From Octopus sinensis (taxonomy: Eukaryota), in contig NC_042998.1 in the NCBI RefSeq assembly GCF_006345805.1, positions 182,590,001 through 182,654,000 on the forward strand: a DNA stretch of 64,000 nucleotides, read 5' to 3'. The position numbers were made by a program, and so were the translations under genes. This document shows, piece after piece, positions 1 to 64,000 of this stretch; position 1 is the stretch's first letter; each line of letters starts with the position of its first letter. The notes beneath the pieces were generated by a model that saw only the letters and a program-made list of their open reading frames with translations, was not told the origin of the DNA and did no database searches.

Positions 1-659
1 CTTCAGTGCCCTGCTCATAGTATCGCTACTTTCCCCATCTTTCTCTTTATTTCCAGGTTCCCACCAGCCACTGCATTCCCCACCCTATTCCCTACTCACA
101 CCTTCTTGGCAATACCTGGCCACATATGTTATGTCCCTGTACCTTGAATGCATGTCCTGGCACTTGCTCCCATTTATCTCTCTTCCTTACTTTGTCATCC
201 CATCTATGCACTGAATTCCATTGCTTGTGTACATATCCTGGCACTTCACCACTACCTCTCTGCTGCTCTCTGTTGCACTTTTGCTGTCACCCACTCCCTA
301 TTTCTCTTTCCCTTGCTCTTCCCTCTGGTTGGATAACTATATATCTCCTCTACAGCAGCACACCTGTTCCATCCCTCATTCTTGATTGCTTTCTCTGTCT
401 TCTCCTGCACTCCCCTCTGGCAAAGTAACTAAGTCTTTCCTTTACAGCAACACACGTTTCTGTTCTCATTCTTGTACCCCCACTTTCCTTTTCCTTCTCT
501 TCCCCCTCTCTCTTTCTCTCTCTCTCTCTTGGCCTAGTAACCATGTATTCACTCTATAGCAGACACCTGTTTCTGCCTTTCTATCTCTCTGTTACATTCT
601 AATCTTTCATCAGCTGATGCAAGATCACCTCCTCTAACGTTTCCACTCATCTCAAAATT

Positions 660-990
660 CCTTGACTTGCAAGTTACTTAGTGACCCTGCTGGTGCTGGT
701 GCTGGTGCCACATAAAGAGCAGCCAGTCTACACTGTGAAGTGGTTCGCATTTGAAAGAGCATCCAGCTGTAAAACCAATGTCAAAACTGACTTCACATGT
801 GCTGGTGCCACATAAAAAGTACTCAGTCTTCTCTACAGGGTGGCTGCTGCTAGGAAGGGCAACCAGCAGTAAAAACCACGCCAAAACAAACACAGTAGCT
901 TGGTGTTGTCTTCTACCTGGCCGGCTCCTGTCAAACCGTCCAACCAATGCTAGCATGGTAGATGGAGGTTAAATGATGGTGACAATGATG
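660..990 (+). mobile_element. Degenerate SINE (family C, GAT tail)
   Basis: gtgctggtgccacataaaa repeats and aaccgtccaacc..tgctagcatgg 3' end shared with 1926-2293. Confidence 0.6.
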
Positions 991-1102
991 ACGTGCGTGC
1001 ATGCACGTGCGCGCACACACTCACACACAAAACAATGGTACAGATTGTTAAATAGTTGCTTTAAATCCAGGACAAGCAAATTAATATAGCTTTAATAATT
1101 AC

Positions 1103-1144
1103 CCTGCCAGCACGTGCTCCCCTAGGACTTGCAGCAGATTTACT
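1103..1144 (-). CDS. Array microexon 12 (42 nt, SKSAASPRGARAGR) of minus-strand coiled-coil gene; gene likely continues beyond window start
   Basis: Minus strand ...tttacAG|exon|GTaatt; phase 0/0, no stop; homologous to the other array units. Confidence 0.7.
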
Positions 1145-1806
1145 CTGTAAAGCAAAAGGAAAGCATATATATTTATGTTACTATTAAAAAGGTAAATATA
1201 TTTCTTGATTCTAAACAGCACAATTGTTCAGTGAAGACTCTATACAAAGTCAGACAGTTGCCTACTAGTCTTAGGCATCCTGTAAATCCATGTATGTATC
1301 AATGGCATAATTGGTACATATTGCAAAGTGCATCATTTTGTATAAAAAAGAGAATGGAAAGCTCAGCATATCACCACATGCATTTCAATAGCATGGTTAT
1401 TTATGACGAATGCAAAGTACATTAAATAACATTACATAATTCTGCATCGTCACATAACAATCCTGTTTCATCAGGTAACCTTCAGCAACCATTCTGTGAA
1501 ATACAATCAGTCTTTGGAGAAAAAGATCTTTATACTCATAGATTCGACTTTGTCTTACCCAGTATAGCCTAAGGAAATTTTGTGGTTATGCAACAATGCA
1601 AAATTATGCACATTGCACTGGTAGTAGATAATTGCACTATTAAGATGTCTGAGCTCTCCATTAAATATTCTTTACAACACACACACACACACATACACAC
1701 ACACAACACAAAACAGACACACACACACACACACATAATGATATTAATAGTTGAATAATTGCATTTCAATTCAGGACAAACAAATTTATATCTCTTAAAT
1801 AATTAC

Positions 1807-1842
1807 TTTGTCAGCATCCACGAGGTCATAATGGCTGATTTT
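1807..1842 (-). CDS. Array microexon 11, aberrant (36 nt KISHYDLVDADK if the shifted AG is used; otherwise a pseudo-exon)
   Basis: Donor GTaatt intact; the usual CAG acceptor reads CCG; next AG 2 nt inside gives a 36-nt in-frame exon. Confidence 0.4.
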
Positions 1843-1925
1843 CTCGGTAAACTAAATGAAAGCATATATATATATACACACACATATATATACATACATA
1901 CATACATACATATATATATGTAACA

Positions 1926-2293
1926 AACACCATCCGAGTGTGGCCGTTCGCCAGCCTCGTCTGGCACCTGTGTCGGTGGCACATAAGAAAACACCATCCG
2001 AGCGTGGCCGTCTGCCAGCCTCGTCTGGCACCTGTGTCGGTGGCACATAAAAAACACCATCCGAGTGTGGCCGTCTGCCAGCCTCGTCTGGCACCTGTGT
2101 CGGTGGCACATAAAATCACCCACTACACTCTCGGAGTGGTTGGCGTTAGGAAGGGCATCCAGCTGTAGAAACACTGCCAGATCTGACTGGCCTGGTGCAG
2201 CCCTCGGGCTTGCCAGACCCCAGTTGAACCGTCCAACCCATGCTAGCATGGAAAGCGGACGTTAAACGATGATGATGATGATGATGATGATGA
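1926..2293 (+). mobile_element. SINE family C with internal ~63-bp tandem repeats and (GAT)n tail
   Basis: Three copies of caccatccgagtgtggccgt...ggtggcacataa; same 3' end at 15725, 17066 and 23648. Confidence 0.8.
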
Positions 2294-2295
2294 TA

Positions 2296-2344
<49 letters not shown>

Positions 2345-2870
2345 TCTAATGGTATAGTAAATATATTTCTTGATTTTAAAAAGTACATTTAAATTAGTGA
2401 GTGTAGTGCTCCATGCAAAGCCAGAGAGTTGTCTGCTGGTCTTAGGCATTCTGGAAACCCACGTATGCTACAATACCATAATTGATACATATTGCGAAGT
2501 GCATCATTTTGCTTAAAAATATATATTCTCACATGCATTTCAATAGCATGGTTATTTATTACGAATGCAAAATATATTATTCAACATCATATAATTCTGC
2601 ATTGTCTTAGAACCCTACTGTTTCATCAGATGATATTCAACAACCATTACATGAAACACAATCTATAGGAATAAAGATCTTTATGCTCATAGATTTGACT
2701 GCGTTTTACACAGTATCACCTGAGTAAATGTTCTGGCTTTGCAACAATGTTCAATTACGTAATGTTATGTAATGTACTTTGCACTGATAATTAAGAATTA
2801 TAATGTTAACATGTGTGAACTATCCATTCAGTTTTCTTTACCACACACACACACATACACACACCCACAT

Positions 2871-2926
<56 letters not shown>

Positions 2927-3003
2927 ATACACTTACACAATGGTATAGGAGGTTGGATAGTGCTTTTCAGTTCAAGACAAATTAAAACATCTTTAATAAT
3001 TAC

Positions 3004-3051
3004 CCTTTCAGAATCCTTGCTGTCATCTTTTGAACTTGTGGCAGATTTTTT
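3004..3051 (-). CDS. Array microexon 10 (KKSATSSKDDSKDSER)
   Basis: ttttacAG / GTaatt, 48 nt, phase 0/0, open. Confidence 0.8.
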
Positions 3052-3749
3052 CTGTAAAATAAAATGAAAGCATATATATTTACGATTCCATTAATATAGC
3101 AAAATATATTTCTTGATTTTAAATAATATGTTTAAATTGTTCCATATAGTGGTTTATACACTGTCAGACAGTTGTCTACTGGTCTCAGACATTTCGTAAT
3201 TCCTTGTATGTATCAATGACATAATTGGTACATATTGCACTGTGCATCGTTTTGTATAAAAAAACAGAATGGAAAGCTCAACATATCACCATTTGCATTT
3301 CAATAGAATGTTATTTATTACAAATGCAAAGTATATTATATAACATTATATAATTTTGCATTGTCACAGAGCCATACCATTTCATCAGATGATATTTAAC
3401 AACCATTCCATGAAAGATAATCAATCTATGGGTATAAAGATCTTTATCCTCATAGATTTGACTGTATTTTACACAGTATCACCTGAGGAGATGTTTTGGC
3501 TATGCAACAATGTGCAATTATATAATGTTATGTAATGTACTTTGCACTGGCAATAAAGATTCACAATGTTAAGATGTGTGTAATGATGTTTTGAACCATT
3601 CATTCAGTCTTCTTTACCATACACATGCACACATGTGCATGCACACATACACAAATATGCACAAACACGCACATACACTTACACAATGGTATAGGAGATT
3701 GAATAGTGCTTTTCAGTTCAAGACAAATTAAAACATCTTTAATAATTAC

Positions 3750-3797
3750 CTTTTGAGCATCCTTGAAGACATCTTTAGCTTTCCTGCCAGGTTTTTT
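3750..3797 (-). CDS. Array microexon 9 (KKPGRKAKDVFKDAQK)
   Basis: ttttacAG / GTaatt, 48 nt, open; visible inside ORF 3600..3821. Confidence 0.8.
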
Positions 3798-3892
3798 CTG
3801 TAAAATAAAATGAAAGCGCATATATTTACGATTCCATTAATATAGCAAATATATTTCTTGATTTTAAATAGTGCAACGTTTAAATTGTACTA

Positions 3893-4287
3893 TACTCTTT
3901 TACTCTTTTACTTGTTTCAGTCATTTGACTGCGGCCATGCTGGAGCACCGCCTTTAGTCGAGCAGATCGACCCCGGGACTTATTCATTGTAAGCCCAGTA
4001 CTTATTCTATCAGTCTGTTTTGCTGAACCGCTAAGTGACGGGGACGTAAACACACCAGCAATGCTAGAGGGACAAACACAGACACACAAACATACACACA
4101 CACATACATATATATACATATATACGACAGGCTTCTTTCAGTTTCCGTCTACCAAATCCACTCACAAGGCTTTGGTCGGCCCGAAGCTATAGCAGAAGAC
4201 ACTTGCTCAAGATGCCACGCAGTGGGACTGAACCCAGAACCATGTGGTTGGTTAGCAAGCTACTTACCACACAGCCACTCCTGCGCC
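3893..4287 (-). mobile_element. tRNA-derived SINE family A
   Basis: A/B-box-like head (ggctgtgtggtaag, ggttcagtccc), internal (TA)n, AAGAGT tail; many near-identical copies in window. Confidence 0.88.
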
Positions 4288-4629
4288 TATGTAGTGGTTT
4301 ATACAGTTAGACAGTTAATCAGGTGATATTCAGCAATCACTCATTGAAATACAGTCAATCTTGGAGAATAAAAATCTTTTTACTCAGCTTCACCCAAGGA
4401 AGCTTTGTGCTTATGCAACAATGTGGAATTATGCAATATTATGTAATCTACTTTATATTGACAATAAATAATCACACTGTTGAGACGCGTGTAATAATGT
4501 TTTGAGCTATCCCTTAATTTTTTTACTACACACACACACACATACACACACACAAGCTCAGTGGCATAAATGGTTGAATAGTTGCTTTTCAATCCAGGAT
4601 GAGCAAATTAATATATCTTTAATAATTAC

Positions 4630-4659
4630 CTTACTCAGTTGTGCTCCGGCAGATTTTTT
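4630..4659 (-). CDS. Array microexon 8 (30 nt, KKSAGAQLSK)
   Basis: ttttacAG / GTaatt; length is a multiple of 3. Confidence 0.72.
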
Positions 4660-5337
4660 CTGTAAAACAAAGGAAAGTATATATATCCATATTTATATAC
4701 TAACATGATTCCACTAATGTAGCAAATATATATCTTGATTTTAGATATTACATTTAAGCTGGTCAGTGAAGAGTCCCCACAGAGTCAGACAGTTGTCTAC
4801 TGGTCTTAGGCATTCTGTAAATCCATATATGTATCAAAGGCATAATTAGTACATATTTCAAAGTGGATCATTGTGTACAGTGTAAAAGATTGGGGAGCTG
4901 AACATATCAAATGTACCTCAATAGCATGGTTATTTCTGATGAATGCAAAGGACATAATATAACATTACATAATTCTGCATTGTCACAGAGCCATACCATT
5001 TCATCAGGTAATATTCAGCAATCACTCATTGAAATGCAAACATTTTTTTGAGAATAAAAATCTTTATCCAGTTTACACAGTATCACCCGAGGAAACAGTG
5101 GTTTTGCGACAATGTGAAATTACATAGTGTTGAGTAATGCACTTTGCATTTATAATACATAATCACACAGTTGAGATGTCTGTAATGATGTTTTGAGCTA
5201 TTCATTCATTTTTATCACACACACACACACACACATGCAAAAAAATCAAACAGCGTTTCAACTCTGCGTGAGTATATGTGTATGTATGTAAAAGGGAGTC
5301 ATGTGAATGTTTGTTTGTTTGTGTGTGTGTGTGTGTG

Positions 5338-5369
<32 letters not shown>

Positions 5370-5618
5370 CGTGCGTGTGCGTGCATGTGTGCATGTGTGT
5401 GTGTGTGCAATGGAAGCGGGATGGTGAATATTCAATGCTGAAAACAAAAGCCAAATAGCATTTCAACTCTGTGTGTGCATATGTGTGTATGTGCGTGCAT
5501 GTACATGGGAAGTATGTAAGTGTTTCTGTCTGTAATTATTTTGTACATTATTTATATATAAAATACTACAATTAGCCATCATTTTTGACAGTACGGGGCC
5601 AGCTAATCTTATAATTAC

Positions 5619-5666
5619 CTTGTCAGCATCCTTTTGGTCATCTTTAGAACTTAAAGCAGATTTTTT
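5619..5666 (-). CDS. Array microexon 7 (KKSALSSKDDQKDADK)
   Basis: tatatAG / GTaatt, 48 nt, open. Confidence 0.78.
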
Positions 5667-5887
5667 CTATATAATAAAATGAAAGCATATATATTTATAA
5701 TTCCATTAATGTAGTAAATATATTTTTTGATTTTAAATAGTACAACATTTAAACTGATGAGTGTGGAGTCCATACACAGTTAAACAATTGTCTACTGGTC
5801 TTAGGCATTCTGTAAATTCATGCATGTATCAATGGCATAACTGGTACATCTGGCAAAGTGCATCATTTTGTATACAGAAAAAGAATG

Positions 5888-6285
5888 GGATCTTTTCGGT
5901 TTGAACGGTAGTTTTTTCTAGCAGTGTCATATGAAATTGTCACCCATAATTATGACCCTAGTATCGATCTATTGCATTTCAATCTGTCTTAGGGTTAGGG
6001 TATCTTTTTTTCTTCACAAATGTAAATAAACCCAATCTGTTTCTTAAATGAGGGACATATTCATACGGCACAGAATGTTTTCACCTCAATAGACGTCATT
6101 GATTGGTTGAAATTACAGAAATTGAAGAAAAAGCAACAACAAATATCTTACAAACTATAGAATTTTCTCAATAAAGCCAAGAAAAAAGATGTTTTATAAA
6201 CACATTCTACCAGTATACGAAGTTTAAAAGTGCTTAGTTACGTGGAAATTATTTTAAAAAACTGCCGTTCAAACCGAAAAGATCC
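5888..6285. mobile_element. MITE with ~30-bp TIR and 8-bp TSD (Merlin-like GG termini)
   Basis: ggatcttttcggtttgaacgg ... ccgttcaaaccgaaaagatcc, flanked by aaagaatg on both sides. Confidence 0.85.
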
Positions 6286-6641
6286 AAAGAATGGAAAGCT
6301 CAACATATCACCACATGCATTGCAATAGCAGGATTATTTATAATGAATGCAAAGTACACTACATAACTCTGCACTGTCACATAACCATACTATTTCATCA
6401 ATTGATATTCAGCCATCATGCTTTGAAATCCGATCAATCGTTGGGGATGAAGACCTTTATCCTCATAGATATGCCTGAAGTTTACTCAGTATTACCTGAG
6501 AAAATGTCGTGGTTATGCCAGACTATGAAATCTGATAATGTTATATAGTGTACTTTGCACTGATAATAAAGAATCACACTATCAAGATGTGTGCAATGAT
6601 GTTTTGAACGATCCATTTAATTTTCTTTGATACACACACTA

Positions 6642-6684
<43 letters not shown>

Positions 6685-6751
6685 GGTATAAATGGTTGAA
6701 CAGTTGCTTTTCAATCCTGGACAAGTAACTTAATATATCTGTAATAATTAC

Positions 6752-6799
6752 CTTTTCAATGTCCACGGCATCATCTTTGACGCTAAAGGCAAATTTTCT
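6752..6799 (-). CDS. Array microexon 6 (RKFAFSVKDDAVDIEK)
   Basis: ttttacAG / GTaatt, 48 nt, open. Confidence 0.8.
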
Positions 6800-7752
6800 C
6801 TGTAAAACGAAAGGAAAATGTATATGTTCATGATTCCATTTATGATTTTAAATTGTACAACATTTAAATTGCTTAATGCATTGATCCATACGGAGTCAGA
6901 GACCTGTCAACTTGTTTTAAGCATCCTGTAAATCCATGTATGTATCAATGGCGTAATTGGTACATATTGCAAAGCTCAACATATCATGACATGCATTTCA
7001 ATAGCATGGTTATTTATTAAAAATACAAAGAATGTTATATAACATTACATAATTCTGCATTGTCACATAATAATCCCATTTTATCAGGTGATATTCAGTA
7101 GCCATTTCATGAAATACAATCAATCTATGGTGATAAAGATATTTATCCTTATAGATTTGCCTGCATTTTACCTAATATTACTGGATGATATGTTGTGGTT
7201 ATGCCAGAATACGAAATTACGGAATGTTATGCAGTATATTTTATATTGATAATACATAATCACACGTTTGAGTATGTGTTTCATGATGTTTTGAGCTATC
7301 CATTAATTTTTCGTTGTCTACATTATGTAACATTATATAATACTGTTTTGTGACATAACCATACCATTTCATTAGGTGATACTCAGCAATTACGCATTGA
7401 AACACAATCAAACTTTAGAGTAGAGATCTTTATTTTCATAGATTTGCTTACATTTTACCCTGTATCAGCGGAAGATATGTTGTGATTATGCCGGGATTAG
7501 CATGGAAAACGGACGCTAAATGATGATGATGATGATGATGATGATGTGAATTTACATAATGTATACTTCACATTGATAGGAAAAATAATTACATTGTTGA
7601 GGTGTGTATAATGATGTTTTGACCAATACATTCAGGTTTCTTCACCTCACACACATGCACACACACATACACACACACAGACAATGACATAGATGGTTGA
7701 ATAGTTGCTTTTCAGTCCAGGACAAGCAATTTAATATATCTGTAATAATTAC

Positions 7753-7800
7753 CTTATCAGGATCCAGACTATCATCTCTGGATTCTAAGGCAAATTGTTT
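7753..7800 (-). CDS. Array microexon 5 (KQFALESRDDSLDPDK)
   Basis: ttttacAG / GTaatt, 48 nt; inside ORF 7642..7920. Confidence 0.8.
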
Positions 7801-8519
7801 CTGTAAAACAAAAGGAAAACATATATTCAAGATTCCATTACTGTAGTAAATATATTTCTTGATTTTAAATAGAACAACATTTAAACTGGTGAGTCTAGTG
7901 GTCTGCACACACAGTCGCACAGTTGTCTACTAGTCTTTTGTACTCTGTAAATCCAAGTATGTACCAATAACATAATTGATACATTTTGCAAAACGAATCA
8001 CTTTGGGTAAAAAAGTGAATGGAAAGCTCAACATATCATGACATGCATTTCAATAGCATGGTTATTTATTATGAATGCAAAGTATTTTCTATAACATTAC
8101 ATAATTCTGCATTGTCACATAACAATCCCATTTCATCAGGTGATATTCAGTAGCCATTCAGTGAAATGCAATCAGTCTTTGGAGATAAATATGTTTATCC
8201 TCACAGATTTGCCTGCATTTTACCCAATATTACTAGATGAAATGTCGTGGTTATGTCAGAATATGAAATTACGGAATGTTATTTAGTGTACTTTTACATT
8301 GATAATACATAATCACACAGCTGAGATGTGTATCATGATGTTTTGAACTATCCATTCATTTTTTGTTACCACACATTCACTCACACACACACGTACACAC
8401 ACATACAGAGCAAACACACATGCACACACACTCAAACTCACACATACACAATGGTATAGAGGGATGAATAGTTGCTCTTTACTGCAGGTTAAGCAAATTA
8501 ATATATCTTTAACTATAAC

Positions 8520-8854
8520 CCTGTCAGTATCCATGTGATGATCTTCTATTATGATAAAGGCAAAATTCTGTTTTTTGGGAGCCCTGTGTCTCAGTCCACA
8601 TTTGCTCTACTCTCTTTTACTCTTTTACTTGTTTCAGTCCTTTGACTGTGGCCATGCTGGAGCACCGCCTTTAGTCGAGCAAATCGACCCCAGGACTTAT
8701 TCTTTGTAAGCCCAGTACTTATTCTATTGTTCTCTTTTGCCGAACCGCTAAGTGACGGGGATGTAAACACACCAGCATCGGTTGTCAAGCAATGCTAGGG
8801 GGACAAACACAAACAAACACATACACACACACACACACCACACACACACACACA

Positions 8855-8921
<67 letters not shown>

Positions 8922-9550
8922 TACGACAGGCTTCTTTCAGTTTCCATCAACCAAATCCACTCACAAGGCATTGGTCGGCCCGGGGCTATAGCAGAAGACA
9001 CTTGCCTAAGATGCCACGCAGTGGGACTGAACCCGGAACCATGTGGTTGGTTAGCAAGCTACTTACCACACAGACACTCCTGCGCCTCTATAGAGACATA
9101 TACATTTTGGAATCAGGATGAAACAGGGATTGAAACTCTACCCTACATTCTTGAACATCCAGCAATTAAATCTGATTTAAAAGCATTTTATTTGCTTGTT
9201 GTAGCAGATATAGCATGGATGATGCACACCACTTTGACTGGCATTTGTGAGATGACGTCAGAGATGAAGTGGGCGATAAATTTTATGTCAAGAACTTTGG
9301 GACAAACTGGCCGATATTTGAAATTTAACTTGGGACGCAAATGATTGCATTACAGAATTAATTCTCATCAATCTTTAACCTCTGATCAAACACCACCGGG
9401 GCATATAGTTATTATAGACATATTATAGTCATGCTATTTAGCTCCCCTTAATTTTAGGTCACAAGCCCTATGAGCCCTCCATAGGACGGAATGCAAATAT
9501 CCACATGGTGTGTAGCTTTCAAGAGAGTTAGAAATAAAGGCAGATTTTCT
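8520..9550 (-). pseudogene. Array microexon 4, split by a ~980-bp insertion (reconstructed RKSAFISKDHHMDTDR)
   Basis: Joining 9528-9550 to 8520-8544 restores a 48-nt exon matching the array consensus; acceptor beside 9550, donor GTtata beside 8520. Confidence 0.65.
8608..9086 (-). mobile_element. SINE family A nested in the insertion that splits exon 4
   Basis: Near-identical to 3893-4287. Confidence 0.88.
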
Positions 9551-10186
9551 CTGTAAAACAAAAGGAAAACATATATTCATAATTCTATTAACATAGTAAA
9601 CAAATTTCTTGATTATAAATAGTACAACATTTAAACTGGTCAGTGAAGAGACCACACAGAGTCAGAGTGTTGATTACTGGTTTTAAGTATCTTGTATATA
9701 TCAATGGCATAACTGGTACATATTGCATGATTTTGTGTAGAAAAAGAGAATGGAAAGCTCAACATATCACCATATGCATTTCAATAGCATGATTATGAAT
9801 GCAAAGAACATTATATAACATTATATAAATCTGCATTGTTACATAACCATACCATTTCATCAGGTGATACTCAGCAATCACGCATTGAATACAATCAATC
9901 TTTGGGGATAAAGACCTTTATCTGCATAGAAATGTCGTGATTATGCCAGAATGGGAATTTACATAATGTTACATAATGTACTTTACATTGATAGGAATAA
10001 TCATACTGTTGAGATGTGTATAATGATGTTTTGACCTATACATTCAGGTACCTCTCTCTCTTTCTCTCTCTCTCTCACATACACACACATACATACACAT
10101 TCACACACACACAGACAATGGCATAGATGGTTGAATAGTTGCTTTTCAATCTAGGACAAGCAATTTAATATATCTGTAATAATTAC

Positions 10187-10234
10187 CCTTTCAGATTCAA
10201 GAAATTCATCTCTGGATTCTAAGGTAGATCTTCT
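10187..10234 (-). CDS. Array microexon 3 (RRSTLESRDEFLESER)
   Basis: ttttacAG / GTaatt, 48 nt; identical to the exon at 10872-10919. Confidence 0.78.
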
Positions 10235-10871
10235 CTGTAAAACAAAAGGAAAACATATATTCATAATTCTATTAACATAGTAAACAAATTTCTTGATTAT
10301 AATAGTACAACATTTAAACTGGTCAGTGAAGAGACCACACAGAGTCAGAGTGTTGATTACTGGTTTTAAGTATCTTGTATATATCAATGGCATAACTGGT
10401 ACATATTGCATGATTTTGTGTAGAAAAAGAGAATGGAAAGCTCAACATATCACCACATGCATTTCAATAGCATGATTATGAATGCAAAGAACATTATATA
10501 ACATTATATAAATCTGCATTGTTACATAACCATACCATTTCATCAGGTGATACTCAGCAATCACGCATTGAAATACAATCAATCTTTGGGGATAAAGACC
10601 TTTATCTGCATAGAAATGTCGTGATTATGCCAGAATGGGAATTTACATAATGTTACATAATGTACTTTACATTGATAGGAAATAATCATACTGTTGAGAT
10701 GTGTATAATGATGTTTTGACCTATACATTCAGGTACCTCTCTCTCTTTCTCTCTCTCTCTCACATACACACACATACATACACATTCACACACACACAGA
10801 CAATGGCATAGATGGTTGAATAGTTGCTTTTCAATCTAGGACAAGCAATTTAATATATCTGTAATAATTAC

Positions 10872-10919
10872 CCTTTCAGATTCAAGAAATTCATCTCTGG
10901 ATTCTAAGGTAGATCTTCT
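10872..10919 (-). CDS. Array microexon 2 (RRSTLESRDEFLESER)
   Basis: ttttacAG / GTaatt, 48 nt, open. Confidence 0.8.
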
Positions 10920-11615
10920 CTGTAAAACAAAAGGTAAACTTATATTCAGGATTCCATTAATGTATATTCATTGATTTTAAATAGAACAACATTTAAACTG
11001 GTGAGTCTAGTGGTCCACAACACACATTCAGACAGTCATCTACCAGTCATTCATACTCAGTAAATCTATGTATGTACCAATAATATAAGTGGTACATATT
11101 GTAAAACGAATCACTTTGTGTAAAAAAGTGAATGGAAAGCTCAACATATCATGACATGCACTTCAATAGCATGGTTATTTATTATGAATGAAAAGTATGT
11201 TCTATAACATTACATAATTCTGCATTGTCACATAACAATCCCATTTCATCAGGTGATATTCTGTAGCCATTCAGTGAAATGCAATCAGTCTTTGGGGATA
11301 AAGATGTTTATCCTCACAAATTTTCCAGCATTTTACCCAGTATTACTGGCTGAAATTCGTTGATTATATCAAAATATGAAATTACGGAATGTTATGTACT
11401 TTACATTGGTAATAAATAATCACATGGTTGAAATGCATATAATGATGTTTTGAGCTAACCATTTTATTTTGTTTACTACATACATATATACATACATATG
11501 TATGTACATACATACGTACATACATGCATGCATATATATATATAATATGTTATAGATATTTGAATAGTTACTTCTCAATCAAGGACAGGCAAATTGATAT
11601 ATCTTTAATTATTAC

Positions 11616-11663
11616 CCTGATAGAAGTTCTACTGGAATCTCTAGTAAGCATGGCAGCTTTTTT
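11616..11663 (-). CDS. Array microexon 1 (KKAAMLTRDSSRTSIR)
   Basis: ttttgcAG / GTaata, 48 nt, open; most diverged flanks. Confidence 0.78.
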
Positions 11664-12737
11664 CTGCAAAAGAAAAGGAAGGCATACATATTTATGATTA
11701 TATTTACATCGTAAATATATTTCTTGATTTTAAATAGTTCCATATAAATTTCTTCAAAATATGAGTGAAGTTAAAATTTATCCACACTTTTGCCATTACA
11801 TATCGTTATTATTGTTACACTACCTTCTTCACATGCATACTTATAGATGGTATTATTGTGGTCACCTGATCGATGTTTGAGCCTGAACACATCATTTATT
11901 GTTCTGGCTTTACAGTGTAAGTATGGCTGCTCCTCTAGCAATGTGCACCAAAGAAGAACAAAGAGCAGTGGTTGGAAGGCATGTCAGGTGCTAAAATTCA
12001 TCAGAAGATTTTAAACACAATTGGTTAATGGTTTCAACAGTCTGGGTGGCCATGTGTGGAAGTGCATTGTCATGCAGCAACAAAACTTTCTTCAACAATA
12101 GGTTTCAGTGTTTGGTGTGAATTGCTGGCTTCATTTTGTTTGCCAGCAAAGTAATGTATCTTGCACTATTGATCGTACACCCCTTTTCCAGATAGGTATC
12201 CAGTATTGGCCCTTTTGAGTTAGAATCACATTTCCTAACCACCATTGTATTTTACCAAAGGTTCCGTCCGCTCCATCGAAATTCAGGACCAGGCACTGCA
12301 ATAGTCTAGGGTTATGACCTGCCACAAAAATAAGAAATCTGCATAAGGTGGAAGTAGGTGTCTTCAGAAAGAAACTAGACATTCTCCAGTCCACAATACC
12401 AGATGAACCAACAGCTTGACATGAGATGCGGACGAGGGTAGCAGAATCAAACTTCCTTATACATCAAATTGGCCAACAGTTGGGACAAAGGCACATACAG
12501 GAGTGGTGATGTGAAACACTCCACACTGAGAAAATCAGCATGACAATAGCTGCATGGCTGAAACAAGTAAAAGAGTAAAAGATATATATTTCATCTAAAG
12601 GAGATCCCTTTAAAGATGCATAATGTTATAAAACACAGCATACTTCAAAGCTAGGTGAAACAAATCACCCTCAAAGTGAATGAGAACACCAAATACTGAT
12701 ATTTTACAGTTATTTCCACTCATCAATGTTACATATA

Positions 12738-12966
12738 TTTCTTTACTACCCACAAGGGGCTAGACATAGAGGGGACAAACAAGGACAGACAAATGGATTA
12801 AGTAGATTACATCGACCCCAGTGCGTAACTGGTACTTAATTTATCGACCCCGAAAGGATGAAAGGCAAAGTCAACCTCGGCGGAATTTGAACTCAGAACG
12901 TAGCGGCAGACGAAATATGGCTACGCATTTCGCCCGGCATGCTAACGTTTCTGCCAGCTCGCCGCC
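12738..12966 (-). mobile_element. tRNA-derived SINE family B
   Basis: ggcggcgagctggcagaa head and ctttcatcctttcggggtcgat core; copies at 28716, 31357 and 38759. Confidence 0.85.
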
Positions 12967-15015
12967 TTCCACTCATCAATGTTACATACTCTTCCACTTC
13001 TGAAAGCAATCACAACAGCCAACCAAAAGTTTGTACACAAATTGCATAAAAAGTGTGGCACAAGGTAAACAAAATTCAAATATTATGTTTGGAGCAAACA
13101 TTGTCACAATCACACTCTTTGTATACATATTTCTGTTTCAACCCAGAAATGTTTTTACTTTAACTGCTGCACCTCAGTAACATATTAAATCCAAATATTT
13201 GAAAACATTTTGGTTTCTTTATATAAAATGAATGGAACCAACCTCATAAGCTTGTGCAAGCAAGCGCTGTTCATTTAAAGATTGTTTCAACTCAGAAATT
13301 CTTGTCTTTAACCGGTCCAACTCAGCAAGATACTAAATCAAAGTAGTTGAAAACATGTTGGTTTCTTCAGGTAAAACAAAATTTAATTAATTGCAACAAA
13401 CAACTGAAAAAACACAAGAGAAAATATGCAAACTAATGCAAAGCATATTACATACTCACACACATATAAGCATGTATGTATGTTGATATAGAGTAAAAGC
13501 CAAGATCTCTTGATTCTGAACTAGAATTTAGCTATTAATACCACTGGAATAAGGACAAATAAGACTTAGATCAATCTGAATAACTAAAGATGTACAATTT
13601 ATGAGTGGAATACTGCATTCATAGTTTTAATTCCAGTTCTTCTCAGAACTGTTTCAAAAGAGGTTAGACATTCAAAGTGGTAACTATTGTTTTATATTAG
13701 CCAAGAGATTCATTATTTGAAAGTTTCTTGTTCCTTGAGAAATATCAGTTAGTCAGAAAGCTGACTAAGAATGAAAGGAGAATGAAAGGATTTAGCTTAA
13801 AAAATTAAATTGCAAGTAGTCACAAAGAATGTGATGAAATAGTTAGAACTGTAGCATCAAGGCAAATTTATTATATGAATATGTAGCACAAATCAGAGAC
13901 CTTGATTTTTTTATGGCAAACAGAGCCAATAACTATAGCATATACAGCAAAAATCTACTGAACCCAACATACACATGAATTTGTGAAGAAATATCAAAAT
14001 GTCTTTTCATGATAGCCATCTATTCAGGCTCTGCTAAGTGAGACTGGAAAACAATAGCAACATCAACAATAACAATAGCTATCCTGTAAATATGCCTATA
14101 AGTACAAACATGGAAAGGCACAGGATTGCGTAGTTTAGAAGACTGCTTCACAATCATGTAATTTGGGGCTCGGTCCCATTGTGTAACACTTTGGGCAAGT
14201 GTCTTCTATTGTAGCATCAGGACAACCAATGCTTTGTGAGTGAATTTGGTAGACAGAAAATATAGGAAGTCGTGCCTGCATGTGTGTCTGTGTGAGTGTT
14301 AAATTCTCTGATGAGCTGAGCTATAGATAGTGTAATTTATTGACAAACAATACCATCTATAAATTATCCAGTAGCCCACCATTTTTGAAGAGAAATGGAA
14401 TGAAGATTTACTTTGAAAACAAACAAAGGTTAGCAATGGGAAAGGCATTTGGTTGTAAAACAATGCCTTAATAATATGCATTCATGTAATAATACTAGCA
14501 TGAAAAGATAGACGTAAAACAAATAAGCGAATATTATCATAAAAAGGAAGGGATAACTATTATCAGTTGAGTTGGATGAGGTAAATAAATAATGCACTTT
14601 GCTTGTATGTATAAAGCAATGCCACAAGTTGGTTTGAATTACTAACATTTTAGAGTTACAGCTCCTGTTAGACATCTTATGAAATTCTAGAATGGAACAA
14701 ACTTACATGCATGATGTGTTCCATATGTCAGTTATGGATACTGAAATAAGATAAGATAAATGTTATACTGAGATAATGGTGAACATCCCGCTATTAATGT
14801 CATATGGTTAAGTGATCTCATATTTAATGTAGAAAATACCAAATAAAGAGAAATATCATACATGAGTACTAATAACAAACTTCAAATATATGACTTATGG
14901 GTTAGTAGGAATATTTATTTATTTTGATTATGGTTACCATAATCAAAATGAATAAATAAATAAATAAATAAATAAATAAGAGAAACTGAAAATAAAAAAG
15001 AAAATGGTTATTTAC

Positions 15016-15090
15016 CTCTTCCTTCATAGTTTTAATTTTTAATGCAGCCACCCTGCTATGATCTACACTTGACCCCATTTTTTCAGATTT
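15016..15090 (-). CDS. Internal exon (KSEKMGSSVDHSRVAALKIKTMKEE)
   Basis: ttgttttAG / GTaaat, 75 nt, phase 0/0, open. Confidence 0.75.
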
Positions 15091-15339
15091 CTAAAACAAA
15101 AATTATTATTTTCAGAAGTGAAAAGCTAATTACTTTTCTGTAAATGGCATTGACAACCAATAAAATATATGCAAAAACTTACAGTCATCATATCAAATCT
15201 AATGTATGAATACCAAGGAAGATTTAATCCATCACATATTACCAAATGTGATTTATAAACTGGGGTATTTTATGTGGATTATATATTTTTGTATTATCTG
15301 GAGTATTTTATATAGATTAACCAATTATCACCTACTTAC

Positions 15340-15393
15340 CAACTTTTCATTTTCTTTGATGTAATTGTTCAACATTTTATTTCTAATTAACAT
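15340..15393 (-). CDS. Internal exon (MLIRNKMLNNYIKENEKL)
   Basis: cttacAG / GTaagt, 54 nt, phase 0/0. Confidence 0.78.
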
Positions 15394-15724
15394 CTGTAAG
15401 ATAACCAAAGAAATAAAATTGACAGAATGACTTAATAAGACATGAAACCTTTAAAGGAACAATATAAAATTGTGATGTTCTTGACTTTGATGCACATAAA
15501 TGAGGTGAAGGGATAATAATTTGAGTTAGAAACTGAAACCCAGACATAATTTGGTTTACTAAGATGTTAACACTTCATGCAACTTCATTTCCTTTCCCTA
15601 TAAATTTACAGATTTCTGTTAAGGTAACAAATATGACATTTGTTTGTATGTGATGGAATTTAAAGTTGTGGTACATTACTTTTCTTATAATAGCAATATT
15701 GGTTAAGAGTTTTTAATTGATCAT

Positions 15725-16345
15725 TATCATCATCATCGTTTAACGTCCACTTTCCATGCTAGCATGGGTTGGATGATTTAACTGAGGACTGGCGAACCAG
15801 ATGGCTGTGCCAGGCTCCAATCTAATCTGGCAGAGTTTCTACAGCTGGATGCCCTTCCCAACGCCAAACACTCCAAGAGAGTAGTGGGTGCTTTTAAAGT
15901 GCCACCGGCACGAGGGCCAGTCTGGTGGTACTGGCAACGACCACGCTCTAAAATGGTGTTTTTTACATGCCACCTGCACAGGAGTAACTCTAGCAGCACT
16001 GGCAACGACCTCGCTTGAATGTTTTGTTCACGTGCCACCAGCACAAGTGCCAGTGAGAGGACGCTGACAACGGTCATGCTCAAATGGTACTCTTTACGTG
16101 CCAGACAGCTGTTCTGGCAGTGATCCTGCTTGGATGGAGCTGTTAGCGCTCCACTGGGATGGGAACCAGTCATCGAATTTGGTTCAGTTTCGATTTCATT
16201 TGACCCAACAGGTCTTCGCAAGCAGAGTTTAGTGTCCAGGGAAGGAAAGTTGGCATGGGTGCCAGTCGATGAATTTGGTTCGATTTCGAATTCAATTTTG
16301 ATTTCGATTTTGATTTCACTTGCCTCAGCAGGTCCTCACAACATA
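15725..16345 (-). mobile_element. SINE/LINE-3' family C copy
   Basis: Same 3' end as 1926-2293, reversed. Confidence 0.65.
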
Positions 16346-16734
16346 AATGAATTGACAAACTCTCTTCTCTGATGAAATTCAGAGTTGTGGTATCCATTAC
16401 TTTTCCTGTAATATTGATTTAAATACATCAACCCAGTGCTCAACTGATACTTATTTTATTGACTCTGCAAGGATGAAAAGTTGACTTTGGTGAAAATTGA
16501 ACTCAGAGTGTAAAGATGGACGAAATGCTGCTAAGCATTCTGCCAGTTCACTGCCTGTACTTTTCCAGTAATATTAGCAATATTAAATGTTTTTATTGAT
16601 GTGTGAATAAATTAATGAATTCTTTTCTTTGCTAAATAGATGAATACAATATTTTCCCATCACAACAAATCAACATCCTAACAGATCACTTAAATCTATT
16701 AACTACAGTGTTTTAATAATGCGCACACATGCAC

Positions 16735-16771
<37 letters not shown>

Positions 16772-17065
16772 TGCACAAAGTCTCTGATGAAATTTCTTAG
16801 TTCATTATATAACTAAAAATACATGACAAATACTCAAGAGTGATATAATATTCCAACTTTCAACAGTCATTGACTTTCAACAAAGCTCAAACATAACCCA
16901 TAGTATCATTGTGTTCTCACATTTGGAACAGTACTGTTACTAAAGATACAAGCATTTTGGACCACAACAGTAGAAGGATATTTGACTAACTAGAAAATAC
17001 TCGCCTATACACTGCAGCTTCTAGCCCACAAATATTTTGTTCCTTCATTCTGTTTACAACAACTC

Positions 17066-17520
17066 ACCTGGCCTTCGTGCTGGTTGCACGTAAAAAGCAC
17101 CATCCGATCATGGCCATTGCCAGCCTCGCCTGGCCTCCGTGCCGGTGGCACATAAAAAGCACCATCCGATCATGGCCGTTGCCAGCCTCGCCTAGCCTCT
17201 GTGCCGGTGGCACATAAAATGCACTATCCGATCATGGCCGTTGCCAGCCTCGCCTGGCCTCCGTGCCGGTGGCACATAAAAAGCACCATCTGATCGTGGT
17301 CGTTTGCCAGCCTCGTCTGGCACCTGTGCCAGTGGAACGTAAAAAGCACCCACTACACTCATGGAGTGGTTGGCGTTAGGAAGGGCATCCAGCCATAGAA
17401 ACATTGCCAGATCTAACTGGGCCTGGTGCAGCCTTCTGGCTTCCCAGACCCCTGTTGAACCGTCCAACCCATGCCAGCATGGAAAGCGGATGATGATGAT
17501 GATGATGTTGATGATGATGA
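17066..17520 (+). mobile_element. SINE family C with ~62-bp internal tandem repeats
   Basis: Repeated caccatccgatcatggccgttgccagcctcgcc units, (GAT)n tail. Confidence 0.8.
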
Positions 17521-17971
17521 TTACAACAGCTTTTGTTCCTATAAATTAGTTAGTCACATATCAACACCATCTAACCCACCTGGTACATCCTCTCATCTTC
17601 CCCTCTTGTCACCTATCATTTAATTCTACCCATGTCATCCTCAGACTCCACAGGAACTACTTTGCCCATCATTACTTATGAGAACATCGACATAAACCAA
17701 TCAAAGATAATGATCCAAACAGTCTTAGAGGGTTTGTGAAGGTCATAATCACTGCACCTTTCTGCCTTGCTGAACCATTAAAAAATAACACATGCTTACA
17801 TGCACACAGACATATGCACATATGCAGACAAGGGTGCACTTACAAACACTTGCTTGAAGACACACATACAGTTGCTTGTACACACACATACACTCACATG
17901 TGCATGCAAATACATTCACATTCATGTATACATAGATATTCACACAAAAAGTATATTTATATAAGTATATA

Positions 17972-18142
17972 GGCACAGGAGTGGCTGTTTGGTAAGTAGC
18001 TTGTTTACCAACCACATGGTTCCGGGTTCAGTCCCACTGCGTGGCACTTTGGGCAAGTGTCTTCTACTATAGCGTCGGGCCGACCAAAGCCTTGTGAGTG
18101 GATTTGGTAGATGGAAACTGAAAGAAGCCCGTTGTATATATG

Positions 18143-18212
<70 letters not shown>

Positions 18213-18441
18213 GCGTGTGTGTGTTTGTGTGTCTGTGTTTGTCCCCCTAGTATTGCTTGACAACCGATGCTGGTGTGTTTATGTCCCCGTTACTTAATGG
18301 TTTGGCAAAAGAGACCGATAGAATAAGTACTGGGCTTACAAAAAGAATAAGTCCCGGGGTCGAGTTGCTCAACTAAAGGCGGTGCTCCAGCATGGCCGCA
18401 GTCAAATGACTGAAACAAGTAAAAGAGTAAAGAGTAAAGAG
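17972..18441 (+). mobile_element. SINE family A
   Basis: Full-length copy. Confidence 0.88.
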
Positions 18442-18542
18442 TATATGATTATACTATAATCTGTTTATATACTGAAATGGTTTGCTTAATATTAAGAAAA
18501 ATTATATGATTTTATGATATTGAAAAAGATACAGATACTAAC

Positions 18543-18613
18543 TTCTTGAGACATTTGTTTTGACTTCATTTTTTCTCTTACTAAATCTTGCTGAACTTTG
18601 TTCACTTTGATTC
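18543..18613 (-). CDS. Internal exon (xIKVNKVQQDLVREKMKSKQMSQE)
   Basis: Long pyrimidine tract + aAG / GTtagt, 71 nt, phase 1/0, compatible with neighbours. Confidence 0.75.
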
Positions 18614-18974
18614 CTTAAGAAAGAGAAGAAAAAATTTTAAACATTAAATTTTTTGCACAATACTTCAAAATGGAATCTTTATTATGATCAGGACAATCTT
18701 AAACAGAATGGGACAACACAGGACAAACAAAAAACAAAAATGTTATATGAGTTCATATGATATCATTTAAAAATTTACTAAAATATATTTTAAACACGAA
18801 TAATTTAACCTTAGGCTAGAACTTTCTTTTTTAAATGCATAAGAAAACAAAGCACAAAGTGTCCAAATATTTGAAGTTGTTGTTGCTACATATTTTACAT
18901 CTATTGTCTCCCCGGTCCTTCAGGGAAAATTCTGAATTATCCTCTGCTGTGAATTTTGGCCTCGTGAGATGGTC

Positions 18975-19201
18975 TTAACCCTTTTGTTACCAACCCAGCT
19001 GAAACCGGCTCTGGCTCTGAGTACAAAAGTTTTGTTTTCATAAATTTTGAATTAAAACTTTCACCAAACCTTAGTCACAAATTATGTTCCTAACACTAAC
19101 TAAATGATGACTATGTTATTTTACTAAATTCTTTGTTATATTTAAAGTAATTGAAAGAAACACAGAGCATCTCAAAAGAAATACAGTAACGAAAGGGTTA
19201 A
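18975..19201. mobile_element. TTAA-flanked MITE with CCCTTT termini (piggyBac-like)
   Basis: ttaacccttttgttac ... gtaacgaaagggttaa; inverted copy at 40725-40936. Confidence 0.8.
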
Positions 19202-19246
19202 AGATTTTTTGGTCAATGTTTACTTTTTTTTTTATGAGATATTCAC

Positions 19247-19324
19247 CAACCAGATTTATCATTTTGGGGCTTTGTGAAAATATTGGTAGCTTTGTTTTTA
19301 TAGTGTGGAATATGTCAATCACTC
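19247..19324 (-). CDS. Possible cassette exon (xVIDIFHTIKTKLPIFSQSPKMINLV)
   Basis: tttcAG / GTgaat, 78 nt, phase 1/1 and open in the required frame. Confidence 0.4.
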
Positions 19325-19643
19325 CTGAAATATGTGTATTGATAAATGAAATGAATTGTTGATCTTGGGTTTATATGCAAATTAGAGTTATGTGTTGCAG
19401 CATAGCACCTGTGAAAGAAAACTGAATCATAAATTAAAATCAGATCTAGTAATATAAACATTATCAGTCATGCATACATAGAGTATGTGTTTTTTTTTTA
19501 TACACACATTTGCTGTAGGATAGCATTCCGGGAAAAGCTTCTTACCTGATGCCAAGTGTTAAAAAACACTGAATGTTCCAGACCAGGTGAGACAACTCTT
19601 CAATTTATTTTTCCCCACTGTAACACTGCAACACATCACTCTA

Positions 19644-20450
19644 TCTCTCTATATATAAACGGCAGTTTGTCTGTATGTGTGTCTGTGTGTCTGTCAGGTT
19701 GTACCCTCACCCTGACCACGGCTTTCAACCGATTCTGATGAAACTTGACACACACATAGCCCAATGTCATAATTCCAAACTAACGCAGCGAAAATTTTGA
19801 AAATTCCCCCAGTTCTGAAAAAAAATCGATAAATTCGACATGGGTCGAGAATCTAAGCTTCTTATATGCAACACATTTTCTACAGACTGTCTAGGGGACG
19901 CAACTCGACCTTTTTAACTCTCGGAACATGTGGGGTAAGTATCCCAAAATGTATAAAAATGTACAAAAATGGCAAAAAAGCGGGCAGCAATGTGAGTGAC
20001 AACAATGAAAAAGTCAAAAGTGACCAAACTGAACAAACGAATGGAAAAGGTTTTTTTGGTGCAGATGACAAAAGCACTTTATAATAAACCAAGAGTTTGC
20101 AAGTAGCGTCCGAAGACCCTTAGGGTACGTCAAAAATTTAAGGTAAAACGTTTGGGGTGGTAGTTATAAAGAAAGTGTAAACAAAAAAAGTATTCAAATA
20201 ACTTGCGGCTGCAGCAGCTATTAGCAGAAGTGGCAGTGTTGGGAGTAAAGTCTCGAATGTAATTTCTTCCTGGTAGGAATTGGTTGGGTTGAATTATCGA
20301 TAGCTGTTTGATAGTTATTTGGGAGTGAAGAGAAGACATTGCAACCTACACATGCACCTTCGTTCCCTAGGGGGAAAGGACTAGATTGGGATTAGTCGTT
20401 GCCTACTAGGGGCTCTTACATACCCGGGCAACGCTAGGCTATGCTGCTAG
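19644..20450 (+). mobile_element. Non-autonomous Helitron
   Basis: TC(TA)n start, GTCT microsatellite, subterminal hairpin ccgggcaacgctagg, CTAG|T end. Confidence 0.75.
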
Positions 20451-20964
20451 TTTGTATATAAGTCCCAGACCAGCAATTCACTTTGTTTCAAGGTAAATGA
20501 TATTGATAAACTATAATAATGGTAAAATATCAATATCTACCATTCTTGCTCTGGGACATTCGGTATTTGTTTGTTTTTTTGTGTAGTGAGCTTTCCCTAG
20601 ATACTATTCCACAACAAATGGGTATAAGTAAAATGCAAACACCATGTATGTGCAACCAATAAAGTTTATTTATTTATAAATTTATTTTTTAACTTGTTTC
20701 AGTCATTTGACTGTGGTCATGCTGGAGCACCACTTTGAAGTGTTTTTGTAGAACAATTCAACCCCAAGACTTTATTTTAAAGCCTATTACTTATTTTATC
20801 AGTCTCCTTTTTCCAAACCACTAGGTATATAAACACACCAACACCAGTTGTCAAGTGATGATGGGTGGGTAGGACAAACACAGACACAAAGACACACACA
20901 TAGATATACATACATACATATATACATACAAACATATATATATATATACATACATACATATATA

Positions 20965-21171
20965 TATACTTAATAATTAAGGTTCAGCAAAGATTTGCTT
21001 TACCACATACCGAAGTTTAGAAATAGCAGCCAAAAACCTTAGCTATTTCTTCTACTTTAAAAAGGGACTCCTTTCTGGGAGTCCAAGAAATAGCTAAGGC
21101 TTTTGGCTGCTATTTCTAAACTTTGGTATGTGGTAAAGCAAATCTTTGCTGAACCCTAATTATTAAGTATA
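20965..21171. repeat. Near-perfect inverted repeat, 87-bp arms, 33-bp spacer
   Basis: 20965-21051 is the reverse complement of 21085-21171 with few mismatches. Confidence 0.9.
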
Positions 21172-22027
21172 CTTAAGTTTACCATGAAATGGTCCTTTTT
21201 TCATGCCGAATTCTACTTGGTGAAATTATGGATTACTTCTTAATTAATAATATTTCCTTTTTTGTCTTTGGCATCCTCAATTATATGATGTCCCATTTCA
21301 TTGCCTTTTTAACTCCATTATTTATTAATTTTAAGGAGTAATTCCAACATTATAAGGGAAAGGCACTCGCACTTTGCGGGACATTTCTGGCAAACTAAAT
21401 AAGAGCTGGAAAGTAACCTACTGCTATAGATACCAAAGCAGGGCCATACTTGAGCTAGTTATCCAGACACAACATATGTAGATCAACTCACTAGAGAAAC
21501 TGGATGCCTCCCCGAAGGCCTTACTCAACTAATGTAGGCCTGATATGGATGCTGTATGGGGGTTAAAAATGCCCAAGCAAGCTCAACCAAATAATGGCGA
21601 TCAGAAAACCTTTAAGTTCATTCAGTTGAATTTGACATATTTTTGGGTCAGCCACTGTTACACAAATATTTCTTGCCATACTAAGTGCAATGTTTTGTTT
21701 GATGTGTAAAGGATGGCAAGAACAGAAGTTCAAATATTGGTATGTGTTTGTTTTTTGCAAATACTGACAGGACACAGATAGTGTGTCTATGGCCAGCTGG
21801 AGGAGTGTGTCCTCCTGGGGCTAAAAACTACAGTAGCATCCACCCTTAGGGGTCAGCCATATTGAAATGGCAAAAATACGTCACGATGTGTTACCGCTAC
21901 TGTATATAACTCACTTTGATATTTATCATTGTTTGATTTCACTTTTTCAATATCAGCGACAGTGGGCGCTGGAAAAAGTATAAGTATTTGTGAAGGAAAT
22001 CTAATTCTCGGCGACAACTATGATTGT

Positions 22028-22072
22028 CACACGCTGACGAGAGGTCAATACCTCGAAACTCGAGTCCGTGTG
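22028..22072 (+). ncRNA. Type I hammerhead ribozyme (minimal), copy 1
   Basis: cacacg CTGACGA gaggt caat acctc GAAA c tcga GTC cgtgtg: all core nucleotides and three stems present. Confidence 0.88.
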
Positions 22073-22380
22073 TATCATAAGTTGAAGACGGGAAGGATGA
22101 CTTCCCTTTGCAAATACTGACAGGACACAGATAGTGTGTCTATGGCCAGCTGGAGGAGTGTGTCCTCCTGGGGCTAAAAACTACAGTAGCATCCACCCTT
22201 AGGGGCTAGCCATATTGAAATGGCAAAAATACGTCACGATGTGTTACCGCTACTGTATATAACTCACTTTGATATTTATCATTGTTTGATTTCACTCTTT
22301 CAATATCAGCGACAGTGGGCGCTGGAAAAAGTATAAGTATTTGTGAAGGAAATCTAATTCTCGGCGACAACTATGATTGT

Positions 22381-22425
22381 CACACGCTGACGAGAGGTCA
22401 ATACCTCGAAACTCAAGTCCGTGTG
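22381..22425 (+). ncRNA. Type I hammerhead ribozyme, copy 2
   Basis: Same motif; loop 3 is tcaa instead of tcga. Confidence 0.82.
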
Positions 22426-22635
22426 TATCATAAGTTGAAGACGGGAAGGATGACTTCCCTTTGCAAATACTGACACGACACAGATAGTGTGTCTATGGCC
22501 AGCTGGAGGAGTGTGTCCTCCTGGGGCTAAAAACTACAGTAGCATCCACCCTTAGGGGCTAGCCATATTGAAATGGCAAAAATACGTCACGATGTGTTAC
22601 CGCTACTGTATATAACTCACTTTGATATTTATCAT

Positions 22636-22670
22636 TATATATATATACATATATATAGATAGATAGATAT

Positions 22671-22740
<70 letters not shown>
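22636..22740. repeat. (TA)n/(GATA)n microsatellite
   Basis: Direct reading. Confidence 0.95.
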
Positions 22741-22741
<1 letters not shown>

Positions 22742-22748
22742 TGTATAT

Positions 22749-23555
22749 ACATGGAGCGATGGGTAAATTGTCACCATTTTATATTTTAAATTTCATGCAT
22801 GTGCATTGTTTGTTTTTGATTTTGCCAACTACACAGTATAGTAGGGTCAGTTGGACACCATCCGTGAGAAAAATAGCACCATGACACAATTCACTCTGCC
22901 AGAAATTTGGAAACAACATGCTGTATGGCTTGGCATTCATGCCGGAGGCTCCAATACTAACATCATAGTGTTTGGAGGGATCACTAGTGATGGTGACGTT
23001 ATGCTTCTATTCATCATCCTAAATGGCCTCAGACTCAACATTAGGATCCTATATCAAGTGCTTGGAGAAGATAGTGCTGCCTTGGGTCAAGAAGATGGTT
23101 TCTGGAAGACCCTATGTCTAGCAACAGAACTCGGCATCATGCCACACAAGCAAAAGAACCCAGTCATAGCTGTCAGACATTTTCTGCAACCACATCACTC
23201 CTAACATCAGGCCACCCAACTCCCCAGACTGCAACCTCCTTCATTATTGTGTATGAGGTGCAGTTGAGCGAGAGACCAGCAAAACTCCTTTTGACACCAA
23301 AGATGAACTGAAGGCACAGATTATGGCAGCATTCACCAACTTAAACAAGGAGACCGCCTAGAAGAGTTGCTGGAGATTCTGGAGGTGTCTGGAGGCTGTG
23401 GTTGAAGCCAATGACAATTTTACTCAATAAATTTACTCTTTAGTATTTCAAGATATTTTTATGTAATTTTGGTAAATATATCTGTTAAAATGAGATGTCA
23501 GTGTTATTTTCATTTTTGCATAATTTAGACTACATTTTATTCACCATACACTGTA
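22749..23555 (+). mobile_element. Decayed Tc1/mariner-superfamily transposon
   Basis: Degenerate TIRs; frameshifted VFGGITSDG, QQNSASCHTS and PPNSPDCN motifs. Confidence 0.7.
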
Positions 23556-23564
23556 TGTATATAT

Positions 23565-23647
<83 letters not shown>

Positions 23648-23650
<3 letters not shown>

Positions 23651-23880
23651 TCATCATCATCGTTCAACGTCCGTTTTCCATGCTAGCATGGGTTGGACGG
23701 TTTGACTAGGGTCTGGGAAGCCAGGAGACTGCACCAGGCTCCAGTCTGATCTGGCAGTGTTTCTACAGCTGGATGCCTTTCCTAATGCCAACCACTCTGT
23801 GAGTGTAGCAGGTGCTTTTTACGTGCCAGGGGAGGCTGGCAACGGCCACGATTGGTTGGTGCTTTTTATGTGCCACCAGC
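23648..23880 (-). mobile_element. SINE family C 3' part between (TA)n tracts
   Basis: Same 3' end as other family C copies. Confidence 0.75.
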
Positions 23881-23881
23881 A

Positions 23882-23935
<54 letters not shown>

Positions 23936-24162
23936 TGAGTAAGTCCAATGAATAAGACTGGTGGCATTTGTTCATGCAATTTGGTTTCATACTCGCATAA
24001 TTAATGTTTGTCAATGACATGAAACATGAGTATCTTTTATAAAGCATTAATATTAACTGTTTTCTGAGTTCCTTTTACGTATGTATGTATGTATGTATGT
24101 ATGTACGTATGTATGTATGTATGTATGTATGTATGTACGTATGTATGTATGTATGTACATGT

Positions 24163-24495
24163 GAAGGCACATGGCTCAGTGGTTAGAGCATCGAGCTTAC
24201 GATCGTGAGGTTGTGAGCTCGAATCCCGGACCGGGCTGCGTGTTGTGTTCTTGAGCAAGGCACTTTATTTCACGTTGCTTCAGTTCACTCATCGGTAGAA
24301 ATGAGTTGCGACGTCACTGGTGCCAAGCTGTATCAGCCTTTGCCTTTCCCTCGGATAACACTGGTGGCGTGGAGAGGGGAGGCTGGTATGCATGGGCGAC
24401 TGCTGGTCTTCCATAAACAACCTCGCCCGGACTTGTCTAGGAGGGTAACTTTCTAGGTGCAATCCCATGGTCTGTGTCGTGACCGAAGGGGGTCT
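24163..24495 (+). mobile_element. tRNA-derived SINE (distinct family)
   Basis: tggctcagtggttagagc A box, gctcgaatccc B box, cttgagcaaggcactt core. Confidence 0.75.
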
Positions 24496-24679
24496 CCGAA
24501 TCTCTGAATGTATGTATGGATGGATGTGTGTGTGTTTATTGCTAGATTTAAAACGTTTATTTTAAAAAGCATGTATAATTAAAGAAACTTAAAATATAAG
24601 CATTTATTTAATTAGGAAACTCATAACAAAAATGTTAAAGGCAAAGAAAATATCCCAGTGATTACTAATTAAACCTTAC

Positions 24680-24767
24680 TTAAATTAATTGATTCCATAG
24701 GTGCGTCATCATTAAGATCTTCCAAATCCAAGTCCATGTCTTCTGATGAAAAGTGATATGGGTCTTT
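24680..24767 (-). CDS. Internal acidic exon (KDPYHFSSEDMDLDLEDLNDDAPMESINL)
   Basis: ttgtAG / GTaagg, 88 nt, phase 0/1. Confidence 0.75.
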
Positions 24768-25310
24768 CTACAATGTAGAAGAAATATACTTGTATATACA
24801 TAAAATACTCTCTCTCACACACACACACATATATATATGAACAGAAAGAGAGAGAAATAGATCCTTTTGGGTTTTTAGTGGAACCATGCACACACCCACA
24901 CAGACAGATAGACGCACACACACACACACAAACACACACGCATGCGCACACATGCATGTGCACACACATACACACACAAACATAAATGTTTTGTGTTGTC
25001 AAAATATTTTTTATATATTATCTCATTTTGACAGCACAAAATATAGCGCGTGTGTGTATGTGTGTGTGTGTGTATGTGTGTGCACCTATGGGAATACATT
25101 TGTGTGAGCTGTAATAAGGCATGTTTATAGAATGCTACACTACCCTTGACCCGCTGGGTCACAGACAGTTCAACTTATAAAACATTGAAGCTGATTTCAA
25201 CGTTGCATTGAAATGAAAGCTAATTTAATGATGATTCAATTAAATATTTCAATTCATTCAATGTTTTCATAGGTCTGTTTACAAATTCATGTTTAAGGTT
25301 TTATTGATTA

Positions 25311-25708
25311 CTAGCAGTATCGCCCGGCGTTGCTCGGGTTTGTAAGGGAAATAACTATATAAGCATTTTTAGAGAGTTATAGCAAAAAATAGCAAAAAAT
25401 GCATTAAAAATGGAAAAAAAATGATGGTAAATTTTTTTTTAAATCGTTGACTCATCGTAGACATTTTTAGAGAGTTACTTCCCCTATATAATAGCGAAAA
25501 AAATGCATTAAAATGGGAAAAAAATGATGGTAAATTTTTTTTTAAATCGTAGACTCATCGTAGACGCGCGCTAATACCCAGAAGGGCTCGATATGAATCA
25601 CGACTATAAGATACCCGCTTTTGGTTACACTGCACCGCAAAATGTGGGAGTAATTAGGAATCTAAATCGTAGGAGACAGACACACAACTTGACTTTTATA
25701 TATAAAGA
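25311..25708 (-). mobile_element. Non-autonomous Helitron
   Basis: Minus strand A|TC...cccgagcaacgccggg hairpin...CTAG|T, with an internal tandem duplication. Confidence 0.85.
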
Positions 25709-26943
25709 TTTACAGCATCTAATAGAAATAGAACTTCCAGGATAAACTTAAATTCCAGTAATAGTATTTATCTATGGCATATGTGCATACTTCTACAAGA
25801 ATGCAAAAGGAATTCTTATATAACATAAACAGAAAACGAATGGAAACAATTTTCACAGTATTATATATTCCCATTTCAGGGTTCTGTTACTTTCGGGGTA
25901 TTTCCCCATTATGCACCGTTTTGGCTATTTATGAAGGTACCACAAAAAGCTGTGTATCTCAAGAATCCATGGTCTGATTTACATGAAACTTGATTTATTC
26001 TATTTGTATTCACATTTCAGGGGTACCTTACTTTCAGAGTATTTTCCCATTATGAACCAGTTTGGTTGTATTAAATTACAGACAAACATGCATGCAAGCA
26101 GGCAAGCAATCACAGAGTTTTAGTAGTACCCCACAAAAACATGTACCTCACGAATCCATGGTCTGATTAACACGAAACTTGTTTTATTCCATTTGTATTC
26201 ACATTTCAGGGGTACCTTACTTTAAGAGTATTTTCCCATTATATTCTGGTTTCAGTCATTGGACTGCAGGCAAACTGAAGCATTGCTTTCAGGAATTTTA
26301 GCTGTGGGACTGAACGTGGAACCATGTGGTTGGGAAACATGCTTCTTACCACACAGTCATGCATGCATTATGTTTCAGTATTGTTGTAAACACTAGTGGA
26401 ACTGTGAATATTTCACAGAATTAACTTATTTCTGAAAACTTTATCAAAAAAACCTGAAAGCATAGTCTGTGTTGTGTCTGTATCAAAAGATAGTTGCTCA
26501 TCTGCTAATCATGGAAAAGTGAAGAAAATTGGAATATGAAGATTACTTAATGCACTTTATATATACATTTTATATACTTTATGTACAATTTTATAGCCTT
26601 AATACACAACACTCTCCTCTTTCTCTCTCACTCTTTGCCTTAGCATCTTTTTTGCTCTCCTTTTTCTTTCTTTCTTTGCCTTTCCCTTCAACTAATTGCA
26701 TGAAATTGTTACAGATGGGCTAAGTAATAGAGTAAAAAAACTTTTGTTCAAAATAAAAAGAAATTCCAAATGTCACTCACCACAACCTCTCCCTTTCCCT
26801 ATCTCTGTTCCCTCACCATCCCCCCATAAAATAAAATAAATTGTTGTTAAATAAGAATATCCAATGGTAAAATAAATTTTTATCATAGTATATTTCTCTA
26901 TTTATAATTATATATAAGTATTTACATCTATAATATAAAATCT

Positions 26944-27724
26944 TTTTACATACAAAATTTAAAGGACTGAACACGAAAAGTGGACAGTCAACATGCTAGA
27001 TATAGACGTCAAATCGCTATTTTCCACAAAGAGTATGTTCTCAAATAACAGACAAACATGCATGTTGACTGTCCAATTTTCGTGTTCAGTCCTTTAAATT
27101 TTGTATGTAAAAATATTTTAATCTTCGGATTCTTTTTAATATGCTGGGCCACTGGTTTTAATTAACTAATATCAATTTCTACCCTTATTAAATTTTATAT
27201 TAAATAAATATGTTCTCTAACCGGTAAATTGACTGCTGCTACTTATTAGCTGCAGGATGGTTTTTCCGGTCTCAGCACGCCAAAGTGAAGTCATTTGAAA
27301 AATACATTCAAATATAATCGGTTGAACTCCATGTATGCGAGACTCCGGTCAATCGTTTTTGCATCTAGTCCAGTAAATTGTATTTTATATAACAGACCAT
27401 GCTGACGAGATTACAGTTTATCCTTGCAGATAATAATAATCGAAACTGATTCAGTACATGGGTAATTATTTTTATTTCGTATATTTTCATTTGTCTTGCT
27501 TATTTTTAATGCTTTGGTTTTGTGCTGAGTTTTTATTTGAGAACATACTCTTTGTGGAAAATAGCGATTTGACGTCTATATCTAGCATGTTGACTGTCCA
27601 CTTTTCGTGTTCAGTCCTTTAAATTTTGTATGTAAAAATATTTTAATCTTCGGATTCTTTTTAATATGCTGGGCCACTGGTTTTAATTGACTAATATCAA
27701 TTTCTACCCTTATTAAATTTTATA
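26944..27724 (+). mobile_element. Penelope-like remnant: inverted plus tandem pLTR arrangement
   Basis: 26944-27048 is the reverse complement of 27533-27637; 27061-27199 repeats at 27586-27724; contains a hammerhead. Confidence 0.72.
27397..27461 (+). ncRNA. Type I hammerhead ribozyme with GUA cleavage triplet
   Basis: ccatg CTGACGA gatta..taatc GAAA ctg att cag TA catgg. Confidence 0.8.
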
Positions 27725-28569
27725 TAATATAAAATCCGTTCTGTCTGTCTGTGTATTTTTTAGGATCTTGGGCATCCTCCATCTGATTGCGCTCAAATTT
27801 GATACAGGGCGTATATAAGTCTTGAAAAAATTACAAAAATCTATTCCAGGTGAGAATGCGATCTATAAAGCTGTGGGAATGTGCATTTATACATGCAAGT
27901 ACATCAGCTGTTGTGATTGATACTATGCGTATGCGAGAAAAATGCACGTGCAGTTTGCGCAAAAAAAGCTGACTGGCTTGAAATAATACCACAAAATGGG
28001 ATGGTTGGACAAGTTGTTTTGAGAAAATTTGGTTTAAATGTTTGACAACTCAGCACCATCCATTGGACGGGGGTGGGGTGGCGTTTTGCTTGTATATATA
28101 AACACACACACATACGCAAACATACATATATAATATATATGTGTGTGCAAGCACATGTGTGTGTGTGTGTCTGCCTTTGTGATGGTTTGGTGACACCCCG
28201 ATAACTTAGCAATTTGGCAAAACAGACCAATAGAATAAGTACTAGGCTCTAAAATAAATATCGGGGTCAATTTGTTCGATTAAACATTTCAAGGGTGGTG
28301 TCCCAGCATGGCTGTGATATAAGTGCTTGTGCGTGCATGTGTGTGTGTTTGTATGTGCGTGTGTGTGTCTGTGTGTGTGCGTGTGTGTGTATGTTTCTTG
28401 CTCTTCTAAGTTTTCTTTCACTTATCTCTCTAAAGCATCACTACTTCTCAAATGTACCGCCTCTCTATTTCCCACCTTCTCATTTTAAAACCTCTCTCTC
28501 TCATCTAGTATCCAACTCATTTCTCTCTCGTTCTCTCTCTCATCTAGTATCCAACTCATTTCTCTCTCG

Positions 28570-28602
<33 letters not shown>

Positions 28603-28715
28603 ACTTTCCCAATCTATTAATCCCTCTCCTCTATTGTATTTCTGTCTGTATCTCTCCTTTGGTTTGTTGCCCTCCCCACCACCCAAAGAACTATGATAAT
28701 ATTAGCTGTTCAAAA

Positions 28716-28946
28716 GGCGGCGAGCTGGCAGAAACGTTAGCATGCCGGGCGAAATGCTCAGCGGTATTTCGTCTGCCGTTACGTTCTGAGTTCAAATTCC
28801 GCCGAGGTCGACTTTACCTTTCATCCTTTCGGGGTCGATTAAATAAGTACCATTTACGCACTGGGGTCAATGTAATCGACTTAATCCATTTGTTTGTCCT
28901 TGTTTGTCCCCTCTGTGTTTAGCCCCTTGTGGGTACTAAAGAAATA
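28716..28946 (+). mobile_element. SINE family B
   Basis: Full-length copy. Confidence 0.85.
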
Positions 28947-29074
28947 GATAATATTAGCTGTACAACAAAAGACATAGTCTGCATCCCATAACTCACACAG
29001 AAGAAGAAACAGCAAAATAAATGAATGAAAACAAAAGGAATTTTTTTTCTTATCCTTGTCATTATATGTTTTAC

Positions 29075-29221
29075 CTGTGACTCAATGACTATTGGCATGC
29101 TACATCCATCCAACATGCTTTCATATTCACTCATGCACTGTTCTAGATGTTTAACCCTTTTCAACAAGAGCAGCTTCTCCTTCTTATCAACTTCTCTATT
29201 TCTTTGTTTGCTTCTTTCTTT
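29075..29221 (-). CDS. Internal exon (KERSKQRNREVDKKEK...MPIVIESQ)
   Basis: tttacAG / GTaaaa, 147 nt, phase 0/0; within ORF 28919..29275. Confidence 0.82.
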
Positions 29222-30562
29222 CTGTAAATAAGAATACATAAACAATAAAGTGCATTTGCCAATAATAGGGAACACTCATTTTTGTTTTCAGTGCAACATG
29301 TATGAATGAATGTATGTATATATGTATTTCTGTATGTATGTATGTAGGCATGTTTGTATGCATGCATTGATAAAGATTTATGCAAAATACAGCATACATT
29401 AGGGAACCTAAGATAAATTTAAAATGGCAAACTACAGTTTTTAAGCCTTTTCCTGAGAAACTTCAGACAGATGTGAGTACATCTTTTTATTGTCATAACA
29501 GAAAAATAAAGGAGATGGTCCTGACATGTTCCATGTTTCATTAGCTATTTTCCTTCCCCACCTTTGTAACAAAGCATGGATACGTGGTAGCTAGTGCTGA
29601 GGTAACCAGTGCAACATGTGGTAGGGTGGCTATTAATGGAGATCCAATAAAGGAGATGGTTCTGACATGTTTAATTAGCTATTTTGCTTCCCCACCTTTG
29701 TAACAAAGCATGGATATGTGATAGCTAGTGCTGAGGTAACCATGTGGTAGGGTGGCTATTAATGGAGATCCAATGGCACTAGAATACTATAGCACTGCTG
29801 TGACCTCTTGAGAGTGCAAAAGTAAAGGCCATTAAATTGGTGGTGCAAGGCAGATTTAGCTGCTACATGTGTGTTAATAAAGACCATTTGAGGGATTTTT
29901 TTTTCCTTGTAAAAATTAGGTGAAGAAAAGGAGAACAGTAGAGCCAAGAACAATAACAAATTCTGAAAGCTTCTGTTTCAATATTACCACCAGTTGCAGG
30001 TCAGTGGATGGCAAGAAAGTTTTTTCTTGGTCCTTAGTTCCTAAATCCAAATATCAAAAAGCAAACAGCTGCATACTCAAAGAACTCCATCCAGTAATCC
30101 TACCTAATTGTTTTATGCTATAGAGGAGAAAATGAATGAAGAACAGGGATGACATATTAACTGGGACAGTGGAAAAAACAACGGAAGAAGGAATCAACAA
30201 AAAATAGAAAAGATACATAAAGGGATGGCAAATAAACCATCCAAGGCAAAGCTCATCCTACTTCCATGATTTTTACAGTTGTTCATGAAGCAAATAGCAG
30301 ACTGGATCATTTGAATGAATTATATTTCAGTGGTGAAGAGATGAGTTCTGATTATATGGAACATACAGCTATTTATGAATATTACTTTTGGTTGCTACAT
30401 GAAACTGTATTTAAATCAGAACAAAGAAGTGAGCTCTATCTTTTCTGCTCGCATGAATTGTCCATGGGCAGAGGTCTTGCTGAAAAGGATCAGAGTTGTG
30501 GAAATTTTCATCTGACTCAGTATGTGTTTTTTATAATTATATCTGCATATGTATGTATTTGC

Positions 30563-30596
<34 letters not shown>

Positions 30597-30743
30597 ATGT
30601 GTCTGTGTTGTGAGTATTTGAGTGTGTCTGATTACCTTTATTTATTTAATTATCTTGTGTAATTTTTTTAAAACAAAAAAAAAGAAATTTTGAAACATAT
30701 CTCTGACTGACATAATATTTGGTCTTAAAGCTAAGTTCTTTAC

Positions 30744-30818
30744 CTCAAAATCTGCTTTCAACATTATTAGAGCATCTTGCATTTGTTGTCGACAGGATAA
30801 TCGAATATTATTTAATTT
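30744..30818 (-). CDS. Internal exon (KLNNIRLSCRQQMQDALIMLKADFE)
   Basis: tgtctAG / GTaaag, 75 nt, phase 0/0, coiled-coil-like. Confidence 0.82.
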
Positions 30819-31356
30819 CTAGACAGATGAATGGAGAAAAGAAGTGATGAGAAACATACAGTGAAAGTAAAAACAGTAAAGAATATTATCATCATTATTC
30901 TTATCTTTATCATCAGAACCCATACACAGAATCAATCATAATTGCCAAGTGTCCCACTTTAACTAATATAAAGACCACTGTCTTCATTAGTCCACAAGTC
31001 ATTTCCAGACAGTTTATTAATGTAATGAGTTACAACGTATGGGTAATTAGGGAGATGTTTATACGTACCTAATTTTAGAAAATTGTGAGGAAGATTTTGA
31101 TATCTTATTGTGGAAATATAAAATGTAAGAGAAACTGGACAAAAAGTTGGTATGTATGTGAAATTAGGAAAATCATAGGTGTATAAATGAAACTGGTAAA
31201 GATGTTGATATGTATTTGAAATTGGAAAGATCATTTGGTGTAGAAGTGAAATAGGAAAAGATGTGGGTATGTGTGAGAAATTAGAAAGACCATAAGAGCA
31301 TGAAATTTGAAAAATTTTAGTACTCAAAATTAGAAAGATGTTGGTATGTATGAAAA

Positions 31357-31601
31357 GCGGCGAGCTGGCAGAATCGTTAGCATGCCGAGCGAATTGCTTT
31401 GCAGTATTTCGTCCGCCGCTGTGTTCTGAGTTCAAATTCCACCGAGGTCGACTTTGCCTTTCATCCTTTCGGGGTCGATAAATTAAGTACCAGTTATGCA
31501 CTGGGGTCGATGTAATCGATTTAATCCATTTGTCTGTCCTTGTTTGTCCCCCCTGTGTGTAGTAAAGAAATAGGTATGTACCTTGTGGGTAGTAAAGAAA
31601 T
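31357..31601 (+). mobile_element. SINE family B
   Basis: Full-length copy with duplicated tail. Confidence 0.85.
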
Positions 31602-31921
31602 AGGTATGTATCAAAAGCTAACATTGCAATTATATTTTTTTTCTTTACTGACAAAGGTTTGTTCAGGTTGGCAGAAAAGCTTGTTTACTCATTTTGGTCC
31701 TGCATTATCTCGTATTTTTGGCCTGTCACCTTCAATTTTGTTTTCTTCACCACATTTCTCAATACTTCCATAGATTTTAGTCTCCCTCTGATTACATTCC
31801 ATGATTATGATTAATCTTTCACTTACTTCTCTCCACCTACATACACACGCATGCATGAACGCACGCACACACACACACACACACAAAAGTACACACCAAA
31901 TTCATAAATTTGTTACTGTAC

Positions 31922-31973
31922 TTGCTGATATTTTTCTTCAGTTTCTTCAACAAATTCTTGATATTTTTTATAC
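31922..31973 (-). CDS. Internal exon (xYKKYQEFVEETEEKYQQ)
   Basis: ttttgccacAG / GTacag, 52 nt, phase 2/0. Confidence 0.78.
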
Positions 31974-32256
31974 CTGTGGCAAAAGTAAAAAAAATTTTAA
32001 GAAAAAATCAAATCAATCAGCTATTTATTGATTAACAACTGATAAGAATAACAAAGTTTCACTGTATAAACATAGACTTTTAATCTGTTTCTTATAGCAG
32101 CCAAACTATATCGCCTAATGAAAGCAGCACATGTAAATATTAGTAACTTCTGTGAAGAATCAATTAATGGAAGCCAAGATCACAATATCTTCAGGCATAG
32201 TTTTATCAATGTAAATTAATATATATATGGAATTTATAGCTGTGATACATATAATT

Positions 32257-33538
32257 TGTGATTTTGGCACCACTGGCTTTCCATACTTTGTGATTTTGGC
32301 ACTGCTGGCTTTCCATACTTTGTGATTTTGGTACCGCTGGCTCTCCATACTATGTGATTTTGGGTAAAATTTTCAAAAATCACAGTATTTTAAGGGAAAA
32401 AATTTAGGGAAAATTTTAGGGGAAAATTTTCGGGAAAAATTTCGAAAAATTTTTGGGGAAAGTTTTCGGGGAAAATTTTCGAAAGATTTTGGGGGATACT
32501 TTTCGAAAAATTTTTGGATAAAATTTTCGAAAAATTCTTAGATAAAATTTTCAAAAAATTTTTGGGTTAAATTTTCGAAAAATTTTTGTGAAAAATTTTC
32601 AGTGAAAATTTTGTAAAAATTTTTGGAAAAAATTTCGAAAAATTTTTATAGTGCATGATCATCCTGGGAATCTAAGTAATGCATGTGTAAAATTTGGTGA
32701 AAATCGGTTGATAATTATGGAAAAGTATGTCACACATACTGCAACTTAGGTGATTTTGTGATTTTGGCACCGCTGGAATTCCATACTTTGTGATTTTGGC
32801 ACGGCTGGCCTTCCATAGTTTTTCGAAAATTTTATCCAAGAATTTTTCGAAAATTTTCCCCAAAAATTTTTCGAAAATTTTCACCCAAAAATTTTTCAAA
32901 AATTTTCACCGAAAATTGTCCCCAAAAATTTTTACCAAAATTTTGACCGAAAATTGTACCCAAAAAGTTTTCGAAAATTTTCACGAAAAATTTTTCGAAA
33001 CTTTTCAAAGAAAATTGTCCCCAAAAATTTTTCCAAAATTTTCACCGAAAATTTTAGACAAAAATTTTTCGAAAATTTTACCCAAAAATTTTCTCCAAAA
33101 ATTGTTGGAAAGTTTTCACAGAAAATTTTCCCCAAAAATTTTTCGAAAATTTTCACGAAAAATTTTTCGAAACTTTTCACCGAAAATTGTCCCGAAAAAT
33201 TTTTCCAAAATTTTCACCGAAAATTTTACATTTTCGAAAAATGTTTGGTCAAAATTTTTTAGTAAAATTTTCGAAAAATTTTTGGGTAAGATTTTCAGTG
33301 AAAATTTTCGAAAAATTTCTGGAAAATTTTCGGTGAAAATTTTCGAAAAAGTTTTGAGAAAATTTTCCAAAAATTTTTGGGTAACATTTTCTGTGAAAAT
33401 TTTCGAAAAATTTTTGGATAAAATTTTGGAAAACTTTTTGGGGAAAATTTTCGAAACATTTTTGGGGAAAATTTCCGGTGAAAATTTTCGAAACATTTTT
33501 GGGGAAAATTTTCGAAAAATTTTTGGGGAAAAAATTCT
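32257..33538. repeat. Composite satellite: 32-bp minisatellite plus GAAAATTTTCGAAAAATTTTTGGG-type repeat in alternating orientations
   Basis: Blocks ~32365-32650 and ~33240-33538 in one orientation, ~32818-33230 in the other. Confidence 0.9.
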
Positions 33539-33691
33539 AGGACATCCAGCCATAGAAACCATGTCAAAACAGACAATTGGAGCCTGACTCTCTGGCTTGC
33601 CATCTCCCATCAAACCATCCAGTTCATGCCAGCATGGAAAACAGATATTAAATGATGATGATGAATATATACATACATACATATATACATA

Positions 33692-34930
33692 CTAGCAAAT
33701 GCACCCATTCATTGGACAGTTTAAGTTGCTTTTGTGGGTTTCTTTCACCAAATAACTGAACTACCAAGAAGATTTATGAGTAGCAAGGCAATCTATGTTT
33801 CTGATTAACCTAGGAACAGAAAACCAAATTGAAGGCTAGTTATTGTGGAGATCGTTGCATTTTAATGATCATAGAATATATAAATTTGCAAGTGATGCAA
33901 AGTAGAGCTACTGAAGTGTTTTGGGAATAGATTATGGATAATGACTACAAAATATAGTTGTTTTATATGAAAGCGAAATTTCTTGTCAGAAACAGCCTCA
34001 TAAATAGTGAAGAGAAATTGATGGAAGATGTTGAAACTTCCCCTCATACTGACGAAGTTTACTCTATTCAACAGCAAAGGGAGCTATTTTTTCGGAGAGA
34101 AGTATGATTGGTACATTCAAAGTTGGCAGTATAATACCTACTTGAAAAGATAGAGTTAAAGGAATGTATTTGCTACATGCTTACAGTGTTCGAATACTCT
34201 GAAATTGACTTCAGGTAATGATAAATGAAGACATGAAGAGTTTGATTTCAGTTCACGAATACTGCAGTTCACAGTGAAAAGATGTTGTGTTCAAAATATC
34301 ATAATGGATGGGTAAATAAGCATCCTTAAAGTGAAACAATGCATTGGTAGGTAAACAAAAGTATCAAAAAAAGAAGAAAGAGAAGGGAGTATCACCTTCC
34401 AAGTAACTTAGGACAGATAAACGTAAGCTTGCCAAAGTTTAATGCAGTTCAAATATGGAGATTAAGATTGTTTGGTATCGAATATTCATCGTGTAGTGTG
34501 TTCCTAGTCAATTGAATCACTGTCACAGGTGGACAGTCGAAATAAATAAATAGACAAAATCCTTTCACTTTTATAATATTCTCTAACCAAGTAATAATAC
34601 ACAGTTTCAACATATAAATAAATAAATCAAAAAAATATGAAAACCACTAAATAAATATTGTCTAATGCCAATATATGACCATATAGATTAAAAAAGTATG
34701 GAAGACCCTACATAGAAAAAAAATATGCACATAAAACGAATTAGAGAAAACCCCAAGTAAACCACCGTTTTTCCCACTTTGTCTATTTACACAGAAGCTC
34801 TGGGCAAACTGTTATAGTGCATGATCATCCTGGGAACCTAAGTAATGCATGTGTAAAATTTGGTGAAAATTGGTTGATAATTATGGAAATGTATGTATTA
34901 GTCAATATACACACACATACTGCAACTTAT
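33692..34930 (-). mobile_element. Possible old Helitron-like element
   Basis: CTAG end with weak hairpin at 33692; 34812-34888 also present at 32647-32723. Confidence 0.35.
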
Positions 34931-35613
34931 GTATACTGGATATACATACATATATGGTGGCTGCCCCCTCATTATCGAGTATGGCCATTGCACGAGGCTT
35001 AATCAATGTTGTTATCATGCAATGCCTGTGCAAGATTTTTTTTAAAGTGAAGAAAGGCTGTGCTCTGACTCAATCCCACTCACTAAGCAACAGCAGCCAT
35101 AATCCGAAAAGAAGAACAAGTCAACATCATCAGTAACCTCTGAGCCGCAGGTTTTATGTCGGAGTTATCCCAATTACCTGAGTTACCTTCTCCTAGAAGG
35201 ATGCCCTAACAAAGGCTAGGAGTCCTTCACTCCCAATGGTTTAACCGTGCGATCGGGTATTCAGTCTGATTATTTCTATGTCCCCGCACATGATGCAGCC
35301 TTAAGACATTTATTGGATGGCCGTTGACTCTCAAGAGTTCCTCTGCCCTTTGACGGGATTTGCTTTTCATCCCGCAGGGTGTCCAATAAACACCCTCCTC
35401 ACCAAGCAAGCTTGGTGGGGTTGCCGGTTTAGTCGCCGACGACCCGACCATGCAACAGGTTGTACTGGGTTACATGTTACCAGTAGCACTTGAAAGTCAC
35501 CTGACATACTGGATATACATACATATATACACACATTCTTACATACATGCATACATGTATACATGTGTGTGAAAAAACTTAATCATAGCAAAATCCTTGT
35601 TGCTTATACTTAC

Positions 35614-35705
35614 AATATTTGCACCTGTGTATTAATAACTTCCAAGATATATGCTTCAGTGCCGCGCTTCTCAATCACTATATCTTCCCTCAAGTCTTCC
35701 ACCAT
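35614..35705 (-). CDS. Internal exon (MVEDLREDIVIEKRGTEAYILEVINTQVQI)
   Basis: tttcttAG / GTaagt, 92 nt, phase 0/2, matches the next exon. Confidence 0.8.
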
Positions 35706-37167
35706 CTAAGAAATCACAAGTTAGAGAAAAAGAAAGACAAGTTGGGAGAAGTGTTAAAAATCTGAGTGAAGAACGATGGAAAAGACTAGAAAGCTTGATT
35801 TTTTTTAACATCTCTATTATGTCTTGCATACTATAGCTGGCCATAGCCAAGAAAGGTAAAACAACCAATGAAAAATTCCAGACATTAAATTATGATGATA
35901 ATGATAATGATGATGATGATGATGATGATGTTAATGTCCACTTTTCCATGCATGCATGGGTCAGATAGAGCTTATTGAAGCAGATTTTCTATGGCTATAT
36001 GTCTTTCCTGTCACTTGTTTCCAAGTAAGGTAATAATGTCCCAGTGGCCAAGCAAGCTTTCACAGAATTTTGGAAATGAAGGACAGTGAAACTCATTTAT
36101 AGCTATTATGTGATGTCAAGACAAAGAGAGGCAAACATACATGCACACACACACATAAATATATGTATATATATATATATATGTATATATATATGTATGT
36201 GTGTGTGACCGCATGTGTATCGTTGGCGACTTTTTTTCTTCTTCCATCTTCCCTTCCTTGGATCTTTCCTTTTCCTATGTTTCTGACGAAGAGCTCCGCT
36301 CAAAACCTTAAATCCTATTTCTTTCTTTCCTTTCCTGAGTGTCCAATAGCACTATACTTGTTCCAAGTCCTCGCGTTGTTGTGTTTTCTCTCTGTGTTTT
36401 CATGTTTAGATTAACTATATATATGTGTGTGTGTATATATATAAACACATGCATATATATGAAAAGGCTTCTTTCAGTTTCTACCTACCAAATCAACTCG
36501 CAAGATTTCGGTCTGTCCTGAAATGTAGTAGAAGACACTTGCCTAAGGTGGTACAAATTGGGAGTGAACTACCATCCTCTGATAAAACACAGTGAGTCAG
36601 GCTACTGTGTTTTGTTAGAGAGTGTGTGTTTGAATTCCTTGGAACATGCCTCATACATGATTGCAAAAAATGTTCAACTTTTCATTTTACAACAATCTAT
36701 GATACGCAATAAGGTGTAAAAATTGGGATAATTTTTTTTCAATTTTTCGCAAGTATCTCAGTTTCTTGTTTTTTGACATGCTGGGTTTTGTCAGAGGGCA
36801 GTGAAGTTTAAACCACATGACTTGGAAGTAAGCTTTTTACCCTCATACCCACACCTCCATGTTCTAAGAGAAAAAAGTTTTTCTACTTTTTCAGTTGAAA
36901 AATTTATTTTCCTTGAGATAAGGATTAAATATCAGATACCTCATCTACCCCTTTGTACACTATCCAAACATCTATGCTTAGCTTTCAGTATACAAACTTA
37001 TTTTACTTTACAAATTTTATGCGGTGTTCTGCCTCTCATACGAATTAACATTACAATTCAACAGTTCATATTTAGTTAATTTTTCTCCAGCCTCTGTAGC
37101 TCTCCAGCCAAGTGACCATGTTTCATTATTCATACTATATCATACTCTTTGTACATTTAAGATTATA

Positions 37168-37210
<43 letters not shown>

Positions 37211-37887
37211 TATACTACTTACACAAGATTTATACAGTCTGCTTTTGAATACAAAAAACCTGTTAACAAACAGAAATTCTCCTAACTTTTTTTGAACGTC
37301 TCCCAACTCTTTCTTAACCAAGCTTCAATGCTAATTTGATCACCAAGGTAACAGAAACTATTTGCTATCTCTAACGAGCCATTTTATTAGTCTATGAACT
37401 TCATTTCAAGGGCAATTCTACTGCTAAATAACTCTGCATATTTGATGCATCTAAAGTTTTAGCTTCCTGTCAGTCTGCCAGAGATTCCACAACAAATTTT
37501 ATGTATTCCTTAGAGCAGACTGTATATAAAATGCCCCCAACTCACCCTCACTCATACATTCAAATGGCGTTTAATTTTATATACTTTTTGCTTTAAAATT
37601 CTATAATTTATCATAGTTTTTGGAAAAAAGATAAAGGACCCAGGCAGAGATAGTGTATTCCATGAGTTATATAGCAGTTGTTTTAGACTATATACTGCAC
37701 AAAATTGCAATTTATGTCCCCAATACAATTCTACTCATGTCTTATAGTTCCTTAATTAGCATACCTGTGATAGCTGTAAGATGCTTCAGTGCCAGAGAAC
37801 AACTTCCAACAGTGAATTGTGTAAGTATAGTGTGTACCATCAAACAGTACTCATTACTGTTTTATGGTACACACTCAGGTAGCACAG

Positions 37888-38023
37888 TATTAGGTTGGTG
37901 CATAATTATTGTGGGGTTTTTTTTTCAATAAATTTTATTCGACAAAAACAATGGGCACATGGCGTAGTGGTTAAGAGTGCGGGCTACTAACCACAAGATT
38001 CCGAGTTCGATTCCAGGTAGTGA

Positions 38024-38078
<55 letters not shown>

Positions 38079-38581
38079 TAATATCGAAAAATACATTAGG
38101 AATGAGAGCCTAGGTTCGAAATTTCCCCAAGGCTGGAGGGTATATCAGCCGAAACGTTGTGTTAACAACAAACAAGATGTGGACAAATATCCGTTAAATG
38201 TAAATAATGTAAATAATGTAAATAATGTACATAATTCCTCATCTCTTAAATATAGAACTGAATAATCATGTTTCTTACACACATGCACAAAGCTGGAAAT
38301 CTGGGTGCCACGATCAATCGTTTATGGTGGTGCCCCAGCATGGCCACAGCTCGTGAGCTGAAACTAGATAAAATAAAAGTAAAAAATAACAAAATTTAAC
38401 AAAAAAACATCTTTTAATGGTTATTCCAACTGGCTGCCAAGCAAATGGGAAGCAGTAATTGAAGTAGATGGTGAATATGCTCCGGAATAAATATTTAAAG
38501 ATGTTTTTGTTAAATGTTGTTATAGTTTTGTTGAATAAAACTTATTGAAAAAAGCTGCAATAATTATATACCAACCAAATA
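37888..38581. mobile_element. Mariner-derived MITE with nested insertion
   Basis: ta-ttaggttggtgcataattattg ... caataattatataccaaccaaa-ta TIRs. Confidence 0.7.
37953..38260 (+). mobile_element. tRNA-headed SINE with (AAT)n linker and a 3' region containing a half-hammerhead
   Basis: tggcgtagtggttaag A box, gagttcgattcc B box; ggctg..cagcc GAAACGTT. Confidence 0.7.
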
Positions 38582-38758
38582 GTTGTTTAAATAGGCACAA
38601 GGACCTATTTTATCAGGTTAGATAGCTTCCTTAAAACTAACTTTTCATTCATACGATATACATACTTTATTTCAGGTAAGAATGTATATCCATAACCTGC
38701 AAGGCATGACCTCTTCTTCAACAGCATCAGAATTAATACATTATTTGGTGTATCTAAG

Positions 38759-38975
38759 GTGGTGAGCTGGCAGAAACGTCAGCACGCCAGGCGAAATGCT
38801 TAGCAGTATTTCTTTTGTCTTTACTTTCTGAGTTCAAATTCCACCAAGGTCGACTTTGCCTTTCATCCTTTCATCCTTTCGGAGTCAATAAATTAAGTAC
38901 TAGTTGCATACTGGGGTCGATCTAATCGACTGACTCTCTCTCCAAAAATTTTGGGCCTTGTGCCTAGAGTAGAAG
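38759..38975 (+). mobile_element. SINE family B
   Basis: Diverged copy. Confidence 0.78.
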
Positions 38976-39206
38976 GATTACTTGGTGTGTCTCATTAAAT
39001 ATAGATACTTTGTGAGAAATGTCAGCTTCTTGAATACTTAAATTAAAACTCTTAATGATTTGTTGGTATGCAGTATTTTGTTACACAACCATAATATACT
39101 ATAAAGGTAAGTTAAGTGTTTTTATAAGTCAATACTCTATTCTGCTGCATTAGCAGTACACTTTACATTACATATTACGGATATTCTATAGAAATTATAA
39201 CCAACA

Positions 39207-39369
39207 TGCAGGAGTGGCTGTGTAGTAAGTAGCTTGTTTACCAACCACATGGTTCTGGGTTCAGTCCCACTGGTGGCACCTTGGGCAAGTGGCTTCTGCT
39301 ATAGCCTCGGGCCCGACCAATGCCTTGTGAGTGGATTTGGTAGACAGAAACTGAAAGAAGCCTGTTGTA

Positions 39370-39420
<51 letters not shown>

Positions 39421-39651
39421 ATGTGTGTGTATATGTTTGTGTGTCTGTGTTTGTCCCCCAAGCATTGCTTGACAACCGATGCTGGTGTGTTTACGTCCCC
39501 GTCACTTAGCGGTTCGGCAAAAGAGACTGATGGAATAAGTACTGGGCTTACAAAGAATAAGTCCCGGGGTCGATTTGCTCGATTAAAGGCAGTGCTCCAG
39601 CATGGCCGCAGTCAAATGACTGAAACGAGTAAAAGAGTAAAGAGTAAGAGT
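39207..39651 (+). mobile_element. SINE family A
   Basis: Near full-length copy. Confidence 0.87.
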
Positions 39652-39754
39652 AACACTGATTTTCATTATGATGTTTTGTATCTTAAGTCTATGAAATGTT
39701 ATTTGGGACACATTAACAAGATGCAAAACGTCCATATTTATATTTACATAAATT

Positions 39755-40070
39755 TATTTATTTATGCACCCTTTTCAAGCCTAGCCAGGCTCATGGGCCC
39801 AGTTTCCCAAGTTTCTGAGGCATATGTGTTCCCCACTCAGCTGGACGGGATGCCAGTCCATCGCAGTGTTACTCAAGAAATAGGAAGAAAGAGTGTGAGA
39901 AAGTTGGGTCGAAAGAGTACAACAGGGGGTCGCCACCACCCCCTGCCAAAGCTTCGTGGAGCTTTAGGTGTTTTCGCTCAATAAACACACACAACACCTG
40001 GTCTGGGAATCGAAACTGCGATCCTCCGACTACAAGTTCGCTGCCCTAAACACTGGGCCATTGCGCCTCC
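39755..40070 (-). mobile_element. tRNA-derived SINE (distinct family)
   Basis: Minus strand ggaggcgcaatggcccagtg A box and gtttcgattccc B box. Confidence 0.65.
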
Positions 40071-40196
40071 ACATTTACATAAATGCATGGTAGGTATTTA
40101 TCTATCAATTTGGCTTTTGTCAGTAACTTTGTGTCGCCACCGCTACCATTACAATTGTCATCCCTGTCATCACTGTTGTCATCACCATCATTGTCG

Positions 40197-40237
<41 letters not shown>

Positions 40238-40328
40238 AAGCATGTTACAACATAAAGGTATTTCAAAGTAAATGTTTTTAAGGGTGTAGATCAAAACTAA
40301 TTGTGAAGTAAAGAAACAAATTAATTAC

Positions 40329-40472
40329 CGATTTCATTGCAAGTAAGTAATCACTTATAGTTTTGACTTGAAAATCATCAAATGAGTTTGAAGACTGCTT
40401 CCTTGCAATAATACACTTTCTAAATTCCTCCTTGGCAGTCATCCCACTAAAAAACGCCTTCTTTCTTAAGAG
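40329..40472 (-). CDS. Probable first coding exon (ATG at 40442: MTAKEEFRKC...LLAMKS) of a coiled-coil protein, tentatively C10orf67/DUF4709-like
   Basis: ttttcAG / GTaatt, 144 nt, open throughout; family assignment is from recalled motif spacing only. Confidence 0.72.
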
Positions 40473-40724
40473 CTGAAAATCAAAAGCACCCAATTGGTAT
40501 TTGATAATAAATGTAATGTAAGTTATTATGCAAATAAAAGCTGATATTAAATTGAAAGCAGAAACAGGCTTATCAACTCAGTGAGCTTGAATCTTATACA
40601 TGTAGCTTACCTGCTAACAAACAATAAAGCTTTTAATATCTTTATTGTATCAAATTGGTGATTATACTATCCTAATTTAATTATTGTTCATATTTAGTAT
40701 GAGCAGGTGGAAAATTACAAGCAT

Positions 40725-40936
40725 TTAACCCTTTTGTTACTGTATTTATTTTGAGATGCTCTGTGTTTATTTCAATTACTTTAAATATAACAAAGAATTT
40801 AGTAAAATAACTTAGTTATCATTAAGCTAGTGTTAGGAACATAAATTGTGACTAAGGTTTGGTGGAAGATTTTAATTCAGAACTTATGAAAACAAGACAT
40901 TTGTACTCAGAGCCAGGTTGGTAACAAAAGGGTTAA
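40725..40936. mobile_element. TTAA-flanked MITE, inverted relative to 18975-19201
   Basis: ttaacccttttgttac ... gtaacaaaagggttaa. Confidence 0.8.
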
Positions 40937-41892
40937 ACTGGTAAATTACCACCTAGCTCCAATTAATTGTTTACAGTAACAATTCTTCCCTATTCTCATT
41001 TTTAAATTAAAACCTTTGCTAAACTCAGCCTAGGTTGCCTTACTCCTTACTGTTAAGAGCAACATGCTTACAAACTACTTTCTCTTTATCAACGATTGTT
41101 CTCCTCTCAATTTTTTTCAACTGTCATGCCTCTAGTAATTATATATTTTGTTAAATTCTTCACTCTAAATGCTAAATTTTCTAGCTTCTGATGGAATCTA
41201 ATGATTACATGTCAACAATTTATGTCTGTAAGTGCTTTCATTTATAACAAACTACTTTGATTCACAGAAAATATGAACAGTACATTTATTCCCATATTAA
41301 ACTGAAAAGAGAAACAGGGTCACTAACTTGTAAACCCATATTGCTGGCCTTAAAATGTACAGAGAAAATCAATTTCTACCTGACCTAAGACAAGAAATTC
41401 TTAGACAGTGAGCAACCACTGACTTTCTATAAGGTAGTATTGTACTAAAATGTGAAAGTCAGCCAGAAAAGCACCTTTAAAATTTCCTTTTACTAAAGCT
41501 ATGATTTGCCTCAGTTCTCAGAGCTTTTAGTTCAAACTCTAGCAACATTATGAATTGGAATACCCAGTGAATTGGAAATACCAGTCAAATATTAAGTTTG
41601 ATTCCTATAAAGCTTAAGTGCAATTATAACTAAACAAAAAGATGGTTTACTTTGTCTGCTATTCTTAGAGAGTTGATAAAATAAATATCAGTGATGTATT
41701 CAAGTCAATGTAATCAGTTATAACAACTTGCTAATGTTTGTCTTTATATACAAATAAAAAATCCTTACTACAACAGAGATATTCTATATATATGTGTGTG
41801 TGTGTGTGTGTGCATATACATATATATATATATAATATACTGTTTTGGGATCAACAAAAAAAGTACTCCATCTGGCGAGGGATAAATATTAT

Positions 41893-42100
41893 TTGATAAA
41901 CACAATACATGTTTTTATGTGCTATTATTAGTTTCATGTGCTGAAAGCATGCCAAACAGTGCTTTTTAAAAATGTTTTAGTTCTTTATACCATGTCAACA
42001 GTGTCTGATAACATCATGCATCTTAAAAAAACACTATTTGGCATGCTCTCAGCACATAAAACTAATAGTAGCACATAAAAACATGTACTGTGTTTATTAA
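41893..42100. repeat. Imperfect inverted repeat, ~78-bp arms
   Basis: acatgtttttatgtgct...agcatgccaaa pairs with tttggcatgct...agcacataaaaacatgt. Confidence 0.8.
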
Positions 42101-43510
42101 GTATATATATATAAAGCAATTTCAAGGATAAAGATACCTCTTAAAAGGGATGCTAATATCCAAGCTTCCCTGGTTTAGTTTTATATATCAACAAAATTTT
42201 CAGGAGCCCAGTATCACTTAATAGTATTGGTATTTCATTATTTAATTAATAATAGACACCAATTAAGTATATTCTGGAGTTCTATGATTGAAATAAACTA
42301 TATTGAACATTTCAATATAGTTTATATTAAGGAAAAAAAATGGAGAGTTTAACTGATGTATTATTAACATATTATTATTAACATATTGTTATTGATAATT
42401 CTCTGTAAGCTACAATCAATTCCATACCTAACTCATTCAATTACAAATTAATAAATTCAAAATTAAAATGCATATTGAAAACAATGACTTAAATATTTCC
42501 TCAGGGTGAGAATTATACATAAAAAGAACATTACATCCCAATTGTTTGGGTGAACATCAACAGACTCAACATGTCAGTACTCTGCATATTAACATGTGTG
42601 TGTGTATTAATATTTTAAAATTTACTGGATTTGGTTAAAAAGAGACGATGAGCGATGGCTAGAAGTATATTGAGTTCTTCATAACCAGCTGATCTAGCAA
42701 GTGGGGCCTCATATCAGTGAGGGGAGCAGGTGCACAATGATGCCGTCGAGAGGTAGGCCCCGAAACGGCGCGCATTCTCTCCTGATGACCCCATACACTT
42801 GCTAGCTTCCGATATACGGAGCTTTTAACTGGTAGCACTTGCATGTGCAAGTTGTTTGCATGACATATACATATATGACTTATTTATTTATTTGTGATAT
42901 CAATAACAATATGCTAATAATAAATTGACATAAATATATCAGTTAAACTCTTCATTTTCTTCTTAACATAATTTAATTAGGTATATTAGACTACCCATGA
43001 CCTGTTGGGTCACCTGGAAAGTTTGAGTTTTGTTTCAGGGGTCTTTTTTTTTTCTTTTCCAGGTCATTTCACATGCTTTCAATGAATGTAACATCAAAAT
43101 CATGCATAAACAGTTCCTTTCCCCGGAAAAGGAAAGATTTGGCTGCTTTTCTTGCATGCCCTGCTACCATATAACAGGTACTTCAGGTCCTTTATCACAA
43201 ATAGCTGTTACGTGGTAGCAGGGCGTGCTAGAAATAGCAGCCAAATCTTTGGAGTTGAAATACGTTGAATGCACTTCCACATGAAAATAAAAGTGAATAA
43301 ATAGAAATTTTTTACAGAAATTAACGGCTTGAAAATAATTATAAAAAAACATTAAAATATTGTCCATTTAAAGAAAGCTAACATATAAATAATTACTGTA
43401 CAAATAACTTAAATTTTTGAGATCACATTTAGTTAAAAGTATTTCTAAATGATTAAATTAACTGAATTATTTTAGAATTTCATCATAGAAAAGAAATGTG
43501 AGTTCATATC

Positions 43511-43717
43511 CAACCCTTTAGCATTCAGATTATTCTGTCAAAAGTAATGCTTATTCATTAGCATTATTTTGACTTGACCATGCATTGTCTTATAGCTTTC
43601 AGATTTTTATGAGGTAACTGAATTTTTAGAATGATATTGTAGGGTAGGTGTGAAGGGCCATATCTGGCTAGTTTGAACATAAATTAGATATAGCTGGTTT
43701 AAATGCTAAAGGGTTAA
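43511..43717. mobile_element. MITE with AACCCTTTAGCATT termini
   Basis: aaccctttagcatt ... aatgctaaagggtt. Confidence 0.65.
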
Positions 43718-43835
43718 ATAACAAGCTCTGAGCTAGCAACGTCATTGCTTGTAAAAGAAATTAAAACTAGAAGTACCATACTTCATAAAAATCTGCTATA
43801 GCTGCAGCAATAGAAGACAAACTTATGATCCATAT

Positions 43836-44053
43836 ACTCTCTTTTACTCTTTTACTTGTTTCAGTCATTTGACTGCGGCCATGCTGGAGCACCGCCTTTA
43901 GTCGAGCAAATCGACCCCGGGACTTATTCTTTGTAAGCCCAGTACTTATTCTATCGGTCTCTTTTGCCGAACCGCTAAGTGACGGGGATGTAAACACACC
44001 AGCATCGGTTGTCAAGCAATGCTAGAGGGACAAACACAGATGCACAAACATAT

Positions 44054-44132
<79 letters not shown>

Positions 44133-44299
44133 AATACGACAGACTTCTTTCAGTTTCTGTCTACCAAATCCACTCACAAGGCTTTGGTCGGCCCGAGGCT
44201 ATAGCAGAAGACACTTTCCCAAGATGCCATGCAGTGGGACTGAACCCAGAACCATGTGGCTGGTTAGCAAGCTACTTACCACACAGCCACTCCTGCGCC
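43836..44299 (-). mobile_element. SINE family A
   Basis: Full-length copy. Confidence 0.88.
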
Positions 44300-44430
44300 T
44301 ATGTTGAGTATTTTTGATACAATTCTCCATGTTTATATCATATTTGACACTTATTCGATCACCACTAAGTCAATGTAACATAAAACACACCATTGTATTT
44401 TTATTTCCTTTCTGATTTTTTTACACTTAC

Positions 44431-44585
44431 CTTTGGTTAGACGATTTTATTTTACAAGACGATCAAAGCAATAAATTTGCTTCTTTTGTAATATGGCTGG
44501 GACTTCTAATAAATCACTATCAAAAATAGTTTCGTTTTCAGAGATGTAAATATTTTCAAAGAAAATTCAAAAGAATGTGTAATAA
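44431..44585 (-). other. Candidate 5'UTR exon
   Basis: tttcAG / AAG|GTaagt; stop codon in the frame joining the 40.4-kb exon. Confidence 0.4.
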
Positions 44586-44719
44586 CTGAAATATAAACAA
44601 GCAACAAAAGTAGGATATATATATGTTTTAAAGCAGAAAATGAGTAAAGTATATGCAATGTAATGTGATATGATAATGTGTGTATACAATTTTATACAAT
44701 AGAATGATAAACATATATA

Positions 44720-45638
44720 TGAGGTGGTATCAAAAATTCCCAGATTAGTGTAGCGCACCAACAAATAGCAGCACATAGTTGCATGTGCAGTAAGGGCTAG
44801 CAGTGACCTTCATGAAGCAGTCTGCTGAGTGACATTGCTGTGTTTACTTTGCAAGTTCTGAAATCTGTGTTTTTGTGATCATGCGTTTGCTGTAGTCTGT
44901 GGGTTTGTCATGGACAGGAAGTTGGGACAAAGAGCCAACATGAAATGTTCCATTAAACTTGGGAAGTCTTCTACAGAGACATTGAGCATGCTTTAGCAAG
45001 CAACGAAGCACTGGGTCGTACACAATGTTTTGAGTGACACAGGCACTTCAAAAGCAGAAGAATGTCTAGACAATGAACAATTGGGAAAACCTGCCTCAAT
45101 TATCACTCCCCAGAAATGTGGTATTGTGCTTCAAGAATTTATCCCTCCAGGGCCAGACTATTGATTGAGAGTTCTACTGTGATGTTTCGAAGCATTTGGA
45201 GGTGGGCATTCAGCAAAAGTGACTGGATTTGTGGAGTGTGAAAAAATGGGTTCTTTACAACTACAATGCACACTGTCACAGAGCTCTCCTCACTCAAGTT
45301 TCTCACCGAAAACATGATATTGCTTCCACATCTACCCTATTTGCCAGATTTAGCACATGCAGACATTCACCTCTTCCCCAAGATGAAAATGCAGCTCAAA
45401 AGTTACCGTTTTAATACTGTTGTCAAGTGTTTTAACACGGAGCAAATTGCAGAAAGTCCTCAACTCACAGAAAACAACTTCCAGGCTGGATTCTAAAAGT
45501 GGCATGAATGCTGGGATTGGTGTATTGTTGTGCAAAGTGACTACTTCAAAGCAGATGATGTTGAAACTTTTAGGTAAATAAGTTATTTTTTAATAACTGT
45601 AAACATAACTAGTCGAGGAACCTTTTGATGCCACCTCA
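44720..45638 (+). mobile_element. Decayed mariner transposon
   Basis: TIRs tgaggtggtatcaaaa / ttttgatgccacctca; YLPDLAHADIHLFPKMK resembles the mariner YSPDLAPxD motif. Confidence 0.82.
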
Positions 45639-46189
45639 TTATCATCATCATCATCAGTTATGATCACTTTTCCAAACTGGCATGGGTTAGGTGGTTTGAC
45701 AAAGAGAGATGAGCTAAAAGGTGGTGCCAACTTCTATGTCTGCACATTATGTGGTACCAAAACCAGTAAGGTAACAAGGCACCTGCAAGATAAGACCCCT
45801 CAACTGCGTAGGATACAGATTAGAAGGCTATGAAACTATGATAAAGGCATAGGAGTAGGTGTTATGCAGAAGAGGTGAGTATATGCTTTACAGAGAGAGA
45901 GAGGGGGAGAGAGAGAGAGAGAGAGAGAGTGTGAGGTCGAGATACAAGATAAATATGAGGTAGAAGAGGATAAAAGAACAGAAAAGGTAGATGTGTAAGT
46001 GTGCTGAGTGAAAATAATGCAACAGATGATTGGAAACAGAGAATGAGTTGGACGCAGAAGGCATAAGTGAAGGGGAAGGGAAGGAAGGAAATAGGTTAAC
46101 GTTGAAGACTGATGGGTGAAAGAAGTAGGGAAAGGCTTGATAGAACGTCAGTTCTGCTGAGATGGACAAATCTTCTCAAGCACAGTAAA

Positions 46190-46770
46190 CCAGCATTCAT
46201 TTTCATCCCTTGTCATCTCTCCTGAGAGGCCCAACATCTTGAGGTCAGTCTTCATCATTCCATCCCACATCATCCCAGGTCTTCCTCTTCCACAGGTTCC
46301 TTCTGCTTTTAGTGATCAACACTTCTTTATACAGCTAGCTTCATCCAGCCACATCACATGACTATACCAGTATCATCTTCTCTTCCATACACCACAACTG
46401 ATTCCTCTTATGTCCAATTTTTCTTGCAGTACATTTGTTCTTTGTCATATATGCACACTGACATTGCACATCCATTGGAGCATGCTAGTTTCATTTCTTT
46501 CTGGTCTTTGCCTGTCCTCTGCATTTACAGCCCAAGTTTCATAGCCATGTAGCAGAGCTGTTCACAGACAGGCATCATACAATCTACCCTTTGCTCTGAG
46601 AGAGAGCCCTTTCCTGACTAACAGAGGTAAAATTTGTCTGAACTTTTTCCAACCAGATGTTATTCTAGCAACTATACTTTCAGAGCATCCTCATCCACTG
46701 CTAATAAGGTCATCTGCTACATCTAGAGAGCCTCTGGGCATTTCAAACATCTATTTTTCATGTGCTCTAA
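46190..46770 (-). mobile_element. Decayed LINE (RTE-like) 3' fragment
   Basis: Broken RT C-terminal-like coding remnants (GRGRPGMMW). Confidence 0.45.
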
Positions 46771-47476
46771 TTATTTATTTATCTTGCACTTCTTCCACAA
46801 ACAAATTCTACTTTCTGTTAACCTTTTCATGATTCCATGCACCTCTTTTGTGTTCATAGTCTGCACTGAGTACAACAAATAATATGTAATTTCATACAAT
46901 ATAATAATGTATATTAGTATATTTTTCAAATATTTTTATTTTTCAAATTATATTTTTTATAATTTAATCTAAAAGAAAGAATGTGCCCATTGTTGTTACA
47001 GTAAGATTGTATCAGGTAATGTTCTTGAATAGCTGCAAGTTTAAAATTGCAAGAAAAATATGGACATAGATAGCTAATATTTGAAGTGATTGGACCAGGA
47101 GAGTGTGGGCTCCAGGGACAACAAAGTGGACACAATGTGGATGATCAGAAATGTAAAGCTGACAGGATTAGATGATCCTGGGTAACCAGCCAGCACCAAA
47201 GAGCAGAAGTCACCATAATAGCAGTAGAAAAGACAGATTGAGGAGATGGCACATGTGTGTGTCAGAAGTTGGAGTGTATAAGCAATTTAGTATAACATGA
47301 TGTATATGTACAATTTTTATGCAATGTGATAATATGTACACACAAACTTATATGTGATAATGTGCATAAACAATTTTATACACTTGGAGAAAGGAAAGTG
47401 GGTACTGAAATCAACAGCAGATTGGATATATGTATGTGTGTAGTGTGTTTGTGTATATGTATGCATGCGTGCGTGC

Positions 47477-47515
<39 letters not shown>

Positions 47516-48379
47516 AATATTTAATAAGGCATTCTAATTTAGTTAAAAGGCTAGAAATTTTCAGGGGAAGAGTTAGTTGGTACCATTAAGCTTTAGTACT
47601 TGACAGATATTTTATTTTATTAATCCTGAAAGGATGAAAGCCCAAATTAACCCTAGGAAGAATCATCTCTCACAAACAAAAGCAACTTGATATTGGCTTG
47701 TACCATGTTTTTGCCAAGGCAGTGCTTGCCAAAGTGGCTGGCACCATCCCAAAGAAGTGCAATATTTAGATGGATTCTGGGAACAAAACAATTGCTTGGT
47801 GGGGTGATAGTTACATCTATTAAATGCCCTAACTTTTAAAATATTTTCTTTTTATTTTGTGCATGAATCATCTGGTAATATTAATGGTCACAATGATGTT
47901 TTGACATTCCATGTAACTCTTTTTAATTGTGATCAAACTTCAACAGCAATTTTTGTGGTGTATTTAATCTTGTTCAATCATAGCAAAGGGGTATTGAAAG
48001 AGTATCAGAGAAACTAAAAGGGCAATAGTTAAAAATGTTTGACAAAGACTATTTTAAAGCATTAACAACATTGCTGCAACTGAGAACTGACCTTGCATTC
48101 GGCTTGCCTAACTCAAAGTTTGTATGTGAAAGGAATAGGACCGTGTGATATTCATGGCTTTCTGATGAGTTTTAGGGATGTCATTGAAGCAAAAAGAGCT
48201 GGTTACAAGTGGAGATCAAAACAGTTTAATACTTAGTCCACTAAAAGTTTACTTCTTTCTACTCTATTGTTGTTCAGCAATAGAATAAACTATGTACTGT
48301 GAATAATGTGAGAATGTGTGATGGACAATAGTTTGCCAGTGAATCAGGTCCTTTCCCCCACCCTACTTACAGTGTCAGT

Positions 48380-48710
48380 ACTACTGATGGTCAAGACAAT
48401 GGAATTTACTATGCTACGCCAGACTACATGGTCCATCATAGCATTACGGAGGTCCTGTTGCTGGATGCCTGTATCCCTGGAGATTACATCAGGGTAGGAG
48501 AGTGTGTGCTCTCTGGTATCGCAAGTAGATGGCTTCCAGAGGAGAAGAGTAGAAATTGCCTCGTTTTCAGCTACAACAATGTCCAGCAAACTGGACTCTC
48601 CTACCTTTTACAAGAGATGACACAGGTGGTAGTTTCCCATATATTTGCATTTTGGTCAGATGACGCTTCCACGAGAGATTTTGAGCTCTCAGTACTACTG
48701 AAATATAGCA
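48380..48710 (-). mobile_element. RTE-like LINE 3' fragment
   Basis: LLLWKP...DLRNAMMDHVVWRSIV resembles RTE C-termini. Confidence 0.55.
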
Positions 48711-49149
48711 TGCACCTCAATTTACCCTTCAGTTTTATGTAATAAATCATTATTCACATATATTCAGTTAACAGATGTTACACTCAAGAGATTCAATGCT
48801 ATATCCTTTCGATAATCTGTGATTATCATTTTGTCTGTAAGTTCCACTGGAGTAAATTTAATCTCAATTTCTTATGGCCATGTACAAAATCCTAAATATT
48901 ACAAGTTTGTGAAATAGAAAACTTTGAAAATTGTTTTAATAATTGCATGTTACTTCATATATTTTTGTGGTACTAATTCAAAGTATCAAAAAAGCTCTTT
49001 TCTATTATCATAAGTTTTCTCACAGTTTAATGATAAAATATATCATTATTTGTAGGTGAATCCACATAAAGCAACTAAAAATGAATTTGGTATTTTATTT
49101 AGCAAAATAAAATGGCACAAATGCAATTGAAAGATGAGAAAATAGATTT

Positions 49150-50840
49150 TCATAAGGGCTCCATTCTTATTTTTTTCTGGTCCAGCACATCAAAAATCTC
49201 TTCTTTTGCATTTGGAAACTATGCCTGGAGCATTTGATGGTCATTCACAATGCAACATCCAGAAGTAGTCAGCCATCATACTGGCATTTCAACTTCCCTG
49301 ATATCTTCTTTCCATCTCCTTTATGTCTTGATGAAAACTGTCCCTTTGCTCTTCACTCACATCCTCCAAATTTTTCATAAAGAGATACAAATTTGCATGT
49401 AGGAAATGAAACTTAATGCACATTTTACATCCTAAGGTCTTGAACTTTTCCAGTATTCTTCACTTGGTCTTTGTAGTTTAGATCGTTTTGATTACCCAAA
49501 AAGTTCTTCATCATATCTTTATAAACTAATCCATGCATATTTTTCAAAATCACTAACAGAGTTTTCAAAATGTTCCCCTTTGACAAGTTCCTTATTCCTG
49601 ATCCTATAAATACACCCTCTTCAACCTTGACATCTGATAAATAGAAAATTTGCTACACATATACTTGAAGCCCTCTCCATCCTTGGCAAGGCGTTTATGA
49701 ATTGCTTCATGGAGACAAGTTTTTTATGTGTAGAGGAGGCAAAAGAACCCTTTTCTGATCAGTTAAACTTTCTTGAAGGATATTCTTTGTTCCTGGTGTA
49801 AGTGTATCTCTACTTGACTATTCGTTTTTGGACCAATGGAGTTCCTCATTCTACTATCCCATTCACACAAGAAATAAGGAAACTTTCAGAAGCCTAACTG
49901 TTGTCCAAGCAACATGCAAATTATTTTCAAGTCACTGCAAATCATCCAGTAATGATCTTAGAATTTAATCTTGTGTATGAGCGAAATCAAATTTTTATGT
50001 TTCCTTCATGATCACTGAATGCTCAACAGGGATGGAAGCACATTATTACAATTCTGCAGTAGAACAGCTTTAAGACTTCTCTTTGAAGAGTCAATAAAGA
50101 GTCTCCATTCATCAGGACTGTAATTTGTGCCAAACTTTCCCATTAGTCCTGATGGATCTGTACAGTAAACCAAATAATTTTCTTGAGCAAAATAAGGAAT
50201 AAATTATTTTTTACAGTTATGATACCAATAGAATAATGTGCAAGGAATTAAAAGGGTCTTGGATTTAAGTCTGGAACCTAAAAGCTCTGATGACTCCACT
50301 GCAAGCCCCAAGTCCCTCACTAGATCATTTAATTCACACTGATTAAATAATTGAGGTTCTTCACCTTCATTGCTATGGAAGTTTTCATCATCATTCCTAT
50401 TTCTACCTTCTGACTCAGAACTCAAGCATATGTCTTCAAGGTTTCCTGATGATAATGGGATTGAAACATCTGGTCCATGAGCAACAAGTCACAAAGCAGA
50501 TGGGAGATTTGTATAAATAATGTTTTTCCCACACTTCGAATTATATCACTGCACCTTACATGAGTAAAAGTGGCGATTGTCACTGTGATTTTTAGGCTCT
50601 CCCCATATCATAGGAACCCTAAAATAAAAAGGCTTTTTTGCACATTTTTTCCATTGTCTTAGACACAAATTAAGCATGGCTTTTGAGGAGCCCACTTCTT
50701 ACTTTGACCTCCTAATTTCACACCAAAGTAGGCATATTAAGATTTTTTGACAAATACACTTACGTTTCTCAGTCATAATCATGCCACAAATTTAACAAAA
50801 GTTATCTAGAATTGTTGCACATCTTCTAGAAGTCAGCCTT
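49150..50840 (-). mobile_element. Decayed DNA transposase, probably Chapaev3/CMC-like
   Basis: Frameshifted motifs WGEPKNH, FNQCELNDLVRDLGL..SSELLGSRLK, WRLFIDSSKRSLKAVLL and LPPLHIK. Confidence 0.72.
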
Positions 50841-51451
50841 ACTTCAGATGATGTGGAGGTCTGTAAGGAAAGAGGAAGGGGACATTTTTAACAGCATATG
50901 CTTGATTTATCATTTAAGTATATACATAATATCATTAAAGAAGCATTCAAATGTAACATATGATACTATAAAACAATGTATGTAGCGTATATACGTTGAA
51001 AAAAAAAAGGCATGTAGAAATAACTGAAATATAAAAAAGATAAATCTTAACCTAAGTAATGTAACCTTATAAAGTGCATCTTTCTCTCCTCACTACTTGC
51101 AGGTGACTGAAGCTGCAGTGATGCAGGTACCACTCCATGTAACTGAAGTGATTTAAAAGTTGCTAGATACTTATTTTTCAAAATTCTATCTATTAGTTAT
51201 ACTGTAACAGTCAATTTAAATATAGCAATTAATTGTAATAATAAAAGACAATATTCAAATTCAGGCATAATGGTAAAATACAATGATTGGTTTTGTTCAG
51301 AAACTGTATGTGATGAGATAATTTCTTTGTAATTTTTAAATCAGCAGTTAAAAATTGATCTGTAATTGGCTGAATCATTAGAGTCTTGGATGAAGTGTCT
51401 GCAGTATTTAATTATTGACCTTTATGTTCTAAGTTCAACTTTGCTTTTATT

Positions 51452-51622
51452 GGCGTAGGAGTGGCTGTGTGGTAAGTAGCTTGCTTACGAGCCACATGGT
51501 TCCGGGTCCAGTCCCACTGTATGGCACGTTGGGAAAGTGTCTTCTACTATAGCCTTGGGCCAACCAAAGCCTTGTGAGTGGATTTGGTAGACGGAAACTG
51601 AAAGAAGCCCGTCGTATATATG
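51452..51622 (+). mobile_element. SINE family A, 5' half
   Basis: Matches the head of other copies. Confidence 0.8.
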
Positions 51623-52339
51623 TATAACTTAAATATAAATCCCAAACTGAAGAAACATGAGTGAAGGAAAAAAAAGGGAAAAGCATCACAAATTGTACAA
51701 TGGTAGCATCTAGAGATCTTACTATGTACCATTGAGACACAGGGAGAGGAGATAGAGACTTAACAACTGCAGTCACCAAAGCCTTGTAGCTGGCAAAAAT
51801 TATAATGGAGCAGCCTAGAAGCTAGCACAGGTCTTCATCAGGGCCTTGTCCATTATCTGTTTTGTGAGTTAGCATATTGTCCATATTAATTGAACGGCAC
51901 TTGCTGATATAACATCTTTGGCAAAATTTACTAATTTAACCTTTCTTTAAAATACATAAATCTGTGACCAAAAAATTGTTTCACATTGGGTGAAACTCTT
52001 TTACTTGTTTCAGTCATTTGACTGTGCTCATGCTGGAGCACCGCCTTTAATCAAGCAAATCGACCCCAGGACTTATTCTTTGTAAGCCTTGTACTTATTC
52101 TATCGGTCTGCTGAACCGCTAAGTTACGGGGACGTAACATTAATAATTATCAGTAAAAACAAAATATTTCTCCCAATGTTCTCACAATTGAATATTTGAC
52201 CCCACACCACTTATAAATAAGAACTTGAATTTACAGGAAAAGAGAAACCACTCTTTACGTATGTTGGTAAACCTATATATAACTCTGGTTTAAAATTCTA
52301 TCCCAAAATTGTTTACTTTCCTCTCCGGAAAATTTAGGA

Positions 52340-52900
52340 ACCAAAAGCTAACGCCGACAGATGAAATATCATTAAAATAGTTATTTTCATTTACCTGAAA
52401 ATGTCATAGTTGTAAGTATGTTATAAAGATATGTAATTTCTGGACATATCTTATGTTTTATTATTACAATGTTGCTTTATTGGCGTTAATTTTTAATATA
52501 CGTTACTAAATCATCTTTTTAACGTGAATATGGTAACGTCATAACAACATGGGAGAGAATTCTTTTAAAGGGAAACTACTCCAAATAACTAATGCAACGT
52601 CGCAACGACACCCAAACTTTCTTGTACCATTGACCGGCTTCACGCTAAACAATTTTTCCACGGGCCAGAGGATCACCGCACAACAAAACACAATAAAATG
52701 CATGATATATAATTTTATTTATTATTTCATACATAATATATATATATATATATAATGCAAAATATCCCGCGGACAGCGATAGTCAATAAAATAGAAATAA
52801 AATTTTAAAAAAATATTCCTTCTGTGCGACTCGGTACTAAATGATTCATGGGCGGTATTGGTCTCTGACTCGATGGTTGAAAACTGGAGAGTAGTATAGT
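52340..52900 (-). promoter_or_regulatory. Candidate promoter/first exon region (CpG-enriched; donor CAG|GTaaat at 52393-52394; X-box-like GTTGTTATGACGTTAC at ~52533-52548)
   Basis: Local excess of CpG in otherwise CpG-poor unique DNA, located upstream of the exon chain. Confidence 0.4.
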
Positions 52901-53109
52901 TGTATATACTTAAGCGAATGGCATACAGAATGTCGGTTTGAAAGCAGGATTGGAAATAGAGTTAATTTAAATCTAAAAGATTCATTCTTTCAGGTTCTGT
53001 GTTCAAATTCTGCTGAAGTTAAATTGTATATTCATCCCTTCAGGAATGAAAATAAATAAGCACTGAAGCACCTGTAATATATATCAGGGAAGTTATAATT
53101 ATTACATCT

Positions 53110-55062
53110 TGTGATGTAAAGGAAGAAAAAGACGGAAGCGAAGAGAGAATGACGGTAGTCTTACGAGGGCTCGTACCTGTTGCATCTCCCCACTAGTCTT
53201 TGCACGTTCTGCCTGGTCACATCAGAGTCAACTTTCCTGGCTAGGAACAGGGTCCTGTCCACTCCTATGTGATGCATAGTATGCAATCTCCTCAGCTCCG
53301 AGTCACTCAGTCGACACACTGCAGCCACTCCTTGCTCCAGATCCTCTGGCACCTGCAAGGAATCAGAATACCATCCTTGAACCACCGGTCCACCTCTCCC
53401 TCGACTCGAACATGCTTCTGGCATCCCTTCTCAGAGTATGCTGATAGTATCCTACTGTGTTTTTCAATGTCAGAGGATCTCCCTTCCAGTGACATTCCAC
53501 TGTCGATTGCCGGCCATCGAACACAGCTCAAAATCTTTGTCTGTGATGGTGTGTGCAGTATATTTTTCTTCACAGCTCTCAACACTCTCCTGTCGCGAAC
53601 TCACAGCGCACAGCACCCCCAACATCATCGAACACTACACCGGCTTCATTGACCGTAAGATCTCCCAAGTGGACAATGACATCCATCCCCATCACGACAT
53701 CGATCCCGTCAACTACACAATCAATTACAATAGCCTGCGACCTTGATCTTGTTCCTCGTTCCACCATCTTCACATCGCTACTTCCTCTGCATTCAACTTC
53801 CATTCCATCAACAGCCCTTACACTACTCACTCCACTCCATTCTTCTATCACTTCTGGTGTCATTAAGGTTGTTGAGCAGCCCATGTCCACGAGGGCTCGT
53901 GACACCTTTCCGTTCACCACGGCTTCTACTACTGGCAACAACTGTAAATGCGCCTCTATTCGTTTGACTGGATGACTACTGGCGCAGTAGTCTCCCTTGG
54001 ACCGTTTCCCTGCAAGCATTCAATAGCGATGTGGCCTATTTGTCTGCATCGATAGCAAATTACTCCAGGCCTGGGTTCCCTACAGTCCTTCACCATGTGC
54101 GAACCCTGACACCGAAAATAATGCCCTTTGAAGGGTTGCGCACGTTCCTTGTTCGATCCCTCTCCGCTGCTCTTTGTTCGACCCCTTCCCGGTGTTGCCG
54201 TCGCTGCCAAAGGTGTCGTCCTGCAACACGAGACAATGGCTCTGGCCCGAGATATTACCTCTCCCATTGCCATAAAGTGAATGTTTGGCAGCTTTTGCAG
54301 CTCGACTGACACCTGGTCAGGAAATCCTATCACAAAGGCTAATTTTATGGTTTGTTCTAATGTGCCATCTCTATATCCCACGAGTCTAGCCAATTTCCTG
54401 ATTTCATTGGCAAACACATCAACCTGTTTGCCCATCCACTTTGCTTTCCCCAGTCGACCATATGCCATAAATGACCCTTCTGTGAAAGCCTCCATCTTCT
54501 ATTTTTTCTGCACTCAACTGGTCCTTCTCTTCCACTTTCAGGTATAGTACCAACACCGATCCATTAAGGTATAATGGTATAAAACTCGCTAGATCATCTA
54601 TACCTTGGAGTCTTGCCACCAACTTAATTTTTTGCAGCCAAGCAGTCACATCTCCCTCGCCACAAAATGGCCTAACTATCTCATTCGAAACACAAACCAT
54701 ACCCATCATTTTTTTTTTAATGTTTGAGCCGAAATAGCTTGTGATGTAAAGGAAGAAAAAGATAGAAGTGAAGAGAGAATGACGGTAGTCTTACTTGTCA
54801 GTCTGGATAAAGGGTCACTTTCAACATCCACGTGTTGTCCTGATCTCCAAAGTTCACTCCACGTCCACGTGCACTATCCGTTGCTGTACCATCTCACACA
54901 TCCGCCCTCTTGTGCTGCTCGCCCCCAACTGACCCTCGTGCTTTGCTGATGCTGCATGGCCACCGCAACACTTTTGGTGGAATCCACAGGCCCCACTTCT
55001 GACAGGACATGCCTACTCCCTCACTTCCAATCCTTCCCTACAACACAGCCTGGCTCATAACA
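53110..55062 (-). mobile_element. Internally deleted Ty3/Gypsy LTR retrotransposon
   Basis: 323-bp LTR TGT..ACA at 54740-55062; 55-bp LTR end repeated at 53110-53164; gag with CCHC knuckle, protease ALVDMG, integrase HH-CC-like fragment; no RT. Confidence 0.88.
53579..54709 (-). pseudogene. Frameshifted gag and aspartic protease of the Gypsy element
   Basis: ORFs 54419..54709, 53956..54495 (CYRCRQIGHIAIEC) and 53579..54019. Confidence 0.82.
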
Positions 55063-56811
55063 CCACACACTTCTACCCATGCTCACATTTATGGATTCAA
55101 TATTTCTATCACCTGCAGATATGCTTATAAAATAAAATATGTAGAAGAGCACAGTACCCATGGCTTAGGTAAATATTTTCCTTGTTCAGAATTATCGAAG
55201 TATGGAATAAACTACATACGTCAGTTGTTAGTTATATCCTTCAAAACTCTCATATCTCTTTTGGGTATCATTGTTGTTTTTATTTAGTTGATTTATTGCT
55301 GCTTTTTGTCCCTTCTTTTACCATTTTCAGACAAGTGGTATTGCACCTGAGCACTGTATGTGATAAGTTTGTTAGTATCATATTACAATTTGACATCTTT
55401 CCTAAATAATAAATTTGTATTAATTCAATTTGATAAGATCTGAATATTACATGTATTTCTTTTATTTTCCTTAAATTTATAACTTCATCTCTAAATAAGA
55501 AATCTCTGTTTTCAAAAACTCTTAGGGTGGGTAAGATGGCATGATTTAGGTTATCACAATGAATGCTCTGCTTATCTTACTTCATAAATATTAAGTCTGA
55601 GTTTAATTTGTATCGTCTTCTTTGGTTGATACCATATATACCCTTAAGATGTTGCACCATAACAACAGCTACTTGGAACTTTTAACAGATTTCCCTCAGT
55701 TTCAAGCAATTGAACCAGGTTCCCACTTTCACCTCAGTTCTTCACAGCCCATGTTTTCTCTGAAGACACTGATATACGTTACTTAGGCTATGCATCAGCC
55801 TTATCAATCTCACTTTTGTATTATCAGTCTACACACCTCAAGAGTATAATCCTTCCTTCAAATATTGACTTAATTTTTATAATCAGAATGTCAAATACAG
55901 CTAGAGTCAAATGTACCATTTTCTTTATCTGAGATCTTTAAAAAAAGAACTATTTGACTGTGATTTCCTCTCCCAAATTTTCCCTTTTTCCTTTAGATAA
56001 TTACAATATGATGTCTACAACATACCATGTCACATGGCTTTTTCTGAGTAATTAACATACTGGACTATATACTCATAGGTATTGATTTGTAGTCCTGTCA
56101 CATTTATTTATATGCTCACTAATTTATGCTTGAATAGTTGTTATTAGAATATTGTCTTGTTGAAGCCGATTTCTACAAAATTTGATGCAATATGCAATAC
56201 TATTCAAGCCTTTATCATCAAATGTGATTAAATATTTGGTATTCCTGAGTGCATTTGAAATATAATCTAGAGCAGCAGTTTTCAGTCATTTGCTGCTGAA
56301 TACCTCTTCAAACTGAATGGTGCCATACAAATAGTTTTACCCTTGTTTTACAAGTCAGAAAAAAAAAAAAATATTGGTTTCATATTTTGGTACAAGGCCA
56401 GCAATTTTGGGGGAGGCTGTAAGCTGATTACATTGACCCTGGTGCTCAGCTGGTACTTCTTTTATCGACCCTGAAATGATGAAGGGCAAATTCAACCTCA
56501 GCAGAATTTGGACTTGGAATTTGTATAGACAGACGAAATGCCAGTAATTAAATAAGTAAATTTAAAAAATAAAAAAAGAGTTATTTTAATTAGTGGAAGC
56601 TAATTTCACAGAAGAGTTTTCTGTATTTTTATGAATTTTATATTATCCTATCAAACTTGTACCTTCTTTTAACTTTTTTCATAGACAAAGCCAGGACAAA
56701 ATTATTTTGAATCTTGGTATATCATCAATCCTATTTTGTGATTACCAATAACACAATAACCTTCTCATATTAAAATCCCAACAAATAATTATTTAAATAC
56801 GTAAAGTATAC

Positions 56812-56985
56812 TAGCCATCTCAATATGGCTAACCACTAAGGGTGGGTGTTACTGTAGCTTTTAGCCCCAGGAGATCGTCGTCTCCAGCTGGCTTTAGGCA
56901 TAGTATTTGCGAAGGGAGGTCATCCCTCTCTCGTCAACCTAAGTGATACGCCCGTCTTTGGCGTACGGCAATCACCGATTTTCGA
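56812..56985 (-). repeat. Diverged relative of the 353-bp repeat unit, lacking the hammerhead core
   Basis: Reverse complement shares gcaaatact, gccagctgga, ctcctggggctaaaa.ctacagta, ccacccttag and agccatattga. Confidence 0.75.
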
Positions 56986-57611
56986 TTCATATTGTCTTCA
57001 CTACAACTATTTCTCATCTTGTGGACCATCAAGAGCCCAGGATATTAAACCCTCTGCCCAAGCCAACTCAATATACTTGCCTTCCTCTTTCTGCCATCAT
57101 TTTGTCTTTCATTCACCAAATTTTGTACCCATGGCTATTTCTCCCAATCTTCAAACTCAACCTTCTTTAGTATCTTACTAACCCAGACTTTTCCAAGAGC
57201 CATCGGTCTAGAGATGCCCAAGAACGAACATTCAACCAATTCATCGACCTCAATTGCGTTGGAAAATCTGCAATAGTTATATTTATATAACAGTTGCACA
57301 CGGGAGATGGCACGCAGATACCATGGGAGATAACTAAAAATTTCTGCTATTTAGAGTTGTCGTTCTTAACACCTACCACCTGAATTTATTGAATCTAACA
57401 TAATCAATCTGTTACTATTTTACAATTAGTAGCCCGGATCCTATGACAGGCGAAGTTGTTCATTACACATTCATAAATTTTATGTAGTAGTTGTTTGAAA
57501 AGCAAATTTTTCTTTTATTTAGATGTAGACATGGTTGTGTGATTAAACAGTTAACTTCCCAACCACACGGTTTTGAGTTTGGCCTAACTGCACGGCACCT
57601 TGGACAGATAA

Positions 57612-57614
57612 ATG

Positions 57615-57648
<34 letters not shown>

Positions 57649-58262
57649 TAATAATAATGATGATCATGATAATGATAATAATAATAATAATAATAATAAT
57701 AAGGAAATTATTGTATACAGTGCTCAGGTGCACCACAACTTGTCAAAAGTGTGTATAAAGCATATGCAGTAATGTACAAATGTCTGGAAAGTGAACAGTG
57801 TATGAGTCAGATACATGCTTGCGTGTGAATAGAGGGAAGAAAATCAGGTGTAGTGTTGGCGAATCTCAGGAAGCATGGAAGTTTTTTGAAGGATGCAGTA
57901 CTCCGATAACTAACAACTGATGCCAGCAGTTTGTTCCATGCTTCAGCAACTCTTAGCGTGAAAAAATGTTTCCAAAAGTCATGGGAGCTGTGCTGTTTTC
58001 TGACCTTGTAAACATGTCCATGGGTGTTAGACAGATGGAGTTTGAAAAGGTGCTCAGAGTTATTGTTGGTAAGATGGTTAATAATTTTATGGGTGTCTGC
58101 CAAGTCAGCTGCCAGATGTCAGAGTTTCAATGTATCCATGCCCATGGAAGTAAGGCGTTCAGAATATGGCAAATGCCTGATGGAGGGTATTCTCTTGGTT
58201 GCACGTCGCTGAATGGCTTCCAGACGATTAATATACTGGGCAAGATAGGCTTCCAGACCAGT
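57612..58262 (-). mobile_element. CR1-clade LINE 3' end with (TTA)n tail
   Basis: EAIQRRATKRI..Y.ERL, THGHVYKV and HFFTLRVAEAWNKL motifs. Confidence 0.8.
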
Positions 58263-59078
58263 GGTGCCTTCTACTTATAGCCCTGGGACAACCTAAGAAG
58301 ATTACCTACTGGAGCTGATTCTAATAATGAATCTTTGATATGAATAGAATTTTAATAAAAAACAGAAAAAAACTATAACCTCCTCTAAAATATCGGTTTC
58401 AAATTTTGGCACAGCAAGGCCAGCAACTTTGGAAGTGGGAATATGTCAATTACATCGACCCCAGCATTCAACTGGTACTCCAAAAGGAAGAAAGGCAAAG
58501 TAGAGCTTGGTGGAGTTTAAACTCAGAATACAATATTGCAGGAAGATAATTAGTTGATGCTATCAGTTCCAGTACTTAATTGGTGCTTGTCTTATTGACC
58601 TTGAAAAGATGAAAGACAAAGTTAACCGTGGTGGGATTTGAATTCAGGTTATAAGAAGTTGCTAGGAATACTTCAAAGCATTTCTTCCAATGCTCTGATA
58701 ATTCTGACAGCTCATCATCTTAATAATAAAGATAAAAACAACAGTGAAACAGCAACAATAACAACAATAAAAATAATAAAGTATGGGTAAAATAAGATTG
58801 CTGCAAATATACAGTGGAATTTTGGCAGGAAATTTGCTTTTGCAAGCACAGCGAAAAGCTATAAACTTTTTATGGGAATAAAAATGTAAGTCCTGAAAAA
58901 ATGGTGAATCAAGGTTGTTGTGGGATTTTCCTATTCAACAGATCAGATACTGTAAACACCGGCAAGAAGTAAAACCTATGTATTGTAAATGATGTGGAAA
59001 TACCTTTTGACACCAGAATAAAAGGTAAAGAAAAAGGAAAAGTAGTGAATTATATATAGGTGCAGGAGTGGCTATGTG

Positions 59079-59237
59079 GTAAGTAGCTTGTTTACCAACC
59101 ACATGGCTCCGGGTTCAGTCCCACTGCATGGCACCTTGGGCAAGTGTCTTCTACTATAGCCTCGGGCTGACCAAAGCCTTGTGAGTGGATTCGGTAGATG
59201 GAAACTGAAAGAAGCCCGTCGTATATATGTATATATA

Positions 59238-59282
<45 letters not shown>

Positions 59283-59485
59283 TGTGTGTGTTTGTGTGTC
59301 TGTGTTTGTCCCCCTAGCATTGCTTGACAACCGATGCTGGTGTGTTTATGTCCCTGTTACTTAGCAGTTCGGCAAAAGAAACTGATAGAATAAGACTGGG
59401 CTTACAAAAGAGTTGCTCGATTAAAGGCGGTGCTCCAGCATGGCTGCAGTCAAATTACTGAAACAAGTAAAAGAGTAAAAAGAGT
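59079..59485 (+). mobile_element. SINE family A
   Basis: Near full-length copy. Confidence 0.87.
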
Positions 59486-59696
59486 AATATCAACCTAAAG
59501 TTTGAAAACCTCAAGTGCTGGTACAGAAAGCTTAGCAACATTATTAATAGCAACTGATTATTAATGGAGCATTGGGAAAAGTGACTAAGATATCTGAAAA
59601 CAAACCTTGGAGAACTTGATCTCAACATGGGAATAGATGTAGTACAGAAAATGTGTTGACTACATTCAGCAAGAAATATTTTAAATGTCTTCAATA

Positions 59697-60415
59697 GGCA
59701 CGGGCGTAGCCATGTGGTAAGAAGCTTGCTTCCCAACCACATAGTTTAGAGTTCTTGACTTGACTTGACTTGAGACAGCATTCACCCGGGGTGGGTCGAG
59801 CTGGCTTCATTCATCCTCAATGCTGCATTTCTCACAAACACCAACCAGACCTGAAGATTTGAAGCTAACGACCACGTGATCTCCAACCACTCCTTATTCC
59901 AGCGGCGAAAGCTGTAGATATGGGGACCTAGGTTGGGTTCCAGATCAGCCTTGACTGTCATCAGCCAGGTTTTTCGTTGTCCACCACATCACTTTCGCCA
60001 ACCCTGAAGGGGAGCTGGGGCAACTGCTTCGTAGATGAATTCTCCTGGTTGACGACGGATTCAGTTTAGGGTTCAGTCTGACTTCATGGTACTTTGGGTA
60101 AATGTCTTCTACTACAGCCTTGGACTAATCAAAGCCTTGTAAGTGGATTGGGTAGATGGAAACTGAAAGAAGCCTGTCATATATAAGTGTGTGTGTGTAC
60201 ATGTGTATTATTGAGTCTGTGTTTGTCCCTCCTCTCCTCAATGCTTGACAACTAGTGTTGGTGTGTTTACATCCCTGTAACTTAGTAGTTTAGGAAATGA
60301 GATCTATAGAATAAGTCCTAGACTTTAAAAATATATATAAGTACTGGAGTCAATTCATTCAACTGAAAGTTCCTGAAGGTGGTGCCCCAGCATGGCCACT
60401 GTCTGAAACAAGTAA
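59697..60415 (+). mobile_element. Older SINE family A copy interrupted by a LINE fragment (~59755-60060)
   Basis: Head at 59697 resumes at ~60064. Confidence 0.6.
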
Positions 60416-60559
60416 TAGATAAAAGAACATGTAAGAACAGATAGGAAGAACAGAAAAAAAATTACTTTTCTTCAAAAGACAGAATATTCTTAGCCTGCTA
60501 GTTGGGATTTGATAGGAAGCATAATTAAGGAAGGTAAAACAACTAATTTCATGAAACAT

Positions 60560-60852
60560 TGTTTGAATAATTCACATCTGAAAACCTGTGTTTTGTTCAA
60601 CTTCCTTAAACAAACCTTATTCAGGGATCTTTCGAGTGGCATGGGCTACTCAACCTGAAGAAAATTCTAACTGGGCCCCACCTGCAAGGTCATGTGCTGT
60701 TTATTTTGATATGAGATCACCATGTCACGCACATATGGTTGTGATGCATGTGCTTGGTGTACCCTTATCAGACAGGTAGTCATTATGGGTATATTGAACT
60801 TTGTATATTTTACCCTGTTGTCGTTTTGATGGCATGAGCTACTCTCTCACTC

Positions 60853-60890
<38 letters not shown>

Positions 60891-62190
60891 TAAGCCTTTC
60901 TACTATAGGCACAAGGCCTGAAATTTTGCGGGAGGGGTAAGTTGATCACATCAACCCCAGTACTCAACTGGTACTTAATTTACGAACCCCAAAAATGATG
61001 AAAGGCAAAGCTGACCATAATAATAATACCTTGAGTATGTGAATGGTCCCTAGTGAATAATGCATACATTGAGCAGATATCAAGAAAATTTGTTTTCCAT
61101 AATAATAAAGATATCTGATTTAGGCTTCGGGCCAGCATGTTTTGAGGATAGGGGACTTATGAGGTACTTCACTGTTTTTGTTCCCAGGGTGATGAAACGT
61201 AAATTTGTCCTCAGCAGGATTTGAACTCAGAACATCAGGAGCTAAGACAAGGCAATTTTTCCAATGCTCTAATAATTTTGCCAATTTGCCAATTTTAAAT
61301 ATTTCCAAAGCCCACAGAGCAGTCTTGCTGTAAGAGTGTGCAAGAAAAATATGACAGCTAAAAATATTAAAATGATAAATAAAAGTATCAGATATAAAAT
61401 GGTGTCCGTATTTTTTTTTATTAATTGATAAATATCTATAGGCTTTGTTAATAAATTTTTACATGATTTAAAAGACAGAAACACTCACCATCACCGACAT
61501 AGATACACTTAATATCTGTAAACATACATATAAATGTACAACACACACACACACACACAAACAGTGTGGCTGTGTGGTTAAGAAGCTTGCTTTCCAAAAA
61601 TGTGCAGCACCTTTGGTAGTGTCTTGTGAATCAATCTGGTTGAAGGAAACTAAAAAGAAGCCTGTTGTATGTATGTGTGTGTAAATATATATATGTAATT
61701 ATTTTATTATTATTGTTATTATTATTATTGAGTGAGAGAGCGGTGCATGCCATCAAAGTGACACCGGGGTAAAATATACGAAGCCCAGTATACCCATCAT
61801 GACTACCCATCTGATAAGGGTACACTAGGCACATGCATCACAACCATATGTGCGTGACATGGTGATCTCATATCAAGATAAATAGCACTTGACCTTGCAG
61901 GTGGAGCCCAGTTAGAATTTTCTTCAGGTTGAGTAACCCATCTCACTCAAAAGGTCCATGATTAAGGTTTGTTAAGGATGTTGAACGAAACACCCAAGTT
62001 TCCAGAAATGAATTATTCAAACCCCAAAGAATCCCTCTCAACACATGGCTATGATGCTCCCCCACTACTTCTGCTCGTGATCAGAGATGCACATATCGTC
62101 AGCCACTAAAGGACATGCTCAACTGGTTAAGGTCAAACAACTGACAAGCAAATCTGTGGTATTGAGCAGAATACTGGTACTGCATCAGGG
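60560..62190. mobile_element. Two inverted copies of one SINE/LINE-3' family (60560-60890 plus, 61705-62190 minus) with (AAT)n tails
   Basis: ctgggcccacctgcaaggtca...gtacccttatcaga and its reverse complement. Confidence 0.7.
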
Positions 62191-62195
62191 CATTT

Positions 62196-62228
<33 letters not shown>

Positions 62229-62715
62229 ATCATCATCATTATTATATATCCTCTGTTATATCCTTTAATGTGTTCATACCCTTTTTTGTTGTTTTGAAGC
62301 CACACACTTGGTTAACATTTGAATGCACTCTTTTATCTGCACAACCTTTACTGCATTTATACTCCTTTTGTGATGGTGTACTGCACTCACTCAAAAAGTG
62401 CTTGATACTTTCATCTCCTTTCCTGCAAATTCTATATTTGCTGTCTGATCTTTGCCTTTATCAGCTTTGTTCTAAGGGCTTCTTCTTGAGCAGCTATAAT
62501 TTGCATTTCTATCTCTCATTTCAAGTTCCTGTCTGTAGTTCCATTTCTTTCCATGTTTGCTCTCTTGTTCTTTCTTCTGTTCTTGAATTTTCCAACTGTA
62601 TTGAGCAGAATATTTGCTGTAGCCCATCTTTTATACCAAGACAAAACAATGTCCATGATAACACTTCCAATCAGTTAAGATCAGAAGCCATGAGAGCCAC
62701 TGCCTGGTACTGCTA

Positions 62716-64000
62716 CTATTATTATTCAGTAGTTTTATTTTTATAGCGTGCTTTCACTTCACTACCGAGCGCAGCTCTGTGTGCCTTGGGTATGTGCTGT
62801 GATTTGTTGTGATGCTCTGATGGTTATTGTATGGAAAGTGTTCTGCGTTGGATGTGTGCAGTGCCTAGTAGTGCAATTTTCTGTATGTTACATGTGTTTG
62901 TAAGTCATGGTGTTTTTGTTATGTATTTGTCTGAATATTTTTTTATCATGCCTAATGCACCTACTATGATAGGAATTGTTTCTGTTTTCAGGTTCCACAT
63001 TCTAGTTACCTCTATTTCCAGGTCTTTGTATTTTGAGAGTTTCTCCATTTCTTTTAGAGACACGTTGTCATCTGCTGGTATTGATACATCAATTAGAAAG
63101 CATTTTTTTTCTTCATGATCTCTGACAACTATATCTGGTCTGTTGGCCTTAATTTCTCTATCTGTGTGTATCGGCATATCCCAGAGTATGGTTGCTTTCT
63201 CGTTTTCTGTGACCTTTTCTGGTGTGTGCCTATACCATCTTTTTTCTATTGTTATTCCATAATGTTGGCATAGCTTCCAATGTATGTAGGTTCCAACTCT
63301 GTCATGTCTGTGAATATATTCCTTCTTAGCCAGGACTGGGCAGCTAGAGATAATATGATTTATTGTTTCTTGTCCATCTCCACATATTCTGCAGTTACTT
63401 GTAATATTTCTTTTCATTACATGTTTTTGGTAATTTCTGGTGGGGAGGCTTTGGTCTTGTGCTGCAATTAAAAATCCCTCTGTTTCTGCTTTGAGTCCTG
63501 AGCTTCTCAACCATTGCTGGGATTTTTCTTTGTCTATTTCTTTTGCGTTTAGTTTAGTCCAGTATTTACCATGAAGGGGCTTTTCTTGCCATCGTTTTAT
63601 CATGGTTCGTTGCTGTTCTATTTTTAGTTTGGATTTCATTTGTTTTATAGCTTTTGTTGTTTCTTCATCATCTTCTTCTTCTTCTTTGTGTTTATTAGGT
63701 GGTATGATTTCTTGTTTGTATTTGTCAGCTTCCTTAAATACTGAGAACAGTTTTTTGTTTTGCTCGTGTTTTGCTGCTATCTGGATCAGTTTTCCTTCCT
63801 TCTGAAGTAGGTATTTTTGCAGTCCTATGGTGGTTATTTTATAGTAGTTTTCCAGCTGTATAAGGCCTCTACCACCTTCTATACGTTCTATATATAGTCT
63901 TTCTATGTCAGATTTTGAGTGATGCATCCTAGATCCTGTCAGTATTTTTCTTGTTTTCCTATCTATTTTGGACAGTTCATTTCGTGTCCAGTTAAGGATA
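62716..64000 (-). mobile_element. R4/Dong-like non-LTR retrotransposon, 3' part (RT C-terminus, zinc knuckle, restriction-like endonuclease)
   Basis: CRICGDGQETINHIISSC, RHD, RPDIVV..IDVSIP and EKLSKY; premature TGA at 62905-62907, natural stop near 62824; TAA-repeat 3' end. Confidence 0.88.

Follow-up and report, generated by a model that had tools for sequence, protein, structure and literature searches.

The Octopus sinensis gene LOC118762221 carries an array of 13 tandem copies of an exon+intron unit of about 700 nt, 11 of which are intact and two decayed. The intact exons are probably spliced mostly in series and would give a Lys/Ser/Asp-rich, probably disordered spacer. As judged from sequence, the array likely adds length to a charged, flexible part of the protein and does not serve as a splicing switch that picks one exon. 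Of the outcomes considered in the original prediction, a protein repeat that grows by added exons fits best, with birth and death of copies, and it is supported by gene models of two Octopus species, in which units are joined in series. The window analysed is a stretch of 64,000 nt of contig NC_042998.1 (182,590,001 to 182,654,000).

LOC118762221 encodes the RefSeq protein XP_036356659.1, a DUF4709/C10orf67-like polypeptide of 923 amino acids. Alignment of this protein to the genome gave 45 coding blocks, and residues 287-730 (444 of 923 amino acids, 48%) are encoded by 28 of these, each of 27-57 nt and all of phase 0/0. The RefSeq model, which is a prediction, joins 10 array units in series, namely nine in the window and the 13th unit. 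The array is thus not hidden, as had been proposed, because RefSeq already annotates it. The expected continuation of the array frame from the upstream exons at 15393-15340, 15090-15016 and 13332-13243 was confirmed by mapping XP_036356659.1, which places the exons preceding the array as follows:

40329..40442, minus strand: first coding exon of LOC118762221, aa 1-38 (XP_036356659.1 mapped to the window)
29075..35705, minus strand: coding exons for aa 39-160 (from 35705, 31974, 30818 and 29221), with most of DUF4709 (protein mapping, Pfam)
13243..24767, minus strand: upstream exons for aa 161-286 (24767, ~18613, 15393-15340, 15090-15016 and 13332-13243), the last ending in phase 0 (protein mapping)

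The composition of residues 287-438 (K 19%, S 16%, D 14%, A 11%, R 9%) fits a low-complexity charged region.

The minus strand was scanned, on the basis of coordinates, for stop-free AG-exon-GT cassettes of phase 0/0. Ten of the 12 cassettes claimed for the window are intact, stop-free and of phase 0/0, whereas units 4 and 11 are pseudo-exons. The reported length variants were found as described, with eight intact exons of 48 nt, one of 42 nt and one of 30 nt, and a search of the DNA to the left of the window revealed the 13th unit just outside it.

11616..11663, minus strand: unit 1 exon, 48 nt, in the RefSeq model (scan, splice scores)
10872..10919, minus strand: unit 2 exon, 48 nt, same sequence as unit 3; the model has one of the pair (scan, protein mapping)
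10187..10234, minus strand: unit 3 exon, 48 nt, youngest duplication (block alignment)
8520..9551, minus strand: unit 4 pseudo-exon, split by an insertion, not in the model (alignment, weak donor)
7753..7800, minus strand: unit 5 exon, 48 nt, in the model (scan, protein mapping)
6752..6799, minus strand: unit 6 exon, 48 nt, in the model (scan, protein mapping)
5619..5666, minus strand: unit 7 exon, 48 nt, in the model (scan, protein mapping)
4630..4659, minus strand: unit 8 exon, shortened in frame by 18 nt to 30 nt, in the model (scan, alignment)
3750..3797, minus strand: unit 9 exon, 48 nt, in the model (scan, protein mapping)
3004..3051, minus strand: unit 10 exon, 48 nt, in the model (scan, protein mapping)
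1807..1844, minus strand: unit 11 pseudo-exon, not in the model (alignment, splice scores)
1103..1144, minus strand: unit 12 exon, shortened in frame by 6 nt to 42 nt, in the model (scan, alignment)
contig 182589258-182589211, minus strand: unit 13 exon, 48 nt, in the model, left of the window (protein mapping)

The blocks of units 2 and 3 (10960-10226 and 10275-9542) are identical at 726 of 733 aligned bases. Near-full-length matches to the unit are confined to 182.586-182.602 Mb of the same contig; the whole unit is therefore not a dispersed genome-wide repeat, the outcome named as a refutation, although some 490 nt of each intron is dispersed. Periods above 500 are beyond the limit of Tandem Repeats Finder, which for this reason did not report the unit, and an Rfam gathering scan of 1000-12000 gave 0 matches.

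Unit 4 is interrupted by a multi-copy insertion of ~985 nt (9528-8544) that holds a nested SINE-like repeat and whose first 431 nt have 1159 candidates genome-wide (~71-77% identity among the 40 scored); its donor is weak (3.3 bits). In unit 11, the homologous acceptor AG is changed to CG, the exon has a 10-nt deletion, and a repeat is inserted just upstream. A 36-nt version of the unit 11 exon was rejected, its AG, 2 nt downstream, scoring -11.3 bits, as was a 48-nt rescue of unit 4 via the AG at 8567 (acceptor -15.5 bits). Scored with matrices that were built from 25 acceptors and 24 donors of other exons of the gene, the 10 intact window units have uniformly strong sites, with acceptors of 15.7-25.2 bits and donors of 7.4-11.7 bits.

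It is very unlikely that the array is a satellite, neutral or not transcribed at all, that resembles a row of exons because a single genuine exon was amplified. Such a satellite would agree with an omega of about 1, with the decay of two of the 13 units and with the old repeat element that makes up ~70% of each unit, but AG, GT and frame are intact in 11 of the 13 units even though the exons diverged faster than the introns. In a neutral star-tree simulation, 0 of 4000 runs left 10 exons stop-free with all AG/GT sites, at both divergences tried; its significance is overstated because copies were taken as independent and the two decayed units ignored. The no-stop criterion by itself was passed in 9.8% and 1.9% of the neutral runs. 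The two deletions in live exons each have a length divisible by 3, a property of only 6 of the 33 intron gaps, and the O. bimaculoides protein model has the same type of repeat.

The exons changed about twice as fast as the introns (1.86 vs 0.92; six units, 2dL = 18.2, p = 2e-5), and the same test on seven units gave p = 3e-5. All exon comparisons exclude units 4, 8, 11 and 12, whose length differs from 48 nt; the rate test further excludes unit 3, which equals unit 2, and unit 1, which has a short homologous upstream flank, and the six-unit run excludes unit 9. Exon identity was below upstream-intron identity in 35 of 35 pairs, which are not independent (means 0.60 vs 0.77), and the ungapped comparison of exons can inflate their divergence. 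Whole introns of the array show 63-82% pairwise identity, with one pair at 99%. Nei-Gojobori estimates for the exons are dN 0.58 and dS 0.51; omega above 1 is not supported (2dL 0.28 and 0.87), its value being indistinguishable from 1.

A second array, with 54-nt exons and eight intact copies, lies 50-75 kb downstream of the first. Its flanks are ~99% identical while its exons are 72% identical, and the two types of exon show 15 differences over 54 nt vs ~3 over 398 nt in the 200-nt flanks (p = 1e-12). This contrast points to intron homogenisation, by which introns would have been made uniform around kept exon types. In the first array homogenisation alone may be insufficient to explain the exon-intron contrast, since the distance between exons (p = 0.40) exceeds that between the intron element and its dispersed relatives (p = 0.31). 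The faster divergence of exons than introns, the second array with homogenised flanks and a palindromic element in every intron are the new observations on this locus.

This element, of ~490 nt, is old and dispersed, and its copy in each array intron is predicted to form a long hairpin with arms that are 64-75% complementary. The following copies were located; they carry no strand assignment:

11115..11480: degenerate palindrome in intron 1-2, part of the ~490-nt element, intron folding z = -8.65 (folding, profile)
3250..3621: palindrome copy in intron 9-10, z = -8.33 (folding, profile)
~10738-10410, 10053-9737, 8374-8005, 7315-6960 and 6635-6286: further palindrome copies (profile)
~5224-4880, 2846-2528 and 1680-1336: further palindrome copies (profile)
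7650-7319 and 4533-4312: partial palindrome copies (profile)

The intron profile matched at 13 of 14 fetched loci, which had been chosen from earlier genome matches, and all 13 matched on both strands. Eight copies of the element terminate near profile position 483-502, and inspection by eye of the flanks of 11 copies gave no clear target-site duplication. Dispersed copies with long inverted repeats, as found here, are a trait of MITE/foldback elements. Arms pair across units nearly as well as within them (mean -81 vs -90 kcal/mol; shuffled -41), so that looping-out of exons is physically possible. Covariation in the hairpin is weak: seven of the 68 pairs covary, the covariation term is unfavourable (+1.24), and 3 of 500 shuffles reached this level in a control that ignores relatedness; neither the covariation nor the shuffle test supports selection on the hairpin RNA structure.

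Four intact copies are missing from the RefSeq model, one of units 2/3 and three of the eight 54-nt copies of the second array, which makes the model uncertain; the omission may reflect exon skipping, reads that map ambiguously, another haplotype or duplications that are assembly artefacts. Skipping would be expected if the array were a combinatorial cassette, in which intact exons are left out in many in-frame combinations steered by pairing of palindromic arms between introns, giving linkers of varying length and charge. This we regard as unlikely, albeit a reading with several points in its favor: every intact exon is of phase 0/0, five of nine left arms pair better with some downstream non-cognate right arm than with the cognate one, the titin PEVK exon array is described as alternatively spliced in the cited part of PMC6469411, and duplicated intronic stem-loops have been proposed to yield competing structures (PMC6071210, in the portion consulted). 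However, the splice sites are uniformly strong, the hairpin covaries weakly, and a single isoform per species was found: the cluster of XP_036356659.1 has one member, and protein searches gave only this protein and the O. bimaculoides model. As both arms are present in each intron, a local hairpin may also form first during transcription. More doubtful is the bolder proposal of a transposon-born splicing randomiser, by which a foldback of the founder intron was copied with the exon, any left arm and any later right arm loop out blocks of in-frame exons, and diversifying selection differentiates the exons; if true, one cephalopod gene would give a combinatorial set of linker isoforms.

A Dscam-like cluster with one exon chosen per transcript, which the original prediction also considered, is the least probable arrangement. 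Tandem homologous exons of equal length with similar introns are the usual origin of such clusters according to the consulted parts of PMC9013439 and PMC6071210, from which it also appears that intronic stem-loops are duplicated together with exon and intron, as in the octopus array (PMC6071210). In Dscam-type clusters, however, one docking site serves many selectors (PMC6071210), whereas in the array both arms are copied per unit: a complementary element is present in every intron and a single docking element was not seen. The introns between array exons (635-1844 nt) are long enough for splicing of neighboring exons, joint inclusion preserves the frame so that NMD would not enforce exclusion, and the strong sites point the same way. 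The O. sinensis and O. bimaculoides models include 10 and ~12 units, respectively, together in series, unlike Dscam-type clusters, which makes mutual exclusion unlikely.

The preferred reading, growth exon by exon, is favored by three signs of turnover: a near-identical young pair, two decayed copies and differing repeat sets in the two species. The O. bimaculoides model, also a prediction, has ~12 partly different repeats in series according to our segmentation, while the N-terminal 286 residues are 81% identical between the species. Unit 7 shares 14 of 16 residues with O. bimaculoides repeat 5. Repeats 7-10 of that model, as we segmented them, are mutually alike (10-16 identities), and unit 13 best matches its last repeat (score 53), which argues for species-specific turnover.

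The 13 copies of the unit were likely made by unequal crossing-over, and their intact phase-0 exons of 30-48 nt are likely spliced mostly in series, placing after the N-terminal domain a spacer that by its composition is Lys/Ser/Asp-rich and probably disordered. Phase-0 symmetry would permit gain and loss of copies without frameshift, and in this way the array would turn over by birth and death. Selection presumably maintains splice sites and an open frame, not exact residues. Gene conversion or unequal exchange would homogenise the introns while distinct exon variants persist, and diversifying selection possibly adds to the exon differences. The palindrome may be the relic of an old foldback/MITE-like element in the founder unit that was copied along. 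As a best guess, the protein would be a scaffold of coiled-coil type whose charged linker can be tuned and phosphorylated. The locus would be a compact case of exon-by-exon protein growth, in which one can see a newborn copy at 99% identity, diverged copies, two that have died and, in a sister species, a different set of expansions. With the presumed transposon relic in each intron as a built-in neutral clock, against which exons change ca. twice as fast, and with the homogenised second array, it permits direct tests of gene conversion vs diversifying selection and of duplicated intronic hairpins as a driver of exon skipping. It provides no unknown gene, nor a new splicing mechanism unless exon use proves combinatorial.

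The family assignment of the N-terminal part is marginal, with PF15821 (DUF4709) at residues 24-106 scoring 27.8 bits against a curated cut-off of 27 (E = 3.6e-6); the O. bimaculoides protein scores 25.6 bits, below the cut-off. The top three matches by Atlas features (0.92-0.95; best 0.95, 205/256 shared) are DUF4709/C10orf67 clusters, the members of which have 351-525 amino acids as compared to 923 for LOC118762221. In two such clusters 15-56% of members possess DUF4724, a C-terminal domain that a Pfam scan did not detect in the octopus protein. The leads from an Atlas search with residues 750-923 were all of generic coiled-coil type and scored below 0.9; the Atlas structure model is of low confidence (pLDDT 0.48) and its structure matches, mostly with TM <=0.5, are uninformative. 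A phmmer search of residues 1-286 against 1.84 billion representatives found three matches, all in octopods, and the Argonauta relative aligns to residues 14-159 only, with no part aligning to the array. For C10orf67, PMC5094585 states that the literature offered no functional hint. In the main texts of open-access papers, no publications on DUF4709 and, in the octopus microexon literature as far as covered, nothing on LOC118762221 were found, and the octopus testis exon-duplication literature, as far as listed and judged by title, held nothing related.

Silk exons are long and internally repetitive, unlike the octopus array exons, which measure 48-54 nt and diverge through point changes. Shared with the spider Flag and Argiope MaSp2 genes are near-identical repeated introns within a gene and more variable exons, a pattern attributed to slippage in the section consulted of PMC3563967 (citing Hayashi and Lewis 2000). 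By its sequence features, the array is a titin-PEVK-like symmetric exon array, in which short same-phase exons are copied with their introns and copies are gained and lost in a lineage-specific manner. The consulted part of PMC6469411 describes for PEVK many short exons that code for a region of low complexity and charged composition, exon copies that were duplicated and lost by lineage, and involvement of mobile elements, all resembling the octopus array as read from sequence, and positive selection on some exons. The genes are unrelated, however, the octopus array being K/S/D/A-rich and titin P/E/V/K-rich, and alternative splicing is established for titin (PMC6469411) whereas the octopus array is known from sequence and gene models. 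Phase-0 exons, internal tandem duplication and a probably disordered product are also features of symmetric exons encoding disordered regions in human genes (PMC3632108), in a study whose abstract is silent on exons outpacing introns and on intronic palindromes. Schistosome MEGs have much of their coding region in very small symmetrical exons, as stated in the part of PMC4350168 that was consulted, as compared to 48% of residues in the octopus model. MEGs are restricted to platyhelminths (PMC4350168), whereas LOC118762221 is an octopus gene. The flatworm proteins are secreted, carry signal peptides and have demonstrated differential splicing (PMC4350168), whereas the mollusc DUF4709 protein has an N-terminus that by eye is visibly charged and without a hydrophobic run. 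The dN/dS values of three MEGs are 1.10-1.14 (PMC4350168), as compared to ~1.1 in the octopus array.

The array belongs to LOC118762221, a minus-strand gene whose O. sinensis protein XP_036356659.1 (923 aa) aligns exactly to 45 coding blocks; these span about 148 kb between window position 40442 and C2:182482467 on the same contig (C2). With the upstream exon 29221-29075 as query, both of the two candidates found were this gene and the O. bimaculoides model XP_052821827.1. Further relatives came from Argonauta (a protein matching aa 14-159 at 41%) and O. vulgaris (a fragment). At the N-terminus a DUF4709 domain scores barely above the cut-off, and the closest Atlas clusters are DUF4709/C10orf67 proteins; human C10orf67 is testis-enriched. 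A literature search, with most subscription journals outside its scope, found no publication on this gene. Upstream of the first coding exon, window 44431-44580 (minus strand) may hold a 5' untranslated exon, whose donor is strong. By eye, what looks like a degenerated partial copy of exon 13332-13243, comprising its acceptor and first part, lies immediately downstream of that exon (13220-13140, minus strand). XP_052821827.1 and another O. bimaculoides model (P0003) end abnormally past the repeats, the former apparently reading through the array's donor motif and the latter continuing into unrelated sequence; both annotations likely show a truncated gene.

Whereas the original prediction described the array as hidden, it is already mostly annotated. 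XP_036356659.1 chains in series units 1, one of 2/3, 5-10, 12 and 13 (tandem exon-plus-intron copies, numbered in gene order) and lacks the dead units 4 and 11. All 28 blocks encoding aa 287-730 are 27-57 nt long with phase 0/0, so the array forms one section of an extended series of small symmetric exons. Common microexon cut-offs are 27 or 51 nt, and most exons here qualify only under the looser one.

The unit of ~700 nt is repeated, with insertions, on the minus strand of window 1030-11740. On C2 the window spans 182590001-182654000. Twelve stop-free phase-0 cassettes had been proposed there; a minus-strand scan that looked for donor motifs preceded by a pyrimidine tract and AG picked up ten of them (30-48 nt) at the proposed positions, together with a 36-nt candidate at 1842-1807, but units 4 and 11 are not live exons. 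A unit profile recovered the same cassettes, both halves of the split unit and, left of the window where a search for more copies had been suggested, a 13th:

C2:182589258-182589211, minus strand, unit 13 (unit-profile match)

Unit 4 is interrupted by a ~985-nt insertion (40 of the 1159 candidates that its left 431 nt gave genome-wide were scored) and has a donor score of 3.3 bits. In unit 11 the homologous AG is replaced by CG, and 10 nt are deleted; its 36-nt version at 1842-1807 was rejected with an alternative acceptor of -11.3 bits. In stretch L011, left of the window, a 14th intron unit, incomplete and lacking an exon, occurs at about 6380-6520 (C2:182586377-182586513), and the next exon (L011 4395-4345, 51 nt) has the same donor motif as the array and may be an older copy.

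The array is real and functional-looking. Its 11 intact units have acceptor scores of 15.7-25.2 and donor scores of 7.4-11.7. Deletions in live units measure 18 nt (unit 8) and 6 nt (unit 12), whereas 6 of 33 intron gaps are divisible by 3. In none of 4000 neutral simulation runs, which assumed independent copies and ignored the two dead units, did 10 exons stay intact. Near-full-length unit matches are confined to the array locus in the 2.72-Gb assembly, the rest of the genome giving only short matches (67-87% identity) to one intron part. The notion of a dispersed genome-wide repeat fails for the whole unit and applies to about 490 nt of each intron, which represent an old dispersed family.

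The exons are more diverged than the introns around them, a previously undescribed contrast. Among 35 pairs of the nine 48-nt units (2/3 pair left out), mean identity is 0.60 for exons, 0.77 upstream and 0.81 downstream, with exon identity below upstream-intron identity in every pair. None of 85 overlapping intron windows (48 columns, six units) is as diverged as the exon, and a two-rate model (1.86 for exon, 0.92 for intron) is better than one rate (p = 2e-5). Omega is indistinguishable from 1, so synonymous sites are fast as well. In this first array the exons are further from each other (p = 0.40) than the intronic element is from its dispersed relatives (0.31; array to array 0.22). This calls for either some exon acceleration or exons that predate the spread of the element, and the data fit either. 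A second array is found in the same gene:

C2:182541077-182516458 (to the left of the window, stretches L015 to L021), a 54-nt phase-0 exon in nine copies

Most of these copies sit in ~3-kb units sharing 93-98% identity. The exons fall into two alternating types, which differ at 14-15 of 54 nt, and their 200-nt flanks show 0-5 differences per side in most comparisons. Point mutation is not plausibly the source of this contrast; introns homogenised around exon types that were retained could produce it. In spider Flag, introns are likewise more similar than exons (PMC3563967).

Units 2 and 3 form a block duplication (726 of 733 bases identical), which either arose very recently or is an artefact of assembly. 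By our segmentation about 12 repeats are present in O. bimaculoides, with repeats 7-10 being that species' own recent expansion. Unit 7 matches its repeat 5 at 14 of 16 residues, and the best match of its last repeat is unit 13. Unit 1 and its positional counterpart have 4 of 16 residues in common, and aa 1-286 are 81% identical. Such a copy pattern would be expected from birth and death by unequal exchange.

The array exons are probably included mostly in series. Combinatorial skipping appears rather unlikely. The RefSeq model omits one of units 2/3 and, in the second array, three intact 54-nt copies (besides a 53-nt frameshifted one), which speaks for some skipping or for model error. The lack of isoforms in protein searches argues weakly against heavy combinatorial use. 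A neutral satellite is very improbable. Least probable is the mutual exclusion that the original prediction had entertained, because models of both species chain the units, splice sites are strong, introns measure 635-1844 nt and a single docking site was not seen. The array fails the tests for a Dscam-type cluster (PMC6071210; PMC9013439). The titin PEVK exon array works alike (PMC6469411). Schistosome MEGs have similar architecture and dN/dS, but the octopus gene is not a member (PMC4350168). The array also agrees with the general association of symmetric exons with disorder and internal duplication (PMC3632108).

The intron profile was matched by 13 of 14 fetched hit loci, all 13 on both strands. 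The dispersed family has a ~350-nt core that forms a degenerate palindrome. Two folded introns gave z = -8.33 and -8.65 (20 shuffles each). Only 7 of 68 pairs show compensatory changes (covariation term +1.24) and Rfam contained no match, so the palindrome is interpreted as the inherited remnant of a foldback or MITE-like element. As the arms recur, predicted cross-intron duplexes (-81 kcal/mol) come close in stability to cognate ones (-90; shuffled -41), and such pairing could underlie combinatorial exon looping, a testable hairpin hypothesis.

Other repeats in the window are:

21754-22636, intronic, 353-nt tandem repeat, 2.5 copies, 99% identity
32251-32363 and 32755-32821, 32-nt repeats beside/within the A/T-tract satellite
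32387-33533, A/T-tract satellite with 12-13-nt subunits and higher-order periods of 24, 37 and 61

The satellite alternates between A-rich and T-rich orientation and is the source of long low-complexity spurious ORFs. Judged by eye, broken ORFs at window 53161-54790 (minus strand) resemble a gag/protease/integrase region of an LTR retroelement. A very A+T-rich segment with an internal inverted repeat (L011 about 1960-3100) resembles a nuclear copy of mitochondrial DNA.

What the first reader, a model, noticed from the sequence alone, without database searches (positions are those of the whole stretch)
2933..3870. Array exons diverge far faster than their introns, almost only at non-synonymous sites
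Seen (hand count): exons 3004-3051 and 3750-3797 differ at 14/48 nt, and all 10 differing codons change the amino acid. The adjacent intron differs at only 2/71 nt (2933-3003 vs 3679-3749) and about 4/76 nt on the other side. Exons 7753-7800 and 10187-10234 differ at 13/48 nt with a single synonymous change, against 3/72 in the flank. Established: conserved introns around hypervariable exons are typical of diversifying selection, as in toxin and gamete-recognition genes. Inference: the paralogous microexons are being actively diversified. Alternatively, gene conversion or splicing-control elements keep the flanks homogeneous.
Basis: partly seen in the sequence, partly recalled or inferred. Interest (0 to 1): 0.85.

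Follow-up and report, generated by a model that had tools for sequence, protein, structure and literature searches.

The report
Octopus microexons outrun their copied introns
An octopus gene of unknown function built its middle from dozens of copied tiny exons that now differ from each other two to twenty times more than the introns copied with them, partly because recombination swaps introns right up to the exon edges and likely also because selection favours different amino acids in each exon.

Summary
The hand counts are right, and the effect is general. The exons belong to the octopus C10orf67-like (DUF4709) gene, whose predicted-disordered middle is encoded by 28 or more phase-0 microexons. 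Across eight 48-nt exons, mean divergence is 0.40 against 0.19-0.24 for flanks and intron bodies; amino-acid-changing sites ran about 2.8 times the intron rate (p about 1e-11). A second array in the same gene, outside the window, alternates two exon types 26-28% apart between 3-kb introns 0.9-1.8% apart, with recombination seams 13-43 nt from the exons; a third shows the same excess. Best reading: intron homogenisation plus likely diversifying selection; relaxed constraint on older exons is not excluded. It is not a toxin-like secreted protein. The scan noted similar cases in other octopus genes (TRPM seam, IL-17). Known kind (opsin-type divergence peak), new intragenic variant.

The parts
3004..3051 (-). 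48-nt phase-0 exon of array 1 (P0001 aa 393-408); first exon of the finding
   Evidence: AG/GT borders; exact contig in run X18
3750..3797 (-). 48-nt phase-0 exon of array 1 (aa 377-392); sister unit of 3004-3051 (intron-tree support 100)
2933..3003 (-). Donor flank homogenised with 3679-3749 (2 of 71 differ, shared 4-nt deletion)
3052..3125 (-). Acceptor flank homogenised with 3798-3870
3310..3560 (.). Core of the intron body: decayed palindromic repeat (arms 22-31% apart) with dispersed copies on other contigs; present in each unit
1103..1144 (-). 42-nt phase-0 exon of array 1 (aa 409-422)
1807..1844 (-). Degenerate unit: 38-nt exon remnant with altered acceptor; not in the P0001 model
4630..4659 (-). 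30-nt phase-0 exon of array 1 (aa 367-376)
5619..5666 (-). 48-nt exon of array 1 (aa 351-366); 14 of 16 residues match an O. bimaculoides repeat
6752..6799 (-). 48-nt exon of array 1 (aa 335-350)
7753..7800 (-). 48-nt exon of array 1 (aa 319-334)
8521..8571 (-). Degenerate unit: exon remnant with altered donor, acceptor flank replaced; not in the model
9530..9550 (-). 5' remnant of an array exon with intact acceptor, donor side lost
9551..10919 (-). Very young 685-bp tandem duplication (exon plus downstream intron); exons 10187-10234 and 10872-10919 identical; seam within 19 nt around the acceptor site
   Evidence: (0 of 48; 1 of 519)
11616..11663 (-). 48-nt first exon of array 1 (aa 287-302), most divergent unit
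13243..40442 (-). Ten upstream coding exons (aa 1-286): DUF4709 domain and coiled-coil region of the host gene

Best explanation
The array is the exon-by-exon expanded, predicted-disordered middle of an octopus C10orf67-like protein, in which recombination between repeat units moves and evens out introns up to the exon edges while the exons stay different, likely because selection favours or preserves amino-acid differences between repeats. Steps shown: tandem duplication of exon+intron units; all exons phase 0; intron homogenisation with seams at exon borders; replacement sites 2.8 times the intron rate; no net purifying selection. Steps inferred: that part of the excess is positive selection rather than greater age of the exons; that the repeats act as a Ser/Lys/Asp-rich, probably phosphorylated spacer between two coiled-coil ends whose length and charge can be tuned by exon skipping; that the gene works in testis or sperm, where fast change is common.
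For: Gene identity: P0001 holds the array exons, DUF4709 27.8 bits over a cut-off of 27, relatives named C10orf67 in two gastropods and a fish. Excess: 0.40 vs 0.19-0.24; all 11 acceptor-side 48-column windows 0.14-0.30; rN 2.78 (2.14-3.58), rS 1.53 (0.78-2.66); holds without the two edge units (rN 2.55, p=1e-7). Third positions of codons 3 and 14 are invariant in 8 of 8 exons while they encode 4 and 5 residues. Site model M2a over M1a p=0.008-0.069. Exon distance (0.40) exceeds even the distance from array introns to unlinked copies of the same repeat (0.315). Homogenisation: array 2 introns 22-45 differences in 2455 columns, each with private variants, exon types A and B 14-15 of 54 apart, at most 6 differences in any 54 intron columns of the 3 pairs scanned; old-type letters reach only 13-33 nt into one donor flank; 685-bp duplication seam at an acceptor site. 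Replicates: old flanks in array 2 differ 7-14% vs exons 20-33%; array 3 exons 16-27 of 57 vs upstream flank 11-12 of about 90. O. bimaculoides models X2 and X3 each lack one repeat.
Against: Omega within exons is not robustly above 1: 21 of 24 fits have p>0.05, and recombination can inflate site-model tests (established knowledge). Silent sites are also raised (1.5-1.9 times, reaching p<0.05 in 4 of 12 fits). A neutral exon whose genealogy is 1.75 times older than the intron tree reaches the observed value with p=0.059, 2 times older with p=0.28; the dispersed-copy ruler allows about 1.7 times, is biased low by taking best hits, and fails if the repeat spread among units later. Transversion excess in exons is not significant (p=0.15). 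No RNA read or contig joined two exons; expression and tissue are untested. No orthologous DNA beyond short pieces.
Confidence: 0.55

Rival explanations
1. No positive selection: the linker is unconstrained (omega about 1) and the exons are simply older than their introns, because unequal crossing-over and conversion keep replacing introns and stop at the divergent exons.
For: Array 2 shows young introns placed between old exons; seam at an acceptor in array 1; pS close to pN; omega CI includes 1 in most fits; earlier scan note e1-9582443 reads an octopus TRPM case this way (unchecked).
Against: Needs exons at least 1.75 times older than introns over the whole of array 1, at the edge of what the dispersed repeat copies allow; silent-rate point estimate is well below the replacement rate in all 12 fits; why conversion should spare exactly the exon in three families needs selection at least at the start (inference).
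Confidence: 0.3
2. One reading: pure diversifying selection after duplication, introns being an honest clock.
For: rN about 2.8 with rS compatible with 1; one replacement change and none in about 120 flank nt in the organism-D contig of the 3750 unit (one site only).
Against: Flanks of 3004/3750 are far more alike than their bodies (p=2e-5); in array 2 it would need about 20 times the neutral rate including 1-2 silent changes where 0.16 are expected, and three identical A exons.
Confidence: 0.07
3. Introns are slowed by purifying selection (splicing elements for microexons, or an RNA hairpin from the palindromic repeat) and the exons show the true neutral rate.
For: In arrays 2 and 3 only the exon-near flanks of old units still align; each array-1 intron holds an inverted repeat.
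Against: Array-1 flanks (0.19-0.24) are no more conserved than bodies (0.19-0.21); hairpin arms are 22-31% apart in the 5 long self-matches, more than paralogous introns, i.e. decaying; constraint cannot make one pair 97% alike while other pairs are 80% alike.
Confidence: 0.05
4. Artefact or mutation hot spot: assembly polishing evened out the introns, or exons mutate faster (CpG decay).
For: The 685-bp duplicate is almost identical and could be an assembly or haplotype duplicate.
Against: Array-1 introns are 20% apart, array-2 introns each carry private variants; both units of the finding stand as separate contigs; exons hold 0-2 CpG and show no transition excess.
Confidence: 0.03

Closest known systems
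Divergence peak under interlocus gene conversion: primate red/green opsin exon 5, colobine RNase1 (PMC3924837, passages read); Drosophila Pre28 (PMC2588116, passages read)
   Same: Paralogous introns homogenised, exon divergence high and confined to the exon; read as selection against conversion.
   Different: Here the paralogues are microexons inside one gene, in three repeat families, in a low-complexity linker with no known functional site; the orthologue test used in those papers could not be run.
Argiope MaSp2 and flagelliform spidroin genes with iterated, homogenised introns (PMC9779670, passages read)
   Same: Repeat units delimited by near-identical introns within one gene; alternating higher-order structure.
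   Different: In the spidroins the coding repeats are also homogenised and intron types alternate; here one intron type separates alternating, strongly divergent exon types.
Schistosome micro-exon genes, MEGs (PMC4350168, passages read)
   Same: Many very small symmetric exons, high dN/dS, scope for exon skipping.
   Different: All MEG products carry a signal peptide and face the host; this protein has conserved coiled-coil ends and no signal-peptide-like start.
Accelerated exons in primate segmental duplications (PMC3906575, abstract and outline seen); venom genes with exons faster than introns (search listing only; details recalled)
   Same: Exon-versus-flanking-intron rate excess as the signal.
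   Different: Those are whole-gene duplicates or secreted toxins; here omega is only borderline above 1 and intron homogenisation is shown.
C10orf67 / DUF4709 proteins (Pfam PF15821)
   Same: N-terminal DUF4709 and a conserved C-terminal motif.
   Different: Other molluscan members seen are 574-670 aa without these repeat families; the Argonauta fragments show no 16-residue repeats (partial models).

Membership tests
C10orf67 / DUF4709 family | DUF4709 domain above Pfam cut-off | tested here: met
   27.8 bits vs cut-off 27, E=3.6e-6, aa 24-106; O. bimaculoides relatives 25-26 bits, just under
C10orf67 / DUF4709 family | C-terminal similarity to proteins named C10orf67 | tested here: met
   P0010, P0011, P0016 at E 1.9e-6 to 3.9e-4 among 21 hits; both ends align to P0010
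C10orf67 / DUF4709 family | One-to-one orthology by tree or synteny | not tested
   No gene tree or synteny comparison was made
Selection-maintained divergence peak under gene conversion | Flanking non-coding DNA homogenised between paralogues | tested here: met
   Array 2 introns 0.9-1.8%; 3004/3750 flanks vs body p=2e-5
Selection-maintained divergence peak under gene conversion | Divergence peak confined to the coding target | tested here: met
   14-15 of 54 in the exon, at most 6 of 54 in intron windows of 3 pairs
Selection-maintained divergence peak under gene conversion | Exons group by type across species while introns group by species; orthologous divergence flat across the peak | not testable with these tools
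   No orthologous genomic DNA beyond short contig pieces
Selection-maintained divergence peak under gene conversion | Excess of replacement over silent differences in the peak | tested here: inconclusive
   omega 1.3-2.2, 3 of 24 fits p<0.05; site models p 0.008-0.069
Toxin / gamete-recognition genes under accelerated evolution | Secreted or surface protein with signal peptide | tested here: not met
   P0001 and P0002 start with charged residues and no hydrophobic stretch (by inspection; no predictor run)
Toxin / gamete-recognition genes under accelerated evolution | Coding exons diverge faster than introns | tested here: met
Schistosome-type micro-exon genes | Coding region mostly in very small symmetric exons | tested here: inconclusive
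   28 phase-0 exons of 27-57 nt encode aa 287-730 of 923; the ends have longer exons, some of other phase
Schistosome-type micro-exon genes | Signal peptide | tested here: not met
   by inspection
Schistosome-type micro-exon genes | Isoform pool by exon skipping | tested here: inconclusive
   Only annotation: two O. bimaculoides models each lack one repeat; no RNA joint seen

The most novel reading that the evidence does not exclude
Octopuses turned the linker of a conserved, probably sperm-related coiled-coil protein into a combinatorial microexon cassette: recombination shuffles interchangeable introns to add, drop and reorder exons, while positive selection drives each 16-19-residue module apart and keeps an alternating A/B order, giving lineage-specific, splice-tunable disordered linkers under an evolutionary arms race.
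Probability: 0.2. Interest if true: 0.75.

Novelty: new variant of a known kind. Interest (0 to 1): 0.48.

Why it matters
It is a clean, replicated intragenic example of exon and intron histories coming apart: three repeat families in one gene, one of them young enough to show the seams. It warns that exon-versus-flank comparisons in tandem arrays overstate selection (ten-fold becomes two- to three-fold), and it offers a compact test of whether disordered linkers can be under positive selection. It also gives the first handle on fast, lineage-specific change in a conserved gene of unknown function. No paper holding both 'octopus' and 'DUF4709' ranked (5 rows listed); the 25 of 47 'C10orf67' papers listed showed no cephalopod or repeat study by title.

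Tried and rejected
Pfam family search of the whole genome with PF15821 found nothing, and nothing rang in its controls: uninformative for short exons. Two further homologue searches returned only P0001 (1 of 2838 candidates) and P0002 (1 of 2470), so no third octopus array sequence was found. Sequencing runs: no RNA holder on record; small shares are probably dispersed repeats. Reads could be laid only on 900-3600: the one possible RNA run covered intron and repeat pieces and joined no exons; runs X19 and X20 showed no contig of the 3004 exon, but cover was thin, so this proves nothing; orthologues of the exons beyond 3750 remain unexamined. ESM Atlas: no usable feature hit, all structure rows under the bar, model pLDDT 0.48. 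Unit B4 of array 2 has a 1-nt deletion, so its rows are out of register and were dropped from counts. Exon 10872 was left out of the 28-pair means as a duplicate of 10187; exons 1103 and 4630 (shorter) and three degenerate units were left out of codon fits. The first intron tree paired exon 10187 with an acceptor flank that belongs to another exon; redoing it changed little. Dibasic pairs at exon joints first suggested a neuropeptide precursor: rejected, no signal-peptide-like start and DUF4709 ends. A maintained intron hairpin: rejected. An X-box-like promoter scan with a recalled motif gave two weak matches: no weight. Supplement of the two-spot octopus population paper could not be read; it may list this gene among high dN/dS or MK hits.

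Full report
What the region is. The finding lies in a minus-strand array of about 750-bp exon+intron units from just outside the window (G000:C2:182589211) to 11663. Eleven intact exons of 30-48 nt have AG/GT borders and one open frame, phase 0; three more units are degenerate. A search with an upstream exon returned P0001, a 923-aa protein labelled LOC118762221 of Octopus sinensis, and an O. bimaculoides relative. P0001 maps exon by exon over more than 140 kb; aa 287-730 come from 28 phase-0 exons of 27-57 nt. It carries DUF4709 just over the cut-off, and its relatives in gastropods and a fish are named C10orf67. The middle is 16% Ser, 14% Lys, 9% Asp, 9% Glu and the Atlas model has mean pLDDT 0.48, so I read it as a disordered linker between coiled-coil ends (inference). 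Identity to O. bimaculoides is 79-84% at the ends and 47-70% in the middle. Other molluscan members and the partial Argonauta models lack these repeats.

All four counts check out. Two things change their meaning. First, the flanks quoted are unusually alike: for 3004/3750 the similarity falls from 97% next to the exon to 87% and then 75% along the donor-side intron; 4 of 130 flank sites differ against 77 of 470 in the body (p=2e-5). For 7753/10187 the acceptor flank differs at 11 of 67. Second, only about 9 of 48 sites are silent; the first pair has 2 silent and 12 replacement changes, and over 28 pairs pS=0.37, pN=0.40.

The excess is nevertheless real. Over 28 pairs of eight 48-nt exons the mean distance is 0.395, against 0.24 (donor flank, 24 pairs), 0.19 (acceptor flank, 28), 0.21 and 0.19 (intron bodies, 21 and 20 pairs with enough aligned sequence). 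Tree length is 2.29 for exons and 0.89-1.01 for intron sets of the same eight units. A codon model on the intron tree gives a replacement rate 2.78 times (2.14-3.58) and a silent rate 1.53 times (0.78-2.66) the intron rate (similar, also without the edge units). None of 3000 neutral simulations reached the observed distance.

Is it selection or age? Within exons alone, omega is 1.3-2.2 with p<0.05 in 3 of 24 fits; a site model with a positively selected class is preferred at p=0.008-0.069 in 6 fits, a test that recombination can inflate. Third positions of two codons are invariant in 8 of 8 exons while the residue takes 4-5 states, though two other such codons vary. The intron body is an old palindromic repeat with dispersed copies; in 302 shared columns array copies differ by 0.207, array versus dispersed by 0.315, dispersed among themselves by 0.299 (9 introns, 8 of 15 fetched copies). 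If the repeat was in the founding unit, the exons can be at most about 1.7 times older than the intron tree suggests, and a neutral exon then reaches 0.395 with p near 0.05 (0.006 at 1.5 times, 0.059 at 1.75). So relaxed constraint plus age is disfavoured but not excluded.

Direct evidence that introns and exons have different histories. (a) In the window, the 685-bp duplication giving identical exons 10187 and 10872 has its seam within 19 nt around the acceptor site. (b) Outside the window the same gene has a second array: nine 54-nt exons in the order C, B', A, B, A, B, B(broken), A, D. The three A exons are identical, B exons differ by 2-5 nt, A and B by 14-15 of 54, of which 1-2 silent. 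The six 3-kb introns between them differ at 22-45 of 2455 columns whichever exon types they join, each has private variants, and only two acceptor-side letters travel with exon type. One A exon keeps old-type donor letters to +33 and then switches to the young intron; another keeps none beyond the splice site. A young intron was thus spread between older exons by exchanges that end at exon borders. Even against the old flanks of units C and D (7-14%) the exons differ by 20-33%. (c) A third family of three 57-nt exons differs at 16-27 of 57 against 11-12 of about 90 upstream; silent sites are raised there too.

How it most likely works. Phase-0 exons can be duplicated, lost or skipped without a frameshift (shown by the anatomy; O. 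bimaculoides models X2 and X3 each lack one repeat, annotation only). Unequal crossing-over and conversion between the similar introns expand the linker and even out the introns (shown). Exchanges that would overwrite an exon are either removed by selection or stall at the divergent exon (inferred), and replacement changes accumulate at no less than, probably above, the neutral rate (rate shown, cause inferred). This is the divergence-peak pattern described for opsin exon 5 and RNase1 (PMC3924837, passages) and Drosophila duplicates (PMC2588116, passages). For function I commit to a phosphorylatable spacer of tunable length and charge in a testis or sperm coiled-coil protein, at low odds (about 0.3): a table row in PMC10298883 (passage) lists human C10orf67 under testis, testis enrichment is otherwise recalled, PMC5094585 (passages) states that no function was known, and PMC13669787 (passages) reports sperm-motility terms among selected genes in an octopus. 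With the rate quoted there (2.4e-9 per generation), array-1 introns would be tens of millions and array-2 introns about 3 million generations old (rough).

Relatives' DNA. Run X18 holds both units of the finding as separate contigs. Run X20 (organism D; 6 differences in 798 intron-side letters over three pieces) holds a contig matching the 3750 unit with one further difference, a replacement change in the exon. One site; no weight beyond direction.

Verdict. Observation partly confirmed; interpretation partly supported. The mechanism class is known; the intragenic, thrice-repeated microexon form with visible seams and alternating exon types is a new variant. Earlier scan notes on octopus TRPM microexons (seam, no selection) and IL-17 twins (patchy selection) came to hand after these analyses, are unchecked, and suggest the pattern recurs in octopus genomes. 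Interest 0.48; 0.75 if orthologue and population tests confirm positive selection on a splice-tunable cassette.

Noticed in passing
G000:C2:182516458-182541077 (L015-L018): Array 2 of the same gene: nine 54-nt exons in order C, B', A, B, A, B, B (1-nt deletion), A, D; six 3-kb introns 0.9-1.8% apart; the P0001 model uses only 5 of the 9 exons.
   Followed up: yes
G000:C2:182564341-182575562 (L012-L013): Array 3: three paralogous 57-nt phase-0 exons; two are missing from P0001 but resemble O. bimaculoides P0026 residues, so the model is probably incomplete.
   Followed up: partly
G000:C2:182505617-182505673 (L019): A 57-nt exon 84 kb downstream still shares acceptor flank similarity (about 75%) with array 1, linking the repeat families by older duplications.
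   Followed up: partly
window 3310-3560 and each unit; L021-L035: Old palindromic, MITE-like dispersed repeat forms the intron body; at least 30 further copies on other contigs at 68-87% identity.
   Followed up: partly
window 32387-33533: Inverted pair of low-complexity A/T-rich tandem arrays (12/24/37/61-nt periods) flanked by 32-nt repeats, inside an intron; looks like a foldback or Helitron/MITE-type element.
   Followed up: no
window 21754-22636: 353-nt tandem repeat, 2.5 copies, 99% identical, inside an intron.
   Followed up: no
L011:1880-3200: Very A+T-rich stretch with a long inverted repeat that looks like a decayed mitochondrial insertion (impression by eye).
   Followed up: no
window 44432-44540, 50772-50862, 51090-51143, 52395-52410 (minus strand): Splice-site-bounded segments upstream of the annotated start and a CpG-rich stretch near 52530-52680; candidate 5' exons and promoter.
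   Followed up: no
window 62965-63335 (minus strand): Open frame resembling a retrotransposon endonuclease region (by eye).
   Followed up: no
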